DNA from: Alphaproteobacteria bacterium
Lineage (GTDB): Bacteria > Pseudomonadota > Alphaproteobacteria > RF32 > CAG-239
Direction: 5' to 3'
NCBI GenBank assembly: GCA_045632645.1
Contig: JAZQXC010000014.1
Span: 18,166 to 82,165, forward strand
Length of the DNA stretch: 64,000 nt
Part shown: in pieces, positions 1 to 64,000 of the stretch
Numbering within the stretch: the stretch's first letter is position 1
How the letters are laid out: every line of letters begins with the position of its first letter
The notes under the pieces: model-generated
Told to the model about the DNA's origin: nothing
The model's input: the letters and a program-made list of their open reading frames with translations, nothing else
The model's database searches: none
Position numbers and translations under genes: made by a program

Positions 1-86
1 TTTACTTCATTACCCGTCGCTTCAGCATCCATAGAAGATGCAGCTAAAACAGCAGCCAACGCAAGAGATTCCCATTCTTTAACCAT
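1..86 (-). CDS. Hypothetical protein, N-terminal fragment (gene continues beyond window start)
   Basis: Reverse-strand ATG at 84-86 preceded by AGGGAA RBS; reads MVKEWESLALAAVLAASSMDAEATGNEV...; no family recognised. Confidence 0.35.
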   Translation of the reverse strand, partial: MVKEWESLALAAVLAASSMDAEATGNEV

Positions 87-241
87 TTTATATTCCCTAA
101 CAACTCAAACTATATCTATTGTAACACAAAAAAAACTAAAAATCAATTAAATAGCTCTTTTAAAGAGCCAAATTTCACTTGCCTTTGCAAGCAAATTAAT
201 CTAACATTTTTCTTATCAAACAATCAAATAAGAGGTGTTTT

Positions 242-715
242 ATGAAAAAAACTCCAACAATATACCTAATATGTGGTTTTCTAGGAGCTGGAAAAACAAC
301 ATATTCAAAAAAATTAGCAAAAGAAAAAAATGCAATTCATCTAAATCCAGATGAAGTTGTTATGAAAAGATATTCAAAAGAAGAATACGAAAACAATTGG
401 GAAGCTTGTTTTGCTGAAACTATGGATTTTTTATGGCAAGAAACAGCCTCTTATATCAAACAAAATAAAGATATTATTTTTGATGTTGGCTTTTGGGATA
501 AAGCATCAAGAATTAGCGCCAAAGAAAAAGCCACAAAATACGGCGCAACCCCTATAATATACTATATTTATGCTCCAGACGAGATATTAAAGCAACGAAT
601 TTCATCAAGAAAAGGAAAAATCGCTGAACACAATTTATTGCATTTTGATGATATAAAAAAATATTTTGAACCCCCATCAAGTGATGAAAATGCTATAATT
701 ATAGAAAACTACTAA
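242..715 (+). CDS. Small P-loop NTPase / predicted kinase (AAA_33 / zeta-toxin-like fold)
   Basis: Walker A GFLGAGKTT near N-terminus, 157 aa, GAGGTG RBS 6 nt upstream of ATG. Confidence 0.6.
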   Translation: MKKTPTIYLICGFLGAGKTTYSKKLAKEKNAIHLNPDEVVMKRYSKEEYENNWEACFAETMDFLWQETASYIKQNKDIIFDVGFWDKASRISAKEKATKYGATPIIYYIYAPDEILKQRISSRKGKIAEHNLLHFDDIKKYFEPPSSDENAIIIENY

Positions 716-761
716 ACACCCCATATAACAAAAAAACACCCTCTCGGGTGTCTTAAAGAAA

Positions 762-848
762 TGGTGCGCTAGGCCGGAATCGAACCGGCACGGGATTGCT
801 CCCAACAGATTTTAAGTCTGCAGCGTCTACCTGTTCCGCCACAAGCGC
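762..848 (-). tRNA. tRNA-Leu (anticodon UAA), type II with long variable arm, encoded CCA
   Basis: Reverse complement GCGCTTGTGGCGGAACAGGTAGACGC...CAGACTTAAAATCTG...TGCCGGTTCGATTCCGGCCTAGCGCACCA; D-arm like E. coli tRNA-Leu, anticodon loop CUUAAAA, T-loop TTCGATT, 87 nt. Confidence 0.9.
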
Positions 849-937
849 AAATCCATAACAAAAACTCTTATACATACAAAAAATTATAATTGCAACATAT
901 TTCTTGTATTTTTTTTATTTTTAATTAAAATTTTTTT

Positions 938-1008
938 CCGAAACAAGGTGTAGCGCATACACCAGCGTCTAATTTTTTACTATATATACGGCAGAAACAG
1001 CGTTTCGG
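938..1008. promoter_or_regulatory. Inverted-repeat-bounded intergenic element (CCGAAAC...GTTTCGG, inner palindrome GGTGTAgcgcaTACACC) between tRNA-Leu and pssA
   Basis: Perfect 6-bp palindrome at 947-963 and outer 7-bp inverted repeat at 938-944 / 1002-1008, seen directly. Confidence 0.25.
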
Positions 1009-1037
1009 TATATATATTTTGAAAGGTAGTATATAAA

Positions 1038-1829
1038 ATGAAACCTCTAAACAAGAAGCTCGTGCTTCCTAAAAACAAGTTAACCGAAATCCCATTTCGC
1101 AAACTTGTTCCAAACATCGTAACAATGCTAGCTCTTTGCTCTGGTTTAACATCAATTCGCTATTCTGTACAAGAAGACTGGGGTAAAGCTGTTGTTTTCA
1201 TCATACTCGCAGGCTTTTTAGATGGTCTAGATGGAAGACTTGCCAGATATCTAAAAGCATCAACCAAATTTGGCGCAGAGCTCGATTCTCTCTGTGATTT
1301 TGTTAGTTTTGGTATCGCACCTGCAATATTAATGTTCCAATGGTGCTTATTTGATTTACCAAAATTTGGTTGGTATTTTTGTTTATTATATTCAATGGGT
1401 ATGGCAATGCGCCTAGCTCGTTTCAACACAATGTTAGAAGACGACACGATTCCCCCATACTGGTCAAATTATTTCACAGGCGTTCCAGCCCCTGCAGCAG
1501 CCGCAATGGCAGCTATGCCAATCATAATGTCTTTTGACTTTAAAGAACTAGAGCCATTACTTCGCACTCATTTATTTTGTGGTGTTTGGATGCTTTTTGT
1601 TGCTTATTTAGAAACAAGTAGAATCCCAACCATATCTCTCAAAAAGAGCAAAATAAAAACAACATATATGATGCCATTAACCTTTGTTATTGCTCTTGTT
1701 GCAACATTTTTATTTACACAAACATGGTTAACACTTGGCATTCTAATTGTTTTATACACTCTATCAATTCCATATAGTGTATATAGGTTCAAACAAGACA
1801 AAAAAGCTTATGAATTAAGCACCAAATAA
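1038..1829 (+). CDS. pssA: CDP-diacylglycerol--serine O-phosphatidyltransferase (CDP-alcohol phosphatidyltransferase family)
   Basis: Motif DGLDGRLAR...G...D...D in multi-TM protein; 263 aa. Confidence 0.85.
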   Translation: MKPLNKKLVLPKNKLTEIPFRKLVPNIVTMLALCSGLTSIRYSVQEDWGKAVVFIILAGFLDGLDGRLARYLKASTKFGAELDSLCDFVSFGIAPAILMFQWCLFDLPKFGWYFCLLYSMGMAMRLARFNTMLEDDTIPPYWSNYFTGVPAPAAAAMAAMPIIMSFDFKELEPLLRTHLFCGVWMLFVAYLETSRIPTISLKKSKIKTTYMMPLTFVIALVATFLFTQTWLTLGILIVLYTLSIPYSVYRFKQDKKAYELSTK

Positions 1830-1832
1830 CAA

Positions 1833-1858
1833 AAAGAGAGGTTCGCCTCTCTTTTTTT
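1833..1858 (+). terminator. Rho-independent terminator after pssA
   Basis: GAGAGGttcgCCTCTC followed by T7. Confidence 0.8.
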
Positions 1859-2109
1859 AATATTTTTTTAAATCCTTTCATTATAGCCTAAATGTGGAAT
1901 GCCAAGTTGGGTTCTGAGGTTTGAAACCCTCTCGATAATGTTTATATGATATGAGCAAGAACTTTTACTGGCCTTTAGTCATACGTGACTGGAAGGCAGT
2001 AAAATACGCTATATGCAAATATACTGCACTGTTTATCGACAGGTTTCAACTTCCAGTCACCTTTTATTTTAGGTGACTTTTCTTTTTATATCTAAAAGAA
2101 AGGTTTGAA

Positions 2110-2913
2110 ATGAGAAAATATATCTATATATGCAGTTTATTTTTCACACTAGCGCTCCAACCTGCGTATGCCCAAAAATATGAGTATACGGGACATACCC
2201 CTCCTACTTATATCACTATAAAAGGCGAACAATATGTCCGCATTCCTCACTCTCATGAAACAAAATTCAGAGGTTACCCCTCAAAATTAGACCGACTTAT
2301 CTCAAAAATCTCCCAAGTCAAACCATACATCGGCACCGATATAGGATACAATAAATTAAACAGAATAATTATCCCAAATAATTTCACAGTTGGAGGTATT
2401 ACAAACATAAGCTTCTCAACTCAATTACCTAAAAATATTTTTAATCTATCTGCAAATATGGGATTAAAAATGTCTAAAAATATTAGTCTTGAAGCTTTTT
2501 ATCAGGATACATTTAATCGTAAAGAAAAAGGCGATTTTATAATCTCTACCCCCATTACTGACACAACATCTAAATCTATATCATCATCACAATTATCATT
2601 TAGTTCATATGGATTAGATTTTATATACAGCGCCCCACTATATAACCAAAGTTTAGAAATACTTATAGCTCTTGGTATTGGTTTTTATGATATAGATGCA
2701 AAACTAAAATTACATAAAATGAGACCTGAAGGAGAAGATACAGAGTATTTTGCTTCAAATAAAAGCATCGGACATCGCATAGGTTTTGGTGGACAATATA
2801 ACTTCAACGAACATCTAAGCCTACGAGGAATGGTGCGCTACATAAAATTCACAGATGATAAAATAATAAAAGATATACTAGAATTTTCAACAGGTTTAAG
2901 ATATTATTTTTAA
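2110..2913 (+). CDS. Outer-membrane beta-barrel protein (signal peptide, C-terminal aromatic F)
   Basis: Signal peptide MRKYIYICSLFFTLALQPAYA/Q, alternating amphipathic strands, ends ...GLRYYF. Confidence 0.65.
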   Translation: MRKYIYICSLFFTLALQPAYAQKYEYTGHTPPTYITIKGEQYVRIPHSHETKFRGYPSKLDRLISKISQVKPYIGTDIGYNKLNRIIIPNNFTVGGITNISFSTQLPKNIFNLSANMGLKMSKNISLEAFYQDTFNRKEKGDFIISTPITDTTSKSISSSQLSFSSYGLDFIYSAPLYNQSLEILIALGIGFYDIDAKLKLHKMRPEGEDTEYFASNKSIGHRIGFGGQYNFNEHLSLRGMVRYIKFTDDKIIKDILEFSTGLRYYF

Positions 2914-2920
2914 ACAAAAT

Positions 2921-3125
2921 TCCATCTAGAGTATAGTTCATAAAATACGTAAATGACCCGACCGCAGACAGGCTTCCATCTAGAGTATAGTTCACAAAAT
3001 AAGATATAAAGGAGTAAAATTTTGCGAAATATCACTAGATGTCCTGCAAGGGAGGGGAGTTTACAAAATACGTAAATGACCCGACTGCAGACAGGCTTCC
3101 ATCTAGTGAATAGTTCACAAAATTT
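2921..3125. repeat. GC-rich tandem direct repeat (A-B-A-[69 bp insert]-B-A; A=TTCCATCTAGAGTATAGTTCAYAAAATA, B=CGTAAATGACCCGACYGCAGACAGGC)
   Basis: Three copies of A and two of B with 1-3 mismatches, located between convergent 3' ends of OMP gene and tsaC. Confidence 0.8.
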
Positions 3126-3131
3126 TACCCT

Positions 3132-4076
3132 TTATCTTGAGGCGCGTTTAATCCTATCATTAATAGCCAACCCCACCCCCTCATTGGGAATAGGCGCCAT
3201 AGCGATTCTATCATAATTAGAGTTCTTATCAGCCATTCTCATAAAAGAAAACAAATTAGATGCAGCTTCTCTTAAATCTCCTGATTTGCTTAAGTTTAAT
3301 TCACCAAAATCAAACTCACTACCAAAACCAATATAAAGCTCATTTTCCATTGGTTCTATTGCGTTTATTCTAAACTTTTTAGATGGCGCATAGTGTTTTA
3401 ACATCTGCCCTGGAGATGTTGGTTTATCCGGATTCCCATCAGATAATAAAACCTCTTCACCTAAAACTTCTTCTAATTGCTCTTTAGTAACCCCTCCTGC
3501 TCTAAGCAACACAGCTTTTGGAGTCGTTAAATCTAAAATAGTCGATTCGACACCAACTTCACATTGTCCACCATCTAAAATCATATCAACACTATCGCCC
3601 AAGCTTTCATATACAGCCTCTGCTGTTGTTGGCGAAATGGTTTGTGAACGATTAGCCGAAGGCGCCGCAATCGGAACACCTGCTTTTTCAATCAATTTTA
3701 GCGCAACACTATGATTAGGACATCTAACAGTCATCGTCTTAAGCCCTGCGCAAACCAAGTCCAAACTTGGATTATCATCAATTCTCGGCAAAACAAATGT
3801 TAAAGGTCCCGGCCAAAAAACCTTAGCAAGCTCTAACGCTCTTTCATCAACCTTAACAAACTCTCTCATATCATCTGCTTTTGCAATATGAGATATAAGC
3901 GGATTAAAACTAGGTCTGCCTTTTACTTCAAAAATACCAGCAACAGCCTTGGGGTTAAAAATACTAGCCCCCAATCCATAAACTGTCTCTGTTGGAAAAG
4001 AAACAAGCCCCCCTTTCTTGATAACAAGCGCTCCTTTTATTATATTATCTTCCGAAGCTTTATAAATACCGCTCAT
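3132..4076 (-). CDS. tsaC: L-threonylcarbamoyladenylate synthase (YrdC/Sua5 family, with Sua5-type C-terminal domain)
   Basis: N-terminal YrdC motifs ...FPTETVYGLGA...KGRP...PL..H...; 314 aa. Confidence 0.85.
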   Translation of the reverse strand: MSGIYKASEDNIIKGALVIKKGGLVSFPTETVYGLGASIFNPKAVAGIFEVKGRPSFNPLISHIAKADDMREFVKVDERALELAKVFWPGPLTFVLPRIDDNPSLDLVCAGLKTMTVRCPNHSVALKLIEKAGVPIAAPSANRSQTISPTTAEAVYESLGDSVDMILDGGQCEVGVESTILDLTTPKAVLLRAGGVTKEQLEEVLGEEVLLSDGNPDKPTSPGQMLKHYAPSKKFRINAIEPMENELYIGFGSEFDFGELNLSKSGDLREAASNLFSFMRMADKNSNYDRIAMAPIPNEGVGLAINDRIKRASR

Positions 4077-4209
4077 ACTAAACCTTTCAATTTAAACATT
4101 TATCCTACAATACCACGATAAAAACCAAAATCAACCCCATAAATTTAACCTTTTTTTCACTATAATACCCTCAAAATAATCTCATTATTACAAAAAATAG
4201 GAGAGACAA

Positions 4210-5682
4210 ATGACAGAAATCGTATTTAATCAAGACCCCAAAAATTCTACCGTTAAAGTTCTTATCGCAACTTTTGAAGAACAATTAAATTATGGTATAA
4301 CAGGTTCAATCATTGATAGAAGCACTTTTAATAAATTAAAAGCCCTAACAGAAAGAGAAACAGAGAAAAAATCTCCAATCATTACTCTTGATTTAGTAAA
4401 AGAAGTTGTTGTTTTATTAAGATTAGAAAACACATGCTCAAATGTTGATATACAAAACATTGGAGCCAAAGCATATCAAAGAATAAAAGACTTTTCATCT
4501 ATCACAGTATATGCACGACACCTACCAAAAACAGACTACAAATCAACCGATATAGTAAACAATTTAGGTCTTGGTATGGATTTAGCTTCATATTCATTTG
4601 ATAAATATTTCACAACCAAAAAAGATTCTGATTTTCCAAAATTAGAAACAATCAATTTTGTAGCCAAAGAAAAATTAAATAAAAAAGACTACGAACAAAC
4701 AAAAGTTCTAACAAATGCTGTTCGTTATGCTCGTGATTTAACCAACGAACCAGCAAACGAATTAACTCCAGAAATTTATGCTGGCGACATTAAAAGATTA
4801 GAAACACTTGGCTTAAAAGTAACAATATTAAACAAAGAAACCTTAAAGAAAAAAGGTTTTAATATGTTGCTTTCAGTATCTCAAGGCTCATCAAACGACC
4901 CATATGTTTGCATTTTAGAGCACAAAGGTAACCCTAAGAAAAAAGGCTATGACGTTGCCCTAGTTGGTAAAGGTGTAACATTTGACTCAGGTGGCATTTC
5001 AATAAAACCATCTCAAGGAATGGGCGATATGAAACAAGACATGGCAGGCTCTGCTGTTGTTGTATCTTCACTAAAAGCCCTTGCCGGACAAAAAGCTAAA
5101 TTAAATGTTGTCGGTATCGTGGGTTTGGTTGAAAATATGCCATCAGGAACAGCAACTCGCCCAGGCGATATAGTAAAATCACTCTCTGGTCAAACTGTTG
5201 AAATATTAAATACCGATGCAGAAGGTCGTTTAGTTTTAGGAGACTGCCTAACTTATGTTGAAAGAGAATACAAACCAGAGCGCATCATTGATATTGCAAC
5301 CCTAACTGGTGCTATCATCGTAGCACTAGGCGATGAAATGGCTGGTTTATTCTCTAATGATGATTGCCTATCAGAGCTATTAAGCATTGCTGGCGAACAA
5401 ACAGGTGAAGAACTATGGCGCTTTCCACTAACCGACAACTATCGCAAAAAAATCAAATCAGACATAGCAGATATTAAAAACATCTCTGCCGGACGCTCAG
5501 CAGGTTCTATCACTGCAGCATGCTTCTTAGAAAAATTCTTACCAAATAAAACACCGTGGGCACACTTAGATATCGCAGGTGTTGATAAGGTAGAAAAATC
5601 AAAACCAATGTACCCATGTGGTGCTAGTGGATTCGGAGTTATGTTATTAAACAAATTCCTAAAAAATCTAGAAGCAAAATAA
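4210..5682 (+). CDS. pepA: Leucyl (cytosol) aminopeptidase, M17 family
   Basis: NTDAEGRLVLGDCLTY signature, GGAGAG RBS; 490 aa. Confidence 0.9.
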   Translation: MTEIVFNQDPKNSTVKVLIATFEEQLNYGITGSIIDRSTFNKLKALTERETEKKSPIITLDLVKEVVVLLRLENTCSNVDIQNIGAKAYQRIKDFSSITVYARHLPKTDYKSTDIVNNLGLGMDLASYSFDKYFTTKKDSDFPKLETINFVAKEKLNKKDYEQTKVLTNAVRYARDLTNEPANELTPEIYAGDIKRLETLGLKVTILNKETLKKKGFNMLLSVSQGSSNDPYVCILEHKGNPKKKGYDVALVGKGVTFDSGGISIKPSQGMGDMKQDMAGSAVVVSSLKALAGQKAKLNVVGIVGLVENMPSGTATRPGDIVKSLSGQTVEILNTDAEGRLVLGDCLTYVEREYKPERIIDIATLTGAIIVALGDEMAGLFSNDDCLSELLSIAGEQTGEELWRFPLTDNYRKKIKSDIADIKNISAGRSAGSITAACFLEKFLPNKTPWAHLDIAGVDKVEKSKPMYPCGASGFGVMLLNKFLKNLEAK

Positions 5683-5690
5683 TTCCAAGA

Positions 5691-5718
5691 AAGCCCCGTA
5701 AAAACGGGGCTTTTTTTA
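5691..5718 (+). terminator. Rho-independent terminator after pepA
   Basis: AGCCCCGtaaaaaCGGGGCT + T7. Confidence 0.85.
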
Positions 5719-5814
5719 ATAAAAAAATATCCATCAAAGCACTAAAAAATAGTTGAGAAATTATAAAGCTGTGCTAAACTCCTTTTATCAAAAATATAAG
5801 GAACAAAAAACAAA

Positions 5815-8800
5815 ATGAAAGACCCCAAATTTGTGCATTTAAGAGTCCACACAGCATACTCACTTGCTGAAGGTGCTATTATGCTCCCAAAACTCATGCA
5901 TAAATTACATGACATGGGGGTTCCAGCTATTGCTGTAACAGATAGCGCCAACATGTTTGGTGGTAAAGCTTTTTCCAAATATGCATCAGATGAAGGTATA
6001 AAACCTATAATGGGTTGCCAATTTTTATTAAGAAATGAAGATTCAGACAACCTCCTCATCTCAAAGGGTAAAGAGCTAGAACCTGATAAAATTGTTTTAC
6101 TCGTAATGAATAAAACAGGTTACGAAAACATTATGAAGCTAATGAAACATTTTTATCTAGACAACACTGCTCATGGTTGGTCACCTCAATTAACAATAGA
6201 TAATTTAAGAAATTATAACGAAGGATTAATAGCTCTTACTGGTGGAACAAGTGGTCCAATAGGTCGCCTGCTGCTTGAAAACAGAAAAAAAGAAGCCATT
6301 GATACTTTAATAAACCTAAAAGATATTTTCAACGATCGCTTATATATGGAAATATCAAGAATAGGTACTCAAGAAGAACAAAAAACAGAAGAAGACTTTA
6401 TAAATTTTGCTTATGAATATAATATTCCACTTGTTGCAACCAACGAAGTATTTTTCTTAAACGAAGAAATGTTTGAAGCGCACGATGCTCTCGTTTGTAT
6501 TTCTGCCGGAGAATATGTCTCAAACGAAAATAGGCGTCGCTTTTCTATCAATAACCGACTTCGAACAGAAGAAGAAATGGTAGAACTTTTTAAAGACCTA
6601 CCAGAAGCTCTAAATAACACTGTTCGCATAGCAAAACTTTGCAACTACTTATCTAAAAAAGTAGATCCTCTTTTGCCAATATTTGAATGTCCCAATGGTA
6701 AAACACAAGATGAGTTCATTACAGAAGAGGCCTTTAGTGGCCTGAATGATAGAATGCAAAAAGCAGTATATCACGATGGCTTAACTCAAGAAGAACGTTT
6801 AGCAATTGATGAAAAGTATTATAAACGTTTAGAATACGAGCTTAGCGTTATCAAAAAAATGGGATTCCCTGGCTATTTTCTAATAGTATCAGACTTTATT
6901 AAATGGTCAAAAGCTCATGGTGTATCTGTTGGACCAGGACGCGGTTCTGGTGCAGGCTCAATTGTTGCATGGGCGCTAAAAATTACAGAATTAGATCCTA
7001 TCAAGTTAGACTTACTTTTTGAGCGTTTCTTAAATCCAGAACGTGTAAACATGCCTGACTTTGACGTGGATTTCTGCCAAGAAAATCGCTATAAAACTAT
7101 AGAATATGTACAAGAAAAATATGGTTTTGACCATGTTGCCCAAATCATAACTTATGGTAAATTACAATCAAAGGCCGTAATCAGAGACGTAGCTCGTGTT
7201 CTCCAAATGCCCTATTCTCAAGCAGATAAAATATCAAAGATGATACCTGCCGGCGTTCAAGGTAAAAACCCAACACTACCTGAAGCACTAGAGCAAGTTC
7301 CTGAGCTTGAAGAGATGCGCCAAAACGACCCACAAGTAAACAAGCTTTTTGAAATAGCAATCAAACTTGAGGGCTTATATCGTAACTCAGGTATGCATGC
7401 TGCTGGTGTTGTTATTGGTGATAGACCTCTAGAACAATTAGTGCCTTTGTATAAAGACCCTCGCGCTGATATGCCTGTAACAATGTATGATATGAAATTT
7501 GTTGAAGAAACAGGTTTAATCAAGTTTGACTTTTTAGGCTTAAAAACCCTAACCGTAATTCAGCGCGCTATTGACTGGATAAAAATATCTCAAGGCATAG
7601 ACCTCGATATGGAAACAATTCCACTTAACGATGAAGCCACCTACAAAATGCTCCAAGATGGAAAAACAACAGCTGTATTCCAATTCGAGTCTGCCGGCAT
7701 GAAAGACGTACACAAACAAATAAAACCAGACCGTTTTGAAGATTTAATCGCTATTGTTTCACTCTATCGTCCAGGACCAATGGATAATATTCCAACCTTT
7801 ATTAAAAGAAAACACGGCGAAGAAGAAATTCAATATCTACACCCAGCACTAGAACCAATACTAAAAGAAACATACGGCATCATGGTATATCAAGAGCAAG
7901 TTATGATGATTGCTCGAGAGCTAGGCGGCTACACAATGGGTGGTGCAGATAAATTGCGTAAAGTAATGGGTAAAAAAATGCGTGATGAAATTCCAAAGCA
8001 ACGCATAATGTTTACCGAAGGTGCAATCAAAAATGGTATTGATGAAGATGTTGCAAAAAGCATATTTGACCAAATGGAAAAATTTGCATCCTATGGTTTT
8101 AACAAATCACACGCCGCCGCATATTCACTAGTATCATACCAAACAGCATACCTAAAAGCACATTATCCTGTTGAATTTATGTGCGCCGTTATGGATTTAG
8201 ATATAACCAACACTGATAAACTCGCAACATTTAAAGCAGAATGCAAAGCTTTAGGTATTGATGTGTTAAAACCAGATATAAACGAATCACTTGCAAAATT
8301 CAGTGTTCAAAATGGCAAATTAAGATATGCTCTTGGAGCTATAAAAGGCGTAGGTGAAGCCAATATGAATGCCATTATTGAAGCGCGCAATAAAGGTGGA
8401 AAATTTAAAGACCTTTCAGACTTTATAAATAGAGTAGATGCAAAACAGCTAAATCGCAAACAACTAGAACAATTAATAAAAGCTGGTGCACTTGATTGCT
8501 TAGAGCCTAAAAGAGGTAAACTCTTTGCTAACATAGATACAATCTTAAAAAATATCTCATCAGCAACAGAGTTAAAGACAAGTGCTCAATCATCGCTCTT
8601 TGGAGCAGAAGAATATTCATCAAAGGTAAAACTATTTGATGCACCAGATTGGCCAGATTTAGAAAAACTACGCATAGAAGCAGGTGCTATAGGCTTTTAT
8701 TTATCAGCCCATCCTCTTGATGTATACCACGACAGTATGAAAAGATTAGGTGTAAAAACATGCTTTGAAGTTATGTCAAATATCAAAGTTGGCGATAGTA

Positions 8801-9288
8801 TTAAAGCAAATATTGCTGGCTGTGTTGAAACGTTCCAAAAAAGAATAAGCAAAAACGGAAATAAATATGCATTTCTAGGCCTATCTGACACAACAGACAA
8901 CTTTGAAGGAATGCTCTTTTCTGATGCTCTTGCAAAATACGAAGATATCATTAATTCAGGATGTCCTTTGCTTGTAAAAGTAACAATTAATAAACAAAGC
9001 GAAGAAGAAAATCCAAGAGTTATGATAAACAGTGTAAAAACAATAGATGAAGCTATTGCCGAACAAGCTAAAGGACTTATAATTTCCGTATCAAACATTT
9101 CTGCTATAAAAGAATTAAAGAAAATATTATATACAGATATGCGTGGAACAAACAAAGTTTATATTGAGCCAGAATTAGACGATTGGGAAGTCAGAATAGA
9201 AATTGAAGGTGGTTTTGCATTCGCCGATAGCATGATGCTATCAAAACTCAAAAGCATCCCCGGAATATCATCAGTAAAAGAGTTTTAA
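5815..9288 (+). CDS. dnaE: DNA polymerase III alpha subunit
   Basis: PHP-domain start LRVHTAYSLAEGA, polymerase core motifs; 1157 aa. Confidence 0.95.
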   Translation: MKDPKFVHLRVHTAYSLAEGAIMLPKLMHKLHDMGVPAIAVTDSANMFGGKAFSKYASDEGIKPIMGCQFLLRNEDSDNLLISKGKELEPDKIVLLVMNKTGYENIMKLMKHFYLDNTAHGWSPQLTIDNLRNYNEGLIALTGGTSGPIGRLLLENRKKEAIDTLINLKDIFNDRLYMEISRIGTQEEQKTEEDFINFAYEYNIPLVATNEVFFLNEEMFEAHDALVCISAGEYVSNENRRRFSINNRLRTEEEMVELFKDLPEALNNTVRIAKLCNYLSKKVDPLLPIFECPNGKTQDEFITEEAFSGLNDRMQKAVYHDGLTQEERLAIDEKYYKRLEYELSVIKKMGFPGYFLIVSDFIKWSKAHGVSVGPGRGSGAGSIVAWALKITELDPIKLDLLFERFLNPERVNMPDFDVDFCQENRYKTIEYVQEKYGFDHVAQIITYGKLQSKAVIRDVARVLQMPYSQADKISKMIPAGVQGKNPTLPEALEQVPELEEMRQNDPQVNKLFEIAIKLEGLYRNSGMHAAGVVIGDRPLEQLVPLYKDPRADMPVTMYDMKFVEETGLIKFDFLGLKTLTVIQRAIDWIKISQGIDLDMETIPLNDEATYKMLQDGKTTAVFQFESAGMKDVHKQIKPDRFEDLIAIVSLYRPGPMDNIPTFIKRKHGEEEIQYLHPALEPILKETYGIMVYQEQVMMIARELGGYTMGGADKLRKVMGKKMRDEIPKQRIMFTEGAIKNGIDEDVAKSIFDQMEKFASYGFNKSHAAAYSLVSYQTAYLKAHYPVEFMCAVMDLDITNTDKLATFKAECKALGIDVLKPDINESLAKFSVQNGKLRYALGAIKGVGEANMNAIIEARNKGGKFKDLSDFINRVDAKQLNRKQLEQLIKAGALDCLEPKRGKLFANIDTILKNISSATELKTSAQSSLFGAEEYSSKVKLFDAPDWPDLEKLRIEAGAIGFYLSAHPLDVYHDSMKRLGVKTCFEVMSNIKVGDSIKANIAGCVETFQKRISKNGNKYAFLGLSDTTDNFEGMLFSDALAKYEDIINSGCPLLVKVTINKQSEEENPRVMINSVKTIDEAIAEQAKGLIISVSNISAIKELKKILYTDMRGTNKVYIEPELDDWEVRIEIEGGFAFADSMMLSKLKSIPGISSVKEF

Positions 9289-9299
9289 AGGAGTATATT

Positions 9300-10097
9300 A
9301 TGGAAAAAGATACCGACAACACAATAAAAATACCGTTTTGGAAAGGCTTTTTATATCCATTTATTGTTATAAAAAACAATTTAAATAATTTCCTAACCTT
9401 AACAGGTGTGTTTGCATTTATAACAGCACTGCTATCTCTTGCTATGGGCAGTAGTTCAGGCTGTAAATTTGGCGATAAATCACAGATATTCTGCTCAAAT
9501 TCAATATACACCGTAATTGCTTTTGGAGTTATTCTTTTACTGGGTATCAGTTTATACTCAAACCGTATATTAATGATTACTCAAAACACAAAAGACCTAA
9601 AAGAAGTAATAAAAAAATATTACCACCCTGAAGATACAAAAACAATCATAACAATAACATTAAATTTCCTAACATGGATATTAATCGTTTATTGTGCGCA
9701 TATACTAAGCACTCGAGTCCCAACACCAAACTTTTATGCAGAATTAATATATTTTTTATTTTTTTCAGGAATTATTGTATTGTGCTTCATATATCTAATT
9801 AATAATGTAATTATGTTACGATACATAACCGGAAAAAAATGGCTTGTACTCAATCAAACATTTTGGCCTATTTTTGATAATCTTGTTAAATTCATGTTAT
9901 GGCCAACATGTTATGCACTATTTTTCGGTTGGCTAGCAAAAGCTCAATTTTCTTATGTTTTATCCTTAACCCCTGATGCTGGCATAATCTTTTTTGCCTT
10001 CAGTGATTTTATGCTATATTTCATAACATATTCAATCTTTGCATTTTGGATTTTACACCTTTGCTATATTGAAAAAGAAATATTCAAAGAGGATTAA
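9300..10097 (+). CDS. Hypothetical polytopic membrane protein
   Basis: AAGGAG RBS, about 6 predicted TM segments, no recognised family. Confidence 0.5.
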   Translation: MEKDTDNTIKIPFWKGFLYPFIVIKNNLNNFLTLTGVFAFITALLSLAMGSSSGCKFGDKSQIFCSNSIYTVIAFGVILLLGISLYSNRILMITQNTKDLKEVIKKYYHPEDTKTIITITLNFLTWILIVYCAHILSTRVPTPNFYAELIYFLFFSGIIVLCFIYLINNVIMLRYITGKKWLVLNQTFWPIFDNLVKFMLWPTCYALFFGWLAKAQFSYVLSLTPDAGIIFFAFSDFMLYFITYSIFAFWILHLCYIEKEIFKED

Positions 10098-11335
10098 AAC
10101 GTAAACAATTCTCTTATTTTATCATTATCAATATAAGATAAAATTTCTTCCAAATGCGCATCTATTAATATTTTAGTTGCGCATTCTTTTTCTATTCCTC
10201 TAGACATCAAATAAAATAATTGCTCTTTATCAATCTCACCAGAACTAGCCCCATGAGAGCACTTAACATCATCGGCATAAATTTCAAGCTCTGGCTTACA
10301 ATTTAACTCTGCATTATCCCCTAAATAAAGGGCCTTGTGTAATTGATTACCGACAACTTTAATAGCATCTCTTTCGATTCTAACCTTACCTTGAAAAGTT
10401 GCTTTAGATTCATCTTCCAAAACAGCTTTCACATATTGATTAGAAAAAGTTTCTAAAACCTTATGATTAACATTGGTTGTAATATCTGTTAAACAGTCTT
10501 TTCGAGCAATATAAGCAGAATATACATCGATTTTAGCACCAGAATTTTCCAAATTAGCCAAGGTTTCATTACGGCTAATTTTTGCACCATTAGATAAATA
10601 AAATTGCACATAATTTGCATCTTTATGAGCTTTAACAGCATTAAGTGATATATTATAAGCTTTTAAGCTTTCTTTTTGCACCTTATAGTGCTTTAAGATA
10701 CTGCTTTCTTTTAAATATATTTCATTAACTATATTAACAAAATATCTATTATCATTAGAAGATAAACATTCTTCAACAATTTCTAATTTAGCATTTTTAC
10801 CAAGCATGATAAGATTATGAATATTACACATCATATTTTGAGAGTGGCAATTTCTATAAGAAATTTTTATAGCTTTTTCACTATTTACATTATCATCAAC
10901 TTCAATACAAATACCTTGTTCTAAATATATCCCATTAAGCGCTGCAAACGGATATTTTTCAATATCAAACGAATTAAATATATATTTTTTGTATTCATCT
11001 TCATACAAAGCAACAGGCAAAGGAACAATTCTCACACCTTTAGGTAGATTATACTCCTCAACATGCAAATTACCTCTACAAAAATCTACCTCAATAAAAA
11101 AGTCATCACTTTTTTTACCACAACAACAATTACCATCGCAAACATCTTTTGCCAAAGAAATTTCAAAATCACCATTCACAATTTCTTTAACATCACTATA
11201 TTTAAATTCTTCAGTTTTTTTGTTTGGAAATCCTCTTTGTAAAAGAGCCTTTTTTGCCTTGTCTCTTAAAGCAAAAACACTTGGTTTATCGTCTAAAAAA
11301 AGTTCAACATTTTTTATCAAAGAAAAGTAACTCAT
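10094..11335 (-). CDS. sufD: Fe-S cluster assembly protein SufD (SufB/SufD family)
   Basis: C-terminal KPELEIYADDVKCSHGASSGEIDKEQLFYLMSRGI signature, 413 aa, immediately downstream of sufC. Confidence 0.8.
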   Translation of the reverse strand: MSYFSLIKNVELFLDDKPSVFALRDKAKKALLQRGFPNKKTEEFKYSDVKEIVNGDFEISLAKDVCDGNCCCGKKSDDFFIEVDFCRGNLHVEEYNLPKGVRIVPLPVALYEDEYKKYIFNSFDIEKYPFAALNGIYLEQGICIEVDDNVNSEKAIKISYRNCHSQNMMCNIHNLIMLGKNAKLEIVEECLSSNDNRYFVNIVNEIYLKESSILKHYKVQKESLKAYNISLNAVKAHKDANYVQFYLSNGAKISRNETLANLENSGAKIDVYSAYIARKDCLTDITTNVNHKVLETFSNQYVKAVLEDESKATFQGKVRIERDAIKVVGNQLHKALYLGDNAELNCKPELEIYADDVKCSHGASSGEIDKEQLFYLMSRGIEKECATKILIDAHLEEILSYIDNDKIRELFTF

Positions 11336-11338
11336 CTT

Positions 11339-12094
11339 TTATTCTTTCAAAAAAGAGGCATAACCATTTTTCTCTAATTCTAAAGCAAGAGTCTTATCAC
11401 CTGATTTAATAATTTTACCATCTGCAAAAATATGAATAATATCAGGAACAATATAAGACAACAAACGTTGATAGTGTGTTATAACTAAAAATGCATTTTC
11501 ATCACCTCTAAGTGTATTAACACCTTCGGATACAACTTTTAGCGCATCAATATCTAAACCAGAATCTATCTCATCTAAAATTGCAAAATGAGGTTTTAAT
11601 AGCGCCATTTGAAGCGTCTCAAAACGCTTTTTCTCGCCACCCGAAAAACCAACATTAACAAACCTTTTTAGCATATCTTGACTAACACCAAGAGCATCAG
11701 CCTCTTTTCTCAATAATTTCATAAACGAAATAGTATCGAGCTCATCTTCCCCTTTATATTTTCTAATAGCATTAAGAGAATGTTTCAAAAAATTAGAAAC
11801 GCCTACGCCAGGAATTTCTGTTGGATATTGCATAGATAAAAACAAACCTTCCCGAGCTCTTTCTTCTATACTCAACTCCAAAAGATTCTTTCCTTTAAAT
11901 ATAATTTCTCCATCAGTAACTTCATATCCATCTTTACCACTAAGCACATAAGATAAAGAAGATTTACCAGCACCATTTGGCCCCATAATGGCATGAACTT
12001 CACCCTCATTAATAACCAAATCAAGTCCTTTTATTATTTCCTTATCACCAACACATGCGTGCAGATTTTTTATTTCTAATAAAGCTTTTGCCAT
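11339..12094 (-). CDS. sufC: Fe-S cluster assembly ATPase SufC
   Basis: ABC ATPase Walker A GPNGAGKSS, LSGGEKKR signature; 251 aa. Confidence 0.9.
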   Translation of the reverse strand: MAKALLEIKNLHACVGDKEIIKGLDLVINEGEVHAIMGPNGAGKSSLSYVLSGKDGYEVTDGEIIFKGKNLLELSIEERAREGLFLSMQYPTEIPGVGVSNFLKHSLNAIRKYKGEDELDTISFMKLLRKEADALGVSQDMLKRFVNVGFSGGEKKRFETLQMALLKPHFAILDEIDSGLDIDALKVVSEGVNTLRGDENAFLVITHYQRLLSYIVPDIIHIFADGKIIKSGDKTLALELEKNGYASFLKE

Positions 12095-12103
12095 TTTTTA
12101 TCC

Positions 12104-14800
12104 TTATGCAACTTTTCCATGACAATGTTTAAACTTTTTACCGCTACCACATGGGCAAGGGCTATTTCTTGAAATATTTTTCCATTCAGGTTTTACCACA
12201 TTGTCTTCATTATTTATTGTTTTATTTTCAGGCGCAACAGAACCATCCAAAGACTCATGAACCGCATTCATTTTTTGGTTTTGCCTTTGTTGTTCTTGTT
12301 CTTTTATATCCTTTTCACTACTTTGCTGAATAACAGCTCTACAAATAACTGTCGTAATTTTTTCTTTCAACAAATCAAGCATATCAGAAAACATATTAAA
12401 TGCTTCCTTCTTATATTCATTTAGAGGATCTTTCTGCCCGTATGCTCTAAGCACAATAGTGTGTCTCATCATATCAAGTGTAGCAATATGTTCTTTCCAT
12501 AATTGGTCAAGAGTTTGTAAAACAATACTCTTTTCAACCATACAAATAATATCACTAGGCACACCCTCATTTTTTTGCTTAATATTATTATCAACCTCAT
12601 TAATAACAAGCTCAAGCATATCTTCACTATCAATAGCAGGTCTTTTTGCCCACTCATCAACAGGAAGACTCATACCAGTTATAGCAAAAACATCTTGCTT
12701 AAGCCCATTTAGATTCCACTCTTCAGGTGCACTACCCATAACAATATTATTATTAACAATAGCACGTAAATAATCATGACGCATATCAACAACAGTATCA
12801 GAAACATCACTAATAGACATAAGCTCTTTACGTTGTTCATAAATAACCTTACGTTGATCATTCATCACATTATCATACTTTAATAAGCTTTTTCTTATAT
12901 CAAAGTTTCTCTCTTCAACTTTTTGCTGAGCTTTTTCTAAAGCTTTACTAATAAATGGATGCACCAAAGCCTCACCTTCTGGTAAACCTAAACGTTTTAA
13001 CATCTCAGACATACGTTCAGAACCAAAGATTCTCATCAAATCATCTTCCAAAGACAAGAAGAATTTAGAACAACCAGGGTCACCTTGACGACCAGAACGA
13101 CCTCTAAGCTGATTATCGATTCGTCTGCTTTCGTGGCGCTCTGTTCCTAAGATATATAAACCACCAGCTTCTAAAACTTTTTTCTTGTTTTCTAAAACTT
13201 CGGCTTCAACTTCATCTTTTATTTTCTTAATTTCTTCTTCTGTTTCATTTCCAGTAAGACGTTTTCTCAATCTCAAAGCAGGGTTACCACCAAGTTGAAT
13301 ATCCGTACCACGACCAGCCATATTAGTTGCAATAGTAACAGCACCATATCTACCAGCTTCTGCAACAATAACAGCTTCTCTTTCGTGGTGTTTTGCATTC
13401 AAAACTTCAAACTTAATGTCTGTTTGAGTGCTAAGTAAATGTGCAATAATTTCTGACTTTTCAACAGATGTTGTACCAACCAAAACTGGCTGACCTTTTG
13501 CATAACACTCCTTAATAGTATCCAAAATTGCTTTATACTTCTCTTTTTCAGTTCTATAAATACAATCATGTTCATCAACACGCAATACAGGTCGATTCGT
13601 TGGAATTTCCACACTAGATAAATTATAAATATCAGAAAACTCTGCTTCCTCTGTCATAGCAGTACCTGTCATACCAGCAAGCTTTGGATATAAGCGGAAA
13701 TAATTTTGGAAAGTAATAGAAGCAAGTGTTTGGTTTTCTGATTGAATTTCAACCCCCTCTTTAGCCTCTAAAGCTTGATGCAAACCATCACTATATCTTC
13801 TCCCCTCCATAATACGGCCAGTAAACTCATCAATAATCAGAACCTTACCATCGCGAACCAAATAGTCAACATCTCTATCGAACATAATATTAGCACGCAA
13901 AGCTTGATTAACATGGTTTACTAAAGATACATTCTTAATATCATATAAACCACCCTCAACAATCAAACCTGCATCTTTTAATAATTTCTCCACATGCTCC
14001 ATTCCGGATTCTGTAAGAGTAACATTTTTGCTTTTTTCATCTTTTTCAAAATCAGATGTAACAATATCTTTAATAATTCTATTAACAAGCACATATTTCT
14101 CAGAAGAATCTTCTGCTGCACCAGATATAATAAGTGGGGTTCTGGCCTCATCAATTAAAATAGAGTCAACCTCATCAACGATAGCAAAATTAAAATCTCT
14201 TTGAACGCGCTCTTCTAAAGAAAATTTCATATTATCACGCAAATAGTCAAAACCAAGCTCATTATTTGTTCCATAAGTAATATCAGCGCCATAAGCAACC
14301 TTACGCGCTTCATCATCTTTTTCATGAACAACATAATCAACCGTTAAACCTAAAAAGCGATATACTTGCCCCATCCATTCAGCATCACGCTTTGCAAGAT
14401 AATCGTTTACAGTAACAATATGCACACCCTTTTGCTCAATAGCATTTAAATATGCAGGAAGGGTTGCAACCAAAGTTTTACCTTCACCTGTTTTCATTTC
14501 CGAAATCATACCATTGTGCAAAACAATACCACCAATAAGTTGAACATCATAATGTCTTTGGCCTAATGTTCTTTTTGCCGCCTCTCTAACTGTTGCAAAA
14601 GCTTCCGGCAAAATATCATCTAATGTTTCCCCCTCTTTTAATCTAGAACGAAACTCCAGTGTTTTATTTTTTAATTCTTCATCAGACAGCTTAGCAAAAA
14701 CCTCTTCAAGAGCATTAATTTTTTCAACTATTTTATGTTGTTTTTTTACAAAACGATCATTTGCTGACCCAAAAATTTTACGTGCAATACTTGTTAACAT
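12104..14800 (-). CDS. secA: Preprotein translocase ATPase SecA
   Basis: 898 aa, DEAD-like motor motifs, C-terminal zinc finger [14 protein letters not shown]. Confidence 0.95.
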
Positions 14801-14969
14801 CTCTTTACCTTAAATATTTATCATTATAGCTACATTTAGTGTTTATATGAAATAAAGTCAATACTATCAACAAAAGTTATAAACTCAATAAAAAAATACT
14901 TGGAATATTTTATAAATAAGTATATATGACTATATGAGAAAGCTAAAATTTTTTATTTTGGAGGTATTT

Positions 14970-15821
14970 ATGAAAAAAAGACTAGTTGGTTTTGTAATCA
15001 CAGCTGTTGCTGTTGTGGTTGTTGCTGTAGCCTCTTTTGTATCTTTTAAAGTATACAATGCAAATGCAGGCGCCAACAAAGGTATTGCAGCAAAAATTAA
15101 CGGTGAAACTATTTACATTAACGACTTAAAACAAAGTTATGCAGATCACCCACAAATTAAAGACAAAGTTCCTTTTGAAGAGTTTTATGCAAAAACTTTA
15201 GATGTTTTTGTTAATTCTAAATTAGTTTACCAAGCTGCTAAAGAAGCAAAAATTGAACAAACACCAGAATTTGAGCGTCAATTAATCACAGCAAAAGAAG
15301 ACCTTGCTCGCAAACTATATCTTGAAAAACAAGTTGCTGAAAAAGTAACAGATGCTGAAATCAAAAAATTATATGACGAATATACATCTAAATTTGAAAG
15401 CCAAAAAGAAGTTAAAGCAAAACATATTTTAGTAGATTCTGAAGCAACAGCTAAAGAAGTTATCAACAAGCTCCAAAAGGGGGAAGATTTCTTAAAATTA
15501 GCTAAAGAATACTCAAAAGACCAAGTTGCAGACTTAGGCTACTTCACAGCAGAAATGATGGTTCCAGAATTTTCTAAAGCAGCATTCGCAATGAATAAAG
15601 GTGAGTATTCAAAAACACCTGTAAAAACAGAGTTTGGTTACCACGTTATCTTAGTTGACGACGCAAGAGCTTCTAAACCATTAGAACTTAAAGACATCGA
15701 ACCACAATTAAAAAACATGGTAACACAAAAAGTTGTTGCTGAAATCTTTGACAATTTACGCAATTCTGCAAAAATTGAAAGATACACATTAGAAGGTGAA
15801 GTTATTCCAGAAACAAAATAG
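14970..15821 (+). CDS. Parvulin-type peptidyl-prolyl cis-trans isomerase (PpiC/SurA-like, N-terminal membrane anchor)
   Basis: GGAGG RBS 7 nt before ATG at 14970; parvulin domain HILV...GYFT...GYHVILV. Confidence 0.8.
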   Translation: MKKRLVGFVITAVAVVVVAVASFVSFKVYNANAGANKGIAAKINGETIYINDLKQSYADHPQIKDKVPFEEFYAKTLDVFVNSKLVYQAAKEAKIEQTPEFERQLITAKEDLARKLYLEKQVAEKVTDAEIKKLYDEYTSKFESQKEVKAKHILVDSEATAKEVINKLQKGEDFLKLAKEYSKDQVADLGYFTAEMMVPEFSKAAFAMNKGEYSKTPVKTEFGYHVILVDDARASKPLELKDIEPQLKNMVTQKVVAEIFDNLRNSAKIERYTLEGEVIPETK

Positions 15822-15830
15822 CTCTTTACC

Positions 15831-15875
15831 TTGTACAAAAAGCCTCGTTCTAGCGGGGCTTTTTTGTACAAAAAA
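15831..15875 (+). terminator. Long palindromic rho-independent terminator after PPIase gene
   Basis: TTGTACAAAAAGCCTCGttctagCGGGGCTTTTTTGTACAA. Confidence 0.85.
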
Positions 15876-15975
15876 ACTCTTGATTTTAAAAACAAATTAA
15901 TGTATAAACACTAAAGACCAAACAACACCCCTGGAGGTTGTTGGTTTTTTTTAACATATAAATAAGGATAAAAAA

Positions 15976-16266
15976 ATGTCAGATATTACATTTAATGCAA
16001 ATTTACGTGAAAAAGCAGGTAAGGGGGCAGCTCGTGCATGTCGTAGAGAAGGTCGCGTTCCTGCTGTTGTTTATGGTAACAAACAAGAAGCTGTTAACAT
16101 CAGCTTACACCCAGTTGAGCTTGAAAAAGCACTCAACTTAAGAGACTTCTACAAATCTGTAATAGCTATTAACGTTAACGGCAAAACAGAAAAGGTTATC
16201 TGTAAAGATGTTCAATTCCATCCAGTATCAGATATGCCTATTCATGTTGACTTCTTACGTAAATAG
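15976..16266 (+). CDS. rplY: 50S ribosomal protein L25 (short form)
   Basis: 96 aa, RREGRVPAVVYG motif; followed by pth as in alphaproteobacteria. Confidence 0.85.
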   Translation: MSDITFNANLREKAGKGAARACRREGRVPAVVYGNKQEAVNISLHPVELEKALNLRDFYKSVIAINVNGKTEKVICKDVQFHPVSDMPIHVDFLRK

Positions 16267-16275
16267 GAAAAAGAT

Positions 16276-16848
16276 ATGTTTTTAGTGGTTGGTCTTGGAA
16301 ATCCTGGAGAAGAATATTCTAAAACACGCCACAATATTGGGTTTATGGCGGCTGATGAGATTCACAGCCGCTATAACTTTACCCCTTTTAAATCTAAATT
16401 TGAAGGGCTTGTTTCTGAAGGATTAATTAACAACAATAAAACAATCCTCCTTAAACCACAAACATATATGAATTTATCAGGTAATTCCGTTCATAAAGTT
16501 GCCAATTTTTATAAAATTCCAGCAGAAAATATTGTTGTAATACACGATGATAAAGACTTAGCCCTCGGTAAACTAAAAGCAAAAAGAGGTGGTAGCGCTG
16601 GTGGTCATAACGGATTAAAAAATATCGATTCGCAAATCGGAGCAGAATATAACAGAATACGCATAGGCGTTGGCTCCCCAAAAGAGCACAACACAGACAC
16701 AATAAACTTTGTGTTATCCCGTTTTAACAAATCAGAAATAGAGGTTTTAACCCCTCAAATAGATTTTATAGCCTCAACAATTAACGAACTAATAAGCAAA
16801 GGCATAGACTACTATTCAAACATTATAGGGATGCACAACACTAAATAG
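16276..16848 (+). CDS. pth: Peptidyl-tRNA hydrolase
   Basis: VGLGNPG...HNIGF N-terminal signature; 190 aa. Confidence 0.9.
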   Translation: MFLVVGLGNPGEEYSKTRHNIGFMAADEIHSRYNFTPFKSKFEGLVSEGLINNNKTILLKPQTYMNLSGNSVHKVANFYKIPAENIVVIHDDKDLALGKLKAKRGGSAGGHNGLKNIDSQIGAEYNRIRIGVGSPKEHNTDTINFVLSRFNKSEIEVLTPQIDFIASTINELISKGIDYYSNIIGMHNTK

Positions 16849-16881
16849 ACGATTAAAAAAAATTATTATAAACCTTTAACA

Positions 16882-17409
16882 TTGTATGCTATGAAATTAT
16901 TATCAAAACTCAAAGAATGGTTTTGTGGTTCCAAAACACAAGTAACCACAAATGAGCAACCTATCGTTGAGACACCTCAACCCCAAGAGATTACCTCTCA
17001 AGTTGCTCAACCAAAAGAAATCACACCTCAAGTTGTTCACAAAACTGCAACAACTCCATCGATTTCAAACGAGGAAAAACAGGTTAGAATTGCTCTAGAA
17101 GACATCGACCTTCAGCGTCCTGAAAAAAGTGAAAAGTTCTTGGAGATTATTCCGGTTATTCACAAGTACTCTGTTGCACTTGGTTTTATCAGTAGATACA
17201 ACAAAGTTGCAGCCTTCTATGCCCAAACACTCGTCAGACAAAATGGAGGAAATCTCCCTTTTGAGATAGAGAAGGCGCTTATAGAAAACAAATATTGCAA
17301 TCTCTTGTTTGAGTTTTCAATTCAGGGACACACTTGGAGCAATCCTGCAAAGGAACTCATGAAGAAACACCATATGGTTGTTTACTGTCATTTGTTTGGT
17401 TTTGTATAA
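16882..17409 (+). CDS. Hypothetical protein with short tandem PQ(E/K)IT(S/P)QV repeat
   Basis: ETPQPQEITSQVAQPKEITPQVVHK internal repeat; no recognised domain. Confidence 0.45.
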   Translation: MYAMKLLSKLKEWFCGSKTQVTTNEQPIVETPQPQEITSQVAQPKEITPQVVHKTATTPSISNEEKQVRIALEDIDLQRPEKSEKFLEIIPVIHKYSVALGFISRYNKVAAFYAQTLVRQNGGNLPFEIEKALIENKYCNLLFEFSIQGHTWSNPAKELMKKHHMVVYCHLFGFV

Positions 17410-17430
17410 CCACAATCAAGCACACAAAAA

Positions 17431-17459
17431 AGAGCCTAAAACTTAAGGCTCTTTTTTTG
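17431..17459 (+). terminator. Rho-independent terminator
   Basis: AGAGCCtaaaacttaaGGCTCT + T7. Confidence 0.8.
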
Positions 17460-17574
17460 TGTTTTTACTACAAACTATTTAATTTAAAAACATTATATAA
17501 ATATTAAATAAACTTTGACTTCTCCTATAAAACACTATACAATATTAGCATATAATGAATAAGGAATTTTTTAA

Positions 17575-20139
17575 ATGATACTAAATAATAAAATCCGTAT
17601 GCTTGCTTCAATATACGGTGTCGATTGTGATGCCAAATTGAAAAATATAGTAAGCATTCTTCAAGCTATGGATGTTTTACCTAAAGAGTTTGATATAGAC
17701 GATGCAGATAGTGTCTTTAGCAACACTAAACTACTTAATAGCATTATAATCAAACACAAAGATGCTGAGTTCTCAAGAATTGTTCACCAAGTATCTGTTA
17801 TTCGAGAAAATAAAACCAAAGAACTTATAATTTCTTTACCAGAACACATAACAGAACTACGCTGGACTTTAAACACAGAAAACAAAAGTCATTATATGGG
17901 AAGAACAAACATCAAAGATTTACCTTTGGTTTATAAAGACAACGGGGAACCCGACGAACACACAATTGGAGATATAAATTATAGAAAATACAAATTTTCA
18001 TTTCCTTTTGAATTAAACATGGGCTACCACCAAGTTTTATTTTCATATAAAGACCCTATAAACAACCAAACAATAGAGCAAGAATCTCGCATAATATCTG
18101 CCCCTGAAAAATGTTATGATGGAATTGGTATATATCAAGGAAACAAGACTTGGGGTGTTCCCGTACAACTTTATGAACAAGTTTCAGAAAACAATCTTGG
18201 CATCGGAAATTTTAGTGATTTAGCTCAATTGGGAAACATATTGGGTCGTAATGGTGCTGGCATAATTGGTGTTAACCCTCTTCACGCAATGTGTGACGAT
18301 TACCCAGAAAATGCAAGTCCATATAGTCCAGATTGCAGAACATTTTACAACTACATCTATCTTGATGTAACAGCTTTAAAAGAGTTTAAAGAATCCCCAG
18401 AAATTAGAGATTATTATTACAGCCAAGAATTTCAAAAAAGAATCAATAAAAATAAACGCAAAGGCTACGTTGATTACGCTGTAACACAAGAACTTGTCGA
18501 TGACATCTTAAAAAAATGCTACAACAAATTTAGCACAAGCTGTTCTTATCAAGACAGGCTTGATTTTGACAGATTCTGTCGCATACATGGTGAAGACCTT
18601 ACCATGTATGCAACTTTTCGTGCAATTTGCAAACATTTATCACAACAAAAACCAGCTCCAACAAGATGGGAGCAATGGCCTGAAGAATATCGCCACCCAG
18701 AAAGCCCTGCTGTAAAAAAATTCCAAGAAGAACACAAAGATTTAATCGGTTACTATAAATACAATCAATGGCAATGCACACTACAATTGGAGCAAGTAAA
18801 AAGAGCATGCTTAAGCTCTGGTATGAAAATTGGACTATATACCGACATGGCTGTAGGGTGTACTAATAGTGGATTCGAATCTTGGTGTTATAAAGATTTA
18901 TATATTAATGCAACAGCAGGAGCTCCTGTTGATGTATTAAGCCAGAATGGACAGAACTGGCAACTACTAGGATTCAATCCTCTAAAACTGAGAGAAAAAG
19001 GATATGAACCATATCGTAAAATAATAAGTGCCAGCATGAAATATGCGGGGTGCACCAGAATAGACCATGTTTTGCAATTACAAAGACTATTTATGATACC
19101 CAAAAACTGTACACCTGCTGATGGAGCATTTGTATCATATAATCCAGATGAACTAATGGCGATAGTTGCTCTTGAAAGCCATAAAAACAAAACAATGGTT
19201 ATTGGCGAAGACTTAGGTGTTCTACCTAACGGTTTTCGTGAAAAACTCGAAGATTTCGGAATACTTTCATATCGAGTATTACCATTTGAAAGAGAATGGG
19301 GCTACCAATCCGGTCACGGAAGTAATGCTATGAAGCACCCCGAAGAATATCCTTGTCTTTCTGTTTGTGCAACATCAACACATGATACACCTCCTCTTGC
19401 TTGCCAATGGAATGTTCAAGATGTTTACCAAAAACATAAATTAGGTGTAATAACCAACGACCAAGCTGATAAAAAATTTGAACAATACGCAACTCAGCGC
19501 GAAGCTCTTAACTATGCATTAGAAGAAAAAGGATGTTGGAGGCGCGTTGGAGGAAGTGCATGCATGCACCCAAGACAAGACGCTGCTAAAATTCCTGAAA
19601 AATATACTGAAGCAGTAATGGATTATTTAGGACAAAGTAATTCTGTTATCATGCTTGTTCCCTTTTCCGATATTTTTGAAACAAAAGAAATGGGAAACAT
19701 CCCTGGAGTTGCTGAACTAGCCATTTCAGAAAAAGAAACACTAAACGAAATTAATATGGATCTAGCATATCCAAACTGGCGTAAAAAAATGCACATACCT
19801 ATTGAGCATATAGAAAATGTTCCAAGATTTAAAGAGGTGGTTAAAATACTAAATAGATACAGAGACAAAGGGATTGATGAACGAGGAAAATATTACCAAT
19901 TCCAACGCCTAGGCGACAACAATCCAAGTTCCATAGATTTTGACCACTACTATGAAATCTATAAAAGGATTAAAGAGAATAAAGCCTTCACTCAAGAAGA
20001 AATAATCAAACACAGATACTCTAAAGAAAGGTGTGACCACCTTAGAGAATTAACCGCAGAGCAAAATGATTATTTTGAAAAGCAAAAAAAGGAATTTGAT
20101 GCTTTTATGATGGCTAAAATGGCAAATGACAGAAAGTAA
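17575..20139 (+). CDS. malQ: 4-alpha-glucanotransferase (amylomaltase, GH77) with N- and C-terminal extensions
   Basis: GIGNFSDL...GVNPLHA, catalytic RIDHV, GEDLGV, THDTPP signatures; 854 aa versus about 500-700 typical. Confidence 0.8.
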   Translation: MILNNKIRMLASIYGVDCDAKLKNIVSILQAMDVLPKEFDIDDADSVFSNTKLLNSIIIKHKDAEFSRIVHQVSVIRENKTKELIISLPEHITELRWTLNTENKSHYMGRTNIKDLPLVYKDNGEPDEHTIGDINYRKYKFSFPFELNMGYHQVLFSYKDPINNQTIEQESRIISAPEKCYDGIGIYQGNKTWGVPVQLYEQVSENNLGIGNFSDLAQLGNILGRNGAGIIGVNPLHAMCDDYPENASPYSPDCRTFYNYIYLDVTALKEFKESPEIRDYYYSQEFQKRINKNKRKGYVDYAVTQELVDDILKKCYNKFSTSCSYQDRLDFDRFCRIHGEDLTMYATFRAICKHLSQQKPAPTRWEQWPEEYRHPESPAVKKFQEEHKDLIGYYKYNQWQCTLQLEQVKRACLSSGMKIGLYTDMAVGCTNSGFESWCYKDLYINATAGAPVDVLSQNGQNWQLLGFNPLKLREKGYEPYRKIISASMKYAGCTRIDHVLQLQRLFMIPKNCTPADGAFVSYNPDELMAIVALESHKNKTMVIGEDLGVLPNGFREKLEDFGILSYRVLPFEREWGYQSGHGSNAMKHPEEYPCLSVCATSTHDTPPLACQWNVQDVYQKHKLGVITNDQADKKFEQYATQREALNYALEEKGCWRRVGGSACMHPRQDAAKIPEKYTEAVMDYLGQSNSVIMLVPFSDIFETKEMGNIPGVAELAISEKETLNEINMDLAYPNWRKKMHIPIEHIENVPRFKEVVKILNRYRDKGIDERGKYYQFQRLGDNNPSSIDFDHYYEIYKRIKENKAFTQEEIIKHRYSKERCDHLRELTAEQNDYFEKQKKEFDAFMMAKMANDRK

Positions 20140-20143
20140 CAAA

Positions 20144-20172
20144 AAAACTCTCCGAACTGGGGAGTTTTTCTT
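20144..20172 (+). terminator. Rho-independent terminator after malQ-like gene
   Basis: ACTCTCCgaactGGGGAGTTTTTC. Confidence 0.75.
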
Positions 20173-20262
20173 TATCTAAAAAAATATTTTTTGTTGCAAA
20201 AGTAATACTATTCAGCTATAACCAACACTAAACATTAATAAAAAATTATCTAGGAGCTAAAA

Positions 20263-21375
20263 ATGGGTTTTAATTGTGGTATTGTTGGTCTTCCAAACGT
20301 TGGTAAGTCAACATTATTTAATGCTTTAACACAAACAATCGCAGCACAGGCAGCAAACTTTCCTTTTTGTACAATTGAGCCAAACACAGGACGCGTTGCT
20401 GTGCCTGATAGTCGCTTACAAGAATTAGCTAAAATAGTTAATCCCAAAAACATTATACCAACCCAATTAGAATTTGTAGATATCGCAGGCCTTGTAAAAG
20501 GGGCATCAAAAGGCGAAGGACTTGGAAACCAATTTTTAGCAAACATCCGTGAAACAGATGCTATTATTCATGTTTTGCGTTGTTTTGAAGATGGCAACAT
20601 CACACACGTAGAAGGTTCTGTCGACCCAATTCGCGATGCAGAAATTGTAGAAACAGAGCTAATGATTGCAGATTTAGAATCATTAGAAAAACGCTTTGAA
20701 CAAACCAAAAAGAAAGCTCAAACAGGTGGTGATAAAGAAGCAGGAGTTAGAGCAAGAGTTATGGAACCAATCATTAACGCTTTAAGAGAAGGCAAACCCG
20801 CAAGAACTGCTGCTCCAGATCAAGCTGATAAAGACGCTTATAAACAATATCAAATGCTCCAATTATTAACATCAAAACCTGTATTATATGTTTGTAATGT
20901 TGATGAAAATAGTGCCTCAACAGGTAATGAGTTTTCTCAAAAAGTTTTTGAAAAAGCCTCTAAAGAAAATGCAAAAGCAGTTATCATTTCCGCTGCCATT
21001 GAATCAGAAGTTGCACAATTAGATAGTGATGATGAAAAGCAAGAATTTTTATCTGCATTAGGATTAGAGGAAACAGGATTAACCAAAATCATAAAAGCTG
21101 GATACTCTCTTCTTGGTCTTGAAACATATTTCACAGCGGGACCAAAAGAAGTTCGCGCATGGACATTTATAAAAGGATCTAAAGCACCACAGTGCGCCGG
21201 GATTATTCACTCAGATTTTGAAAGAGGATTCATCAGAGCTGAAACCATCGCTTATGATGATTATATTAAATTTGGCGGAGAGCAAGGGTGCAAAGAAGCC
21301 GGAAAAATGCGCTCAGAAGGTAAAGAATATATTGTAAAAGACGGAGATTTACTTAACTTCTTATTCAACGTATAA
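20263..21375 (+). CDS. ychF: Ribosome-binding ATPase YchF
   Basis: GIVGLPNVGKSTLFNALT G1 motif, TGS-like C-terminus; 370 aa. Confidence 0.9.
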   Translation: MGFNCGIVGLPNVGKSTLFNALTQTIAAQAANFPFCTIEPNTGRVAVPDSRLQELAKIVNPKNIIPTQLEFVDIAGLVKGASKGEGLGNQFLANIRETDAIIHVLRCFEDGNITHVEGSVDPIRDAEIVETELMIADLESLEKRFEQTKKKAQTGGDKEAGVRARVMEPIINALREGKPARTAAPDQADKDAYKQYQMLQLLTSKPVLYVCNVDENSASTGNEFSQKVFEKASKENAKAVIISAAIESEVAQLDSDDEKQEFLSALGLEETGLTKIIKAGYSLLGLETYFTAGPKEVRAWTFIKGSKAPQCAGIIHSDFERGFIRAETIAYDDYIKFGGEQGCKEAGKMRSEGKEYIVKDGDLLNFLFNV

Positions 21376-21378
21376 CAA

Positions 21379-22746
21379 ATGAAATACATATTAAAAAATC
21401 ATTTATATATTATCGGACTTGCTCTTACTATATCTTTTGCAGTAGCATTAAATTGGCAGATTCCTCCAAACTTAGATGAAGCAAGAGCTTACATGATTGC
21501 TCGTTATTTATCACCAATAGAAATATTCTCTATTAGCAAAACTGAGGGACATCCATTTTTGTGGTTTTTTATATTAATGCCCATAACCAAACTACACACA
21601 TTTTATCCCATCCCTCTTTATGCTATAAACTTAATTTTTATTATCATAGCTCTTTACATTTTATACAGTAACAAATCAATTCCAACATATATAAAATATT
21701 TTATAACACTATCTACTCCCTTCCTTAAATTTTACAACAGCTTTGCTCGTTGTTATTCCCTTACCATTATGCTCTCATTTATTATCTTAAAAATACGGGA
21801 ACAAAGATTCTCTAAGCCTTTCACATATCTATTTTTAATAATTCTATTAGCCAACTCAAGTGCAATGGGCTTCTTTATAGCCTCGTCATTGTGGGCACTA
21901 TTTTTATACGAAAATTTTGTAAAAATAAAAAGCACACAAAACACAACAACCACATATTTAATAATTTTTTGTGGTGTTGTTGAGTTGTTTCTCCTCTTCT
22001 TACAATTCTATGGATATAATACTCAAATTCCTATAGTAACTCCAAAATTTAAAACCCTAAAAGATGGTTTAAATATCGCCTATAGTCCTATAAATGTTTA
22101 CATGCTAATTATTTTATATATTGCAAGTTTCTGTATTTTTATAAAACAAAAGAAATATCAATCTTTCTTTTTTCTACTTTTTACCTCTACTCAGCTAACT
22201 ATATTAATAAATTTTATTCACCGTGGAGGAAGTCAGCATTACTACTTTTATTACATAAATTTAATTTATGCATATTTAATAGCGCAAAAGCTAAAGCATT
22301 TACATTTCATACCTTTAGCAATTTTAAGCTTTGCTCTTATCTTTAATACAAATATGCACTATAAAAAACACGACATATCATATTTAACAGACTTAAAAAT
22401 AAGCGCCTTAGAAATAAACAAACTATATCCAACGCAACCACAAGAAATTTTTGCTTTTGAAGATATACAAAGCAACATTTTCGAACCATATCTAAAATCA
22501 AATATAACACTATTAAACCAAACAGGAAAATCTCTAAAAACCTTAAAGGGGTTAGAAGAGTTTTTATACTATTTATATATCCCAATAAAAGCAAAAGACA
22601 TTGAACGCATTGCACAAAAAAATCCGCACACCTTACTTTATAAAGCATGCGGAGAAGATGTATATTATAACAGCAATCTTAAATTCAATCTAAAACATCG
22701 TCTAAATCAACAATATTGCCTATATAGTATTAGCATAAACAACTAA
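21379..22746 (+). CDS. GT-C fold glycosyltransferase (ArnT/PMT-like, family 39/83-like) polytopic membrane protein
   Basis: About 11 TM helices; first extracytoplasmic loop carries DE motif ...PPNLDEARAYMIARY... Confidence 0.5.
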   Translation: MKYILKNHLYIIGLALTISFAVALNWQIPPNLDEARAYMIARYLSPIEIFSISKTEGHPFLWFFILMPITKLHTFYPIPLYAINLIFIIIALYILYSNKSIPTYIKYFITLSTPFLKFYNSFARCYSLTIMLSFIILKIREQRFSKPFTYLFLIILLANSSAMGFFIASSLWALFLYENFVKIKSTQNTTTTYLIIFCGVVELFLLFLQFYGYNTQIPIVTPKFKTLKDGLNIAYSPINVYMLIILYIASFCIFIKQKKYQSFFFLLFTSTQLTILINFIHRGGSQHYYFYYINLIYAYLIAQKLKHLHFIPLAILSFALIFNTNMHYKKHDISYLTDLKISALEINKLYPTQPQEIFAFEDIQSNIFEPYLKSNITLLNQTGKSLKTLKGLEEFLYYLYIPIKAKDIERIAQKNPHTLLYKACGEDVYYNSNLKFNLKHRLNQQYCLYSISINN

Positions 22747-23678
22747 TCTCTATCCAAAAACTCAATAGCGTCCATAGCTGCCATTGCCCCACTACCGGCA
22801 GAAATAACAGCTTGTTTATATTTAGGATCTTTCACATCGCCTGCAGCAAAAACACCTTCAATATCTGTTTCTGAGCTTCCACTTCGTGTTACAATATATC
22901 CCTTACTATCTAAAATAAGATTACCCTTAAATACATCAGTATTAGGGGTATGACCTATTGCAACAAAAACACCATCAAGAGTATATTCTTTTATTTCATC
23001 TGTTTCAACATTTTTAATCTTAAGGCCTGTAACCTTTTTAGGATCATCTTGCCCCAAAATTTCTTCAACAACACTATTCCACTCAACAACAATCTTTTTA
23101 TTATTGAGAACTCTGTCTTGTAAAATTTTATCAGCACGAAGTTGATTTCTTCTGTGTACCATAATAACCTTATCTGCAAGAGTAGATAAATACAAAGCTT
23201 CAGCCACTGCAGAATTACCACCGCCAATCACAGCAACCGTTCTTCCTCTATAAAAGAAACCATCACAAGTTGCACAAGCTGACACACCATAACCTAAATA
23301 TTTCTTCTCAGATTCAATATTTAACCATCTAGCAGAAGAGCCTGTTGCAACAATTATAGCTCTTGCTTTATAAGAGTGACCATTCTCTGAACTACACACA
23401 AAAGGACGATTAGAAAAATCAACCTCAACAATATAGTCATTAACAAACTCAACACCAAGTTTTATAGCTTGTTGTTTCATTTTATCCATTAATTCATAAC
23501 CGCTAATATCTTCAAAACCAGGAAAATTTTCAATACTTGCAGTCATTGTTAACTGTCCCCCCTCTTGGTTTCCAGATACAATCGTTACTTTAATACCAGC
23601 TCTTGCCGCATATATACCAGCAGTATATCCAGCTGGTCCAGAACCCAAAATCAATAAATCTGTAGTATAAAGTGCCAT
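22743..23678 (-). CDS. trxB: Thioredoxin-disulfide reductase
   Basis: FAD motif GSGPAGYTA, redox-active CATCDG, NADPH GGGNSA; 311 aa. Confidence 0.9.
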   Translation of the reverse strand: MALYTTDLLILGSGPAGYTAGIYAARAGIKVTIVSGNQEGGQLTMTASIENFPGFEDISGYELMDKMKQQAIKLGVEFVNDYIVEVDFSNRPFVCSSENGHSYKARAIIVATGSSARWLNIESEKKYLGYGVSACATCDGFFYRGRTVAVIGGGNSAVAEALYLSTLADKVIMVHRRNQLRADKILQDRVLNNKKIVVEWNSVVEEILGQDDPKKVTGLKIKNVETDEIKEYTLDGVFVAIGHTPNTDVFKGNLILDSKGYIVTRSGSSETDIEGVFAAGDVKDPKYKQAVISAGSGAMAAMDAIEFLDRD

Positions 23679-23687
23679 TTAAGTCTC

Positions 23688-24347
23688 CTAGTTTAATAGT
23701 TTCAACGTTTTATCTCGCAATCCCTTTATGCGTTTTGCCTGCTCTTTATCACCAAGCAAATCATACAACACCATTAATTGACTACAAATATTAAGCGTGT
23801 CTTGATATTTAGTATAAAAGCTCTCATCTTGACTTGTAACCTCTATCAAGGCTTTTTCTAAAAACAAAATCTTTACGCGAGGCGTTTCAGCACTTTTAGC
23901 CAAAAGCATATAAGCCGAATATTTGTCTTCTTTTTTATGATTTTCAGCCCATGTTTCTTCTATCTTAACTAGAGCCTCTTCATCACCCAAATAATAATAT
24001 ATTTCTTTAAGCATAAATAATATGCGATTTTTTTCTTCAATATTATGAGCATACACCAAAGATTGGTTATAATATTCTATTGCAAGAAAGTATTTACTAT
24101 TATCTTGATTTTGTAAAGCCTCTTCATAATAAATATCGCCAAGTTTTGCATACACCCAAAACAAAACAATCCTAACATTTTGAGAATACTCTTCTCTTCC
24201 TTGCAAAAACTTCACAAAATAACGAATAATCGCCCCATATTGAATAATTTTTGCACCATTATTCATAAACCGTTCACGCTCTTGAATTGTTTTATATAAT
24301 CTTAAAAACTGAGTTTCTTTATTAAGATGTGTCAAATCATTACGCAT
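23688..24347 (-). CDS. Hypothetical alpha-helical (TPR-like) protein
   Basis: 219 aa, Y/E/L-rich helical repeats, no recognised family. Confidence 0.4.
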   Translation of the reverse strand: MRNDLTHLNKETQFLRLYKTIQERERFMNNGAKIIQYGAIIRYFVKFLQGREEYSQNVRIVLFWVYAKLGDIYYEEALQNQDNSKYFLAIEYYNQSLVYAHNIEEKNRILFMLKEIYYYLGDEEALVKIEETWAENHKKEDKYSAYMLLAKSAETPRVKILFLEKALIEVTSQDESFYTKYQDTLNICSQLMVLYDLLGDKEQAKRIKGLRDKTLKLLN

Positions 24348-24363
24348 ATTTCACCTCGCGAAA

Positions 24364-24630
24364 TTATAAAACACCACCAGTATTTAAACAATAATCCTCA
24401 TTATTTAATTGATACTTCTTATGAACAGCACATTTAGAACAAATACACCCTCGATTCTCATGAATACAATTACTTTTTTCAAACGCGCAAAACATCATTT
24501 CAAAATGACTTAAATCAGCAATATTATCATCATATAAAAAATTGTTTTTATTTCTACACGCTAATGTATATGACGGACATTTATCACAAATGCATTGCTT
24601 TGCATTTTCAATTGTTTTATTTACACGCAT
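24364..24630 (-). CDS. Small cysteine-rich protein (two CxCxxC motifs)
   Basis: 88 aa with CICDKC and CICSKC plus 6 further Cys. Confidence 0.45.
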   Translation of the reverse strand: MRVNKTIENAKQCICDKCPSYTLACRNKNNFLYDDNIADLSHFEMMFCAFEKSNCIHENRGCICSKCAVHKKYQLNNEDYCLNTGGVL

Positions 24631-24722
24631 ATCTTATCTCCTTTTTATTTCAACAAAAATAAAATATGCAATAATCTTTCTAAAACAATTATCCCAACCC
24701 TATATTTATGTTTTATAAAACA

Positions 24723-25010
24723 TCAAATTATTATAAATTTACCATCGATAATCGAGGGCAAAAAACTATCTTTCGCTTTAGATAAAAACAATATCCTATC
24801 AACCCTTGCAAAGAGAGGGCCATCATAACAAGCTTGTATCATCATATTAACGCTATCATTATCGCCATTCATTAATATCTCAACACTTCCATCAAATTCA
24901 TTACGAACCCAACCAAAAACATTACCTATCTCTAGCGCTTTTGACATAGCCCAACGACGATAGCCAACGCTTTGAACTCGACCCTCTATTTTTATATAAG
25001 CCTCTTTCAT
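24723..25010 (-). CDS. acyP: Acylphosphatase
   Basis: VQSVGYRRW...GWVRNEFDGSVE signature. Confidence 0.75.
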   Translation of the reverse strand: MKEAYIKIEGRVQSVGYRRWAMSKALEIGNVFGWVRNEFDGSVEILMNGDNDSVNMMIQACYDGPLFARVDRILFLSKAKDSFLPSIIDGKFIII

Positions 25011-25023
25011 GCTAAAAACTTAC

Positions 25024-27114
25024 TTATTTATCACCAACATTACCTGACAAAAGATTGATTAAACTCTTTGTTGTGTCTTTAACACTTCCCATACTGTCAT
25101 TTAATATTTTGCCAACATCTTCTGATGTGGTAGAAACAACATTTTTAGGTTCAGGAAATTTATTTTCATATCCTGTTCCTTTCAATGCCGTATAGCAAGG
25201 AGAACCATCGTTTTCTAAAAGCATCTGCGCACCCAAATATACAGGACCAGCAGTTGTAACACCAACAATTGTTTTTATTGCATTTGCACCATCTATTCCA
25301 ATTTTTGGATTACTAATTGTACCTGTCAGCCTAACAAGTGATGATAGTGCTTTTGCAATATTTGTATCTGTAATTCTTCCTGCAAATGGCTTTACACTAA
25401 TATTCAATTTGTCATTTTCCAAATTAATATCTCCATCTGCAACAATAGTAAACTTATCAGCATTAAAAACTATACCATTTGGAAAAACTGCTTTTCCATT
25501 TTTAAAGTTGGCACGAACCACAGCACAACTCATATCCAAATCATCATTACCTTTTGTTACTTTAATGGTGTTTAATAATTGAGATATAATATTGCCTTTC
25601 AAAACACCAATATTACCCAAATGTAGTTGTGTTTTATCAACTATAAACGCCATATCACCATTTAAACTCTCAACAAGACCAGCATATGTATCGCCATTTC
25701 CTGTTACATTAAGATAAAAATCAGCGCCAGAGTTATTAATCACATTAAAAGCTTCTGATTGAACACCTAAAGCCTTAAATAAATCAACTAATTTAATACC
25801 TACAATAGATGCATTGGCTTTCAAGCCTTTTGTTGCTGCACTTAAGTTAAAATCAGCTTTTACATCACCTTCGCCAACAACACCTTTTGTTATCTTAAAT
25901 TGAGCCACACCATTTTTCGCACCAACATTAAATGCCAAATCTTTTCCAATAATCGCATTTTTGTTTACTAATTTTGCAATCACAAAATCAATATTCGCAT
26001 CAACCCTGCTCAAATAATCATAAGGAATAGGCAAATTGGGCACCAATTCTGTTGCCTTTGCTTCCTTAACAAAAATACTGCTTATTGCAACTTTTGGTGC
26101 TTTTGAAAAAGATGCAACATCAATCTTATCAGATACAAAACCTCCAACAATAACAGGAATTTTTCCACCCAAATCACAAGATAAATCACCTTTTATAACA
26201 TTTTTAGCAACATTTAATTCCTTGACTTTTGCCTTAATATTTTTCAAATTACCATCAAGGTCAATATCTATAAATTCATTATATCCGCTATTTTTCCCAA
26301 AAAAGTTAGAAACATTCACATTTCCTTTAAATGAAATATCTTTCAAAACATTATATAACATTACCTTTGTTGCAATTCCAATTCCTTGCACATTAAGTTT
26401 TGCATCAACTGGATATCCACTATTTAATGCTAATAAAGAAAGCGCACCAACAACACCATCACCTTTATATTCACCATTATTAACATCAAAAGCAAAATCT
26501 ATATTGCCATCACTGTTTTCTTTCAAATCTAGCTTATTAACAAGATAACTTTGCTTCTTTGAGCTTTTATCAATATAATTAATTTTCACATCATCTAGCA
26601 AAACTTCTTTAATCGTAATAGAAGAAAGTACATCTAAACTATCATTCTCACTAGCATTTGCACTTTTAATCAACTCAAAACGATATGATGTTTTAACATT
26701 TTTAACCACATCTTCGCTCACACTAAATGTCCAGTTATTTTTTCCATCATTTGTTTCTTCCAAATTAATAACTGCATCATTTACTCTAAAGAAGTTTATA
26801 ACAAAGTTTTTACTAATTAAAGGCAATAAAGCAACTCCAACATCTATGGATTTCGCGCTTATCATATCGCTATCTTTCGCCCATGTTGCATTAGATAAAG
26901 TAACATCTCTAATCTCAACCATTGGGCTAAATGATGCCTTAACTTTAATATCGCCAAGAGTTAACTTTCTACCTGTAGATTTATCAACCATTTTAACAAT
27001 AGTTTCTTTGTATTGATTAAAATCAACTTGAGAAATTAATACATACCCCGCAACTACTAATATTAAAAACAAAGACAAAATAGATATAAGTGCAATCTTT
27101 AAAAACTTCATCAT
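25024..27114 (-). CDS. asmA: AsmA-family outer-membrane assembly protein
   Basis: N-terminal signal anchor, 696 aa repetitive beta-rich AsmA-like architecture. Confidence 0.7.
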   Translation of the reverse strand: MMKFLKIALISILSLFLILVVAGYVLISQVDFNQYKETIVKMVDKSTGRKLTLGDIKVKASFSPMVEIRDVTLSNATWAKDSDMISAKSIDVGVALLPLISKNFVINFFRVNDAVINLEETNDGKNNWTFSVSEDVVKNVKTSYRFELIKSANASENDSLDVLSSITIKEVLLDDVKINYIDKSSKKQSYLVNKLDLKENSDGNIDFAFDVNNGEYKGDGVVGALSLLALNSGYPVDAKLNVQGIGIATKVMLYNVLKDISFKGNVNVSNFFGKNSGYNEFIDIDLDGNLKNIKAKVKELNVAKNVIKGDLSCDLGGKIPVIVGGFVSDKIDVASFSKAPKVAISSIFVKEAKATELVPNLPIPYDYLSRVDANIDFVIAKLVNKNAIIGKDLAFNVGAKNGVAQFKITKGVVGEGDVKADFNLSAATKGLKANASIVGIKLVDLFKALGVQSEAFNVINNSGADFYLNVTGNGDTYAGLVESLNGDMAFIVDKTQLHLGNIGVLKGNIISQLLNTIKVTKGNDDLDMSCAVVRANFKNGKAVFPNGIVFNADKFTIVADGDINLENDKLNISVKPFAGRITDTNIAKALSSLVRLTGTISNPKIGIDGANAIKTIVGVTTAGPVYLGAQMLLENDGSPCYTALKGTGYENKFPEPKNVVSTTSEDVGKILNDSMGSVKDTTKSLINLLSGNVGDK

Positions 27115-27117
27115 AAC

Positions 27118-28047
27118 CTACTCCTTAAAATTCAATCCCAATGTTTTAATTGTCTCACAAAAATGCTGAGGCAATTTTGCTTTAATTATAACTTTTTTAC
27201 CATACACAAAAGACAGATCGATTTGATAAGCATGCAAATGCAATTTTTTTGCAAACAAACTATTTTTATCTCTTGTTTCACCAAAATACTTTTCATCACC
27301 CAAAATTGGCATATTTATATATTCCAAATGCGCCCTAATCTGATGTGTTCTTCCTGTTAAAGGACTAGCTTTAACTAACGAAAATTTGTCTCCAACATTA
27401 TCCAAAATTTCATATTCAGTAATTGCCGTTTTTCCTCCATCAACAACCTGAACCCTTCCATCTATTTTATCAAGTGGAGCTTTTATTTCCCCCACCATCT
27501 TAGAAACACACCCTCTAGTCACTGCTAAATATGTTTTCTTTAAAGTATGTTCTCTAAAAGCCTTTGTCAACGTATCAGCCATTTTTCTATCTCTTGCTAA
27601 TACCAAAACACCACTTGTATCTTTATCGATTCTATGAACCAATTTTGGCTTTTCTTCATTTCCAAATTTTAGCGCTTCTAACATTCCATCAATATGGCGC
27701 TCTGTGTTTGTTCCTCCTTGTACAGCAAGCCCAGAAGGTTTATTTATAACAATAATTTTTTCATCTTTATAAATAACCAAACTTTCAATAAACTTAGCAT
27801 CGCTTTTAGAAACAACACTTCCATTGCTTTCTGCTTTTTCATTATCAAGAGGAGGCACTCTAACCTCAAAACCAGCCTCAAGTTTTGTATTAGCTTCAGC
27901 CTTAGCGCCATTAACTTTTATTTGTTTTGTTCTAACTAGTTTTTGAAATCTACCCAAACTAAGCCCTGGGTAATACTTCAAAAACCACCTATTCAAGCGC
28001 ATACCGTCATCAGCTTCTTTTACTTTTATAATCTGAACACCAGACAT
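27118..28047 (-). CDS. rluC: RluA-family ribosomal large subunit pseudouridine synthase (RluC/D-like, S4 domain)
   Basis: HRIDKDTSGVLVLARD catalytic motif; 309 aa. Confidence 0.85.
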   Translation of the reverse strand: MSGVQIIKVKEADDGMRLNRWFLKYYPGLSLGRFQKLVRTKQIKVNGAKAEANTKLEAGFEVRVPPLDNEKAESNGSVVSKSDAKFIESLVIYKDEKIIVINKPSGLAVQGGTNTERHIDGMLEALKFGNEEKPKLVHRIDKDTSGVLVLARDRKMADTLTKAFREHTLKKTYLAVTRGCVSKMVGEIKAPLDKIDGRVQVVDGGKTAITEYEILDNVGDKFSLVKASPLTGRTHQIRAHLEYINMPILGDEKYFGETRDKNSLFAKKLHLHAYQIDLSFVYGKKVIIKAKLPQHFCETIKTLGLNFKE

Positions 28048-28126
28048 TTATATCCTCACATCAATTAATCTTTCAAAACAATAACCAACAAATCATTATT
28101 TTACAAGTTTTAATTCATAAAAAAAT

Positions 28127-28158
28127 AAAACCGATTCCATTTTTATGGATTCGGTTTT
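28127..28158. terminator. Bidirectional hairpin terminator
   Basis: AAAACCGATTCCATttttATGGATTCGGTTTT perfect 14-bp stem flanked by A/T runs. Confidence 0.75.
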
Positions 28159-28191
28159 ACTACAAGACAAAACGTCTCTTTGTTTCCATCA

Positions 28192-28389
28192 TTAAGAATT
28201 TTGCTCTGTTTTTTGTTTTTGCTTCATAATAAACTCTTTCAAACCTTCTTCAGAAACAGTGCTAAGTTTATAAATTACAATCCCGTACTTATTTTTCAAA
28301 ACACTCAAAAGTTCCGACAGATTTGTCTTTTCGTCATATCCCAAAAAATCAGCTAACAACACCCTTAATTCTTCATTGTTTTCAATCAT
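28192..28389 (-). CDS. Small acidic hypothetical protein (65 aa)
   Basis: ORF with its own downstream terminator; no recognised domain. Confidence 0.3.
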   Translation of the reverse strand: MIENNEELRVLLADFLGYDEKTNLSELLSVLKNKYGIVIYKLSTVSEEGLKEFIMKQKQKTEQNS

Positions 28390-28458
28390 ACATACTAATA
28401 TTTAAATTATACAAAAACGTTCCAACGCTATTATAAAACAACAACAAAGTCAAACAGA

Positions 28459-29760
28459 TTATTTTTTATTTTTCTCTTTACGTAATTTATCAAAATAGTC
28501 GATTCGTTTTCTAATTTCTCTTTCAAAACCTCTATCAACAGGATTATAAAATCTTCTTCTACCCATCTCTTCAGGAAAGTAATTTTGCCCAGAAAAACCA
28601 TCTTCTAAATCTTGATCATAAATATATCCTTCTTTATATCCTAGATCCTTCATCAACTTTGTTGGCGCATTTATAATATGTTTAGGAGGCATCAAAGACC
28701 CTGTTTTTCTTGCCACATCAAATACACTATGCATAGCTTTATATACTGCAGCAGATTTAGGCGCCGTTGCCAAATACGCAGTTAATTGCATAATAGCCAA
28801 ATCCCCTTCGGGGCTACCAAGTCTCTCATAAGTTTCAGAGCAAGCAATAGCTTGCACAACGGCATTAGGATCTGCAAGAGAAACATCTTCCACTGCAAAC
28901 CGAACTAATCTTCTTAAAATATACCTAGGGTCTTCACCAGAAACAATCATTCTTCCAACCCAATAAAGAGCAGCGTCAACATCAGACCCTCTTAAAGATT
29001 TATGCACTGCAGATATAAGGTTATAATGTCCATCACGCCCTTTATCATAAACAGGCATGCGAGAGCGAATAATTTTCATCAACTTATCTTTACCAAAAAT
29101 CTCACCATCTTTAGCATAAGCCCAAACACTCTCCGCAAGGTTTAAGATATACCTACCATCTCCATCTGCAACCGTTTTTAACAACTCTCTTGCTTCTTCG
29201 TCAATAGGAAGCTTAAGCCCCTCTTCTCTTTCTGCTCTTTGCAAAAGCTCTTCAAAATTTTCTTCTGAAAGTCTGTTTAAAACAAAAACCTGACACCTAG
29301 ACAACAGCGCAGCATTCAGCTCAAATGATGGATTTTCAGTTGTAGCCCCAACAAGTATCACTGTACCATCTTCAACATACGGCAAAAAACCATCTTGTTG
29401 TGATTTATTAAATCTATGAATCTCATCAACAAATAGAAGCGTCCCTTTTCCTTGAGTAACCTTTCTATCATGGGCATACTGAAAAACTCTTTTTAAATCT
29501 GCAACACCCGAAAAAACAGCAGAAATTTGCTCAAAATATAAATTTGTATGTTCTGCAATAAGTCTTGCTATTGTTGTTTTTCCACACCCCGGAGGTCCCC
29601 ACAAAATAAAAGAAGACACCTTCCCTGTAACAACCATTCTCCCCAAAGGAGAATCTTCTCCTAAAACCTGCTCTTGTCCAACAACATCTTGGAGTTTCGT
29701 GGGGCGAAGCCTGTCTGCTAATGGGCGCTTAACTCTATTTGAAAACAATGTTTCTACCAT
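28459..29760 (-). CDS. rarA: Replication-associated recombination protein A (AAA+ ATPase)
   Basis: FILWGPPGCGKTTIARLIA Walker A, MgsA C-terminal domains; 433 aa. Confidence 0.9.
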   Translation of the reverse strand: MVETLFSNRVKRPLADRLRPTKLQDVVGQEQVLGEDSPLGRMVVTGKVSSFILWGPPGCGKTTIARLIAEHTNLYFEQISAVFSGVADLKRVFQYAHDRKVTQGKGTLLFVDEIHRFNKSQQDGFLPYVEDGTVILVGATTENPSFELNAALLSRCQVFVLNRLSEENFEELLQRAEREEGLKLPIDEEARELLKTVADGDGRYILNLAESVWAYAKDGEIFGKDKLMKIIRSRMPVYDKGRDGHYNLISAVHKSLRGSDVDAALYWVGRMIVSGEDPRYILRRLVRFAVEDVSLADPNAVVQAIACSETYERLGSPEGDLAIMQLTAYLATAPKSAAVYKAMHSVFDVARKTGSLMPPKHIINAPTKLMKDLGYKEGYIYDQDLEDGFSGQNYFPEEMGRRRFYNPVDRGFEREIRKRIDYFDKLRKEKNKK

Positions 29761-29917
29761 CTTTTATTACTTTATAAATTAAAACTTTACCCACTCATAA
29801 CACAAATATTTGAAAGCTACAACTATAATTTTTATCATTTTTCATATATCACTTGACACTTCGTCATAAAGTTATACTATTCATATACATTTAATAACAA
29901 CAATTTAAGGAAAAAAC

Positions 29918-30703
29918 ATGAGTTTTAAAGATTTAGGGTTAAGCAACAACACAATTCGTGCAATAGAAGACTTAGGCTACAAAGAGCCAACAACTGTCCA
30001 AAAAGATGTTATCCCATCGGTTTTAGCCGGCAAAGACATCTTCATTATCGCACCAGCTGCTTGTGGCAAAACATGCTCATACATTTTTCCATTAATAGAT
30101 ATTATTTCTCAACACGATGGGCAAAATATTTTAATAATCACATCTGATGATAAAGAAGCTGTAAATGTATCAGACAAACTCTCTATTTTTAACAAATACC
30201 ACGAAATGAACAACAAGCGTAAAGACAACCCAGAAACAGATGCAAACGTTATCATCGGCGCCCCAAGTTTATTGTTAGAAAATATCACAGAAGAAAAAAT
30301 AGACATTAATAATATAAATATTTTGGTAGTTGATGACATTAATTTAATCAAAAAGAAACGCCAACTTAAAAACTTAGATAAAATTTTAGAAATACTACCA
30401 TCAAACAAACAAAACATTGTATTTACAACACGTAGATCAAAAGAAACACAAGACACATTAAACAAAATTCTAAAAGCTCCTGCAGAAATCAAAATAGATA
30501 AAAACAAAGAAAGCGAAGTAAAAGACGTTCAAAACGAACCAACACTTCCTAAAGATGAAAATAAAAAAGCTAAAAGAATAAAAGATAAAACACCACTCGA
30601 TAAAAAAGCTATCGAGCTCGCAAAGAAAAATAAAGCCTTTGGCTTTAATCCACCTCATTTCTTATTAACAGAGTGCAAACTCGTTGAAGGGGATGATTTA
30701 TAA
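29918..30703 (+). CDS. Degenerate DEAD-box helicase domain-1-only protein with Lys-rich tail (predicted catalytically inactive)
   Basis: Q-motif TTVQ retained; motif I AxTGxGKT replaced by APAACGKT, DEAD by DDIN, SAT by FTT; no helicase C domain. Confidence 0.6.
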   Translation: MSFKDLGLSNNTIRAIEDLGYKEPTTVQKDVIPSVLAGKDIFIIAPAACGKTCSYIFPLIDIISQHDGQNILIITSDDKEAVNVSDKLSIFNKYHEMNNKRKDNPETDANVIIGAPSLLLENITEEKIDINNINILVVDDINLIKKKRQLKNLDKILEILPSNKQNIVFTTRRSKETQDTLNKILKAPAEIKIDKNKESEVKDVQNEPTLPKDENKKAKRIKDKTPLDKKAIELAKKNKAFGFNPPHFLLTECKLVEGDDL

Positions 30704-30777
30704 AAAAAATACTTGCGCTATTTTATTGATAGCTCTATAAACAAGAAAAATATTAACCTATAAACTTGGAGATACAA

Positions 30778-31533
30778 ATGGCTGGACACTCCCAATTTAA
30801 GAACATTATGTACCGCAAAGGTGCACAAGATGCAAAAAAAGCTAGAGTTTTTGCAAAACTAGCTCGTGAAATTACTGTTGCTGCAAAAACAGGTCTTCCT
30901 GAACCAGATAAAAACCCTCGTTTAAGACTTGCAATCCAAGCAGCACGTGCAGAAAGTATGCCAAAAGATAATATTGAACGCGCTATTGCTAAGGCAACAC
31001 AAGTTGCAGGTGGAGCAGACTTTATCACAATGCGCTACGAAGGTTTTTCAGCAAACAAAGTAGCTGTAATTGTTGAAGCATTAACAGATAACAAAAACAG
31101 AACAGCAAGTAACGTTCGTTCAATTTTCGGCAAACGTGGTGGTGCAATGGGCGAAACAGGCTCTGTTGCATTTAACTTTGAGCGTATCGGATACATTGAA
31201 TATCCTTTAGCTGTTGCAGATGCTGACACAATGTTTGAAGAAGCATTAAACGCAGGTGCAAACGAAGTTATTTCAGAAGATGAGATTCATGCAATAGAAA
31301 CTCTTCCTGATGATTTATCATCTGTAACAGAAGCCTTAGAACAAAAATTCGGAACACCATCTGCTTCTCGTCTAGACTGGAAACCAACTGTTAAAACAGA
31401 CATTACAGACTTAGAAACAGCTAAAAAGTTCCTAGAATTTATTGATGCATTAGAAGAAGATGAAGATGTTCAACATGTTTATCACAATGCAGAAATATCC
31501 GAAGATGTTATGTCACAGCTAGAGGCTGAATAA
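30778..31533 (+). CDS. yebC: YebC/PmpR-family transcriptional regulator
   Basis: MAGHSQFKNIMYRKG start, GGAG RBS; 251 aa. Confidence 0.9.
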   Translation: MAGHSQFKNIMYRKGAQDAKKARVFAKLAREITVAAKTGLPEPDKNPRLRLAIQAARAESMPKDNIERAIAKATQVAGGADFITMRYEGFSANKVAVIVEALTDNKNRTASNVRSIFGKRGGAMGETGSVAFNFERIGYIEYPLAVADADTMFEEALNAGANEVISEDEIHAIETLPDDLSSVTEALEQKFGTPSASRLDWKPTVKTDITDLETAKKFLEFIDALEEDEDVQHVYHNAEISEDVMSQLEAE

Positions 31534-31535
31534 TA

Positions 31536-32024
31536 ATGCGCATATTAGGCCTAGACCCAAGCATATCATCAACCGGTTGGGGCGTAATAGATGTCGAGGG
31601 GAGCCGTTTGTCTTATAAGGCAGACGGCTTTATTCCAACATCAAACAAATTACCATTATCAGAGCGCTTGCATATTATACATAACGAACTAAAAAAAATA
31701 ATAGAAATATACAAACCAGACGAAGCCTCTATCGAGGTCACATTCTTAAACTCAAATCCCGAAACATCATTAAAGCTAAGTATGGCAAGAGGCGTTGTTT
31801 TTCTAATGCCAGCTCTTTACAATATTCCACTTTATGAATACGAGCCAAACAAAGTAAAAAAAGCTCTAACCGGCGTAGGCAGAGCAGACAAAACCCAAGT
31901 AGAAACAATGGTAAAAATATTGCTTCCTGGAGCAAAACCTCAAAACAATGACTCATCAGACGCTCTAGCTATAGCTATAACTCATGCAAATTTAAGAAAT
32001 TCTTTTAGCTTACAAAAAGTTTAA
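31536..32024 (+). CDS. ruvC: Crossover junction endodeoxyribonuclease RuvC
   Basis: ILGLDPSISSTGWGV start; 162 aa. Confidence 0.9.
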   Translation: MRILGLDPSISSTGWGVIDVEGSRLSYKADGFIPTSNKLPLSERLHIIHNELKKIIEIYKPDEASIEVTFLNSNPETSLKLSMARGVVFLMPALYNIPLYEYEPNKVKKALTGVGRADKTQVETMVKILLPGAKPQNNDSSDALAIAITHANLRNSFSLQKV

Positions 32025-32026
32025 AT

Positions 32027-32056
32027 AAAAGGGGAGACCAAAGTCTCCCTTTTTTA
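32027..32056 (+). terminator. Rho-independent terminator after ruvC
   Basis: AAGGGGAGACcaaaGTCTCCCTT + T6. Confidence 0.85.
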
Positions 32057-32071
32057 TATTTTAACAAAGAT

Positions 32072-32902
32072 CTATCCTCTTTCACCTTGTAGTACAAAAG
32101 GATATATTTTCATATCACTAGTACGAACTTCTTTTGGTTTGTTATGGTATGCATCTAAACTTTGTTTCATTGTTGAATCTTTTTCAGCATCTACAACTTC
32201 GGCAAATCTATCAACCAAACCGTTACAAAATTTAGTAAGCTCAGGATGATTATCTACAATCCTAGAGCAAACATTAACAACCCCCGCATTTGCAGAGCTC
32301 AACTGTATTCCTTTTGATTTTGCAACATTAACAACCTTTTCCATGTGAGAAATAAATTTCTCAGAAAGTCCTCTGTCTTCTATACATAATGTTTCTGCAA
32401 GACCTTCCTTAAATAAATTATCTACACCTTCATCCCTCAAACCGCTTACTGTTAATCTGCCAGCTAGTTCTTCAAAAACGGTTTTTCTATAACTATAGCA
32501 ATAAACACTAGCATCCTTTTCGCAATTTCTATCCCTCTTCATTGCATTATAAAACTCAAGAGCTTTATTATTTAAAGCAAACCCATCCTCTGGTTTTACC
32601 ATTTCAACAACACCCTCAACAACATCTTTGCAGGTCCAAGCAAGCCCAGGATATTGTTTTACTATTTCAGTACATATATCTATCAATTGTGTGTTATTTT
32701 CACTGATTTTGCCTTTATAGTACTTCACGTTTACAAGCTTTTGCCTTATATGCTCAGCAACTCTTTTAGCATCGTCTCCACTCAACAAACCAACATCAGC
32801 TACTTCAAACCCTGTATCATCTTGTGATTTTTGATTTTTATCAAACCCAAAAAATATATTACGCTCTGTTAAACGCTCTATAAAATTATCTGCAAGCTTC
32901 AT
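32072..32902 (-). CDS. Hypothetical repeat protein A (two copies of C-x2-IV-x2-(Y/H)P(G/E)L-x3-C motif), paralog of 32996..33742
   Basis: AAGGAGAGG RBS before ATG of MKLADNF; motifs ICTEIVKQYPGLAWTCKDVV and VCSRIVDNHPELTKFCNGLV. Confidence 0.55.
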   Translation of the reverse strand: MKLADNFIERLTERNIFFGFDKNQKSQDDTGFEVADVGLLSGDDAKRVAEHIRQKLVNVKYYKGKISENNTQLIDICTEIVKQYPGLAWTCKDVVEGVVEMVKPEDGFALNNKALEFYNAMKRDRNCEKDASVYCYSYRKTVFEELAGRLTVSGLRDEGVDNLFKEGLAETLCIEDRGLSEKFISHMEKVVNVAKSKGIQLSSANAGVVNVCSRIVDNHPELTKFCNGLVDRFAEVVDAEKDSTMKQSLDAYHNKPKEVRTSDMKIYPFVLQGERG

Positions 32903-32967
32903 GATCCTCTCCTTTTTTATATAACATAGATAAATAATACCACAAATACACTCCCATGTCAACATAC

Positions 32968-32998
32968 ATAAGAAAGAGGGCTCACGCCCTCTTTCTTA
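32968..32998 (-). terminator. Perfect 12-bp hairpin terminator after repeat protein B
   Basis: AAGAAAGAGGGCtcacGCCCTCTTTCTT. Confidence 0.75.
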
Positions 32999-33742
32999 CA
33001 TTCCCATTCCTATTCCATATCCCATTTCATATTGATAACCATCATCCATTTTATCGCACTTTTCTTTCATTTTTTTTGCTTCTTCCTTAGCCACAAGATT
33101 ATTACTTCTCCTTATTACTATATTACAATATTCTTGAGCTGTTCCAATTATATTATCATCATCAGAATTTAAATCAACAACCTTGCCCACTAATTGATTA
33201 CATTTTTCAGCCAACTCAGGGTGTCTAGATACAATTTTTTTACAATTTTCCACTATTGCATTTCCATAATAACCATTCTGACCTATTCCTTCATATAACT
33301 TATCTGTATATGCAACATATCGCTCTGCAACATCTTTATCTTCCAAACCAACCACACCATATGCATACGCCTTATCTCTTTCAGAAGAAAGCATGCCACA
33401 TAATTTTTTACGACTTATAAGCATCTTTTTTGCTTCAGATACATTAAAACCACCACTATTACCAATCTCAGCATATACAGCTAACATACTTCTTGCAAAG
33501 AAATTTTCCTCTTCTTCTGTTCCTCCAGCATTCATTTCTCCATATCTTACTAGCTTCTCTGCTACATTATAAATATCTTTAGGATTACAACTTTTATCCT
33601 TACTTACATTATATAAATCACAAGCCACTCCCCAAAGTTCACCATAAGAAAATTCTTCTCCTTTAATTTCTTTTGCATGAAAAAGTGTTACTTTTCTCTC
33701 TACATCTTCTAAACTAGTCATAGATCTATCTCCAAAACTCAA
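32996..33742 (-). CDS. Hypothetical repeat protein B (paralog of A; motif ENCKKIVSRHPELAEKCNQLV)
   Basis: Shares HPEL / Cys-pair motif with neighbour; 248 aa; ends in G/M/Y-rich tail. Confidence 0.55.
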   Translation of the reverse strand: MSFGDRSMTSLEDVERKVTLFHAKEIKGEEFSYGELWGVACDLYNVSKDKSCNPKDIYNVAEKLVRYGEMNAGGTEEEENFFARSMLAVYAEIGNSGGFNVSEAKKMLISRKKLCGMLSSERDKAYAYGVVGLEDKDVAERYVAYTDKLYEGIGQNGYYGNAIVENCKKIVSRHPELAEKCNQLVGKVVDLNSDDDNIIGTAQEYCNIVIRRSNNLVAKEEAKKMKEKCDKMDDGYQYEMGYGIGMGM

Positions 33743-33784
33743 AATTCATAGATTATAATACACTTTCCGCCCAACATTGTCAAA

Positions 33785-33813
33785 TATAAAAAAAGAGGGC
33801 TCATCGCCCCCTT
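33785..33813 (-). terminator. Rho-independent terminator after cyclophilin gene
   Basis: Minus-strand AGGGGGCgaugaGCCCUCU + U7; core resembles terminator at 32968. Confidence 0.8.
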
Positions 33814-33817
33814 ATTT

Positions 33818-34489
33818 TTACATATCAGCAACAACTTCCATGCTAACTATAATATCTGGATCATGAACCATACCATTATAGCCACCGCCTTTTTTGATAT
33901 TATCAACATATTCCATACCGCTTACAACCCTACCCCAAACAGTATATTGTCCATCTAAGTGTGGAGCATCATCAAAACAAATAAAGAATTGGCTATCAGC
34001 AGAATCAGGATGCATAGCTCTTGCCATAGAAACTGTACCACGAGTATGAGGAACTCTATTAAATTCTGCTTTTAATTTTTTACCACTTCCACCAGTACCT
34101 GTTCCTAAAGGACAACCTGTCTGCGCCATAAAACCATCAATAACTCTATGGAACTTCAAACCATTATAAAAACCTTCTCTAACTAATTCCTTGATTCTAG
34201 CCACATGATTTGGCGCAACATCTGGCAACATTTCAATCACAACTTCACCATCTTTTAATTTTAAAACCAATGCATTTTCTTGGTCTTTCACATCATAAGA
34301 ATGTTTCATTTTCTTTCCCCTTGTTTCACTTATTTCTAATTTTTTAGTTTCTTCTGCTGTAATACTTTTTGTATCACTTTTTTCCAAAACTTTTGTTTCA
34401 CTCTTAGCTAAAACATTTCCCATCATAAAACCCTTTGCAACAAAAATTAAAACTAAAGCTAAAATTATATTTAGGAATTTATTTCTCAT
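33818..34489 (-). CDS. ppiB: Periplasmic cyclophilin-type peptidyl-prolyl cis-trans isomerase
   Basis: Signal peptide; cyclophilin motifs FHRVIDGFMAQTG...GTVSMA...SQFFI. Confidence 0.85.
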   Translation of the reverse strand: MRNKFLNIILALVLIFVAKGFMMGNVLAKSETKVLEKSDTKSITAEETKKLEISETRGKKMKHSYDVKDQENALVLKLKDGEVVIEMLPDVAPNHVARIKELVREGFYNGLKFHRVIDGFMAQTGCPLGTGTGGSGKKLKAEFNRVPHTRGTVSMARAMHPDSADSQFFICFDDAPHLDGQYTVWGRVVSGMEYVDNIKKGGGYNGMVHDPDIIVSMEVVADM

Positions 34490-35423
34490 TATTCAACACC
34501 CAATCAATACGTTCATTTGCTGTTAAACCTTGAGGATAAGAATCTATTTCTTTCAACCTATCCCTTAAACCCACTCCGTTAGCAATTTGTATTGCAAGCC
34601 CTGGTCTTGCATTTATTTCCAACATCATAGGACCTCTTTCCTTATCAAGCACAATATCCGCGCCCAAATAACCAAGACCGGTCATATCATACGCCATTGC
34701 CCCAATAAGAAGATGTTCTCTCCAAAAAGGAACCTTTAAATCCATAAGATTTGCCCCAGTATCAGGATGATGTGTAACCTGTTTATTATGCATAACCGCA
34801 TTAAGCGTTTTACCTGTTTTTACATCTAATCCAACACCAACCGCACCTTGATGAAGATTTGCTCTACCACCAGACTCTTTTGTAGCCAACCTCATCATAA
34901 CCATCGCCGGATATCCTTTATAAACAATCACTCTAACATCAGGCACACCGCGATAACTAAAATCCTTAAATACCTTACTAAAATTAACCGTCTCTTCAAT
35001 CAAAGCAACATCATATTTACCGCCAAGACTAAACAAACCACTCAAGGTATTTGATATATGTTGATAAACATCTTCAAAACTTAACACATCACCAGATGCA
35101 TTTATAAACTCATTTCCATTATACTCTTTTATAACCAAAACACCCTTACCACCACTGCCATGCGCCGGTTTAATAACAAATGTTTTATGCCCTTTTATAA
35201 TATCTAATAGGTTTTTCACCTGATATTGATGCTCAATAATACCAATCATTTTTGGTGTATTAATATTTACACTATTAGCCAAGCGTTTTGTTTTTACTTT
35301 ATCATCAACAAGGGTATATAAAGAGCGCTTATTTTGTTTTGCAATCACATCATAATTGCGCCGGTTCATACCTAGAACACCATTTTTGCTTAACTCTTTT
35401 GCTATTTTAAACCATTTAAACAT
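34479..35423 (-). CDS. ATP-grasp enzyme, RimK-related alpha-L-glutamate ligase-like family
   Basis: GAGGA RBS before MFKWF; N-terminal GVLGMNRRN, ATP-grasp KPAHGSGGKGVLVI; start overlaps upstream gene by 8 nt. Confidence 0.7.
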   Translation of the reverse strand: MFKWFKIAKELSKNGVLGMNRRNYDVIAKQNKRSLYTLVDDKVKTKRLANSVNINTPKMIGIIEHQYQVKNLLDIIKGHKTFVIKPAHGSGGKGVLVIKEYNGNEFINASGDVLSFEDVYQHISNTLSGLFSLGGKYDVALIEETVNFSKVFKDFSYRGVPDVRVIVYKGYPAMVMMRLATKESGGRANLHQGAVGVGLDVKTGKTLNAVMHNKQVTHHPDTGANLMDLKVPFWREHLLIGAMAYDMTGLGYLGADIVLDKERGPMMLEINARPGLAIQIANGVGLRDRLKEIDSYPQGLTANERIDWVLNNEK

Positions 35424-36972
35424 TTGTATTTTCCTCATTTTTAACAAGAGGAGCAAAACGCATAAGTTCTGTTAATCTATATCCAGTATATGTACCCAAA
35501 AGCATAACAACAAACATTATAACGATATTAAATTCATTAAATGCAAACATAACATGGCGCACATATTCATTACTAACCACCACATAAGTAATAAGAGCCG
35601 TCAATACAGTATTAAATATCTCTTTAATAGTATTTTTAGCTCCTTCTTCTTCCCATGTAATTGATGCGCGCTCAATAATCCACGCTGTAATAATTATAGG
35701 AAAGAAAATAGCCGAGCTAATAATGTGATAATCAGCTCTATACCCAATAACTGTAAGCACTTGTATTAGTAAAATAACAAAAATCACCACAAACGAAATT
35801 CTAGGAACTAAAAGCAAATTAAGTCTAGCAACAACAGCTCTCATCAAAAGCCCTAAAAATATCATTATAGAAAAACAAACCACACCTGAAACAAGCCCTG
35901 TTTTAACAAGCGACATAGCAAGCAACATTGGTGTAAATGTTCCCATCGTAGAAACACCAATAACATTTCTCATCAAAACAACCATCAAAATAGCTAAAGG
36001 GAAAATCATTAACCACTTTAATGTATTTTGCTCTAATATAGGCAAAGAATATACGCTATATTCATAAGGAATAAGTAGTTTATGATCTCTAGCCTTATGC
36101 TCAGCCATTTTTTCAGGAGTTGTTACAGATTTTAACACAGAGAACATAACTTTAGAATCTTCGCCACCACGAACATCTAACAAAGAAACACCACCACGCT
36201 GGAAAACAACCAAGTTTTTGGCAAGACCAATATTGGCAGTATTCAAATCATATATTTTCCACTCATCATCTAAAAACGCCTCAAGCATAATATCTGGCTT
36301 TTCGGTTTTCTTACCTTCTTCAAGTTTAATAACTCTAACAATTCTAGCAGGAATTCTTTTATACGATAAAACATTGATAATCTTCTCTGCAAATTCTTTA
36401 GGGGTATAATTTAAAGGAATAATCAAGCTCATAGAAGGATTAATTACCTCCTTATTTAAAGCATTAATAATCTTTTGAACCTTATTTCCTTCATACAAAT
36501 GAGCCAACTCCCAAAGTTTACTCATTTGCCCTTTCTCTTCTTCGTTAAGTATTGGTCTTTCAATTTCTATAGGCTTCATTTCATCGCCTTTAACTTCATC
36601 AACATCATCATAAATGCTAAAGCGATAATAAAGATTTTGTTTTCCCTTCTTGTTTTTACCCTTAAAAACTATTCTGTTATTTATTTTATCGTGCTCAACA
36701 GCATAGTTTTTAGCAACAAATTCTTCGCTTAAGATTTTAAAGCTATAATTTGTTGTGGGAACACTAAGTCCAACCTCAACATCTCCACCCAACGCTCTAA
36801 AAGACACTTTCGCATCAATAGTCCAAACATCTGTAACTGCTTTGGGAGAAAACGTAAAACCCCAATATTTTATCTTATAATAACAGCAAGCAGAAGCATA
36901 CCACAAAGATAAAACAAGCAATAAAAACAATACTTTTCTAACACTAAAAAATTCAAAACCACTTTTTATCAT
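35416..36972 (-). CDS. Inactive-transglutaminase-like soluble domain fused to 7 TM helices
   Basis: 518 aa: N-terminal signal/anchor, about 300 aa soluble domain, then 7 hydrophobic helices. Confidence 0.65.
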   Translation of the reverse strand: MIKSGFEFFSVRKVLFLLLVLSLWYASACCYYKIKYWGFTFSPKAVTDVWTIDAKVSFRALGGDVEVGLSVPTTNYSFKILSEEFVAKNYAVEHDKINNRIVFKGKNKKGKQNLYYRFSIYDDVDEVKGDEMKPIEIERPILNEEEKGQMSKLWELAHLYEGNKVQKIINALNKEVINPSMSLIIPLNYTPKEFAEKIINVLSYKRIPARIVRVIKLEEGKKTEKPDIMLEAFLDDEWKIYDLNTANIGLAKNLVVFQRGGVSLLDVRGGEDSKVMFSVLKSVTTPEKMAEHKARDHKLLIPYEYSVYSLPILEQNTLKWLMIFPLAILMVVLMRNVIGVSTMGTFTPMLLAMSLVKTGLVSGVVCFSIMIFLGLLMRAVVARLNLLLVPRISFVVIFVILLIQVLTVIGYRADYHIISSAIFFPIIITAWIIERASITWEEEGAKNTIKEIFNTVLTALITYVVVSNEYVRHVMFAFNEFNIVIMFVVMLLGTYTGYRLTELMRFAPLVKNEENTNV

Positions 36973-36981
36973 ATTAAGTCC

Positions 36982-37527
36982 CTAATTTAAGGTATAAGAA
37001 GTTGATGTATCAACAATATATCTACCTGTTAAAATATTACGCCCAATCAACCCTTGATAATCAAATTGTCTTCTATCTGCAATAGAAAATACCGCACTAA
37101 AAACTTCTTTACCAAGTTTTACATCCATCTTAACAGCTCTTCTTCTTTCATCTTCACCCATTCTTTTAACCTTAAAAGAACGCTCAACTTTTTTTTCAAA
37201 AACATGCTCTTCGCCTGTTTTACGATTTTTTAATTTAAAAGAAACCCACTTTTCACCATCGCGTTCAAAATATTCAACATCATCACAATCAATAGATGAT
37301 GTTGTAGCACCCGTATCAATTCTAGCTAAAAACGGAGTTTTCATGGGCAAAAAATAAATAGGCTCAACCTCTCCAATAATAGGAAGATGAGCCTTTTCAA
37401 TAACAACCTCTTTCTTTGTTGTGTTAACATTATGCACAACAGCAGGAACAATTACTTGCTTTGTATGACAAGCAGAAACCAAAACCACAACCACTAATAC
37501 AACCACTAATATAAAAAACTTATGCAT
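36982..37527 (-). CDS. Lipoprotein retropepsin-like (clan AA, DTGA) aspartic protease ('putative ATP-dependent zinc protease' family)
   Basis: Lipobox VSAC; ARIDTGATTSSID aspartic protease signature. Confidence 0.7.
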   Translation of the reverse strand: MHKFFILVVVLVVVVLVSACHTKQVIVPAVVHNVNTTKKEVVIEKAHLPIIGEVEPIYFLPMKTPFLARIDTGATTSSIDCDDVEYFERDGEKWVSFKLKNRKTGEEHVFEKKVERSFKVKRMGEDERRRAVKMDVKLGKEVFSAVFSIADRRQFDYQGLIGRNILTGRYIVDTSTSYTLN

Positions 37528-37679
37528 TTACTTTTAAAACCTTTTAATATTTCACAGATATTTCTGCATAAATATATCTCTAAAATATATAACAAACATC
37601 AAGAAAATAACACTAATGCACAATGTTTTTACATAATGATAGAATGTATATTGTATAACGATGTATTTAAACGTTGTAT

Positions 37680-38825
37680 TTAAAACATTACCGTCGCTCT
37701 CAAACTTGTAGCAAAACCATAATTAGATTTTTGATTTAGCGCAGGATTGATATAGAGTTGAACATCAGGAGTTACAACAACCATATCTCCAATACCAAAA
37801 GACCAAAAAGCTTCAACTACCTGTTCTGCCTTATGATTTACTTTTTCACCAACAGCTTTTTCATCAATTTTATTATAAGCATACGCCAAACCAATCTGAT
37901 CTAAAGGGTTCCTGTCAAACGGATTGTTATAAACACCCCCCAGCACCCAAGATTGCCTGATTTCCTCAACATCACCACTAGTTTCATTTACTCTTGCAAA
38001 AACACTAAGTTTTTCACCAATATTTTGTGATAAATTCAAAGACCAACCATTTGTTGTTTGGGGTTGTTCTTTAACCCAAGGTTGATTATACACTAACAAA
38101 GAAACCTCCGCATCTCCCAAACCTTTAATTGTTGGCGTATAAGCCACATACCCAAATGTTGTATAATGCTCATCACTCAGATCATTAAATCTAATACTAG
38201 GCGCATCAACATTTGTTCCATCTTGCCCACCAAAAGCTATTGTCCAATTATCATTAGGATTTATCTGAGCATACACACCAACCCCTGCTTGCGTATATGA
38301 TGCAGATGCATTTTGTGATAACGACTCATTTAAGAAATTAATTTGTTGGTTAGCATCATAATCTGTTCCATCAAAATTATAAATAGGAAATTGCCCCACC
38401 CCAAAAGTTAGCCAATTATATTTCCCACCAAATTGATATGTATAATAAAGCTCATTAAACTCATTTTCTCCACTTGCATAATCATTTATCGGTGTAACAA
38501 AACCAGAGTTATTTGCTAAATCATTAGCATTATGATTACCATATCTAATAACCGTATACGCAAAATTTAGCGTACCAACCCCATTTTTGTTATTAAACAT
38601 TTCCCATGTAAATGATGGATATAAATATCCCTGAACAGCGTTATGTTTTCCACTTGGCGCACTTCTTTGCTCCAAAATAGAAACATCAACACTATAATCA
38701 AAGCCATATTTTTTATTTAATCTATTTTTAAAATCTTGATAATTATCAAAAACACCTTGAGCTTTAGCCAAATTACCACTCAAAGATGCTATTAAGAAAA
38801 ACAAAAAAACAATATTTTTTTTCAT
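37680..38825 (-). CDS. Outer-membrane beta-barrel porin (OprB-like carbohydrate porin suggested)
   Basis: Signal peptide MKKNIVFLFFLIASLSGNLAKA/Q, 381 aa, C-terminal ...LRATVMF. Confidence 0.55.
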   Translation of the reverse strand: MKKNIVFLFFLIASLSGNLAKAQGVFDNYQDFKNRLNKKYGFDYSVDVSILEQRSAPSGKHNAVQGYLYPSFTWEMFNNKNGVGTLNFAYTVIRYGNHNANDLANNSGFVTPINDYASGENEFNELYYTYQFGGKYNWLTFGVGQFPIYNFDGTDYDANQQINFLNESLSQNASASYTQAGVGVYAQINPNDNWTIAFGGQDGTNVDAPSIRFNDLSDEHYTTFGYVAYTPTIKGLGDAEVSLLVYNQPWVKEQPQTTNGWSLNLSQNIGEKLSVFARVNETSGDVEEIRQSWVLGGVYNNPFDRNPLDQIGLAYAYNKIDEKAVGEKVNHKAEQVVEAFWSFGIGDMVVVTPDVQLYINPALNQKSNYGFATSLRATVMF

Positions 38826-38960
38826 ATCTACACCTTTAGAATATTAAACCTTACCAAAACATAATATCTAAAATCACGAAAAAAAGGGGGTATACAAAAA
38901 AAGCTCTTGAATAGTAAAGTTAATTTTTATAAAATCCAAATATCAACAAAGGATTTATAG

Positions 38961-39617
38961 ATGATAGCGAAATTAAAAGGCATTATAGATAACATCGGCG
39001 AAGACTGTTGCATCATAGATGTAAACGGCGTCGGATACCTCGTTAATATGTCTTCAAAAACTCTCTCAAAACTCTCTCAAGGAGAATATACAACACTTCT
39101 TATAGAAACAGTTATAAAAGAAGACAGCATAACACTCTTTGGCTTTCAATCCCCTTGGGAAAAAGAGTGGTTTAACACGCTTACAAAAATTCAAGGCGTT
39201 GGTGGAAAGGTTTGCTTAGCAATTTTAAGTGCCTTGAGTCCAGCAGAATTATCGCAAGCCATTTCTGCTCAAGATAAAACACCATTCCAAAGAGCATCTG
39301 GTGTTGGACCAAAGCTTGCAACAAGATTGGTTACCGAATTAAAAGATAAAATAGTAACAATTCCTGTTGAATATCTATCATCAACTAATTTAAACACTGT
39401 ATTTAAAGGCGAAAAAGAACAAACAGAACAACCAATAGCTTTAGAGCCACAAACAGATGAAACATACTCCAAAACAGAAGATTTAACATCTGCTCTAACA
39501 AACTTAGGATATCAAAAAATTGATGCTTATCGAGTAGCTTCATCTATTTGTCTACAAAATAAAGATGCAGATATAGGAACTCTAATTCGTTTAGCACTAA
39601 AAGAATTTAACAAATAG
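38961..39617 (+). CDS. ruvA: Holliday junction DNA helicase RuvA
   Basis: MIAKLKGII start, HhH motifs; 218 aa. Confidence 0.9.
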
Positions 39618-39625
39618 GAGAAAAA

Positions 39626-40681
39626 ATGCAAAACAATCAAGAAAGACTCTTAAGCGCACAAAAACTTTCAATAGATGAAGCAAATTCTCCTATTGCAATA
39701 AATCTAAGACCTTCAAGCTTAGATGAATTTGTCGGACAAGACAAGGTATGTCAAAACCTAAAAGTGTTTATCCAATCAGCAAAACAAAGGGGTGAGGTTT
39801 TAGACCATGTTCTATTATATGGCCCCCCAGGACTTGGTAAAACAACCTTATCGAATATAATATCAAAAGAGCTTGGTGTTGGTTTTAAGGCAACATCTGC
39901 TCCAATGATTACCAAATCAGGCGACCTTGCTGCAATTTTAACAAATCTAGAAGCAAAAGACGTCTTATTTATTGATGAAATACATCGCCTAAATCCTGCA
40001 ATAGAAGAGGTTTTGTATTCCGCAATGGAAGATTTTCAACTAGATATAATCATTGGTGAAGGTCCATCAGCACGCTCAGTAAAAATCGATCTACAACCAT
40101 TCACGCTGGTTGGCGCAACCACCCGTTCTGGCTTAGTATCCACCCCTCTTCGTGAAAGATTTGGTATTCCATTAAGAATGGATTTTTATAATCATGAAGA
40201 CCTAAAAAAGATTGTAAAACGTGGCGCTAAATTATTAAATATGCCCATTTCTGATGACGGAGCAATGGAGGTTGCAAAACGCTCAAGAGGAACCCCTCGA
40301 ATTGCTGGAAGACTATTAAAAAGAGTAAGAGATTTTGGTGCTGTTGCTGGCAATATTGAAATAGATTCAAACATAGCCGACAAAGCTTTAAGCCTCTTAG
40401 ATGTTGACCCATATGGTTTGGATGAATTTGATAGAAGATATCTAAATTGTATAGCAAAAAACTATGGTGGCGGTCCTGTTGGCGCAGACACTCTTGCAGC
40501 GGCCCTATCCGAAGAAAGAGACACCATAGAAGAAGTAATAGAACCATATTTACTAAAACTTGGCTTTTTACAAAGAACACCAAGAGGAAGAGTTCTCTCC
40601 GAACAAGGTTGTAAATATTTAGGAGTAAAAACCTCCAAAACAAGCAATCAAATTAGTTTTATAGATGATTTAGGATTTTAA
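39626..40681 (+). CDS. ruvB: Holliday junction DNA helicase RuvB
   Basis: [13 protein letters not shown] Walker A, AAA+; 351 aa. Confidence 0.95.
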
Positions 40682-40683
40682 AC

Positions 40684-41118
40684 ATGACATACGAAACACC
40701 AACCATTAAAGGGCAATTATTCGAAGATAAAACATTCTCATTTCCTGTTCGTGTATATTATGAAGATACCGATGCTGGTGGCATAGTATATTACGCAAAT
40801 TACCTAAAATTTGCAGAAAGAGCCAGAACAGAATTTTTACGTCATATCGGAAAAAATCAAGATGAAATGTTAAAACAACAGGGGCTAGGTTTTGTGGTAA
40901 GAGAGTGCCATATAAACTATAAAACTCCAGCCAAATTAGATGATGCTTTAAATGTTACATGTAGGGTCACAGAATTAAGAGGTGCCTCACTAAAAATGGA
41001 ACAAAAAATATACAGACAAGACACTGTTCTTTGCGAGGTAGAAATAGGTTTAGTTTTCTTAAATATTGCAACAATGCGCCCAACAAAAATACCGCCAGAA
41101 ATAGCTCAAACATTTTAA
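40684..41118 (+). CDS. ybgC: Acyl-CoA thioesterase YbgC (4HBT family)
   Basis: VYYEDTDAGGIVYYANYLKF hotdog motif; 144 aa. Confidence 0.85.
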   Translation: MTYETPTIKGQLFEDKTFSFPVRVYYEDTDAGGIVYYANYLKFAERARTEFLRHIGKNQDEMLKQQGLGFVVRECHINYKTPAKLDDALNVTCRVTELRGASLKMEQKIYRQDTVLCEVEIGLVFLNIATMRPTKIPPEIAQTF

Positions 41119-41126
41119 TATACAAA

Positions 41127-41155
41127 AAGCCCAATCAAATATGGGCTTTTATTTT
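41127..41155. terminator. Bidirectional terminator between convergent ybgC and lptF/G
   Basis: AGCCCAatcaaataTGGGCT flanked by A/T runs. Confidence 0.75.
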
Positions 41156-41165
41156 TAGCAAAATT

Positions 41166-42272
41166 TTATTCTTCTTTATGCAGATAAACAGAAACACTAA
41201 CCGATGCCACAATCATAGCCGGCGCCCAAACCGCAAACCAAACAGGAATATACGCATTAACCCCAAAAGAAGATATAACTTGCGAAATAAAATACACTGT
41301 AAAACCTGTTGCAAGACCACAAACAATCATCCAGAAAACCCCACCTTGACGTTGGCTGGCTTTTAGTGAAAAAATTCCAGCAACCAACACCATAGCCATT
41401 AACAAAAACGGTAAAGAAAGTAGCGTCAAATGTCTCATCTTATACCTCAAAACAGAAAAACCAGATGCCTCATAAAAATTTATTGTATCAGGTAAATTCC
41501 AAAAAGAAATGGCCTCAGGATCAATAAAATTATCCTTTATTCTCTGTATATTCATCTCTGTCGGATACGCTAAATTATTTATAACTTCAACCTTTTGCCC
41601 CGCTTTATAAATTCTAACATCTCTTAGGTTAAGATTACCCTCTTCAAGTGTTGCAACAAACCCTTCTATCCTTCTTTTAACCTGTGTCTTTTCATCAACC
41701 TCAATTATACTAACATCATGAAGCCACAAAACATCATCTTTCAAACTAAGGTTGTTTGCATTTATAATTGCAACACTATTATCAACACCACCTTCTCTAA
41801 TCCAAAGCCCTTTATTAGAAAACAAGAACGCATTAGGATTATTTGTAGAAAGCCTATACGACAAAGTTTCTTTTAATTCATACATTTTTGAAGAAAAAGG
41901 ATTAACAACCATAACCCAAAACACACCTATACCAAACACAGCAAGCAAAACAGGTGTTAAAACACCCCAAATAGAAACTCCGGCAGCTCTTATTATAACA
42001 AACTCATTAGTTTTGCTTATTCTCCAAAACGTTATCATCGTTGCAATCATTACAATAAAAGGAATAACCTTGTCCACAGTTTCGGGCAACTTTGCAATAA
42101 CATATTTTATTAAAAACAAAACTGAAACCTCGCTTCTTCCAGATGTTCTGCGCAAAATTTCTATCATATCAAACATCATAATAATCGCACAAATAACACC
42201 CAAAACAAACAAAAAACTAAGTATCGTTTGCTTAATCAAATATGTGCCTAAAATAGAGTTCGGTTTCATCAT
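41166..42272 (-). CDS. LPS export ABC permease LptF/LptG family (YjgP/YjgQ)
   Basis: 368 aa, 6 TM with large periplasmic loop. Confidence 0.75.
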   Translation of the reverse strand: MMKPNSILGTYLIKQTILSFLFVLGVICAIIMMFDMIEILRRTSGRSEVSVLFLIKYVIAKLPETVDKVIPFIVMIATMITFWRISKTNEFVIIRAAGVSIWGVLTPVLLAVFGIGVFWVMVVNPFSSKMYELKETLSYRLSTNNPNAFLFSNKGLWIREGGVDNSVAIINANNLSLKDDVLWLHDVSIIEVDEKTQVKRRIEGFVATLEEGNLNLRDVRIYKAGQKVEVINNLAYPTEMNIQRIKDNFIDPEAISFWNLPDTINFYEASGFSVLRYKMRHLTLLSLPFLLMAMVLVAGIFSLKASQRQGGVFWMIVCGLATGFTVYFISQVISSFGVNAYIPVWFAVWAPAMIVASVSVSVYLHKEE

Positions 42273-42283
42273 ATTAAAAATCC

Positions 42284-43219
42284 TTAAACATAATCAACAG
42301 AAAGATATCTTTCTATACTATCTGGCAAAATAACAATAATTCTTTTATTTGTAAAATCTTTTCTTTTAGCAATTTCTGTTGCAGCAAAAACAGCGCCTCC
42401 AGCAGATACACCAACAGGTAGCCCCTCTGTTTGCGCCACAAGTTTAGTCATCTCTAATGCGTCTTCATCAGAAACAGAAACAATCTCATCAACCAAATTT
42501 TGCTCAAAAAGAGGAGGAACAAAACCTGCTCCTATTCCTTGTAGTTTATGTTCCCCCTTGCCTTCTCCCTTTAAAACAGAACTACCTTTAGGTTCAACAG
42601 CCACCACATATAAATCTTTATTATAGGTCTTCAAAACAGAAGCAATGCCTGTAATAGTGCCCGAAGTTCCAACGCCTGCCACCAAAACATCAAAATCCCC
42701 ACCTGTATCCTCTAAAATTTCCATAGCCGTTCCCATACGATGAGCATTAGGGTTTGCCTCGTTTTCAAATTGTTTCAAAAGAACAACATTCTCATTTCTT
42801 TCTTTTAAAATATTTGCCTTATTAATAGCTCCAAGCATACCCTCTTCAGCCGGCGTCAAAATGACCTCAGCCCCAAGGTGTCTCATTAATTTTATTCTTT
42901 CTCTAGACATATTTTCAGGCATAACAATAATTAATTTATACCCCTTAGAGGCACAAACCCCTGCTAAACCAATTCCCGTATTACCAGATGTTGCTTCCAC
43001 AAATATTGTATCTTTATTTATTCCTTTTTTCTCAGCCTCTTCAATCATAGATAAAGCGGCTCTATCTTTAACAGAAAACAAAGGATTATACATCTCACAC
43101 TTTACTAATATCTCAGTATTTAACCTCATCTTTGTAGTCAAATTACCAAGCCTCAAAAGAGGTGTTTTACCAATTAACTCAATTATAGAATTATATATCT
43201 TGACCATACTATTTATCAC
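42284..43219 (-). CDS. cysK: Cysteine synthase (PLP-dependent, CysK/CysM family)
   Basis: NPLFSVKDRAAL PLP-lysine region, TSGNTG. Confidence 0.85.
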   Translation of the reverse strand: MINSMVKIYNSIIELIGKTPLLRLGNLTTKMRLNTEILVKCEMYNPLFSVKDRAALSMIEEAEKKGINKDTIFVEATSGNTGIGLAGVCASKGYKLIIVMPENMSRERIKLMRHLGAEVILTPAEEGMLGAINKANILKERNENVVLLKQFENEANPNAHRMGTAMEILEDTGGDFDVLVAGVGTSGTITGIASVLKTYNKDLYVVAVEPKGSSVLKGEGKGEHKLQGIGAGFVPPLFEQNLVDEIVSVSDEDALEMTKLVAQTEGLPVGVSAGGAVFAATEIAKRKDFTNKRIIVILPDSIERYLSVDYV

Positions 43220-43850
43220 CTAAAACATCTTCAACAAAATCACCAAGTCCAACCAAATTTTGCTTTTCAAGTCTTGTTGCACAAATAATCGCCTTTGCTT
43301 CCTCAACAGCCTCATCAAGATTATCATTAATTATAACATAATCATAAAACTCACACTCTTTAATACGCTTCTCAGCCATACTCATTCTTTTTTCAATAAC
43401 TTCTTTAGAATCAGTTCCACGATTTTCTAGTCTTTCTCTTAAAACTCTAACAGAAGGAGGTATAAAAGAAATAGCTTTTACACGATTCCCTGCCAATTTC
43501 CTTAATTGTACAACACCTGGATAATCTAAATCCAAAATAACATCTTTTCCTAAAGAAAGTAAGTTGTCTATTTTTTCTTTAGGAGTACCATATTTAGGAC
43601 CAAAATCAGAATCAACACACTCATATAAAGCATTATTTTTCACAAGGTTCTTAAACTCATCTTCTGTTATAAAAAAATAATCAACACCATCAACCTCGCC
43701 ATCTCTTTTCGCTCTTGTTGTAACAGAAACAGAAAGCTCAATATCATCAAGTTCTTTTAACAATCTTTTTATAACCGAACTCTTTCCTCCACCGCTAGGA
43801 GCAGAAAAAATAAACATACTACCACTTCTTTGTATTTCTTTGTTTTTCAT
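43209..43850 (-). CDS. gmk: Guanylate kinase
   Basis: SAPSGGGKSS P-loop, TTRAKRDGEVDGVDY; 213 aa. Confidence 0.9.
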   Translation of the reverse strand: MKNKEIQRSGSMFIFSAPSGGGKSSVIKRLLKELDDIELSVSVTTRAKRDGEVDGVDYFFITEDEFKNLVKNNALYECVDSDFGPKYGTPKEKIDNLLSLGKDVILDLDYPGVVQLRKLAGNRVKAISFIPPSVRVLRERLENRGTDSKEVIEKRMSMAEKRIKECEFYDYVIINDNLDEAVEEAKAIICATRLEKQNLVGLGDFVEDVLGDK

Positions 43851-43950
43851 TTAAGTTATTCCCCTATAAAAAGTATAATTCTTTACAAAAGTTATAATCT
43901 AATATATAGCATAAAACATATAAATAAAGATTTATTTCAAGGATTACACC

Positions 43951-44712
43951 ATGATTATTAAAAATATCTTACTTACAGGCGCATCATCAGGAATTGGTGA
44001 AGCTCTCGCTCTATATTACGCAAAACAACCATCAACAGAAAACCTATACCTATGTGGGCGCAACAAAGAAAGACTAGATAAAGTAAAAGAAGTTTGTCAA
44101 TCTCTTGGCTCAGCTACAATTTTCACCAAAGTTTTAGATGTATCACAAAAAGAAGAAACAGAACACTGGATTAACGAAGCAGAAAGCAACTCACCACTAA
44201 ATTTAGTTTTCGCTAATGCCGGTGTTGCCACCTTAGAAGAAATTCCAGAAAACATATACAAAACATTTAACACAAACGTGATGGGCGTCTTAAACACCAT
44301 AACCCCAGCAATAGAACACTACAAAAAACGTAAGGATAGTAATAAAATTATCGCCATCACAGCATCAATTGCTGGCTATCACGGACTACCTTCTTGTCCA
44401 TCATATAGTGCAACAAAAGCTTGTGTTAAAGCCTATGGTGAAGCTTTGCGCCTAAATTTACTAGAATATAACATACAAGTAAACACAATCTGCCCTGGTT
44501 TTGTTCGCTCACGCATTACAGATAAAAACACCTGTCCAATGCCATTTTTTATGGAGGCAGAACCAACAGCAGAGCTTATCGCAAAAAGAATAGAAAAAAA
44601 CATTGGGTTAATAGCCTTCCCTTGGCCAATGCGACTAGCCACCTGGTTTTTAAGCATTTTACCCAATCGTTTTAGCGATTATATATATAAACGCCTCCCT
44701 CACAAGGTGTGA
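43951..44712 (+). CDS. Short-chain dehydrogenase/reductase family oxidoreductase
   Basis: TGASSGIG Rossmann motif, catalytic YSATK. Confidence 0.8.
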   Translation: MIIKNILLTGASSGIGEALALYYAKQPSTENLYLCGRNKERLDKVKEVCQSLGSATIFTKVLDVSQKEETEHWINEAESNSPLNLVFANAGVATLEEIPENIYKTFNTNVMGVLNTITPAIEHYKKRKDSNKIIAITASIAGYHGLPSCPSYSATKACVKAYGEALRLNLLEYNIQVNTICPGFVRSRITDKNTCPMPFFMEAEPTAELIAKRIEKNIGLIAFPWPMRLATWFLSILPNRFSDYIYKRLPHKV

Positions 44713-44909
44713 TATAGCTTAAATATTGTTTTTACCTATATTTTTCTTGACTTTTTAGGTTTTTGATATTAAAAACCAATCAATTCTTTATGTGGTGCAG
44801 CATAAAGAAGATTTTTTAACATGCACAAGTCCGCTTCAAACTTAGAAGGTCTGGCATTTTTTTGAAAATTAAAATAATGGCAAATACTGCAGAAATTATG
44901 ATTCCTGAA

Positions 44910-46559
44910 ATGACAGAAAACTTCGCTGACTTGTTAAATGAACAATTCGGTGAAAAAGGCATTGTTGGTTCTGTTATGAAAGGAACTGTTATTCGTGTAA
45001 CTGATGACTTTGCAATCGTTGATGTTGGTTTAAAGTCAGAAGGTCGCATTCCTTTACGTGAATTTGGTAGAAATGATGACATCAACGTTGGTGACGTTGT
45101 AGAAGTTCTCGTTGACAGATACGAAGATAAAGATGGCAACATCGTATTATCTCGCGAAAAAGCTCGCCGTGAAGAAGTATGGCAAGATCTTGAAAAATTG
45201 ATGAACAACAACGAAAGAGTTAACGGTGTTATCTTCGGTCGTGTTAAAGGTGGTTTCACTGTTGATCTTAATGGTGCAATTGCATTCTTACCTGGTTCAC
45301 AAATCGATATTCGCCCAATTAAAGATATCACTCCATTAATGGGTATATCTCAACCATTCCAAATATTAAAAATGGATAAGGTTCGTGGCAACATCGTTGT
45401 TTCTCGCCGTGTAGTATTAGAAGAAACACGCGCATCTGCTAGAGCAGAACTCATTGATACAATCAAAGAAGGCGCTGTTCTTGAAGGTATCGTTAAGAAC
45501 CTTACAGAATACGGTGCATTCATTGACTTAGGTGGTGTTGATGGTTTGTTACACGTAACAGATATTTCTTGGAAGAGAATTAATCACCCAGCAGAACTCT
45601 TGTCTTTAGGTCAAACAATTAAAGTACAAGTTATCAAATTCAATGAAGATACACAACGTATCAGCCTTGGCATGAAACAATTAGAAAACGATCCATGGCA
45701 AGCAGTTGCTGACAAATTCCAAGTTGGTGAAATTTATAACGGTAAAGTTACAAACATCACTGACTATGGTGCATTCATCGAATTAGAAGATGGTATCGAA
45801 GGTTTAGTACACGTATCTGAAATGAGCTGGACACGTAAAAATGTTCACCCAGGAAAGATTGTTTCAACATCTCAAGAAGTTGAAGTAAAAGTATTAGAAG
45901 TAGATATCGACAAACGTCGTATCAGCCTTGGTATCAAACAATGCACACCAAACCCATGGGCAGCATACCTTGAAGAACACCCACTTGGTTCTGTAATTGA
46001 AGGTAAAATCAAAAACATTACAGAATTTGGTTTATTCATTGGTTTGTCTGATGAAATTGATGGTATGATTCACTTATCTGATATTTCTTGGGAAAAATCT
46101 GGTGAAGAAGCTGTAAAAGATTACACCAAAGGTCAAACAATCGAAGCTAAAATTATCGATGTTGACATTGAAAAAGAACGCATCAGCCTTGGCATTAAAC
46201 AAATGTCTGAAAACAACATCGCATTAACATTAGAAACTTTGAAAAAAGGTGATATTGTTAAAGCTGTTGTAACAGGCGCTGATGAAAAAGGTGTACAAGT
46301 AACAGTTCAAGGCATTTCTGCTACAATTAAAAAAGCAGATTTATCTAAAGAAAACAATGACCCATTAAGCTATAACGAAGGCGATGTATTAGAAGCTAAA
46401 TTAACTTCTGTTGATCGCAAAAACGCAAAATTAGGCGTTTCTGTTAAAGCTTTTGAAGTAGAAGAAGAAAAGAAAGCAATTGAAGAATATTCAAATGCTC
46501 AATCATCTGGTTCTGCTCTTGGCGATGCTTTAGGTGAAGCTTTGAAAAATAAAGAATAA
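44910..46559 (+). CDS. rpsA: 30S ribosomal protein S1
   Basis: Start chosen at MTENFADLL by similarity to the canonical S1 N-terminus; alternatives are ATG at 44862 and 44877; six S1 domains. Confidence 0.85.
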   Translation: MTENFADLLNEQFGEKGIVGSVMKGTVIRVTDDFAIVDVGLKSEGRIPLREFGRNDDINVGDVVEVLVDRYEDKDGNIVLSREKARREEVWQDLEKLMNNNERVNGVIFGRVKGGFTVDLNGAIAFLPGSQIDIRPIKDITPLMGISQPFQILKMDKVRGNIVVSRRVVLEETRASARAELIDTIKEGAVLEGIVKNLTEYGAFIDLGGVDGLLHVTDISWKRINHPAELLSLGQTIKVQVIKFNEDTQRISLGMKQLENDPWQAVADKFQVGEIYNGKVTNITDYGAFIELEDGIEGLVHVSEMSWTRKNVHPGKIVSTSQEVEVKVLEVDIDKRRISLGIKQCTPNPWAAYLEEHPLGSVIEGKIKNITEFGLFIGLSDEIDGMIHLSDISWEKSGEEAVKDYTKGQTIEAKIIDVDIEKERISLGIKQMSENNIALTLETLKKGDIVKAVVTGADEKGVQVTVQGISATIKKADLSKENNDPLSYNEGDVLEAKLTSVDRKNAKLGVSVKAFEVEEEKKAIEEYSNAQSSGSALGDALGEALKNKE

Positions 46560-46578
46560 TATTCTTTAAAACCTACAA

Positions 46579-46618
46579 GAAACCCTCAAGTTATTGCTTG
46601 AGGGTTTTCTTTTTCTTA
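46579..46618. terminator. Bidirectional terminator after rpsA and after small secreted protein gene
   Basis: AACCCTCAAGttattgCTTGAGGGTT + T-run. Confidence 0.85.
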
Positions 46619-46622
46619 AAAA

Positions 46623-46883
46623 CTAATCTTCAGTTTCTGTAACCTCTACATCTTCTTCCAAAACAGGCACCATAGAGCTAGAAGATTGAACAGGTGCCAC
46701 CATTACCCCTTCATCACCAGGTAATGGCTCCATGTTGGGGTAATTTTCTGACGACGTCGCTGTAACTGTTTCTGTAATAGCAACACCACTATTATATACT
46801 GGCATTTCATTTCCCGCAATAGCTTGGCTAACAAACAGCGCTATAGCCATAACAGATAAGCATCCTAAAAAAAATTTAAACAT
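46623..46883 (-). CDS. Small secreted acidic protein
   Basis: GGAGG RBS 9 nt before MFKFF; signal peptide; C-terminal EEDVEVTETED. Confidence 0.5.
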   Translation of the reverse strand: MFKFFLGCLSVMAIALFVSQAIAGNEMPVYNSGVAITETVTATSSENYPNMEPLPGDEGVMVAPVQSSSSMVPVLEEDVEVTETED

Positions 46884-46973
46884 TATAAAATCCTCCATAT
46901 TAAAAAACAAAACAGATATAATGTCAGTTTTGCTTTTTTCAACAAAAAAACGGTGGAAAAATCCACCGTAATT

Positions 46974-47564
46974 TTAGAAATAAAACCTCACACCTCCGTT
47001 TATCAGCCATCCCCAGCGATTTTTGCCTCTACCACCAAAAGGCATTGTTTGGTAGCGCGCATCCACATACAAACCAAAACGACTTGTAATATCAACCGCT
47101 CCAGATAGACCAAAACCAAAATAAGGTTTCTCGTGATGTCTATAAAAACGTCCGTCGCAACCATAATTATAACAATAATAATCATAGAAGCAACAATCGT
47201 ATCCCCTGTGCCAATCCTCCTGTAAAGAATAACCTGTGCTAACAATAGCTGCAAGATATCCCCTATCACCCTGAATAAACTTCATACCAAGATTAACACC
47301 AACAGTCATGGTTGATAAATCCTTATGGTCTAAGCCATTACTCTGTTTCACAGATAAATATGAAACTTCAGCTTCACCAAGGATAAAACTATACTCTGCA
47401 CCAACCCTCAGACTAGCAATCGGAGATGTTTGTCCTTTAACAATCGATACACCTGAGCCAAAAGACAAATAAACACCATCATAGCGATCTTGAGCAACCG
47501 CTCTTTCTGAACAAACGACACCAGCAACAAACATTGCTAATATCGCAAAAACATAACTTCTCAT
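46974..47564 (-). CDS. Small outer-membrane beta-barrel protein with Cys/Tyr-rich loop
   Basis: Signal peptide ...SERAVA/Q, ends GGVRFYF, loop CCFYDYYCYNYGCDGRFY. Confidence 0.6.
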   Translation of the reverse strand: MRSYVFAILAMFVAGVVCSERAVAQDRYDGVYLSFGSGVSIVKGQTSPIASLRVGAEYSFILGEAEVSYLSVKQSNGLDHKDLSTMTVGVNLGMKFIQGDRGYLAAIVSTGYSLQEDWHRGYDCCFYDYYCYNYGCDGRFYRHHEKPYFGFGLSGAVDITSRFGLYVDARYQTMPFGGRGKNRWGWLINGGVRFYF

Positions 47565-47620
47565 ATATAAATAATTTTTAATTTCAAAAGTATTATAGCA
47601 CTATTTTTTATCTTTTTCAA

Positions 47621-47658
47621 CAAAAAAGCAGAGAAATGGAAAAAACCATTTTCTCTGC
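47621..47658. terminator. Hairpin terminator between OMP genes
   Basis: GCAGAGAAATGGaaaaaaCCATTTTCTCTGC. Confidence 0.75.
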
Positions 47659-47667
47659 TAATTAATA

Positions 47668-48687
47668 CTAAAAAGCCTTCAAGGCTCTCAGCTCCTTGTT
47701 CGAGATGTTCTTAACCCTGTTCTTATAAAGACCAAAGTTAAATGACGTTCTCACATAGAGCGAACTGCTCGTGATCGGGCTCTCGTTAAGCACGATACCA
47801 CTATGGTATCTCCAGCCAACATCAACAGCAAGGCTATTACCTGTTGCAAAGAAGCGATATTCATAGCGAAGACCAGCTGTTGGATAAAGATAGTTACCCC
47901 ATGACGTAATATACGTCTGATAATTACCATCAATTACTGGAGCGCTATCTGTGCCATAATACTCAAAACCAACGCCAGCAAAAGGCATTAACCTATGCTG
48001 ATCAAACTGATCGAGTTTAAAAGGACGACAACCTAAAACAAGCTCTGTTCGACAAGTGTTGTATCGCTTACCAGCATTAACAGCATGCTCTGTAAACTTT
48101 GACCAACCATACTCAACATTAACTCCTACAGTCCAATAGGGCTGCGAAAATCTAACACCGATACCTGCGATTGGAGAAACGAGCTCAGATGAAACTTGAC
48201 AGCCAATATAACCACTCAAATCCCAACCATACGGATCTGCAGCCTTTTGGACAATCTTACCAGCATCCTTATCGTCATCTGAAACACCTTTAAGCCCATC
48301 AACATAAGCGTAATAAGTATCTCTAAATCTATCATTATACAAACTCTCTACAACACGTGTATCAAGCTGCTTCTGATAAAGACCCTCTTCATCAAGATAA
48401 ACCTCACGCACCACAAAAGTATCGTTAGCCATCTTAAATCGCCCATCGCTGCCAACGAAATACTTTGAAACATAGTACGTTGTAGAAGAATCAAAAACCT
48501 CAATTCTGTTTACAACACGCAAGGTGTCTTTAGAATGTTCTGTCAGATACCCCTTAATCGAAGCCTCCGACCACTCATCAGTACGAATATTCATACCGTT
48601 AACGCAAATAATCTCTTGAGCATTTGCGCTTCCTGCAACAAATGCAAGGACTACGATCAATGTAGCCTTAACAAAAAATCTTTTCAT
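47668..48687 (-). CDS. Outer-membrane beta-barrel protein paralog (339 aa)
   Basis: Signal peptide MKRFFVKATLIVVLAFVAGSANA/QE, identical to that of 48957..49691. Confidence 0.6.
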   Translation of the reverse strand: MKRFFVKATLIVVLAFVAGSANAQEIICVNGMNIRTDEWSEASIKGYLTEHSKDTLRVVNRIEVFDSSTTYYVSKYFVGSDGRFKMANDTFVVREVYLDEEGLYQKQLDTRVVESLYNDRFRDTYYAYVDGLKGVSDDDKDAGKIVQKAADPYGWDLSGYIGCQVSSELVSPIAGIGVRFSQPYWTVGVNVEYGWSKFTEHAVNAGKRYNTCRTELVLGCRPFKLDQFDQHRLMPFAGVGFEYYGTDSAPVIDGNYQTYITSWGNYLYPTAGLRYEYRFFATGNSLAVDVGWRYHSGIVLNESPITSSSLYVRTSFNFGLYKNRVKNISNKELRALKAF

Positions 48688-48925
48688 ATATATTTTTTTT
48701 AAATTTTACTAAAAAACACACATCGATTTAATCTAAAGGCCATATGATTGCATTCCCATAGGTAAGACAATTCATCATAATAAACCAAAATAATCAACAT
48801 GTTGTACTTTAACACCACAATTCTAGCATGTTTTTTTTATTTTTTCAACATTTTTTTGACAAATTTGGCAAATTTTATTATAAAAACATAGTATTTAAAC
48901 AAAACACATCGTATTTAAAATAAAA
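48613..48925. repeat. About 313-bp direct repeat copy 1 (first 25 codons + leader + promoter of OMP gene)
   Basis: About 93-95% identical by eye to 49617..49928. Confidence 0.85.
48820..48848 (-). promoter_or_regulatory. Candidate sigma70 promoter (minus strand TTGAAA-17-TAGAAT) for OMP gene 47668..48687; copy at 49827..49855
   Basis: Hexamers and spacing seen directly; AT-rich context lowers specificity. Confidence 0.4.
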
Positions 48926-48926
48926 A

Positions 48927-48950
48927 AGGGTGAGATAACTCACCCTAAAC
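48927..48950 (-). terminator. Rho-independent terminator after OMP gene 48957..49691
   Basis: GGGTGAGataacTCACCC + T-run on minus strand. Confidence 0.8.
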
Positions 48951-48956
48951 ACGCTA

Positions 48957-49691
48957 CTACTTAGGTCTAAACATAAACGCAACACCCGCGTTTATATATG
49001 GACCCGAGTGCTTAAAGTCTTGCTTACCATGAGAATGAATAACTCTCGGATAGATATTATATCCACCCTCGCAAACAAACTTTACTCTAGGAGCCAAACT
49101 TGCAGATACTCTAAGACCAGCGCCACCAGTAAAACCAAAATTTTTTGAATAGAACTGAGCCTCTCTTTTATCTGTCTGTTGCAAACCATAGCCAGCACCA
49201 ACAACTATCGCTAAATAATTGCGACAAAGTCTGTCCTGCCATACCTTGTAACCAAAGTTTGCTCTAAACTGCCAAGTTAAATAGCTAGAGCCGTACCCTA
49301 GAGATTCAATTGTATGTTTCTGACGAGATATAGTAGCTTCGACCTCAACAATCTGATGACATGTCTCGAACATACCTCTGAGCGTAAAGCTAGGATTAAG
49401 CTGGCGATCAACATAGTTGCAACCTACAAGAGGCACAATACCAAAGTTGTGTCGTTGCCCTCCAAGCATATTACGGTGCTCAGGATCAAAGACTCTAGTA
49501 TCCCCTCTAAGAATACTCTCCTGCTCAGTCATGGTCAGCGAATCTGTTCTTGTCTCCCTGAAACTCTCAGCAATTCTCATCTCTAGCTGTTTTCTTCTAG
49601 AAATTTTTTTCTCAACCTCTTGAGCATTTGCACTTCCTGCAACAAATGCAAGGACTACAATCAATGTAGCCCAACCAAAAAATCTTTTCAT
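48957..49691 (-). CDS. Outer-membrane beta-barrel protein paralog (244 aa)
   Basis: Signal peptide MKRFFGWATLIVVLAFVAGSANA/QE; ends ...GVAFMFRPK. Confidence 0.6.
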   Translation of the reverse strand: MKRFFGWATLIVVLAFVAGSANAQEVEKKISRRKQLEMRIAESFRETRTDSLTMTEQESILRGDTRVFDPEHRNMLGGQRHNFGIVPLVGCNYVDRQLNPSFTLRGMFETCHQIVEVEATISRQKHTIESLGYGSSYLTWQFRANFGYKVWQDRLCRNYLAIVVGAGYGLQQTDKREAQFYSKNFGFTGGAGLRVSASLAPRVKFVCEGGYNIYPRVIHSHGKQDFKHSGPYINAGVAFMFRPK

Positions 49692-49928
49692 ATGAATATA
49701 TTTTTTTAAATTTTACTTAAAAAAACACATCGATTTAATCTAAAGGCCATATGATTGCATTCCCATAGGTAAGACAATTCATCATAATAAACCAAAATAA
49801 TCAACATGTTGTACTTTAACACCACAATTCTAGCATGTTTTTTTTATTTTTTCAATACTTTTTTGACAAATTTGGCAAGATTTATTATAAAATACACAGT
49901 ATTTAAACAAAATACTATGTATTTAAAA
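49617..49928. repeat. About 313-bp direct repeat copy 2
   Basis: See copy 1. Confidence 0.85.
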
Positions 49929-49930
49929 CT

Positions 49931-50443
49931 CTATTTTATCTTTTTTCGTAGTAATATATACAAAGCACCCGCACCACCCAAAGCTTCAGAAGGGTTTTTA
50001 TAAGCCAAAATCAAAGAACCAATATCATCAGAAGAAAGCCACATAGGAACAGATTTTCTTAAAACGCCTTTTTCACTAAAAGGCTCATCATTTATGCCTT
50101 TACCTGTAATAATTAAAACACATCTAAAACCATTATTATAGCAAGAAAGAACAAAGTCTACAACCCTTCTGTGTGCATCTTTTTCTGTTATACCATGTAA
50201 ATCAAGCGTAGCCTCAACCCTAAATTCCTCGCGCTTAAATCTTTTTGCAAGAGAGCCATCCATTTGTGTAAAATCATCTTTTTTAACAGGCTTGCCTCTG
50301 GATAAACAACTAAAAGCAACACTCTTATCTTTTTTATTATTTAAACTTATTTCTTTTTGTGTTATCTCGTCAGTAAATTTATTATGCCTAATAGGCACCA
50401 CATCTTTGATAACCTCATTCCAACTATCATCTACCATAAACAC
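49931..50443 (-). CDS. smrA: Smr-domain protein
   Basis: LDLHG...VLIITGKG Smr signature; conserved Tim44-like-mltA-smr synteny. Confidence 0.8.
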   Translation of the reverse strand: MFMVDDSWNEVIKDVVPIRHNKFTDEITQKEISLNNKKDKSVAFSCLSRGKPVKKDDFTQMDGSLAKRFKREEFRVEATLDLHGITEKDAHRRVVDFVLSCYNNGFRCVLIITGKGINDEPFSEKGVLRKSVPMWLSSDDIGSLILAYKNPSEALGGAGALYILLRKKIK

Positions 50444-51578
50444 TCACCCTAGAGTCTTTTGGCAACACAACAAAATACCTACCACTATTGTTCATCTTGC
50501 CCGCATATTCTAAAGCATCTTCGCCATGCCCCCAAAAATAATCCCCGCGAATAGGTCCCTTAATTGCGCCACCAACATCTTCAGCCACAATTAATTTATT
50601 TAATTTGCCAACAGGGCTATCCGTTTCTAACCACAAAATAGTGCCCAGAGGAATAAAAGATTTATCAACTGCCATTGCTCTTCCTGCAAACAAAGGAACA
50701 CCAAGCGCCCCTATAGGTCCTTCTGCATCAACTATTTTATGAAAAATATATCTATTATTTACCCTCATATTTTCAACAGCTTTGGCGCCATTTTTATTTA
50801 GCCATTTTCGAATTTTCATCATAGATGCATCTTGAGGTTTAATAAGCCCCCTTTCTAACAAAATAGAACCAATTCCTCTAAAACTATGTCCATTATTTTC
50901 TTGGTAACCAATTCTAACATTTTCACCATCAGGAAGACTTGCCACCGCAGACCCTTGAATTTGCATTATATATATATCAACCAAATTATCTCCCCATAAA
51001 ACAACAGGAGCATCGATTCCATTTATCTCAATATCTTTTCTTGTATAATATTTAACAAGCCTTCCATTCTCAACCCTACCAATTAGTCTCTCATTTGGAA
51101 GTTTTAAATTAAAATCCCTAAGATTTACCTCAATCAAATCATTCGGTTTACCATAAATAGGGTATTTATATTTATCATCTTTTTTATAACTAGCCCTAAT
51201 CTCTGCCTCATAATAAGACGTAAATTTTCCCTTATCACTGCCATTAAAAACAACTAAATATGGTTCAAAATTTCTTTCTATATATTTTTTTATTTCGCTT
51301 ATATCACTTAGTTTATTTATTCTTTTACAATGCTTTTTATACTCATCTACTGAATATTCAAAAACATCGCTTTTTAAGGTATCATTTTTATTTTGTTCAA
51401 TTTTTTCACATACAGATTTAATTGTTTTATCAAACAAAAAAAGATTATCTTTATTCCACCCATCTAAACTCGAAAACTTTGTTTTCTTTAAGACAAAACC
51501 AACCTCTCGCCCGCCTTTATCAACCGAGCAAGAAAACACCATTAAGCTTAATAAAACAACAAGTACACGTCTTAGCAT
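50427..51578 (-). CDS. mltA: Membrane-bound lytic murein transglycosylase A (lipoprotein)
   Basis: Lipobox VFSC; MltA and 3D-domain motifs LIVAEDVGGAIKG...DYFWG. Confidence 0.85.
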   Translation of the reverse strand: MLRRVLVVLLSLMVFSCSVDKGGREVGFVLKKTKFSSLDGWNKDNLFLFDKTIKSVCEKIEQNKNDTLKSDVFEYSVDEYKKHCKRINKLSDISEIKKYIERNFEPYLVVFNGSDKGKFTSYYEAEIRASYKKDDKYKYPIYGKPNDLIEVNLRDFNLKLPNERLIGRVENGRLVKYYTRKDIEINGIDAPVVLWGDNLVDIYIMQIQGSAVASLPDGENVRIGYQENNGHSFRGIGSILLERGLIKPQDASMMKIRKWLNKNGAKAVENMRVNNRYIFHKIVDAEGPIGALGVPLFAGRAMAVDKSFIPLGTILWLETDSPVGKLNKLIVAEDVGGAIKGPIRGDYFWGHGEDALEYAGKMNNSGRYFVVLPKDSRVSVYGR

Positions 51579-52210
51579 TTTTTAGTAGAACACAACAACC
51601 AGTTATTAACCCTAGAATTTAATCCTTTTTCAAAAGTCCAAACATCAGAGATTGTTTGAACATAATTTTCATCTCCCTCTATAACCTCGCCTTCAGCATT
51701 TTTCAAAAGATTAACTTGTTCGCTAACAAACTTAACCACAATATTAACCTTATCATCAACAAAATTAACTGCTTCTATCTCTGTTTCAACAAATCCAATT
51801 AAATCTGTTTCAGATGTAATTCCATTTTCTTTACGAAAATCAACCACGCTTTCAAACTTTTTCAACAAATCTTTATTAACCAACATAGAAAGTGTTTTAT
51901 TATCTCCTTTACTAAAAGACTGCAAAATCATTTCAAAAGCTTTTTGCGCCCCTTTAATAAAAACACCTTTATCAAAATTAGGAATTTTAAACAACTCTCT
52001 ATCAAGTGGAGTCATATTTGCCAAATCCACCCCTTTATTTGCAATAATATCTGCATTTTTTTTCATTTCTTTATAAACACGCTCTAGCTGTTCTTTTTGC
52101 ACAACAATAATTTTAGTATCCTCAACATCACTACCAAGAACACTCTTGAGTTTACCAAAGATTACAACCACTAAAACTAATAAAAATATAATATCTAAGT
52201 ATCCTGACAT
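51572..52210 (-). CDS. Tim44-like domain protein
   Basis: N-terminal TM helix, 212 aa; conserved neighbourhood with mltA and secB. Confidence 0.7.
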   Translation of the reverse strand: MSGYLDIIFLLVLVVVIFGKLKSVLGSDVEDTKIIVVQKEQLERVYKEMKKNADIIANKGVDLANMTPLDRELFKIPNFDKGVFIKGAQKAFEMILQSFSKGDNKTLSMLVNKDLLKKFESVVDFRKENGITSETDLIGFVETEIEAVNFVDDKVNIVVKFVSEQVNLLKNAEGEVIEGDENYVQTISDVWTFEKGLNSRVNNWLLCSTKKC

Positions 52211-52334
52211 TTATCACCTCTGTTTAATTTAATATAAATATAGGTCTAAATATCTTTATTATCAACTATTATATTTGACGTATAAAAATAAAAGTTTATA
52301 TTATAACCAAAATAAACCATATAGAGAGGAAAAT

Positions 52335-52778
52335 ATGACAAACAATAACGAGCAACATTTAGTATCTATCGTATCACAATATATAAAAGATATGTCACTT
52401 GAAGTTCCTGGTGCTCCAGAAATTTACACAAAAATTTCTACCCAACCACAAATAGGTGTAGAATTAAATATTGATGTGAAGAAAAAAGAAAACGATATGT
52501 TTGAAGTAGTTTTAAACATTCGCATCAACGCAGATATCGAAAAAGAAAAACTATTCATCTTCGAGTTATCTTATGGCTCACTAAATATTATAAAACTACC
52601 AGAAGAACAAATAGAGCCTGTATTATTCATTGAAATACCTAAAATGTTATTCCCATTTGCTCGTCAAATTATTGCATCTAACTTAGCAGAAGCTAATATG
52701 CCTCCATTATTATTAGCGCCTGTTGATTTCTCTGCAATTTACAGAACAAAAAAAGATAATTTAGTAAAGCCAAATTAA
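52335..52778 (+). CDS. secB: Protein-export chaperone SecB
   Basis: AGAGAGG RBS before MTNNNEQ; SecB core ...LFPFARQIIA... Confidence 0.8.
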   Translation: MTNNNEQHLVSIVSQYIKDMSLEVPGAPEIYTKISTQPQIGVELNIDVKKKENDMFEVVLNIRINADIEKEKLFIFELSYGSLNIIKLPEEQIEPVLFIEIPKMLFPFARQIIASNLAEANMPPLLLAPVDFSAIYRTKKDNLVKPN

Positions 52779-52779
52779 G

Positions 52780-53247
52780 ATGAGATTAGCTCTTTTTCAA
52801 CCAGACATCCCTCAAAACACCGGAACCTTATTAAGACTTGGTGCTTGTTTGGATTTACCAATAGACATCATAGAACCTTGTGGTTTTATATTTAACGAAA
52901 AAGCCATGAAACGTGCCGGTATGGATTATTTACACTTAGCTTCATACCAAAGACACAATTCATGGCAAGATTTTCTAGAATATAGAGAAGCACACAAAGA
53001 AGAATATGGTCGTATTATTTTAATGACAACAAAGTCAACAACGCGCTATACAGATTTTAAGTTTAAACCAAATGACATAATACTAATGGGAAGAGAAAGC
53101 GCCGGAGTCCCAGAAGCCGTGCACCAACTAGCCGATGCAAGATTAACGATTCCAATGAACGAAAACGCTCGCTCAATAAATGTTGCAGTTTCAGCGGTAA
53201 TGGTTATAGGAGAGGCTCTAAAACAAACAAACTCCTTTCCTAAGTAA
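52780..53247 (+). CDS. trmL: tRNA (cytidine/uridine-2'-O)-methyltransferase TrmL (SpoU family)
   Basis: FQPDIPQNTGTLLRLGA; 155 aa. Confidence 0.85.
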   Translation: MRLALFQPDIPQNTGTLLRLGACLDLPIDIIEPCGFIFNEKAMKRAGMDYLHLASYQRHNSWQDFLEYREAHKEEYGRIILMTTKSTTRYTDFKFKPNDIILMGRESAGVPEAVHQLADARLTIPMNENARSINVAVSAVMVIGEALKQTNSFPK

Positions 53248-53328
53248 TTGTTTTTAATGTTAATATTAAAATTTTCGAAAAAAAATTAATTTTTTTTAAA
53301 ATTAGGTCTAGATTTGTTACAAAAAATG

Positions 53329-53337
53329 TGATATAGT
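53329..53337 (+). promoter_or_regulatory. Extended -10 promoter element (TGaTATAGT) upstream of carD
   Basis: Seen directly about 55 nt upstream of ATG; GGAG RBS follows. Confidence 0.35.
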
Positions 53338-53390
53338 CACGTTGTTTTCTAAGATATAGTACACACTTAATCCAAGGAGATTATTTAAAG

Positions 53391-53900
53391 ATGAAGAAAG
53401 GCACAGTTGTCAACTTTAACTCTGGCGAATATGTTGTTTACCCGACCCATGGTGTTGGTAAAGTAACAAATATTGCCAAACAAACCATTGCTGGTAGCGA
53501 GTTAGAGCTATTAGTTGTTAATTTCGATAAAGATAAAATGACTTTGCGTGTACCTATGGCAAAATTAGGTCAAGTTGGTTTACGTAAAATATCTGACGAT
53601 TTAACAATGAAAGAAGCTCTCGCTACATTAAAAGGAAAACCAAGAATTAAAAAGATTATGTGGTCAAGAAGAGCACAAGAATACGAAAATAAAATAAATT
53701 CAGGCAACCCAATTGCCGTTGCTGAGGTAATTCGTGACTTACATCGCAATGAAAACCTTGCAGAGCAATCATATAGCGAACGCCAAATTTATGAACAAGC
53801 TGTTGAGCGTTTAGCTAGCGAAGTTGCAGTATATGATAATATAAGTTTAGAAGAAGCTAGCAAAAAATTATTAGATACTGTTTCTACTCGCAACCTATAA
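53391..53900 (+). CDS. carD: CarD/CdnL-family RNA polymerase-binding transcription factor
   Basis: GEYVVYPTHGVGKV RNAP-interaction domain; 169 aa. Confidence 0.85.
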   Translation: MKKGTVVNFNSGEYVVYPTHGVGKVTNIAKQTIAGSELELLVVNFDKDKMTLRVPMAKLGQVGLRKISDDLTMKEALATLKGKPRIKKIMWSRRAQEYENKINSGNPIAVAEVIRDLHRNENLAEQSYSERQIYEQAVERLASEVAVYDNISLEEASKKLLDTVSTRNL

Positions 53901-53919
53901 AAAATATATACAAATTAAA

Positions 53920-53946
53920 AACACCCCAAAACGGGGTGTTTTTTTG
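53920..53946. terminator. Bidirectional terminator between carD and eno
   Basis: CACCCCaaaaCGGGGTG + T7. Confidence 0.85.
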
Positions 53947-53955
53947 TAATAAATC

Positions 53956-55251
<1,296 letters not shown>

Positions 55252-55359
55252 TTATTTATATAATATCCCAAAAAAACAAAAACAATCCACCAAAAAAACT
55301 TGTAAAATAATAAAACCAATAATAAAATATCAATACATTAAACAAAAAGGGGAAACATC

Positions 55360-55824
55360 ATGTTTACAATGAAATGGCACTATCGTTTTATGGAACTAGC
55401 AAAATTAATATCAACTTGGTCAAAAGATACATCAACCAAAACAGGTGCTGTCGTTGTTGGTCCTGATAAAGAAATAAGAGCAACAGGCTATAATGGTTTT
55501 GTTAGGGGTGTTGACGACGAAGTTTTTGAACGCTTTGAGCGCCCTACAAAATATGACTTCTTTGAACACGCAGAACGCAATGCTATTTATAACGCTTGCT
55601 TATGTGGAACTCAAGTTAAAGGATGTATTTTATATGCTACACACTACCCTTGTACAGATTGCACAAGAGCTATAATTCAATCAGGTATAAAACTTGTTGT
55701 TACAAACCCATTGGTTATAGATAAAAACACCCCTCAAAACACTTGGAGAGATAAAATTACATACTCAGAACAAATGTTAAAAGAAGCTGGTGTAGAACTT
55801 TTAATACTTCCAGAACAAAAATAA
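55360..55824 (+). CDS. Deoxycytidylate (dCMP) deaminase, cytidine deaminase-like zinc family
   Basis: HAERNA...PCTDC zinc-binding motifs; 154 aa. Confidence 0.8.
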   Translation: MFTMKWHYRFMELAKLISTWSKDTSTKTGAVVVGPDKEIRATGYNGFVRGVDDEVFERFERPTKYDFFEHAERNAIYNACLCGTQVKGCILYATHYPCTDCTRAIIQSGIKLVVTNPLVIDKNTPQNTWRDKITYSEQMLKEAGVELLILPEQK

Positions 55825-55908
55825 ACTCTCTAATACCTTTAAAACTTAATAATCCGTACTTATATTGCAACTACGTTTTACAAACACCTTATTTTTGAGG
55901 AGATGAAA

Positions 55909-56538
55909 ATGAAGGTTTTAATAACGGACGAACAATCATTATTTAGAGATGGATTATCTTTAAGACTAAAAGAAATAAAAGAAGATTTAATAATACTACA
56001 AGCTTCATCTATAATAGAAATGCAAAAAATCTTATCAAGAGAACCTCTTATAGATGTTCTAATATTAGATATAGATTTATTAGAGCTCAACTCAACAGAA
56101 ATTATAAATAAAATAAAAAACACACACCCAAATATAAAAATTATAGCTATATCTTCATCAGAAGACGTAAGAAACATCAAGAAAATTTTATCAAATGGTG
56201 TTAAGGGATATATAACCAAACGCTCAGATAGTAATATCCTAAGTGGCGCACTAAAACTAATTTTAGATGGAGGAACATATATTCCACCAGTTATGCTAAA
56301 TAATGGTGTCGATTATAATTCACCTTTGCACCAATCTTGCATAAAAAAGAATTTAACAAACAGACAATCACAAGTATTAGATTTAATAGCACAAGGCAAA
56401 TCAAACAAGCAAATTGCTTATGATATGGGAGTATCAGAGGCAACTGTTAAACTACATATAAACGCACTTTTACGCTCACTAAAAGTAAACAATAGAACTC
56501 AAGCTGTCATTACAGCTCAAAAAATGGGGTTGATTTAA
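55909..56538 (+). CDS. Orphan response regulator, REC + LuxR/NarL-type HTH
   Basis: GAGGAG RBS 7 nt before second ATG; receiver Asp in LILDIDL; C-terminal ...KQIAYDMGVSEATVKLH... Confidence 0.8.
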   Translation: MKVLITDEQSLFRDGLSLRLKEIKEDLIILQASSIIEMQKILSREPLIDVLILDIDLLELNSTEIINKIKNTHPNIKIIAISSSEDVRNIKKILSNGVKGYITKRSDSNILSGALKLILDGGTYIPPVMLNNGVDYNSPLHQSCIKKNLTNRQSQVLDLIAQGKSNKQIAYDMGVSEATVKLHINALLRSLKVNNRTQAVITAQKMGLI

Positions 56539-56600
56539 AACTTAAAGATTATTTTACCTTTTTAACCTAAAATAGCTTAAACAAAAAACAGGAGTTTAAA

Positions 56601-57302
56601 ATGTTATATGCTTTTTTAGGTTTTATTTTGGGTTTTTATATACCATACACAGCAAGGCGTTTTGCAAAATTTATGCCAGCAACATTAGCTTATGCTCTTT
56701 ATCGTATCTTTACACCAAACAAACAAGTTTCTAAAGAAAAAAGAAACAAAAACCCTATCTATAAAAAATTACTCCATAAATATTTTATGCGCTCACTCGG
56801 ATGGGGTATTATTTGTTCTGCTATTTTTTATCTAAACAACCTAACATCTCCATCAAACGAAACCCCTTGGTTATCATACTTTATAATAATACTTTTATTA
56901 TTAATGGAGATAGATAATAGAATTATGTATCTACCAGACATATTAACCTCGCCACTTCTTTTAGGTGGATTTGCTTATGCTGTATTCTCAGGATATTTAT
57001 TAGGAGAAAATATAGCTTCATCAACAGCAAACAGCGCCCTTGGTGCAATTTTTGGTTATATAGTACCTGTTATTGCCTCCCTATTACTTATAAAAAAACA
57101 CCCAGATAATCTTGGAGGTGGAGACATAAAAGTTTTATCCGCTATTGGTGCATGGCTTGGTTTGGTTAATATCCCTTATGTAATTCTTTTATCATGCCCC
57201 ATATTTGCATTAACTTGCTACATAAAAAAACAAAAACAAGGTGCATTTGGACCATCAATCGTAATATCTGCACTTATTATACTGTTCTTGTTAAAATACT
57301 AA
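56601..57302 (+). CDS. Type IV prepilin peptidase (A24 family, CpaA/TadV-like; no N-terminal zinc domain)
   Basis: Catalytic motifs EIDNRIMYLPD and GGGDIKVLSAIGAWLG; 233 aa polytopic. Confidence 0.7.
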   Translation: MLYAFLGFILGFYIPYTARRFAKFMPATLAYALYRIFTPNKQVSKEKRNKNPIYKKLLHKYFMRSLGWGIICSAIFYLNNLTSPSNETPWLSYFIIILLLLMEIDNRIMYLPDILTSPLLLGGFAYAVFSGYLLGENIASSTANSALGAIFGYIVPVIASLLLIKKHPDNLGGGDIKVLSAIGAWLGLVNIPYVILLSCPIFALTCYIKKQKQGAFGPSIVISALIILFLLKY

Positions 57303-57304
57303 AT

Positions 57305-57333
57305 AAAAAGACCGGTTTTCCGGTCTTTTTTTA
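57305..57333. terminator. Bidirectional terminator
   Basis: GACCGGttttCCGGTC + T8. Confidence 0.85.
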
Positions 57334-57792
57334 TTTACCAAAATTGTTTTCTTTTTTATCACCAGGTAGTGTAAACAAAAACACTAAAGCTAAACCACCA
57401 ACATATGGAATTAAGCTTATAGCAAACCACCAACCTGAAAAATTAATATCATGTAAGCGACGAACGCCTAAACCAACACTTGGCACTAAAAGAATTAAAA
57501 AATACGCCATTGATAAAATTTCTAAAAATGGAAAAACAGCCACTAACAAAGAAATAGCCACACCCATCAAAACAGAATAAAGAGCAAACATCCAATATCT
57601 ACAACGTGAAACTCTACCATCAAATTTCACATATTCGTTTTTAAGATAATCAACAAAGCAATTATTAAATCCTTTTAAAAATTTTTCTTTGTTAACATCT
57701 TTTACTTTATCCATTTCGTTTTTTACATCTTTTGCAATACCTAAAATAAGTTCTTTTACCTTATTTACATCTTTAAAATCATTAATCTCCAT
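57331..57792 (-). CDS. DUF805 (YhaH-like) inner-membrane protein
   Basis: AAGGAG RBS before MEINDF; GRVSRCRYWMF...RRLHDINFSGWW signature. Confidence 0.75.
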   Translation of the reverse strand: MEINDFKDVNKVKELILGIAKDVKNEMDKVKDVNKEKFLKGFNNCFVDYLKNEYVKFDGRVSRCRYWMFALYSVLMGVAISLLVAVFPFLEILSMAYFLILLVPSVGLGVRRLHDINFSGWWFAISLIPYVGGLALVFLFTLPGDKKENNFGK

Positions 57793-57875
57793 AAGTATTC
57801 TCCTTAAATTATTATATATAAATATCATTAGATAATTATTTAATCAATTCAAACAAAAATAAAAGATATATACAA

Positions 57876-57906
57876 AAATCCCCGCCAAATTAGCGGGGAT
57901 TTTCTT
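57876..57906 (-). terminator. Rho-independent terminator after ppdK
   Basis: ATCCCCGCcaaattaGCGGGGAT flanked by A/T runs. Confidence 0.85.
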
Positions 57907-57924
57907 TAATTCAGTGTTTGCAAA

Positions 57925-60630
57925 TTAGCAAGCTTCTTTGCAACAACAACCACCTTTAACTGCATCAACAGCTTTTGGTTGACCTTTTTGCTTAACAGCA
58001 GCTTGTGCAGCAGCTAAACGAGCAACAGGTACACGGAATGGAGAACAAGATACATAATCTAAACCGCAAGAATTGAAGAATTCAATAGATGCAGGATCAC
58101 CACCATGCTCACCACAAACACCCAAGTGAATATCTGGGTTAGTCATACGACCATGAACACATGCGCGTTTAACAAGTTTACCAACACCTTCAACATCGAT
58201 AGATGCAAATGGGTCAGCAACATAAACACCTTTAGCTCTATATTCATCAAGAATAGCACCAGTATCGTCGCGGCTCATACCCAATGTTGTTTGAGTTAAG
58301 TCGTTTGTACCAAAACCAAAGAAACCAGCTGTTTCTGCAATATGTTCAGCTTGTAAAGCAGCTCTTGGTAACTCAATCATGGTACCAACAAGGTATTCAA
58401 TCCTTTGACCTTTTTCAGCAAATACTTTTTCTGCTGTTGTATCAATAACGTTCTTAACAATATCCAATTCCTTCTTAGAACCAATTAATGGAACTTCTAT
58501 TTCAGGAATAACCTTGATACCTTTAGAAGCACATTCTAAAGCAGCTTCCAAGATAGCTCTTGTTTGCATTTCTGCAATTTCAGGATATGTAACAGCTAAA
58601 CGACAACCACGGTGACCAAGCATTGGGTTTAATTCGTGTAATTGTTCTGCACGAGTTTTAACTTGAGCTAAAGTCATACCCATTTTATCAGCCAATTCTT
58701 GCATTTCTACATCTGTATGAGGTAAGAATTCATGCAAAGGTGGGTCTAACAAACGAACAGTAACTGGAAGACCATCCATAATTGTAAACAAGTCAACAAA
58801 GTCTTGTTTTTGGTATGGTAACAAGTTAGCTAAAGCTTTGCGACGACCTTCTTCAGTAGAAGATAAAATCATAGCGCGCATATCAGCAATTCTGTTTGCA
58901 TCAAAGAACATATGTTCTGTACGAGCCAAACCAATACCTTCAGCACCAAAGTTACGAGCTGTTTGAGCATCTTTTGGAGTTTCAGCGTTAGCACGAACTT
59001 TCATAGTTTTGATTTCATCAACCCAAGTCATCAATTTACCGAAGTTACCTGTCATTTCAACTTGAACAGTTGGAATTTCACCTTCAATAATTTGACCCTT
59101 AGCACCATCTAAAGATACCCAATCGCCTTCTTTAATAACAGCACCAGATTTTGTTGTCATTGTTTTTGCTTTGTAATCAATTGTAATATCTGTAGAACCA
59201 GAAACACAAGGAGTACCCATACCACGAGCAACCACAGCAGCGTGAGATGTCATACCACCACGAGCAGTAATCACACCTTGAGAAGCATGCATACCACCAA
59301 TATCTTCAGGACTTGTTTCGTTACGGATAAGGATAACTTTTTCGCCTTTATTAGCCCATTCTTCAGCATCTTCTGCATTAAATACAGCGCGACCAACAGC
59401 AGCACCTGGAGAAGCAGGAAGACCAACAGCAATAACTTTCTTTTCAGCCTTAGGGTCTAACATTGGGTGTAATAATTGGTCTAATTGATCAGCACCAACT
59501 CTCATGATAGCTTCTTCTTTAGTAAGCATACCTTCTTCATACATTTCAACAGCCATTCTTACAGCTGCTGCAGCTGTTCTTTTACCATTACGGCATTGTA
59601 ACATCCAAAGTTTACCATGCTCAATTGTAAATTCCATGTCTTGCATGTCTTTGTAATGTTTTTCAAGGTTATTACGAACATCAACTAATTCTTGATATAA
59701 GTGTGGCCATTTTTCTTCTAAAGAATTACCATCACCGATAGAAGCCATTGGTTGTGGAGTACGAATACCAGCAACAACGTCTTCACCTTGTGCATTAATT
59801 AAATATTCACCGTAGTAAACATTTTCACCTGTTGCAGGGTCACGAGAGAAACAAACACCTGTTGCACAATCATCACCAGCATTACCGAATACCATTGTTT
59901 GAACGTTAACAGCTGTACCCCAGTCACCAGGAATATTGTTTAATTTACGGTATGTAATAGCACGATCAACCATCCAAGAACCGAACACAGCACCAATACC
60001 AGCCCATAATTGATCCCAAGGATCTTGTGGAACTTCTTTACCTAATTTTTTACCGATTTCTTTATATTCGTTTACTAATTCTTTTAAATCTTCAGCTGTC
60101 ATATCTGTATCAGAAGCATATCCTTTAGATTTTTTCATATTTTCTAAAGCTTCTTCATACAAATCAATATCAGCACCCAAAACCACGTCAGAGAACATTT
60201 GGATAAAACGACGATAAGAGTCATAAGCAAATCTTTCGCTACCAGAAGCTTTTGCTAAAGCCTTAACTGTTTCATCATTCAAACCTAAGTTTAATACTGT
60301 ATCCATCATACCAGGCATAGAAACTCTAGCACCAGAACGAACAGAGAATAACAAAGGATTTTCGCTATCAGCAAATTTCTTGCCCATAATACCTTCAACA
60401 TATGCTACTGCTTGACGAACTTGGTCCTTCAAATCAGCTGGATATGTTTTGTTATTGTTGTAATAATATGTACAAACTTCTGTTGTAACTGTAAATCCTG
60501 GAGGAACAGGCATACCAACTTTGTTCATTTCTGCCAAGTTAGCACCTTTACCGCCGAGGAGATTTTTCATAGAGGCATCGCCTTCTGCGTTGCCATTACC
60601 AAATGTATATACCCATTTACTCATGGTCAA
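57925..60630 (-). CDS. ppdK: Pyruvate, phosphate dikinase
   Basis: 901 aa, PEP-utilising motifs, phospho-His region GGMTSHAAVVARG; unusual C-terminal tail KGGCCCKEAC. Confidence 0.95.
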   Translation of the reverse strand: MTMSKWVYTFGNGNAEGDASMKNLLGGKGANLAEMNKVGMPVPPGFTVTTEVCTYYYNNNKTYPADLKDQVRQAVAYVEGIMGKKFADSENPLLFSVRSGARVSMPGMMDTVLNLGLNDETVKALAKASGSERFAYDSYRRFIQMFSDVVLGADIDLYEEALENMKKSKGYASDTDMTAEDLKELVNEYKEIGKKLGKEVPQDPWDQLWAGIGAVFGSWMVDRAITYRKLNNIPGDWGTAVNVQTMVFGNAGDDCATGVCFSRDPATGENVYYGEYLINAQGEDVVAGIRTPQPMASIGDGNSLEEKWPHLYQELVDVRNNLEKHYKDMQDMEFTIEHGKLWMLQCRNGKRTAAAAVRMAVEMYEEGMLTKEEAIMRVGADQLDQLLHPMLDPKAEKKVIAVGLPASPGAAVGRAVFNAEDAEEWANKGEKVILIRNETSPEDIGGMHASQGVITARGGMTSHAAVVARGMGTPCVSGSTDITIDYKAKTMTTKSGAVIKEGDWVSLDGAKGQIIEGEIPTVQVEMTGNFGKLMTWVDEIKTMKVRANAETPKDAQTARNFGAEGIGLARTEHMFFDANRIADMRAMILSSTEEGRRKALANLLPYQKQDFVDLFTIMDGLPVTVRLLDPPLHEFLPHTDVEMQELADKMGMTLAQVKTRAEQLHELNPMLGHRGCRLAVTYPEIAEMQTRAILEAALECASKGIKVIPEIEVPLIGSKKELDIVKNVIDTTAEKVFAEKGQRIEYLVGTMIELPRAALQAEHIAETAGFFGFGTNDLTQTTLGMSRDDTGAILDEYRAKGVYVADPFASIDVEGVGKLVKRACVHGRMTNPDIHLGVCGEHGGDPASIEFFNSCGLDYVSCSPFRVPVARLAAAQAAVKQKGQPKAVDAVKGGCCCKEAC

Positions 60631-60667
60631 TCAGCTCCTATCAGCTTATGTTAAGTTAAAAACAGCC

Positions 60668-60688
60668 ACATATAAACCATTTATATGT
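60668..60688. promoter_or_regulatory. Perfect 9-3-9 inverted repeat (ACATATAAAccaTTTATATGT) in the ppdK / GT-C divergent promoter region
   Basis: Seen directly, 38-58 nt upstream of ppdK start codon. Confidence 0.35.
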
Positions 60689-60834
60689 AGCAGAACAATA
60701 AATTCTGGCACAAATCTATAACATTTATTTAGAATATTCAAGTAAAAATTTGCCATTATCTGAGATTTTTGAAACAAATTTTAACTATTATCATTTTAAA
60801 ATCAGATACATATTAAAATAAATAGGTTTTCAAT

Positions 60835-62385
60835 ATGTTTTTTTACTTAATTATATTTATAGCAATATTTTCAAGATTATTTTTATTTTCATCAATACCT
60901 AATGGAATAAATTGTGATGAAGCTTTTGCTGGATACGAAGCATATTCAATACTAACATCTTCTTTTGATAGTTGGGGTAAAAAATTTCCTATTTATTTCA
61001 TAACAGGTGGTGGTGGTACTAATGCTTTATATATTTATATAACAACAATATTTTTAGCTTTTTTAGGTGTAGATGTTTGGGTTATAAGGTTACCTCAAGT
61101 AACAATGTATCTTATATCAATTTATTGTTTTTATAAATTACTAGAGCATATATATGATAAAAAAATAGCAAAAATAGGTCTGTTTATAATATCAATTATG
61201 CCATGGCATATTATTTCATCACGTTGGGGTTTTCATGGAAACCTATCACCTGTAATAACCATAATTGCTTTTTTATTTTATTGTAAAAGCATACAAAACA
61301 TCAAATATATATGGTTATCAATATTATTTTGGGCTTTAGGTTGTTATACTTATGATCCTCTAATTGGTTTTATATTAGGATGTGTGCCTATTTTATTTAT
61401 ATACTTAATTATTTACACCCCTATCAAAAATAAATCATTCTGGCTAAATATAATTGGTTGTTCCTTTTTATTTATCACACTAATTACTCCTATTGTTTTG
61501 TTATATTTTATTAACAACCACAATTTCAATGAAATAAATACAAATTATTTTTCAATTCCCAAACTACCAGGATGGAGAGGAAAGGAAATAAACATATCAG
61601 AAATTTTAAATAACTCTATCATTCTCCTAAAATTACTATCAACACAAACAGATAACATGATTTGGAATACCATTAATTCTTTTGGTTTATTTTATCATAT
61701 ATCAGCAATTTTTATAATATTAGGAATCATAAGTAATTATAAAGAGGGAGTTAAAGAGCTACAAAATAAGCAATTTTCATATAAAATATGTATTTTACTA
61801 GTTTTCCTTTGGGGAATTTTTTATTCAACATTATTCCCTGCTCACTCTTCAAACCGAGTAAATTACTTATTTTTCTTTATAACAATTTTTATAACATCAG
61901 GTATATCAATATTTATACCTAAAAATAAAATAATAACTTTTATCATTATAATGTATTCTATACTATTTATTAGTTTTGAATTTGTTTATTTTACAAAATA
62001 CAATGAATTATCTAGCAAAAATTTTTCCCAAGGATTAAAAGAAGCGCTTAACGAGGCTAATAAATATCATAAAATAACAGGATATAATATATTTATATTA
62101 CAAGAAAACTCTGAACCATCTAAAGTTATGTTTTATGATAAAATAAATAATTTAGAATATAAAAAATCTGTTGTTTGGAAAAATTATCCAAGCTCATACT
62201 TATTACAAAAATCCTTTTTACAATATAACTTCTTATCACCTTATGATAACATAGATATAAATGATAAAAATATTTATATAGCTCCATTATATACAAGAAA
62301 TCATTTTATAAACGTTCTTCAAAAGAAAAATATAAACATTAAAACATTTGGAGAATATATAACAATAACCCCTATTACACTTTAA
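60835..62385 (+). CDS. GT-C fold glycosyltransferase, ArnT/PMT-like (family 39/83-like)
   Basis: 516 aa, about 12 TM; first loop DE motif ...NGINCDEAFAGYEAYS... Confidence 0.6.
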   Translation: MFFYLIIFIAIFSRLFLFSSIPNGINCDEAFAGYEAYSILTSSFDSWGKKFPIYFITGGGGTNALYIYITTIFLAFLGVDVWVIRLPQVTMYLISIYCFYKLLEHIYDKKIAKIGLFIISIMPWHIISSRWGFHGNLSPVITIIAFLFYCKSIQNIKYIWLSILFWALGCYTYDPLIGFILGCVPILFIYLIIYTPIKNKSFWLNIIGCSFLFITLITPIVLLYFINNHNFNEINTNYFSIPKLPGWRGKEINISEILNNSIILLKLLSTQTDNMIWNTINSFGLFYHISAIFIILGIISNYKEGVKELQNKQFSYKICILLVFLWGIFYSTLFPAHSSNRVNYLFFFITIFITSGISIFIPKNKIITFIIIMYSILFISFEFVYFTKYNELSSKNFSQGLKEALNEANKYHKITGYNIFILQENSEPSKVMFYDKINNLEYKKSVVWKNYPSSYLLQKSFLQYNFLSPYDNIDINDKNIYIAPLYTRNHFINVLQKKNINIKTFGEYITITPITL

Positions 62386-63079
62386 CAACGGCACTATGCC
62401 TATGTCCTATTTGTTTTTCATATCTATATGAATAAAATAGCTTTTCCCCACAATTTGTACAATAAGGACAAACATCTATTTTATTAACATTACATTCCAA
62501 CAGTTGTTGTTTATTTATACCTTTAAGATCAACAAAATATTTATTACCTTTTTCTAAAAAAAGACCATTTTTATTATCAACAGTCTCTAAAAGAACATCA
62601 TAAACCTCTTTTCCAACTTCATAACAATCAAAACAAATAGCAGGTCCAATAACAACTTTAATATCTTCTTTTTTACACCCATAATTTTTCACAAGTTTAT
62701 TTACAGAAACTTTTGCTATTTGCTTTGCTGTTCCTCTCCACCCAGCATGAGAAATCATCGCAACACCATTACAATAAAAAATCAAAGGAACACAATCTGC
62801 AAAATATAAATGCCCTGCTATGCCTTTTTTTAAGATTAAACCATCAACGTTTTCATATAAAAATTTATTTTCAACAACCTCAGCAATATCAACACCGTGT
62901 ATAGGTTTATTAACAGCAAGTTTTTGACCTAAATATTCTTCTACAATTTTTTTATTATAAGAAACATCTTCATTTTTTGAGTGAATACAAATATCTCTGG
63001 TGGTAAAAAAATTCACAACCTCATTAATTAAATCAGATTTAACAATTCTTTTTCCATCAATATAATCAATAAAAAACAT
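62375..63079 (-). CDS. pgeF: Peptidoglycan editing factor PgeF / YfiH (DUF152 laccase-domain protein)
   Basis: H...C...H triad region HLYFADCVPL...SHAGWRG; 234 aa. Confidence 0.8.
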   Translation of the reverse strand: MFFIDYIDGKRIVKSDLINEVVNFFTTRDICIHSKNEDVSYNKKIVEEYLGQKLAVNKPIHGVDIAEVVENKFLYENVDGLILKKGIAGHLYFADCVPLIFYCNGVAMISHAGWRGTAKQIAKVSVNKLVKNYGCKKEDIKVVIGPAICFDCYEVGKEVYDVLLETVDNKNGLFLEKGNKYFVDLKGINKQQLLECNVNKIDVCPYCTNCGEKLFYSYRYEKQIGHRHSAVVKV

Positions 63080-63805
63080 TTATTTATTCTCTTCTACAAC
63101 CACTTCATCAGAAAGCCAAATAGGATTTTTTATATTTTTTTTCAAAAATTCTCTATGAGCTATATTATCTTCATCACTAAATAAAAATTCTCTAGGTTCT
63201 CTATAAACCTTATTTACAACAATCTCTTCAGTTTGAGTATTTGTTTTTGTTTTATTAGATGAGCTTAAGTCCATTGTAGGCTCAGCACCACCTAATAGTT
63301 CCAAATAAACTTCAGCTAATAACTGAGCATCTAAAAGCGCCCCATGAAAAGTTCTTTGTGAGTTATCAACTCCAAATCTTTTACATAAAGCATCAAGGTT
63401 ATTTCTTTGCCCTGGGAATTTATTTTTAGCAATTTCTAAAGTATCAACAACTCTATCCCATTGATATTCTTCATACCCTAGTCTTTTAAGCTCATAATTT
63501 ATAAACTTCATATCAAAAGTTGCATTGTGAGCCACTAAAATTCCATCATCACCAATAAAGTCAACCCAATCTTGCGCAACTTTTTCAAAAAAAGGATAAT
63601 CTTTTAAAAACTCATTAGTCAAACCATGCACTTTAACAACTTCTTCAGGAACATCTCTATTAGGATTTATATATTGATGATATGTTCTACCTGTTGGCAC
63701 ATGATTAATAAGCTCAACAGCACCAATTTCCACCAATCTATCACCTGTTAGAGGATCAAAACCTGTTGTTTCAGTATCAAAAACAATTTCTCTTATTGAT
63801 TGCAT
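63080..63805 (-). CDS. dnaQ: DNA polymerase III epsilon subunit (3'-5' exonuclease)
   Basis: Exo I motif VFDTETTGFDP; 241 aa. Confidence 0.9.
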   Translation of the reverse strand: MQSIREIVFDTETTGFDPLTGDRLVEIGAVELINHVPTGRTYHQYINPNRDVPEEVVKVHGLTNEFLKDYPFFEKVAQDWVDFIGDDGILVAHNATFDMKFINYELKRLGYEEYQWDRVVDTLEIAKNKFPGQRNNLDALCKRFGVDNSQRTFHGALLDAQLLAEVYLELLGGAEPTMDLSSSNKTKTNTQTEEIVVNKVYREPREFLFSDEDNIAHREFLKKNIKNPIWLSDEVVVEENK

Positions 63806-64000
63806 TTTTTTATATCCTTAATAAGTTTTTTTATTCTATTAATTAATTCCTCTTCACCACATCCTGTATCAACAATAAAATCAACCTTTTTAATTTTATC
63901 TTCTCTTTTCATTTGGATATTATTAATTTTTTCAAAATCTTCAGCAGAAATATTATCCCTTTTCATCACTCTATTTTTTTGTGTTTCATAATCAACATCA
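63793..64000 (-). CDS. coaE: Dephospho-CoA kinase, C-terminal fragment (gene continues beyond window end)
   Basis: Frame ...DVDYETQKNRVMKRDNISAEDFEKINNIQ... ending 13 nt inside dnaQ; typical coaE-dnaQ synteny. Confidence 0.5.
   Translation of the reverse strand, partial: DVDYETQKNRVMKRDNISAEDFEKINNIQMKREDKIKKVDFIVDTGCGEEELINRIKKLIKDIKKCNQ

What the first reader, a model, noticed from the sequence alone, without database searches (positions are those of the whole stretch)
32060..38950. About 6.9 kb opposite-strand gene block splits ruvC from ruvAB
yebC-ruvC (30778-32024, +) and ruvA-ruvB-ybgC (38961-41118, +) are normally contiguous or nearly so in alphaproteobacteria. Here they are separated by seven minus-strand genes, so this interval is where accessory content was inserted. 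The genes are:
- two paralogous repeat proteins (32072..32902, 32996..33742)
- a periplasmic cyclophilin (33818..34489)
- an ATP-grasp ligase (34479..35423)
- a 7TM protein with an inactive-transglutaminase-like domain (35416..36972)
- a lipoprotein DTGA protease (36982..37527)
- an OprB-like porin (37680..38825)

The block is delimited by the ruvC terminator at 32027-32056 and the divergent porin/ruvA intergenic region.
Basis: partly seen in the sequence, partly recalled or inferred. Interest (0 to 1): 0.75.

Follow-up and report, generated by a model that had tools for sequence, protein, structure and literature searches.

The report
Rlo envelope operon plus swapped cassette
The genes between ruvC and ruvA are mostly an old, lineage-wide version of the recently described Rlo envelope stress operon, with an attached cyclophilin and porin, in a gut or rumen alphaproteobacterium; only two small orphan genes at one end are truly accessory and were recently swapped between species.

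Summary

The "inserted accessory block" reading is only partly right. The interval has three layers:
[quoted passage not shown] This system was characterised in Pseudomonas aeruginosa in 2025. Here rloC overlaps a cyclophilin gene.
- **Porin:** an AaxA-like porin gene lies upstream.
- **Cassette:** a 1.75 kb two-gene orphan cassette (P1, P2) lies next to ruvC.

The five-gene module has native composition. It sits at the same site in relatives down to 76% RuvB identity. In other gut lineages it occurs intact with unrelated flanks. Fifty-seven environmental rloABC loci never carry the cyclophilin or the porin.

P1-P2 is absent from a 99%-identical contig. It is 98.5-99.2% identical in a lineage whose flanking genes are only 82-90% identical, so it was exchanged recently.

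The organism belongs to an uncultured gut/rumen alphaproteobacterial lineage, not Rickettsiales. This is a new variant of a known system and of modest interest.

The parts
37680..38825 (-). Outer-membrane porin, AaxA-like / OprB family. It has a signal peptide and a C-terminal Phe.
   Evidence: PF04966 E 7.5e-16. NCBIfam 'porin AaxA' NF051888 E 6.4e-84, 282 bits, below the 600-bit cut-off. In relatives L099, L104 and L110 it lies divergent from a pyruvoyl arginine decarboxylase and an APC permease. Present in 10 of 12 gut-clade metagenome loci with enough upstream sequence and in 0 of 28 environmental loci.
36982..37527 (-). rloA: lipoprotein retropepsin-like aspartic peptidase. Lipobox VSAC with Cys20; catalytic D71 in DTGA.
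   Evidence: PF05618 E 3.7e-28. Best NCBIfam match is RloA3, 99 bits, cut-off 210. Matches PDB 9g58 and 9g59 with DTGA aligned. The basic residues that contact polyglutamate in P. aeruginosa RloA map to R69, R116, K119, K121, R128/R129 and R152.
35416..36972 (-). rloB: inner-membrane protein with an N-terminal TM helix, a periplasmic inactive transglutaminase-like domain and a 7TM domain.
34479..35423 (-). rloC: cytoplasmic ATP-grasp alpha-L-glutamate-ligase-like enzyme. Its start overlaps the rloB stop by 8 nt.
   Evidence: TIGR02291 424 bits, above the 314-bit cut-off. PF14397 E 9e-88. The P-loop-like IKPAHGSGGKG and the E-x-N Mg site (EINARPG) are invariant in the alignment with Aeromonas and Legionella homologues.
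33818..34489 (-). Cyclophilin with a ~40-residue K/E/T-rich 'KxETKxL' repeat tail. The long ORF overlaps the rloC stop by 11 nt. An alternative start at 34426 (Met22) matches the start used in all other relatives.
   Evidence: PF00160 E 2.6e-43. The tail is conserved across genomes of 32-51% GC. Directly follows rloC in 19 of 20 gut-clade metagenome loci and in 0 of 50 environmental loci.
33793..33813 (-). Terminator hairpin that ends the rloA-rloB-rloC-cyclophilin unit. In cassette-free relatives it is shared with ruvC.
   Evidence: -15.3 kcal/mol, z -3.75. The same hairpin lies 28 bp from ruvC in L081.
32034..33788 (.). P1-P2 accessory cassette: the indel relative to the conspecific contig L081. 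The near-identical exchange tract shared with L169 runs from about 32000 to 33850.
   Evidence: blastn breakpoints, junction sequences, per-segment identities and sliding identity.
32996..33742 (-). P2: orphan protein of 248 aa. Own promoter-like site at 33783-33755 and own terminator hairpin at 32965-33000.
   Evidence: No Pfam, NCBIfam, PADLOC or PHROGs family. Only 4 homologue clusters in 5.8 billion proteins. Promoter-like site. Hairpin -23.5 kcal/mol, z -9.2.
32072..32902 (-). P1: orphan protein of 276 aa, a paralogue of P2 with the shared motif duplicated. Own promoter-like site at 32962-32934.
   Evidence: Only 2 homologue clusters. Paralogy with P2. Promoter-like site. The AF2 model is all-helical but low confidence, pLDDT 58.
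32027..32056 (.). Bidirectional terminator hairpin between ruvC and P1. It lies inside the exchanged tract.
   Evidence: -16.5 and -14.1 kcal/mol on the two strands. It differs from the hairpin that follows ruvC in L081.

Best explanation
The interval holds three units of different age.

**1. An Rlo envelope system.** The genes rloA, rloB, rloC and a cyclophilin are tightly packed or overlapping and end at one terminator.
- By homology with the P. aeruginosa system, RloC is a cytoplasmic ATP-grasp ligase that makes a glutamate-rich product or modification.
- RloB is an inner-membrane protein that exposes a catalytically dead transglutaminase-like domain to the periplasm. It is needed for that product to act.
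- RloA is a periplasmic retropepsin, here lipid-anchored, that trims polyglutamate so the product does not become toxic.
- The net effect is on cell-envelope integrity and osmotic tolerance.
- In this gut/rumen alphaproteobacterial clade the operon has acquired a cyclophilin with a conserved Lys/Glu/Thr-rich repeat tail. I infer that it is co-expressed and probably works with the system.

**2. An AaxA-type porin gene upstream.** It travels with the operon in most of the clade. In some relatives it is also next to arginine decarboxylase and antiporter genes, so it is more likely a solute channel than an Rlo part.

**3. A 1.75 kb cassette of two fast-evolving orphan paralogues (P1, P2).** Each has its own promoter-like site and terminator. 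The cassette sits in a variable slot between the cyclophilin and ruvC. It entered or was replaced by homologous recombination, with crossovers in the 3' ends of ruvC and the cyclophilin gene.

**Shown here:** gene content, family membership, conservation pattern, composition and the recombination tract.
**Inferred:** the biochemical roles (from Pseudomonas), co-transcription, and any role for the cyclophilin and the porin.
For: **Family assignments**
- Domain and family matches.
- Active-site and polyglutamate-contact residues are conserved in RloA.
- The periplasmic domain of RloB has no Cys and has a transglutaminase-like fold.
- ATP-grasp motifs are conserved in RloC.
- Gammaproteobacterial loci (Legionella, Aeromonas) have the same rloA-rloB-rloC order, with RloC 48-53% and RloB 32% identical.

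**Genetics and biochemistry of the Pseudomonas system** (PMC12239564)
- RloA cleaves stretches of at least 8 Glu.
- Deleting rloB or rloC suppresses the hypoosmotic lethality of the triple rloA mutant.

**Age of the module**
- Same place and order in L081, L082, L001 and L089, and on the ruvA side in L002, L020 and L006-L008.
- Identities track those of the flanking genes.
- Native GC, GC3 and codon usage.

**The module behaves as a unit**
- It is intact with unrelated flanks in L095, L099, L102, L109 and L110.
- The cyclophilin follows rloC in 19 of 20 gut-clade loci and 0 of 50 environmental loci. The porin is present in 10 of 12 and 0 of 28.
- The repeat tail is conserved across 32-51% GC.

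**The cassette**
- Absent from L081, which is 99.25% identical over 11.8 kb.
- Also absent from L082 and L001.
- Against L169, P1 is 99.2% and P2 98.5% identical, while ruvC is 83%, yebC 88.5% and the cyclophilin 3' end 90%.
- The identity step lies at about 32000 and about 33850.
- Slot contents vary between 0, 1, 2 and 3 genes.
Against: - No experiment exists for this lineage. The Rlo substrate is unknown even in Pseudomonas.
- The window's RloB and RloA score below the cut-offs of the narrow NCBIfam RloB and RloA models (259 vs 900 bits; 99 vs 210 bits).
- The linkage of the cyclophilin and the porin rests on conserved synteny alone. One gut-clade locus (L093) lacks both, and L009 keeps the porin without the rlo genes.
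- Many metagenome loci are near-duplicates, so independent lineages number about a dozen, not 20.
- The RuvA+RuvB tree does not resolve whether the module was gained once. Backbone bootstrap support is 8-29%.
- No clear promoter was found for the rloA operon.
Confidence: 0.75

Rival explanations
1. The whole 6.9 kb is one accessory island that was inserted between ruvC and ruvA and is present only in a subset of genomes.
For: The ancestral-type order yebC-ruvC-ruvA-ruvB-ybgC exists in L019, and with one small ORF between ruvC and ruvA in L004 and L005. Sister groups L003-L005 and L010 lack the block next to ruvA. At some time in the past the module must therefore have arrived here or been lost there.
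Against: The five-gene module is fixed at this site from 99% down to 76% RuvB identity, and its divergence matches that of its flanks. Composition is not deviant. There are no mobility genes, tRNA or flanking repeats. The seven genes do not share one history: P1-P2 alone is polymorphic and recently exchanged.
Confidence: 0.1
2. The cyclophilin and the porin are ordinary housekeeping neighbours. They stay next to rloABC only through inherited gene order and have no functional tie to it. The functional unit is the canonical three-gene rlo operon.
For: All 57 environmental loci and the Legionella and Aeromonas loci work with three genes only. L009 keeps the porin without rlo, and L093 keeps rlo without the porin or the cyclophilin. 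In L006, L007, L099, L102 and L110 the porin is separated from rloA by an opposite-strand gene. The porin has an alternative partner, aaxB/aaxC, in L099, L104 and L110. A related cyclophilin (71% identity) without rlo lies near ruvB in L015.
Against: Flanks on both sides of the module differ among at least five lineages, yet rloC-cyclophilin adjacency survives in 19 of 20 loci. The rlo-linked cyclophilins share a special repeat tail that replaces the classical signal peptide seen in L015. In the window and in L001 the cyclophilin ORF overlaps or abuts the rloC stop.
Confidence: 0.35
3. P1-P2 is ancestral at this slot, and the cassette-free strains (L081, L082, L001) are independent deletions. 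There was no recent gain in the window's strain.
For: Members of the family occupy the same slot in at least three lineages: a P1 homologue at 60% identity in L083-L085 and L089, and a P2 homologue at 69% identity in L170. This argues for long residence of the family at this site.
Against: The window's cassette is 98.5-99.2% identical to that of L169 and L086, while the flanks are 82-90% identical. Vertical descent cannot produce this pattern. The ruvC 3' end and its terminator differ between the window and its conspecific L081 and co-vary with the cassette. Both processes probably operate: an old slot with recent allele or cassette exchange.
Confidence: 0.2

Closest known systems
RloABC (retropepsin-like osmotic stress tolerance) operon of Pseudomonas aeruginosa (Lormand et al., mBio 2025, PMC12239564)
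   Same: [quoted passage not shown] The genes are tightly packed or overlapping.
   Different: The host is an alphaproteobacterial gut/rumen lineage; the paper describes the operon as mainly gammaproteobacterial. Only one RloA copy lies in the 64 kb window, and it is a lipoprotein. RloB is only about 32% identical to gammaproteobacterial RloB. A cyclophilin with a repeat tail is fused onto the operon's 3' end, and an AaxA-like porin lies upstream. Neither was seen in 57 environmental loci or in the 2 gammaproteobacterial loci.
RimK-RimB (RimABK) ribosomal protein S6 polyglutamylation system
   Same: It pairs an ATP-grasp glutamate ligase with a retropepsin-like peptidase that trims polyglutamate. 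RloA cleaves RimB substrates in vitro (PMC12239564; PMC11957791).
   Different: RimB is cytoplasmic and there is no membrane partner. The window proteins score far below the RimK and RimB cut-offs: TIGR00768 42 vs 143 bits, RimB 56 vs 200 bits.
Chlamydial aaxABC arginine:agmatine exchange system (PMC2720952)
   Same: The porin matches the NCBIfam AaxA model over nearly its full length (E 6e-84). In relatives L099, L104 and L110 it lies next to a pyruvoyl arginine decarboxylase and an APC-family permease.
   Different: The score is below the equivalog cut-off (282 vs 600 bits). The 64 kb window has no aaxB or aaxC. In the relatives those genes are divergent from the porin, not in one operon with it.
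The three-gene association of ATP-grasp ligase, inactive transglutaminase-7TM protein and peptidase predicted by Iyer, Abhiman, Burroughs and Aravind 2009 (Mol Biosyst 5:1636)
   Same: From my own memory only: that paper predicted the same three-gene neighbourhood. Here I could only confirm the citation, through PMC12096838.
   Different: The paper could not be read here. To my knowledge it reports no cyclophilin or porin partner.

Membership tests
Rlo system (RloA/RloB/RloC) | RloA: retropepsin-like peptidase (PF05618) with the catalytic Asp in D-T-G-A | tested here: met
   PF05618 E 3.7e-28. D71-T-G-A aligns with D48 of PDB 9g58.
Rlo system (RloA/RloB/RloC) | RloA carries an N-terminal export signal, unlike cytoplasmic RimB | tested here: met
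   By reading the sequence: MHKFFILVVVLVVVVLVSAC has a hydrophobic core followed by a V-S-A-C lipobox. A Cys in the same place occurs in all clade homologues. No signal-peptide predictor was available.
Rlo system (RloA/RloB/RloC) | Basic residues that coordinate polyglutamate (RloA-Pa K46, R92, R114, R137) | tested here: met
   They map to R69, R116, R128/R129 and R152 through the HMMER alignment to 9g58. The exact column for R114 is uncertain by one residue.
Rlo system (RloA/RloB/RloC) | [quoted passage not shown] | tested here: met
   [not shown]
Rlo system (RloA/RloB/RloC) | Scores above the NCBIfam RloB (NF052267) and RloA1-3 cut-offs | tested here: not met
   259 vs 900 bits for RloB and 99 vs 210 bits for RloA. 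These are narrow 'exception' or 'equivalog' models. The window proteins are distant orthologue candidates, not close ones.
Rlo system (RloA/RloB/RloC) | RloC: ATP-grasp, alpha-L-glutamate ligase-like (TIGR02291) | tested here: met
   424 bits, above the 314-bit cut-off. 46-50% identical to the Legionella and Aeromonas RloC with ATP-grasp motifs invariant.
Rlo system (RloA/RloB/RloC) | Co-directional rloA-rloB-rloC operon | tested here: met
   A 9 bp gap and an 8 nt overlap. The same order occurs in 2 gammaproteobacterial and 57 environmental loci.
Rlo system (RloA/RloB/RloC) | Phenotype: hypoosmotic tolerance, with loss of rloB or rloC suppressing loss of rloA | not testable with these tools
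   Needs genetics. The organism is uncultured.
AaxA porin / aaxABC system | Sequence membership in the AaxA equivalog | tested here: inconclusive
   E 6.4e-84 over model positions 86-435 of 440, but 282 bits is below the 600-bit cut-off. No solved relative.
AaxA porin / aaxABC system | Adjacent arginine decarboxylase (aaxB) and antiporter (aaxC) | tested here: not met
   No hit in the 64 kb window. Both are present, divergent from the porin, in relatives L099, L104 and L110.
Genomic island / mobile element | Mobility genes, tRNA target or flanking direct repeats | tested here: not met
   No integrase or transposase domains in the seven proteins. The only tRNA is at 762-848. No convincing flanking repeats. 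No relatives of P1 or P2 in viral contigs.
Genomic island / mobile element | Deviant base composition or codon usage | tested here: not met
   Block GC 0.333, GC3 0.213, RSCU correlation 0.82. Rest of the window 0.339, 0.230, 0.76.
Genomic island / mobile element | Presence/absence polymorphism among close relatives | tested here: met
   Met only for P1-P2 (32034-33788): absent from L081, L082 and L001 and present in L086 and L169. Not met for the five-gene module.
RimK/RimB system | RimK and RimB equivalog scores | tested here: not met
   TIGR00768 42 vs 143 bits; NF007764 21 vs 331 bits; RimB NF052261 56 vs 200 bits.

The most novel reading that the evidence does not exclude
The rlo-linked cyclophilin is a dedicated fourth component of the Rlo pathway in gut Alphaproteobacteria. 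Its conserved N-terminal tail, three to four 'L-x-K-x-E-T-K-x' repeats rich in Lys, Thr and Glu, would be either the element that docks it to RloB or RloC, or the genome-encoded acceptor that the ATP-grasp ligase RloC modifies by glutamylation or side-chain cross-linking and that RloA then trims. If so, this clade would offer the first concrete candidate for the missing physiological substrate or partner of Rlo systems.
Probability: 0.15. Interest if true: 0.7.

Novelty: new variant of a known kind. Interest (0 to 1): 0.38.

Why it matters
- **Rlo biology.** The Rlo system was described only in 2025 in P. aeruginosa. It affects osmotic tolerance, beta-lactam sensitivity, biofilm formation and cell shape, but its substrate and mechanism are unknown. 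This clade carries a conserved five-gene version, and its cyclophilin bears a peculiar conserved tail. That gives a specific, testable partner. It also shows that the system is kept in an uncultured gut/rumen alphaproteobacterial lineage.
- **Recombination in an uncultured commensal.** The P1-P2 cassette is a clean small example of a tract exchanged between lineages whose flanks are only 82-90% identical. It introduces orphan genes at a fixed slot without any mobile-element machinery.
- **The original claim.** A 6.9 kb accessory insertion splitting the ruv genes turns out to be mostly ordinary, old gene order.

Tried and rejected
- **AF2 model of P1** from a three-sequence alignment: pLDDT 58, all-helical, too poor for a fold search.
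- **P1 and P2 family searches:** nothing in PADLOC or PHROGs. No relatives in viral contigs. The sub-threshold Pfam hit of P1 to OSR1_C (21 vs 22.4 bits) is treated as chance.
- **RloB against plasmids:** only two hits, a Legionella plasmid and a mislabelled Aeromonas chromosome. They served as gammaproteobacterial comparators, not as evidence of mobility.
- **Neighbour-joining tree of RuvA+RuvB:** the four groups are well supported (91-100%) but the backbone is not (8-29%). Single gain versus gain plus loss could not be decided.
- **Iyer et al. 2009:** not held in the library.
- **Integron-cassette or attC reading of the hairpins beside P1 and P2:** rejected. They are short perfect GC-rich stems followed by T runs, which is the form of a terminator, and each gene has its own promoter-like site.
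- **yebC 5.5 kb from rloA in Aeromonas:** judged coincidental, because none of the 57 environmental loci has ruv or yebC nearby.
- **Promoter for the rloA operon or the porin:** the scan found no more sites than in shuffled sequence.

Full report
**Observation**

Seven minus-strand ORFs lie between 32072 and 38825. On the plus strand they are bracketed by yebC (30766-31533) and ruvC (31536-32024) on one side and by ruvA, ruvB and ybgC (38961-41118) on the other.

Profile searches confirm each guessed function:
- Cyclophilin: PF00160.
- ATP-grasp ligase: TIGR02291, 424 bits against a cut-off of 314.
- Retropepsin-like peptidase: PF05618.
- OprB-family porin, which matches the NCBIfam AaxA model much better (E 6e-84, but below the cut-off).

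The two 'repeat proteins' (P1 at 32072-32902 and P2 at 32996-33742) are weak paralogues. They share the motif C..IV...P.L...C...V, which occurs twice in P1 and once in P2. The hairpin at 32027-32056 is real.

**What the core is**

NCBIfam names the peptidase and the membrane protein as RloA- and RloB-like. The only paper on this system is Lormand et al., mBio 2025 (PMC12239564). It reports the following for P. aeruginosa:
- RloA cleaves runs of at least 8 glutamates.
- A triple rloA mutant dies in hypoosmotic medium, and deleting rloB or rloC rescues it.

The window proteins keep the defining features:
- RloA has D71-T-G-A aligned to the catalytic D48 of PDB 9g58. The basic polyglutamate contacts K46, R92, K95, K97, K109, R114 and R137 are matched by R69, R116, K119, K121, R128/R129 and R152. 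It also has a lipoprotein signal ending in VSAC.
- RloC keeps the ATP-grasp motifs in an alignment with the Aeromonas and Legionella homologues.

Those two gammaproteobacterial loci show the plain three-gene operon.

**Which organism**

A RuvB scan of one genome per species returned uncultured gut, rumen and faecal Alphaproteobacteria MAGs as nearest relatives (89-91% identity). The closest cultured hit is Fodinicurvata at 65%, and a Rickettsiales MAG is also at 65%.

**Is the block an insertion?**

I located the window's proteins in the related loci by tblastn:
- L001 (RuvB 91%) has rarA, a DEAD-domain gene, yebC and ruvC, then cyclophilin-rloC-rloB-rloA-porin, then ruvA-ruvB-ybgC-lptG-cysK. 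This is the same block at the same site but without P1 and P2.
- L002 and L020 (89-90%) and L006-L008 (76-77%) have the five genes next to ruvAB, with other genes beyond the cyclophilin.
- L009 keeps only the porin.
- L003-L005 and L010 lack the block. L004 and L005 have ruvC, one orphan ORF, then ruvA.
- Fodinicurvata (L019) has yebC-ruvC-ruvA-ruvB-ybgC contiguous.

The canonical order therefore exists, and the module does interrupt it, but the interruption is old. Several lines agree:
- Protein identities of the module between the window and each relative fall in the same range as those of the flanking genes. For example, against L006 the module proteins are cyclophilin 77, RloC 71, RloB 55, RloA 50 and porin 58%, and the flanks are RuvA 59, RuvB 76 and YbgC 58%.
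- GC, GC3 and codon usage of the block match the other 50 ORFs of the window.
- There are no mobility genes, no nearby tRNA and no flanking repeats.

A neighbour-joining tree of RuvA+RuvB gives four well-supported groups, two with the module and two without. Its backbone is unresolved, so I cannot say whether there was one gain followed by losses.

**The module as a unit**

A metagenome scan with an RloC alignment gave 80 loci. They split into two sets:
- In the 23 gut-clade loci (RloC at least 64% identical), the cyclophilin directly follows rloC in 19 of 20 with room to see it. The porin is present in 10 of 12 with enough upstream sequence.
- In the 57 environmental loci (RloC 50-58%, RloB 25-41%), rloA-rloB-rloC is always there, but the cyclophilin (0 of 50) and the porin (0 of 28) never are.

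In L095, L099, L102, L109 and L110 the five-gene module is intact but its flanks are unrelated to the ruv genes and differ from locus to locus. Synteny of the module is therefore not just a by-product of a frozen neighbourhood.

The rlo-linked cyclophilins share a ~40-residue N-terminal tail of 'L-x-K-x-E-T-K-x' repeats ending in a K-rich stretch. The tail is conserved in genomes from 32 to 51% GC. A related cyclophilin that is not rlo-linked (L015, 71% identity) has a classical signal peptide instead.

Only the window's sublineage (window, L081, L082, L089) adds a 22-residue hydrophobic segment in front of the tail, and its hydrophobic character is conserved. 'Periplasmic' may therefore be true here, but it is not the rule for the clade.

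The porin has a second association. In L099, L104 and L110 a pyruvoyl arginine decarboxylase and an APC permease lie divergent from it, as in the chlamydial aaxABC system (PMC2720952). The window has neither gene.

**The truly accessory part**

The window's RloB sequence is found exactly on contig L081. That contig matches window 45589-33789 at 99.25% identity. It then jumps to 32033-30840, skipping 32034-33788, which is P1 plus P2. L082 and L001 also have the cyclophilin next to ruvC.

P1 has two homologue clusters and P2 four among 5.8 billion proteins, and all of them sit in this same slot. The slot is filled in four ways:
- Empty: L081, L082, L001.
- One P2-like gene: L170.
- P2 plus P1: window, L086, L169.
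- Two other orphan ORFs plus a 60%-identical P1: L085, L089.

Each gene has its own promoter-like site (TTGACA-17-TATTAT, 11 of 12 matches) and a strong terminator hairpin.

The decisive comparison is with L169 and L086. Their flanking genes are 82-90% identical to the window at the nucleotide level, but P1 is 99.2% and P2 98.5% identical. The identity step lies at about 32000, inside the ruvC 3' end, and at about 33850, inside the cyclophilin 3' end. This is the signature of a recent homologous-recombination tract of about 1.85 kb exchanged between diverged lineages. It also explains why the ruvC C-terminus and its terminator differ between the window and its conspecific L081.

The function of P1 and P2 is unknown. 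They have no signal peptide, no family match and no usable structure model.

**How it most likely works**

*Shown:* the anatomy and the family memberships above.

*Inferred from the Pseudomonas work:*
- RloC uses ATP to build a glutamate-rich product or modification in the cytoplasm.
- RloB is required for that product's effect at the envelope and presents a non-catalytic transglutaminase-like domain in the periplasm.
- RloA, anchored by its lipid, trims polyglutamate in the periplasm and so prevents toxicity. The outcome affects envelope integrity and osmotic tolerance.

*Inferred from synteny only:* in this clade the tailed cyclophilin is co-expressed with the system, and possibly works with it. 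The porin is more likely a solute channel that merely travels with the operon.

**Verdict**

The block is an alphaproteobacterial five-gene variant of a known system plus a small, recently exchanged orphan cassette. Interest is modest. The most useful lead is the clade-specific tailed cyclophilin as a candidate partner or substrate of a system whose substrate is unknown.

Noticed in passing
L110:3722-4762 (-); also L099:3683-4696, L102:3774-4712, L098:3728-4696, L106:359-1330, L006:6137-7177, L007:6949-8001: In many relatives, but not in the window, a 310-350 aa ORF lies divergent from rloA, between the porin and rloA. The copies are homologous to one another (25-49% identity). They have a basic N-terminus followed by a hydrophobic segment. 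Four members give weak sub-threshold hits to Pfam NlpC/P60, DUF1287 and Amidase_6 (E 0.05-0.07); my recollection is that these belong to one papain-like clan. If so, this may be a cell-wall hydrolase-like partner of the module.
   Followed up: partly
L110:191-2372, L099:3-2182, L104:3-2182: An APC-family permease and a pyruvoyl-dependent arginine decarboxylase (PF01862) lie divergent from the AaxA-like porin. This amounts to an aaxABC-like set in gut Alphaproteobacteria. The 64 kb window has no copy of either gene.
   Followed up: partly
window 34424-34489; L082:12484-12550; L089:4971-5036: Only this sublineage has a 22-codon hydrophobic extension in front of the cyclophilin's repeat tail. It overlaps the rloC stop. 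Amino-acid changes between the lineages keep it hydrophobic, which suggests a recently gained export or anchor signal.
   Followed up: partly
window 29918-30703 (+): The 'DEAD-box' ORF is only 261 aa, and 259-280 aa in relatives. Precomputed Pfam annotation lists PF00270 alone, with no Helicase_C domain. It may be a truncated or split helicase conserved in this lineage.
   Followed up: no
L110:8645-9565 (+): A Cas1 gene (PF01867, E 7.5e-29) lies immediately after the rlo-linked cyclophilin in one human-gut relative.
   Followed up: no
L004:5462-6052 (+); L005:8014-8583 (+): In the module-free relatives, the ruvC-ruvA gap holds a different orphan ORF of about 190 aa (48% identical between the two loci, no Pfam family). 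The ruvC 3' side therefore seems to be a general landing place for lineage-specific genes.
   Followed up: partly
L088:127-870 (-) and 6473-9412 (+): In Aeromonas caviae, yebC lies 5.5 kb from rloABC. This is probably chance, because none of the 57 environmental rlo loci has yebC or ruv genes nearby. The record is a 4.9 Mb 'plasmid', most likely a mislabelled chromosome.
   Followed up: partly
[not shown]
   Followed up: no

Follow-up and report, generated by a model that had tools for sequence, protein, structure and literature searches.

Two adjoining minus-strand genes, A and B, in the window (the whole 64-kb stretch of DNA that was analysed) code for members of an all-alpha protein family that is very small and has not been described before. 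They are best explained as strain-variable helical modules held in a swappable chromosomal slot, with an inferred role in conflict or interaction, a reading to which we give about an even chance (roughly 50%). Both ORFs are found at the positions given in the initial annotation, and the two genes and their parts are as follows.

32072..32902, minus strand: gene A, ORF with translation, 276 aa plus stop, with two copies of the HPEL-hairpin helical domain
32483..32821, minus strand: domain 1 of A (residues 28-140), hairpin motif ICTEIVKQYPGLAWTCKDVV at 32618-32677
32075..32482, minus strand: domain 2 of A (residues 141-276), hairpin motif VCSRIVDNHPELTKFCNGLV at 32213-32272
32996..33721, minus strand: gene B, 241 aa plus stop with the start of its homologues, M region plus one HPEL domain plus tail
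33038..33436, minus strand: HPEL domain of B (residues 96-228), hairpin NCKKIVSRHPELAEKCNQLV at 33188-33247
32999..33046, minus strand: C-terminal tail of B, DDGYQYEMGYGIGMGM, local form of the family tail GYQYEM...GG.EM

Gene A starts with an ATG preceded by AGGAG, has the 276 aa reported before, and its orthologues show 98% and 60% identity. The 248 aa reported for B is a count from the TTG at 33742 in the ORF list; since all five B homologues begin at the Met of MTSL/MATL, B is 241 aa long (33721). Across relatives of 43% to 98% identity, the ORFs are intact, with length and start conserved. As stated earlier, neither protein has a signal peptide or a recognisable domain (no Pfam or NCBIfam match), and there is no transmembrane segment either, the maximum 19-residue Kyte-Doolittle value being 0.92 in A and 0.66 in B.

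The motif C-x2-IV-x2-HPEL-x3-C is a tight helix-break-helix hairpin central to a helical domain of about 95-130 residues. The three motif copies quoted in the initial annotation do sit where it placed them, and the C-terminal end of B reads as described there. However, the proposed ~30-aa repeat module is not the recurring unit, which is the ~95-130-aa domain, with one copy in B and two in A. Between A and B, BLASTP gave an E value of 5e-8; between the N and C halves of A it gave 1e-7. Moreover, an HMM made from B-type sequences alone found A with 47.7 bits and two domains, and an HMM made from the long relatives alone, with A and B excluded, scored 106 bits for B and 76 bits for A, whereas the best scores of shuffled decoys in the same tests (n=4000) were 8-13 bits. 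The tandem paralogy therefore stands well above shuffling. Further copies of the domain were sought in the 64-kb window, and none was found beyond A and B.

The AF2 model of B (pLDDT 87, pTM 0.81) contains 11 helices, and its hairpin consists of a helix at 150-166, a break at His167 and a helix at 168-184, so that His is the single break residue and Pro168 the first residue of the following helix. The two Cys are each seven residues from the break, which is expected to bring them opposite one another in the hairpin. For A, AF2 gave a poor model (pLDDT 59) that could not be used. Judged by the B model, the fold of the family is all-alpha and resembles a generic helical repeat: its nearest neighbours in structure are designed helical repeats, MamA TPR, ZER1 and alpha-SNAP (TM ≤ 0.46), and Foldseek against PDB and BFVD gave only generic helical repeats, with nothing at E ≤ 1e-3. 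The stacked antiparallel helical hairpins predicted for B are like those of TPR/Sel1/SNAP scaffolds, but there is no match to TPR or Sel1 sequence models, and the unit is ~95-130 aa instead of a 34-36-aa repeat.

The paired cysteines had been suggested to bind zinc. The Cys pair is invariant in 9 of 9 domain copies of A and B, and Cys160, Cys174 and Cys199 are invariant inside the B type. However, across the wider family only the Pro and the second Cys (Cys174 in B numbering) are at least 90% conserved. Every long form, and P0008 too, has Tyr or Phe in place of the first Cys (Cys160), several members have Tyr or Asn where B has His167, and in the Gly/Ala-rich relatives the position of the second Cys is small (Ala/Gly). 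Instead of the three or four ligand residues expected to be conserved family-wide in a zinc motif, Cys174 alone reaches 90%. Since most relatives have other residues in place of the first Cys and the His, a zinc site is unlikely, and we infer that the paired Cys positions are helix-packing contacts and not metal ligands.

The family is rare. There are 19 matches (E ≤ 1e-3) in 1.84 billion representative proteins, one of which is a weak motif match to a eukaryote-like kinase-repeat protein, and a scan of a genome collection gave one locus, in a MAG of uncultured Alphaproteobacteria. Wherever the source is known, the family is limited to ruminant digestive-tract metagenomes, with uncultured Alphaproteobacteria as hosts, and most relatives are known from short metagenomic contigs only. 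No family match was found in two JGI metagenome scans, and a phage origin is unsupported because scans of viral contigs with the B-type and long-form alignments gave no match. Scans of A, B and relatives against Pfam, NCBIfam, PADLOC and PHROGs gave only sub-threshold, inconsistent matches (OSR1_C, HEPN and others), none of the 19 members has a consistent Pfam match, and sequence-profile searches of PDB with the family found nothing. The profile searches proposed in the initial annotation thus agree with its view of the domain, which is missing from Pfam, NCBIfam, PADLOC, PHROGs and PDB alike.

The family proteins are short (235-353 aa) and built in modules: an N region (~70 aa) and an M region (~100 aa) are followed by one of two endings. 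In the first, a basic linker and an acidic/aromatic tail come after the HPEL domain; the second is a Gly/Ala-rich segment, after which comes a conserved, start-overlapping partner gene of 114-117 aa, present downstream of the P0024-type genes in every case. B has M, HPEL and tail, A is two HPEL domains, and both are without the N region. In agreement with this layout, the long-form profile matches P0024-28 only over its positions 1-175 (63-90 bits), B over positions 70-272, and A twice over 185-279; P0009 and P0027 show 38% identity over residues 1-148 and are unrelated beyond. Three further likenesses were considered and set aside. The 353-aa L003 protein was tried as a B homologue, but BLASTP was negative and profiles showed only the N and M regions in common; the 441-aa L014 protein resembles a Gly/Ala-rich module carrier only by eye, without support from the P0024-type HMM; and the hydrophobic segment of P0024 reaches only 1.18 in a 19-residue Kyte-Doolittle window, which does not establish membrane insertion as a clear transmembrane hairpin.

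A and B occupy a slot between a PPIase gene and ruvC, and the contents of this slot differ among relatives:

window, L004 and L006: B plus A
L007 and L008: B alone
L005, L003 and L001: P0024 plus 117-aa gene plus A
L010: HTH gene plus P0027 plus 114-aa gene plus fragment

Recombination has recently carried the A-B block between lineages whose flanking genes differ by 8-18%, as seen in one feature.

32001..33856, no strand assigned: exchanged A-B cassette, 98.5% identical to L006, and also to L004 where that contig covers it, against 82-89% identity in the core genes on its flanks

The edges of the cassette fall in the last ~25-40 bp of ruvC and of the PPIase gene. In three lineages the cassette is 98-99% identical in nucleotides, while the flanking ruvC, yebC and DEAD genes are 82-92% identical, which indicates recent horizontal exchange. 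Among the four loci compared, the closest RuvC is that of L008 (93% in amino acids), yet the L008 B is only 58% identical. A near-identical block of 1.86 kb in such a background is a clean natural case of gene-specific horizontal replacement and points to selection on the cassette. That slot contents are swapped between diverged lineages suggests a strain-variable role in conflict or interaction.

A and B evolve fast yet remain significantly under purifying selection: their dN/dS is 0.42-0.61 (~0.5) against 0.03-0.12 for the neighbours, and all deep comparisons place it significantly under 1 (Fisher p 6e-3 to 9e-7). The high dN/dS, together with an M region of B that is near neutral (pN/pS 0.7-0.9), presence or absence varying among relatives, truncated fragments as in L010 and the shortened tail of the L004 copy, could also be read as decay, in which the two genes would be displaced pieces of longer family members and would now have hardly any function or none. 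We consider this very improbable, given the intact ORFs with conserved length and start, the values below 1, the conserved promoter, RBS and terminator, and the near-identical copies retained in three diverged lineages.

The regulatory elements around the two genes give a map different from the initial one.

33793..33813, minus strand: intrinsic terminator of the PPIase gene and not of B, AAGGGGGC-GATGA-GCCCTCTT plus T run, dG -15.3 kcal/mol, z -3.7
33755..33783, minus strand: predicted sigma-70 promoter of B, TTGACA-17-TATTAT, 11 of 12 matches
32970..32997, minus strand: intrinsic terminator of B, perfect 12-bp stem AAGAAAGAGGGC-GTGA-GCCCTCTTTCTT, dG -23.5 kcal/mol, z -7.0
32934..32962, minus strand: predicted sigma-70 promoter of A, TTGACA-17-(TG)TATTAT, 11 of 12 matches
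32027..32054, both strands: bidirectional terminator of A (minus) and the convergent ruvC (plus), GGGAGAC-TTTG-GTCTCCC

These three hairpins agree with the rules for rho-independent terminators (dG -14 to -23.5 kcal/mol, z -2.6 to -7.0), and the region has six terminator-like sites against 1.3 expected. The two hairpins with a shared core described earlier do exist, but they were assigned to the wrong genes, since the one at 33793-33813 lies upstream of B and the one at 32970-32997 upstream of A; only the latter is perfect, the former having a G-U pair. The terminator of B, whose stem is lengthened to 14 pairs by two flanking ones in the RNA fold, overlaps the B stop codon and is directly upstream of the A promoter, and the hairpin at 32027-32054 is unrelated in sequence to the other two. 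The B promoter is among the two best promoter matches in 31400-34600, and a similar element stands upstream of B in L007; the A promoter element is kept upstream of the 60%-identical L005 orthologue (TTGACT...TATAAT). From these elements, A and B appear to be independently transcribed, each by a near-consensus predicted promoter right after a hairpin terminator. In addition, the PPIase-to-B and B-to-A spacers align in 72 of 107 columns with a score of 54, against a mean of -2.2, an sd of 8.2 and a maximum of 30 in 1000 shuffles. Regulatory DNA was therefore copied with the gene, as had been suspected, but not in the order of gene plus terminator: the duplicated unit is hairpin, TTGACA-17-TATTAT promoter and gene, with the terminator upstream.

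The initial annotation also proposed that the proteins are substrates of the nearby ATP-grasp operon (ATPgrasp_ST / 7TM_transglut / RimB-like) or secreted effectors. Combined with the zinc idea, this would make the paired Cys and His a novel zinc repeat and the acidic-aromatic tail the site of modification. RimK-type ligases modify C-terminal tails, the family carries acidic/aromatic tails near such a ligase operon, and in the window, L005, L010 and L012 about 750 bp separate the ATP-grasp gene from the A/B-slot genes downstream of it. However, the PPIase gene with its own terminator stands between the operon and B, and B and A have predicted promoters of their own. The linkage is limited to one syntenic slot, where the operon persists whether the slot holds B plus A, B alone or other genes. 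At the unrelated chromosomal sites L011, L014 and L015/L016, no ATP-grasp gene was found around family members in the sequence searched (for L011 and L015, 7-10 kb on either side; for L014, ~10 kb upstream and 1.8 kb downstream; for L016, a 3.3-kb contig). Conserved co-occurrence and co-transcription are thus unsupported, and three independent contexts are without the operon.

The tail itself ends in Met and not in a Glu run, it is variable and its conservation falls short of the whole family, and in the L004 copy (98% identical) it is truncated to SYQYEKGYE*. A RiPP or graspetide core in the tail was also considered and dropped, because GG is followed by only three residues and the unlinked ligase belongs to the RimK/ST type. 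With the replaced Cys and His added to these points, the combined zinc and ATP-grasp explanation is very improbable. The conserved tail, which AF2 predicts to be disordered, may be a recognition or export tag.

CDI (cdiA-CT/cdiI), Rhs and Neisseria MafB loci are polymorphic toxin/effector loci in which C-terminal modules occur displaced or as orphans, and the A/B family is like them in several respects. A constant N-terminal part bears alternative, unrelated C-terminal modules, one of which is followed by a small start-overlapping partner gene, and the content of the slot is strain-variable and horizontally exchanged at a fixed site. A displaced module is found in L010, where positions 11380-11847 are 96% identical to residues 182-332 of P0009 without the N and M regions; this 5'-truncated HPEL module sits after P0027 and its 114-aa partner. 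If the preferred reading of strain-variable helical modules is right, A and B would be protein-binding modules of a polymorphic conflict or interaction system, in which constant N/M regions would bear swappable C-terminal modules and displaced modules would build up downstream, as in the CDI, Rhs and MafB loci.

There are differences as well. The proteins are short in comparison, A and B themselves are without the N region, no PAAR, RHS, TPS, LXG, MIX or known toxin domain was recognised, and no immunity-like partner gene is evident for the HPEL-type genes (B, P0016, P0020), which counts against the preferred reading. Also against it, no secretion system, trafficking or toxin domain was recognised in 7-10 kb per side of L011 and L015 or in the shorter L014 and L016 contigs. 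A secretion-linked N-terminal domain was not matched on any member in Pfam, NCBIfam or PADLOC, nor was an apparatus seen in contigs of up to 10 kb per side, in which the neighbours of the family genes are housekeeping genes. At four unrelated chromosomal sites, an Xre-type HTH gene (72-77 aa) is located directly upstream of the relatives, which form small cassettes among housekeeping genes, one adjoining tRNA-Leu. This resembles the Xre-HTH accessory cassettes of toxin-antitoxin or defence two-gene modules, but the HTH gene is divergently oriented and not co-operonic, there is no PADLOC or Pfam match to a toxin or defence protein, and the HTH gene is missing from the window, another point against the preferred reading.

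The absence of a signal peptide and of transmembrane segments is also what would be expected of cytoplasmic helical binders, and A and B might be orphan immunity or antidote-like proteins that neutralise the Gly/Ala-rich (P0024-type) members of neighbouring strains. Such a role would account for the spread of the cassette across lineages, and the HPEL ORFs downstream of P0024-type genes in L005 and L010, the tandem paralogues with their own predicted promoters, the variable presence with a recent sweep, and the accelerated protein evolution agree with it. We regard it as doubtful, since the translationally coupled 114-117-aa gene is a better candidate for P0024-type immunity, no P0024-type gene is in the window, and B has the M region of P0024-type proteins. 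This M region, common to putative effector-type proteins, blurs the assignment to effector or immunity, and the long HPEL forms, with the N and M regions of the P0024 type, place HPEL in the effector position.

Alternatively, A and B could be exported alpha-solenoid effectors directed against a eukaryote, either the host or a rumen protist, with the C-terminal tail as the secretion signal. The TPR/SNAP/Sel1-like fold of the model, the conserved disordered tail, the restriction of members of known source to metagenomes of the ruminant digestive tract and the weak match to a eukaryotic kinase-repeat protein are consistent with this possibility. It is nevertheless distinctly unlikely, because no structural match is significant, the tail lacks family-wide conservation and is truncated in L004, and neither the recovered neighbourhoods nor the 64-kb window showed a secretion system.

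A broader proposal can be made, which is less likely than not and should be taken as tentative: the A/B family may be what can so far be seen of a polymorphic effector system, not recognised until now, in Alphaproteobacteria of the ruminant gut. Such a system would combine a new constant N/M trafficking region with two or more interchangeable C-terminal modules, one helical (HPEL, with the YQYEM...GG.EM tag) and one Gly/Ala-rich, possibly membrane-active and served by a dedicated 114-117-aa immunity protein. Xre would control it, and the replacement of cassettes at fixed slots would carry it from one species to another. A and B would then be modules standing on their own, retained either because they are active themselves or as a reservoir for recombination. 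Even if the conflict role is false, the helical-domain hairpin replaces the idea of a zinc motif and an ATP-grasp substrate, and the regulatory map is corrected. If the conflict role is true, A and B would represent a new domain family and a new constant/variable architecture among the bacterial polymorphic conflict systems, from poorly studied, low-GC uncultured Alphaproteobacteria of the rumen and gut and without the secretion-linked domains by which such systems are normally detected.

Genes A and B, two adjacent minus-strand paralogues, lie between the PPIase gene and ruvC in a 64-kb window of ordinary core chromosome (DnaE, SecA, MalQ, PPDK, S1, enolase, SufBD, RarA, YebC and RuvC; GC content 33.5%). 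The mechanical ORF of B starts at a TTG at 33742 (248 aa), but the Met of MTSLEDV is the start in all five of its homologues, and B is therefore a protein of 241 aa. Both proteins are without signal peptide, as the initial annotation stated, and without hydrophobic segment (19-residue Kyte-Doolittle maxima: A 0.92, B 0.66); the three motif instances that the annotation quoted and the DDGYQYEMGYGIGMGM tail are located where it put them. The features of the region are as follows.

33793-33813: terminator of the PPIase gene, dG -15.3, with a G-U pair in the stem
33783-33755: predicted sigma-70 promoter, TTGACA-17-TATTAT, 11/12 matches
32996-33721, minus: gene B, 241 aa, start at the Met of MTSLEDV
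32970-32997: terminator of B, perfect 12-bp stem, extended to 14 by two flanking pairs in the RNA fold, dG -23.5, z -7
32962-32934: predicted sigma-70 promoter, TTGACA-17-TATTAT, 11/12 matches
32072-32902, minus: gene A, 276 aa, ATG preceded by AGGAG
32027-32054: terminator of A, a separate hairpin, bidirectional with convergent ruvC

The shared-core hairpins, previously taken as the terminators of A and B and as part of a duplicated gene-plus-terminator unit, do exist, but each belongs to another gene than the one assigned. The two best sigma-70 matches of the region lie immediately 3' of them, one each, and the spacers upstream of B and upstream of A align at 72 of 107 columns, a score reached in 0 of 1000 dinucleotide shuffles. 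Thus, regulatory DNA was duplicated as proposed, but the order differs, the unit being terminator, promoter and gene, which is consistent with tandem duplication. Judged from these predicted promoters and terminators, A and B would each be a transcription unit of its own.

The similarity of A and B is real. BLASTP aligned A146-242 to B108-194 (E=5e-8), the N half of A to the same part of B in a second alignment (E=1e-3), and the two halves of A to each other (E=1e-7). An HMM from B-type sequences only matched A in two distinct domains, with 47.7 bits, and an HMM from distant long relatives, built without any A/B sequence, gave 106 bits for B and 76 bits (31 + 46) for A, the best score among 4000 shuffled A/B decoys being 8–13 bits. 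These alignments make the repeated unit a domain of roughly 95–130 residues (the HPEL domain), with two copies in A and one in B, and not the 30-residue Cys-pair module initially described. The AlphaFold2 model of B, built on a five-sequence B alignment, is all-helical and confident (pLDDT 87, pTM 0.81, 11 helices), with a disordered tail (229-241). Helix 150-166 is followed by the single non-helical His167 and by helix 168-184, which starts at Pro168; Cys160 and Cys174 are each seven residues from this break and, going by the secondary-structure string, would be expected opposite one another in an antiparallel hairpin. The columns C..I..........C...V are invariant in 9/9 A/B-type domain copies. 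In the wider family only Pro168 and Cys174 are conserved at 90% or more, the first Cys being replaced by Tyr or Phe and the His by Tyr or Asn in several members, and Gly/Ala-rich relatives carry Ala or Gly at the Cys174 position. This pattern fits packing positions of a helix-turn-helix hairpin; a three- or four-ligand metal site, for which the paired Cys and the His would be the ligands, does not fit it, since the first Cys and the His vary across the family. Foldseek of the B model against PDB and BFVD gave nothing at E <= 1e-3 and TM-scores of at most 0.46, the neighbours being generic helical-repeat proteins (designed repeats, MamA TPR, ZER1, alpha-SNAP and Sel1).

An alignment of all members and cross-searches with separate profiles divide the long forms (320–334 aa) into an N region (profile positions 1–70), an M region (70–175), the HPEL domain (185–280) and, after 280, a basic linker with an acidic/aromatic tail, often GYQYEM.WHSHTTGG.EM. 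B consists of M, HPEL and tail, and A of HPEL twice. A second clade (proteins P0024–28, 336–353 aa) has only N and M in common with the rest; for example, P0027 is 38% identical to the long form P0009 across residues 1–148 and unrelated after. These proteins have a Gly/Ala-rich, moderately hydrophobic segment instead of HPEL, and their genes are always followed by a conserved 114–117-aa ORF whose start overlaps their stop. At locus L010 of a relative, an Xre HTH gene comes first, then P0027, its 114-aa partner and a 5'-truncated ORF (L010:11380-11847), which is 96% identical to P0009 residues 182–332 and contains, without N/M, an HPEM domain, the basic linker and a GYQYEMAWHSHTTGGMDM tail. CDI, Rhs and MafB loci have a "displaced C-terminal module" layout, and the L010 layout matches it. 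In the 98% nt-identical B copy of L004 (L004:1-480 against window 32999-33046), the tail reads SYQYEKGYE*; this premature stop and several substitutions in the last dozen codons mark the tail end as a local hotspot.

All close relatives keep the order porin / RimB-like / 7TM-transglutaminase / ATP-grasp / PPIase ... ruvC / yebC / DEAD / rarA, and the contents of the PPIase–ruvC interval differ among them:

Window and L006: B and A
L004: B (3' part) and A; the contig begins within B and does not cover the PPIase side
L007 and L008: B only
L005 (L003 and L001 as far as their contigs reach): P0024, a 117-aa ORF and A
L010: HTH, P0027, a 114-aa ORF and a fragment

Other members occupy unrelated sites: in L011 the flanking genes encode an OMP and an M23 peptidase, in L014 the family gene adjoins infC, and in L015 and L016 it lies between prfC and tRNA-Leu/tig. 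A divergent 72–77-aa Xre-type HTH gene stands immediately upstream of the family gene in L010, L011, L014, L015 and L016, at four chromosomal sites; the window has none. In L015 (9647-11063), the HTH gene and P0020 form a cassette between prfC and tRNA-Leu (10979-11063), upstream of tig, a typical insertion neighbourhood. The spacer between the PPIase and P0024-type genes of L005 (~5800-5840) carries a long (CA)n microsatellite, which shows no expansion in the orthologous spacer of L012 and could be a phase-variable element. The window PPIase (33818-34489, minus) has an N-terminal signal-like hydrophobic segment followed, before the cyclophilin domain, by a Lys/Glu/Thr-rich quasi-repeat (KSETKVLEKSDTKSITAEETKKLEISETRGKK). 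The DEAD gene (29918-30703, plus), conserved in position in all relatives, encodes a 261-aa protein that lacks a helicase C domain and has, besides the N-terminal helicase (DEAD) domain, only a Lys-rich tail. A 455-aa ORF (21379-22746, plus) has no Pfam match at E <= 1e-5.

Compared with L006 and L004, the window has 98.5% and 98.3% nt identity in B, 99.2% and 98.9% in A and 100% in the A–ruvC spacer, against 82–83% in ruvC, 88% in yebC and 82% in the DEAD gene; between L004 and L006 the flanks are 92% and the cassettes 98–99% identical. Synonymous divergence is 0.006–0.02 in A and B versus 0.6–1.0 in the flanks. The near-identical tract (~32001-33856; 28 differences in 1.86 kb) ends on either side within the final few codons of a flanking gene, ruvC or the PPIase gene. 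L008 presents the converse case, with RuvC 93% identical to that of the window and B only 58%. A chimeric assembly is unlikely because three independent assemblies have the same pattern. The simplest reading of these identities is that the slot content would have been replaced recently by homologous recombination across lineages.

At depth, dN/dS is 0.42–0.61 for B and 0.51 for A, and 0.03–0.12 for neighbouring genes. Synonymous changes are in significant excess in all deep pairs (Fisher p 6e-3 to 9e-7), and A and B are therefore real, fast-evolving coding genes, not pseudogenes. Within B, the helical hairpin is the most constrained part (pN/pS ~0.3 versus L007 and L008) and the M region is nearly neutral (0.7–0.9). 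In very recent pairs the differences are mostly nonsynonymous, in counts too small for a test: the B-type genes of L012 and L009 (P0007 and P0006) differ by ~17 nonsynonymous and ~1 synonymous changes (pN/pS 3.4, not significant), and the window and L006 tend the same way, the 7 nucleotide differences between their copies of A giving 6 amino-acid changes.

The suggestion that A and B are substrates or effectors of the ATP-grasp operon is unsupported, its only basis being adjacency in one syntenic slot. This conserved three-gene operon (34479-37527, minus: RimB-like peptidase, Transglut_i_TM/7TM_transglut membrane protein and ATPgrasp_ST ligase) is present in all relatives, whatever fills the slot; it is separated from B by the PPIase gene with its own terminator, B and A have their own predicted promoters, and three unrelated contexts of the family are without it in the sequence recovered around the family genes.

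The family is rare. In word-indexed searches against 5.8e9 clustered proteins, A had two relatives, with 98% and 60% identity, and B had four (97–43%). When the domain alignment served as profile for an exhaustive search through 1.84e9 representatives, 19 proteins matched at E <= 1e-3. P0022 (807 aa, eukaryote-like, with a Pkinase domain), which is among these 19, is a weak match (E 9e-5) with ~22-aa tandem repeats VCTELLANHPDFLKRC(S/N) of the same C..hh..HP.h...C pattern, probably a convergent helical-hairpin repeat. There was no match in Pfam, NCBIfam, PADLOC, PHROGs or the PDB sequence set, nor in viral contigs or JGI metagenome contigs, and the 185,579 genomes of a species collection gave a single one, an "uncultured Alphaproteobacteria" MAG. 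The record of one relative is labelled bovine metagenome PRJEB23561, a bovine rumen gene catalogue (10.1101/272690); from the TONG22-1 label alone, we infer that other relatives come from a buffalo digestive-tract study (PMC8831627).

The initial annotation was largely right in its observation and only partly in its interpretation. A and B belong to a small undescribed helical family, modular and with a displaced module, in a variable slot; they have independent predicted promoters and terminators, their motif has a structural explanation, and the A–B cassette has recently swept across lineages. Among the key features of polymorphic effector systems, linkage to secretion, toxic activity and immunity genes accompanying the HPEL-type genes are lacking in the recovered loci or putative. 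By analogy with such systems, we infer that A and B may act in conflict or interaction at the level of strains.

What the first reader, a model, noticed from the sequence alone, without database searches (positions are those of the whole stretch)
33818..37527. Overlapping four-gene operon: DTGA protease / 7TM inactive transglutaminase / RimK-like ATP-grasp ligase / periplasmic cyclophilin
Each coding region overlaps or nearly abuts the next: a 9-nt gap, then 8-nt and 11-nt overlaps. This indicates translational coupling.

- The first gene encodes a lipoprotein (lipobox VSAC) with the retroviral-type aspartic protease signature RIDTGATTSSID.
- The second has a soluble domain of about 300 aa followed by seven hydrophobic helices. 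This is the architecture of the family described as an inactive transglutaminase fused to 7 TM helices.
- The third is an ATP-grasp enzyme (GVLGMNRRN..., KPAHGSGGKGVLVI) of the RimK-related alpha-L-glutamate-ligase-like family.

Comparative genomics recognises this trio as a conserved cassette with no experimentally established function. It is presumed to ligate amino acids or peptides onto a target at the envelope. What is unusual here is the secreted cyclophilin PPIase added as a fourth, translationally coupled gene.
Basis: partly seen in the sequence, partly recalled or inferred. Interest (0 to 1): 0.7.

Follow-up and report, generated by a model that had tools for sequence, protein, structure and literature searches.

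The report
RloABC envelope operon plus dedicated cyclophilin
Four co-oriented genes in an uncultured gut or rumen alphaproteobacterium are the recently named rloABC envelope-stress operon plus a cyclophilin found with it only in this lineage; the cyclophilin is probably not a classical secreted enzyme, because in most relatives it has a conserved disordered N-terminal tail and no signal peptide.

Summary
The four minus-strand ORFs, their 9-nt gap and their 8-nt and 11-nt overlaps are real.
- retropepsin-like protease (PF05618, DTGA motif, conserved lipobox);
- inactive transglutaminase fused to 7TM (PF14400 + PF14402);
- RimK-related ligase (TIGR02291, above cutoff);
- cyclophilin (PF00160).

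The trio is no longer uncharacterised. It is rloABC of Pseudomonas aeruginosa (mBio 2025). RloA cleaves poly-glutamate, and loss of rloB or rloC suppresses the defects of protease-less mutants.

The cyclophilin addition is real and specific to one lineage.
- It directly follows rloC in 25 of 30 informative gut/rumen alphaproteobacterial species and in 0 of 45 other rlo loci.
- Conversely, 25 of 25 informative metagenomic cyclophilins carrying the same N-terminal tail sit directly after rloC.
- The flanking genes vary. No terminator lies between rloC and ppi, and one follows ppi.

"Periplasmic" and "translationally coupled" are doubtful. About 100 orthologue clusters start at the window's Met23, with their own Shine-Dalgarno site, a 24–86 nt gap and no signal peptide. 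The signal-peptide-like 22-residue extension occurs only in the window's narrow subclade, and nothing shows it is translated.

Verdict: a known system with a new lineage-specific accessory gene. Interest is moderate.

The parts
36982..37527 (-). rloA: retropepsin-like aspartic peptidase, predicted lipoprotein. Signal peptide with lipobox VSA|C20; catalytic D71-T-G-A.
   Evidence: PF05618 98.6 bits. NCBIfam RloA3/RloA2/RimB/RloA models give family-level hits, all below their equivalog cutoffs. Matches the RloA crystal structures 9G59 and 9G58 at E 3e-14 and 2e-11. R69, R129 and R152 align with the poly-Glu-coordinating K46, R114 and R137 of P. aeruginosa RloA. The lipobox is conserved in nearly all alphaproteobacterial orthologues.
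35416..36972 (-). rloB: inner-membrane protein. N-terminal TM segment, periplasmic inactive-transglutaminase domain, C-terminal 7TM block.
   Evidence: PF14400 (residues 32-182) and PF14402 (residues 263-509, full model length). NCBIfam RloB 259 bits, below the 900-bit Pseudomonas-specific cutoff. Hydropathy. 1,667 relatives at E<=1e-3 among 1.84 billion representatives.
34479..35423 (-). rloC: cytoplasmic ATP-grasp, RimK-related alpha-L-glutamate-ligase-like. Start at MFKWFK.
   Evidence: TIGR02291 424.4 bits against cutoff 314.2; PF14397 295 bits. RimK proper (TIGR00768) scores only 39.9 against 143.4. GAGGA Shine-Dalgarno site 7 nt upstream. No TM segment.
33818..34423 (-). Cyclophilin from the start codon conserved across the clade (Met23 of the ORF; 201 aa).
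   Evidence: PF00160 148.5 bits. About 100 of 120 orthologue clusters start here. AAGGG Shine-Dalgarno site 6 nt upstream. The AF2 core is confident. Closest solved structure is 2MVZ, E 8.5e-32.
34295..34423 (-). Conserved N-terminal tail of the cyclophilin (residues 23-65). Rich in K, T, E and S, with repeats of about 8 residues (xSETKxLx) ending in S-x-T-R-x-K-K-[IM]-K-H-S-Y. Predicted disordered.
   Evidence: Many invariant or near-invariant columns across 47 orthologues. pLDDT below 50 for residues 20-62. No Pfam match. Present only in rlo-linked cyclophilins.
34424..34489 (-). In-frame upstream extension (22 codons, MRNKFLNIILALVLIFVAKGFM) that looks like a signal peptide or anchor. Its ATG overlaps the rloC stop by 11 nt. 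Translation uncertain.
   Evidence: Open and hydrophobic in 7 DNA loci and about 17 protein clusters of the window's subclade only. No third-codon-position bias. Shine-Dalgarno site for M1 is -3.7 kcal/mol, against -4.5 for M23.
33793..33813 (-). Intrinsic terminator closing the operon.
   Evidence: 8-bp stem with 5 GC pairs followed by a T-run. In relatives, 0 of 29 loci have a terminator-like site between rloC and ppi, and 14 of 29 have one within 90 nt after ppi.
37528..37679 (-). Upstream intergenic or regulatory region. No convincing sigma-70 promoter was found. Contains blocks conserved among relatives.
   Evidence: the tandem repeat TTTAAATACA-NN-GTTTAAATACA (37662-37684) and the block TTGTGCATTAGT..TTGATGTTTGTTA are invariant in 5 relatives. 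No terminator after the porin gene.
37680..38825 (-). OprB/AaxA-like porin, frequent upstream neighbour on the same strand. Linkage is looser than that of the cyclophilin.
   Evidence: PF04966 58.9 bits; NCBIfam AaxA 282 bits, below the 600-bit cutoff. Present upstream in 24 of 37 alphaproteobacterial loci. In 7 of them an opposite-strand gene separates it from rloA, and in one more (L032) two same-strand ORFs do.

Best explanation
This is an rloABC operon, the retropepsin-like osmotic-stress-tolerance system described in Pseudomonas aeruginosa in 2025. It sits in an uncultured gut/rumen alphaproteobacterium and has a lineage-specific fourth gene, a cyclophilin, as the last cistron before the terminator.

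Proposed working, with the basis of each step:
1. RloC, a cytoplasmic RimK-related ATP-grasp ligase, makes a glutamate-rich product, either free poly-alpha-glutamate or a glutamylated acceptor. This is inferred from family membership and from RimK chemistry.
2. RloB, the 7TM protein with a periplasmic inactive-transglutaminase domain, is needed for that product to act at or beyond the inner membrane. This is inferred from topology and from the published epistasis.
3. RloA, here a lipoprotein facing the periplasm, trims or destroys the product. In Pseudomonas, RloA cleaves runs of at least 8 glutamates, and rloB or rloC deletion suppresses loss of RloA. Here the catalytic DTG and the Arg/Lys residues that coordinate glutamate are conserved.
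4. The cyclophilin is co-transcribed as an accessory factor. This is shown by conserved adjacency, variable flanks and terminator position.

The ancestral and most common form of the cyclophilin starts at Met23. It has no signal peptide and carries a conserved disordered tail of about 40 residues found only in rlo-linked cyclophilins. It most likely acts on the cytoplasmic side, as a folding or assembly helper or a docking partner of RloC or RloB. That last point is inference.

In the window's narrow subclade the reading frame is open 22 codons further upstream and encodes a signal-peptide-like segment. This may add an exported or membrane-anchored isoform, which is unresolved.
For: Family membership.

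Published function of the trio: PMC12239564. Envelope phenotype of an RloB homologue in Shewanella: PMC12096838.

Active-site and substrate-binding residues.

The A-B-C order is universal in 80+ loci.

Cyclophilin linkage:
- 25 of 30 informative alphaproteobacterial species loci have ppi within 90 nt of rloC. One more has it displaced by two inserted genes.
- 0 of 45 informative loci in other lineages have it.
- 25 of 25 informative tail-bearing cyclophilins from metagenomes lie directly after rloC.
- None of 53 tail-less relatives has rlo genes nearby.
- The rlo-linked cyclophilins are monophyletic in an NJ tree.
- The four-gene block is constant while upstream and downstream neighbours change many times.
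- 0 of 29 loci have a terminator between rloC and ppi, and 14 of 29 have one just after ppi, including the window.

Conserved Met23 start, its own Shine-Dalgarno site and absence of a signal peptide in most orthologues.

The tail is conserved yet predicted disordered.
Against: - No experiment exists for this organism or for any alphaproteobacterial rlo operon.
- The RloBC product is unknown even in Pseudomonas.
- Conserved adjacency shows co-expression, not a shared mechanism. 4 of 30 alphaproteobacterial rlo loci, and all other lineages, work without a linked cyclophilin, so it is not a core component.
- The window's own ORF does encode a textbook-looking signal peptide: MRNK, then 14 hydrophobic residues, then VLA|K. 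It is intact in every member of the subclade examined. This argues against a purely cytoplasmic location here.
- The NJ tree places the rlo-linked cyclophilins next to signal-peptide-bearing cyclophilins. The tree has no support values.
- Scores against the Pseudomonas-specific NCBIfam RloA and RloB models are far below cutoff, so functional equivalence is extrapolated across classes.
Confidence: 0.6

Rival explanations
1. The cyclophilin is translated from the first ATG (34489), coupled to rloC termination through the 11-nt overlap. It is exported by Sec and acts in the periplasm together with RloA and the periplasmic domain of RloB.
For: - The extension has the n-, h- and c-region layout of a Sec signal peptide, with a V-L-A|K cleavage motif. 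AF2 models residues 2-26 as one helix.
- It is open in all 7 DNA loci and about 17 protein clusters of the subclade. All substitutions in the h-region are hydrophobic, and the one indel seen is in frame.
- The nearest tail-less relatives in the NJ tree carry signal peptides.
Against: - The extension is missing from about 100 orthologue clusters and from every species locus outside the subclade. There an in-frame stop lies upstream and a strong Shine-Dalgarno site precedes the Met23 equivalent.
- The AAGGG/GAGGG Shine-Dalgarno site before Met23 is retained inside the extension, even where that costs a K-to-E change.
- Substitutions in the extension show no third-position bias, unlike the rest of the gene.
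- T-rich non-coding DNA read in frame gives hydrophobic peptides by default.
- Parsimony favours a recent gain in one subclade, so export cannot be the general mode of action of the rlo-linked cyclophilin.
Confidence: 0.3
2. The cyclophilin is simply the cell's housekeeping PPIase. It became the last gene of this transcript in an ancestor of the clade and has stayed there. It has no specific role in the Rlo pathway.
For: - Cyclophilins are general folding catalysts.
- The core is an ordinary alphaproteobacterial cyclophilin, 65-75% identical to free-standing ones.
- The rlo system works without it in all other lineages and in 4 alphaproteobacterial species.
- Small gut-adapted genomes often keep unrelated genes in one operon (general knowledge).
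Against: - Adjacency has survived many rearrangements of both flanks across RloB divergence down to about 49% identity. The upstream porin, by contrast, was often separated or lost.
- The subfamily-specific conserved tail occurs only in the rlo context: 25 of 25 tail-bearing cyclophilins against 0 of 53 tail-less ones. This points to co-adaptation.
Confidence: 0.3
3. The cyclophilin's tail is itself part of the chemistry. It is either the acceptor or primer that RloC glutamylates, or a mixed-charge, Lys-rich adaptor that binds the poly-Glu product and hands it to RloB.
For: - The physiological substrate of RloC and RloA is unknown, and no genome-encoded poly-Glu protein was found in Pseudomonas.
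- The tail is conserved but disordered, as expected of a linear-motif or substrate region.
- It has 10 K/R against 7 D/E, and invariant Thr, Lys and Glu positions.
Against: - No direct evidence exists.
- RimK-type ligases extend a C-terminal Glu, and the cyclophilin ends in ...ADM or ...ADL.
- The net charge of the tail is only +3.
- Lineages without the cyclophilin would need another acceptor.
Confidence: 0.1

Closest known systems
rloABC operon of Pseudomonas aeruginosa PA14 (PA14_41690/41710/41730; Lormand et al., mBio 2025, PMC12239564)
   Same: - The same three families in the same order on one strand, tightly spaced.
- RloA has an export signal, the DTG motif and the Arg/Lys residues that coordinate poly-Glu.
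- RloB has the PF14400 + PF14402 architecture.
- RloC is a TIGR02291-type ATP-grasp without TM segments.
   Different: - The host is alphaproteobacterial rather than gammaproteobacterial. The paper describes the operon as widely conserved in Gammaproteobacteria.
- Identity is only about 30-35% for RloB, and scores are far below the Pseudomonas-specific NCBIfam cutoffs.
- RloA here is a predicted lipoprotein.
- A cyclophilin is added as the fourth and last cistron.
- An OprB-type porin is often found upstream.
RimABK / RimK-RimB ribosomal protein S6 glutamylation system
   Same: An ATP-grasp glutamate ligase paired with a retropepsin-like protease that trims poly-Glu. The paper proposes that rlo arose from rim.
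   Different: - RimB and RimK are both cytoplasmic and act on RpsF.
- There is no 7TM/transglutaminase protein.
- RloC fails the RimK subfamily model (39.9 bits against a cutoff of 143.4).
- RloA carries a lipoprotein signal.
Ordinary alphaproteobacterial cyclophilins: free-standing genes, some with a signal peptide, and tandem periplasmic + cytoplasmic pairs as seen in soil and marine contigs. E. coli PpiA and PpiB are the textbook analogues.
   Same: The same single-domain cyclophilin fold, 65-75% identical in the core to these relatives. The catalytic Arg, Phe, Met and Gln of the FHRVI.GFMAQ segment are conserved.
   Different: - It carries a conserved disordered tail of about 40 residues that no tail-less relative has.
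- It is always placed after rloC.
- Most members have no signal peptide. The window's subclade has a possible one placed in front of the tail.
Poly-gamma-glutamate synthesis (PgsBCA/CapBCA with a PgdS/CapD-type hydrolase), as a functional analogy only
   Same: A membrane-associated ligase system that produces an anionic glutamate polymer outside the cytoplasm, paired with a dedicated hydrolase.
   Different: The protein families are unrelated and the linkage is gamma, not alpha. No homology was tested or claimed here.

Membership tests
rloABC operon | RloA: RimB-like retropepsin fold family (PF05618) with a D-T-G active site | tested here: met
   PF05618 98.6 bits against a cutoff of 27. RIDTGA at residues 69-74. 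Aligns to the RloA crystal structures 9G59 and 9G58.
rloABC operon | RloA carries an N-terminal export signal (this distinguishes it from cytoplasmic RimB) | tested here: met
   Hydrophobic N-terminus plus lipobox VSA|C. The lipobox is conserved in nearly all alphaproteobacterial orthologues. No dedicated signal-peptide predictor was available.
rloABC operon | RloA keeps the basic residues that coordinate poly-Glu (K46, R114, R137 in P. aeruginosa RloA) | tested here: met
   R69, R129 and R152 align to these positions through the 9G59 alignment, with the same 23-residue spacing between the two Arg. The equivalent of R92 was not assessed.
rloABC operon | RloB: inactive transglutaminase domain fused to 7 TM helices | tested here: met
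   PF14400 90.1 bits and PF14402 254.8 bits, both full length.
rloABC operon | RloC: cytoplasmic ATP-grasp of the RimK-related alpha-L-glutamate-ligase-like family | tested here: met
   TIGR02291 424.4 bits against a cutoff of 314.2. No TM segment.
rloABC operon | Gene order A-B-C, co-oriented and tightly packed | tested here: met
   The same order is seen in every one of 80+ loci.
rloABC operon | Equivalog-level identity to the Pseudomonas RloA1/2/3 and RloB (NCBIfam NF052262-4, NF052267) | tested here: not met
   Best RloA3 score is 99.4 against 210. RloB scores 258.8 against 900. These models are narrow (types 'equivalog' and 'exception'). The window proteins are distant family members, not equivalogs.
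rloABC operon | Function: hypo-osmotic stress tolerance, poly-Glu cleavage, rloB/rloC epistatic to rloA | not testable with these tools
   Known only for P. aeruginosa (PMC12239564).
RimK (ribosomal protein S6 glutamate ligase) | Score above the RimK subfamily or equivalog cutoffs | tested here: not met
   TIGR00768 39.9 against 143.4. PRK10446 20.9 against 331. PDB RimK chains match only at E of about 2e-3.
Cyclophilin-type PPIase | PF00160 domain with the catalytic segment | tested here: met
   148.5 bits against a cutoff of 21.7. FHRVIDGFMAQ is invariant in 47 orthologues. The AF2 core is confident.
Periplasmic (PpiA-like) cyclophilin | A cleavable Sec signal peptide at the true N-terminus | tested here: inconclusive
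   A signal-peptide-like extension is present in the window ORF and its subclade only. It is absent from about 100 orthologue clusters that start at the Met23 equivalent. The start codon used is unknown. NCBIfam PpiA and PpiB equivalog scores are about 80 against cutoffs of about 300.
Four-gene transcription unit (operon with ppi) | No terminator or promoter between rloC and ppi; a terminator after ppi; adjacency conserved independently of the flanks | tested here: met
   Transcript evidence itself is not testable here.

The most novel reading that the evidence does not exclude
The tail-bearing cyclophilin is a dedicated fourth component of the Rlo pathway in gut/rumen Alphaproteobacteria. Its conserved disordered K/T/E-repeat tail docks onto RloC or RloB, or onto the glutamate-rich product. 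In the window's subclade the gene would be read from alternative in-frame starts: Met1 with a signal peptide, the conserved Met23, and possibly Met61 behind a strong Shine-Dalgarno site. That would place PPIase activity on both sides of the inner membrane. If so, the tail could be used as bait to find the still unknown substrate of the Rlo system.
Probability: 0.3. Interest if true: 0.6.

Novelty: new variant of a known kind. Interest (0 to 1): 0.4.

Why it matters
The Rlo system affects osmotic tolerance, beta-lactam sensitivity, biofilm formation and cell shape in Pseudomonas. Its biochemical product and substrate are unknown.

A lineage in which the operon has recruited its own cyclophilin offers an independent handle on the mechanism. 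That cyclophilin carries a conserved tail found nowhere else. An interaction partner of the tail, or a proline-containing client, would narrow down what RloB and RloC make or modify.

The finding also extends rloABC beyond the Gammaproteobacteria emphasised in the literature. The operon is present in abundant uncultured gut and rumen Alphaproteobacteria, and also in Victivallales, Phycisphaerae and Opitutales contigs.

The core trio is already described. The cyclophilin's role is only inferred from gene linkage.

Tried and rejected
- **Met61 (MKHSYD) as the true cyclophilin start.** It has the strongest Shine-Dalgarno site (-7.6 kcal/mol). I rejected it as the main start because residue 61 is Ile in most orthologues and the 40 residues upstream are conserved at protein level. 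An extra internal start in the subclade is not excluded.
- **Codon-position test of the 22-codon extension on 4 DNA sequences.** It was inconclusive. Substitutions are spread over all three positions, unlike the core. Signal peptides also evolve this way, and too few events were available.
- **A relative with a disrupted extension.** P0139 and P0141 were called with shorter N-termini. Both turned out to have the extension intact, so the gene callers had simply chosen other ATGs.
- **A conserved fourth gene in non-alphaproteobacterial rlo loci.** None was found.
- **A sigma-70 promoter upstream of rloA.** No convincing match was found. Transcription from the porin promoter or from another sigma factor is possible.
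- **Pfam search of the tail alone.** Nothing significant was found.
- **PADLOC and Pfam on the two downstream unknown genes.** Nothing was found.
- **The conserved tandem repeat at the porin stop.** It is not a repeat dispersed through the window.
- **Iyer et al. 2009 (Mol Biosyst), the original comparative-genomics description of the cassette.** The paper is not held in the library. What I say about it rests on memory and on its citation in PMC12096838.
- **The genes inserted between rloC and ppi in L023 and L026.** By eye they look like an azoreductase-like flavoprotein and a NUDIX hydrolase. I treated them as unrelated insertions without running a family search.

Full report
**1. Observation**

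Reading the sequence confirms each junction.
- There is a 9-nt gap between the rloA stop and the rloB ATG.
- rloB and rloC overlap by 8 nt (ATGTTTAA) when rloC starts at MFKWFK (35423).
- rloC and the first ATG of the cyclophilin ORF overlap by 11 nt (ATGAGAAATAA).

The longest rloC ORF starts at a TTG 33 nt further up.

An intrinsic terminator (33813-33793) follows the cyclophilin stop directly. An 11/12 consensus promoter (33783-33755) then serves the next gene. No terminator-like site lies on the minus strand inside the block or between the upstream porin gene and rloA.

**2. Family assignments**

- Gene 1 matches PF05618, which Pfam still names "putative ATP-dependent zinc protease". It also gives family-level hits to the NCBIfam RloA1/2/3 and RimB models.
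- Gene 2 matches PF14400 plus PF14402 over their full lengths.
- Gene 3 matches TIGR02291 at 424 bits against a cutoff of 314.
- Gene 4 matches PF00160.

RloC fails the RimK subfamily model (39.9 against 143.4). It is RimK-related, not RimK.

The Pseudomonas-specific NCBIfam models for RloA and RloB are matched far below cutoff. These are therefore distant family members, not equivalogs.

**3. What the trio is**

The NCBIfam names led to Lormand et al., mBio 2025 (PMC12239564). The paper reports the following.
- The cassette is the rloABC operon of P. aeruginosa.
- Crystal structures 9G58 and 9G59 show that RloA is a retropepsin-like dimer with a positively charged substrate channel.
- RloA cleaves runs of at least 8 glutamates in vitro.
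- A triple rloA mutant dies in low-osmolarity medium and has defects in biofilm formation, beta-lactam resistance and cell shape.
- Deleting rloB or rloC suppresses these defects.
- The physiological substrate is unknown.

A Shewanella RloB homologue gives a hyper-vesiculation phenotype when disrupted (PMC12096838).

The chemistry is still open.

The window's RloA aligns to 9G59 and 9G58 (E 3e-14 and 2e-11). It keeps D71-T-G. It also keeps R69, R129 and R152 at the positions of K46, R114 and R137, the residues shown to matter for poly-Glu cleavage.

Its lipobox is conserved in nearly all alphaproteobacterial orthologues.

**4. Organism and distribution**

The closest RloB proteins (up to 91% identity) come from uncultured "Alphaproteobacteria bacterium" MAGs from human gut, rumen and other animal gut samples.

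A scan of one genome per species with an RloB profile returned 80 loci.
- 32 were from this alphaproteobacterial group (47-70% identity).
- 48 were from Vibrio, Photobacterium, Aeromonas, Endozoicomonas, Nitrosomonas, other Gammaproteobacteria, Victivallales, Phycisphaerae and Opitutales (30-38% identity).

In every locus the order is rloA-rloB-rloC.

**5. The cyclophilin is a lineage-specific, tightly linked fourth gene**

Among the 30 informative alphaproteobacterial species loci:
- 25 have a cyclophilin within 90 nt downstream of rloC;
- one (L023) has it 1.2 kb downstream, behind two inserted genes;
- four (L018, L034-L036) lack it.

None of the 45 informative loci from other lineages has one, and no other conserved fourth gene appears there.

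The block RloA-RloB-RloC-PPI stays constant while both flanks change repeatedly, with at least ten different downstream contexts. The upstream OprB-type porin is present in only 24 of 37 alphaproteobacterial loci and is often separated from rloA.

The reverse test used a metagenome scan with the cyclophilin profile.
- All 25 informative cyclophilins that carry the same N-terminal tail lie directly after rloC.
- None of the 53 nearest tail-less relatives has rlo genes nearby. These are 65-75% identical in the core and come from soil and marine Alphaproteobacteria. They are free-standing genes, many with a signal peptide, or tandem periplasmic + cytoplasmic pairs.

A crude NJ tree makes the rlo-linked cyclophilins monophyletic.

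No terminator-like hairpin lies between rloC and ppi in 0 of 29 loci. 14 of 29 have one within 90 nt after ppi.

Together this supports ppi as the last cistron of the operon in this clade and suggests co-adaptation. It does not prove a shared mechanism.

**6. The cyclophilin is probably not a classical periplasmic enzyme**

About 100 of the 120 best orthologue clusters are 201 aa long. They begin at the equivalent of the window's Met23 (MTELLKKSETK..., MSNVLGKSETK...).

In L003 an in-frame stop lies upstream, the gap after rloC is 46 nt, and AAGGAAGGG precedes the ATG. Across species loci the gap is 24-86 nt.

The hydrophobic 22-residue extension (MRNKFLNIILALVLIFVAKGFM) is confined to the window's narrow subclade: the window, L001, L004, L005, L086, L088, L090 and about 17 protein clusters.

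For translation of the extension:
- It is always open.
- Its h-region substitutions are all hydrophobic.
- One indel is in frame.
- It ends in a V-L-A|K motif.

Against translation:
- There is no third-position bias.
- The AAGGG site before Met23 is kept within it, and becomes GAGGG at the cost of a K-to-E change in L086.
- The Shine-Dalgarno strengths of Met1 and Met23 are similar (-3.7 against -4.5 kcal/mol).
- T-rich DNA read in frame gives hydrophobic peptides by default.

I rate export of the window's protein at roughly one in three to one in two. Export as the general mode for this cyclophilin subfamily is unlikely.

Met61, which has the strongest Shine-Dalgarno site, is not the general start. 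That residue is Ile in most orthologues and the upstream 40 residues are conserved.

**7. The tail**

Residues 23-65 are rich in K, T, E and S, with repeats of about 8 residues (xSETKxLx) and a near-invariant S-x-T-R-x-K-K-[IM]-K-H-S-Y end. Many columns are invariant across 47 orthologues.

AlphaFold2 nevertheless gives pLDDT below 50 for residues 20-62, next to a confident cyclophilin core. The tail has no Pfam match.

A conserved but disordered segment found only in the rlo context is what one expects of a docking motif or a substrate-like region. Which of the two it is cannot be decided here.

**8. Most likely working**

1. RloC (cytoplasmic) builds a glutamate-rich product.
2. RloB is required for that product to act at or across the inner membrane.
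3. The lipoprotein RloA trims it on the periplasmic side.
4. The cyclophilin is co-expressed as an accessory. It most likely acts on the cytoplasmic side as a helper or partner of RloC or RloB, with a possible exported isoform in the window's subclade.

Steps 1-3 are extrapolated from Pseudomonas genetics and biochemistry and from family membership. Step 4 rests on gene linkage and on the subfamily-specific tail.

**9. Verdict**

The trio is a known system, now named. The lineage-specific cyclophilin with its private tail is a new variant of it and a modest but usable lead on the Rlo mechanism. "Periplasmic" and "translationally coupled" should be dropped or marked as unproven.

Noticed in passing
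window 32072-33742 (minus strand): Two genes without any family match lie between ppi and ruvC. Each has a near-consensus promoter (33783-33755 and 32962-32934). They are weak paralogues sharing a C..IV..HPEL...CN.LV motif (BLASTP E 6e-08). This slot varies between close relatives: it is empty in L004, holds an HTH gene plus two unknown genes in L001, and holds an 82-aa and a 558-aa ORF in L005. It behaves as a small hypervariable islet.
   Followed up: partly
window 37662-37684 and 37570-37610 (minus strand): A tandem direct repeat, TTTAAATACA-NN-GTTTAAATACA, overlaps the porin stop codon. A second block (TTGTGCATTAGT..TTGATGTTTGTTA) lies upstream of rloA. Both are invariant in five relatives down to 70% RloB identity, while the rest of the spacer diverges. 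They may be a regulator binding site. The repeat is not dispersed in the window (2 matches, one with 3 mismatches).
   Followed up: partly
window 37680-38825 (minus strand): An OprB-family porin lies upstream of rloA on the same strand. Its best NCBIfam hit is the chlamydial AaxA model, at 282 bits, below the 600-bit cutoff. It is present in 24 of 37 alphaproteobacterial loci, and no terminator lies between it and rloA in the window. It may be co-transcribed, but its linkage is looser than that of the cyclophilin.
   Followed up: partly
window 34307-34330 (minus strand; codons 54-61 of the cyclophilin ORF): In the window's wider subclade the tail reads SETRGKKMKHSY instead of SETRAKKIKHSY. The Gly codons create AAGGGGAAAG, and an ATG lies 6 nt downstream (-7.6 kcal/mol to the anti-SD). 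This is a possible internal start that would give a tail-less cyclophilin isoform.
   Followed up: no
L029:5823-6963: One rumen MAG carries two rloA genes in tandem upstream of rloB. The second copy has no obvious signal peptide.
   Followed up: no
L023:9531-10639 and L026:3274-3870: In two species, genes are inserted between rloC and the cyclophilin. L023 has two, and L026 has the first before its contig ends. From the sequences alone they look like an azoreductase-like flavoprotein and a NUDIX hydrolase. This shows the rloC-ppi junction can be broken.
   Followed up: no
L012 and L033 (record titles): Contigs carrying a typical alphaproteobacterial rlo-ppi locus are deposited under 'Lachnospiraceae bacterium' and 'Lactobacillaceae bacterium' MAG names. 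These are probably mis-binned or mislabelled assemblies.
   Followed up: no
window 30766-32024 and 38961-41118: ruvC (with yebC) and ruvAB (with ybgC) flank the porin-rlo-ppi cluster on the opposite strand. The same arrangement is seen in L001, L004 and L005. In more distant relatives only the ruvAB side, or neither side, is kept.
   Followed up: partly
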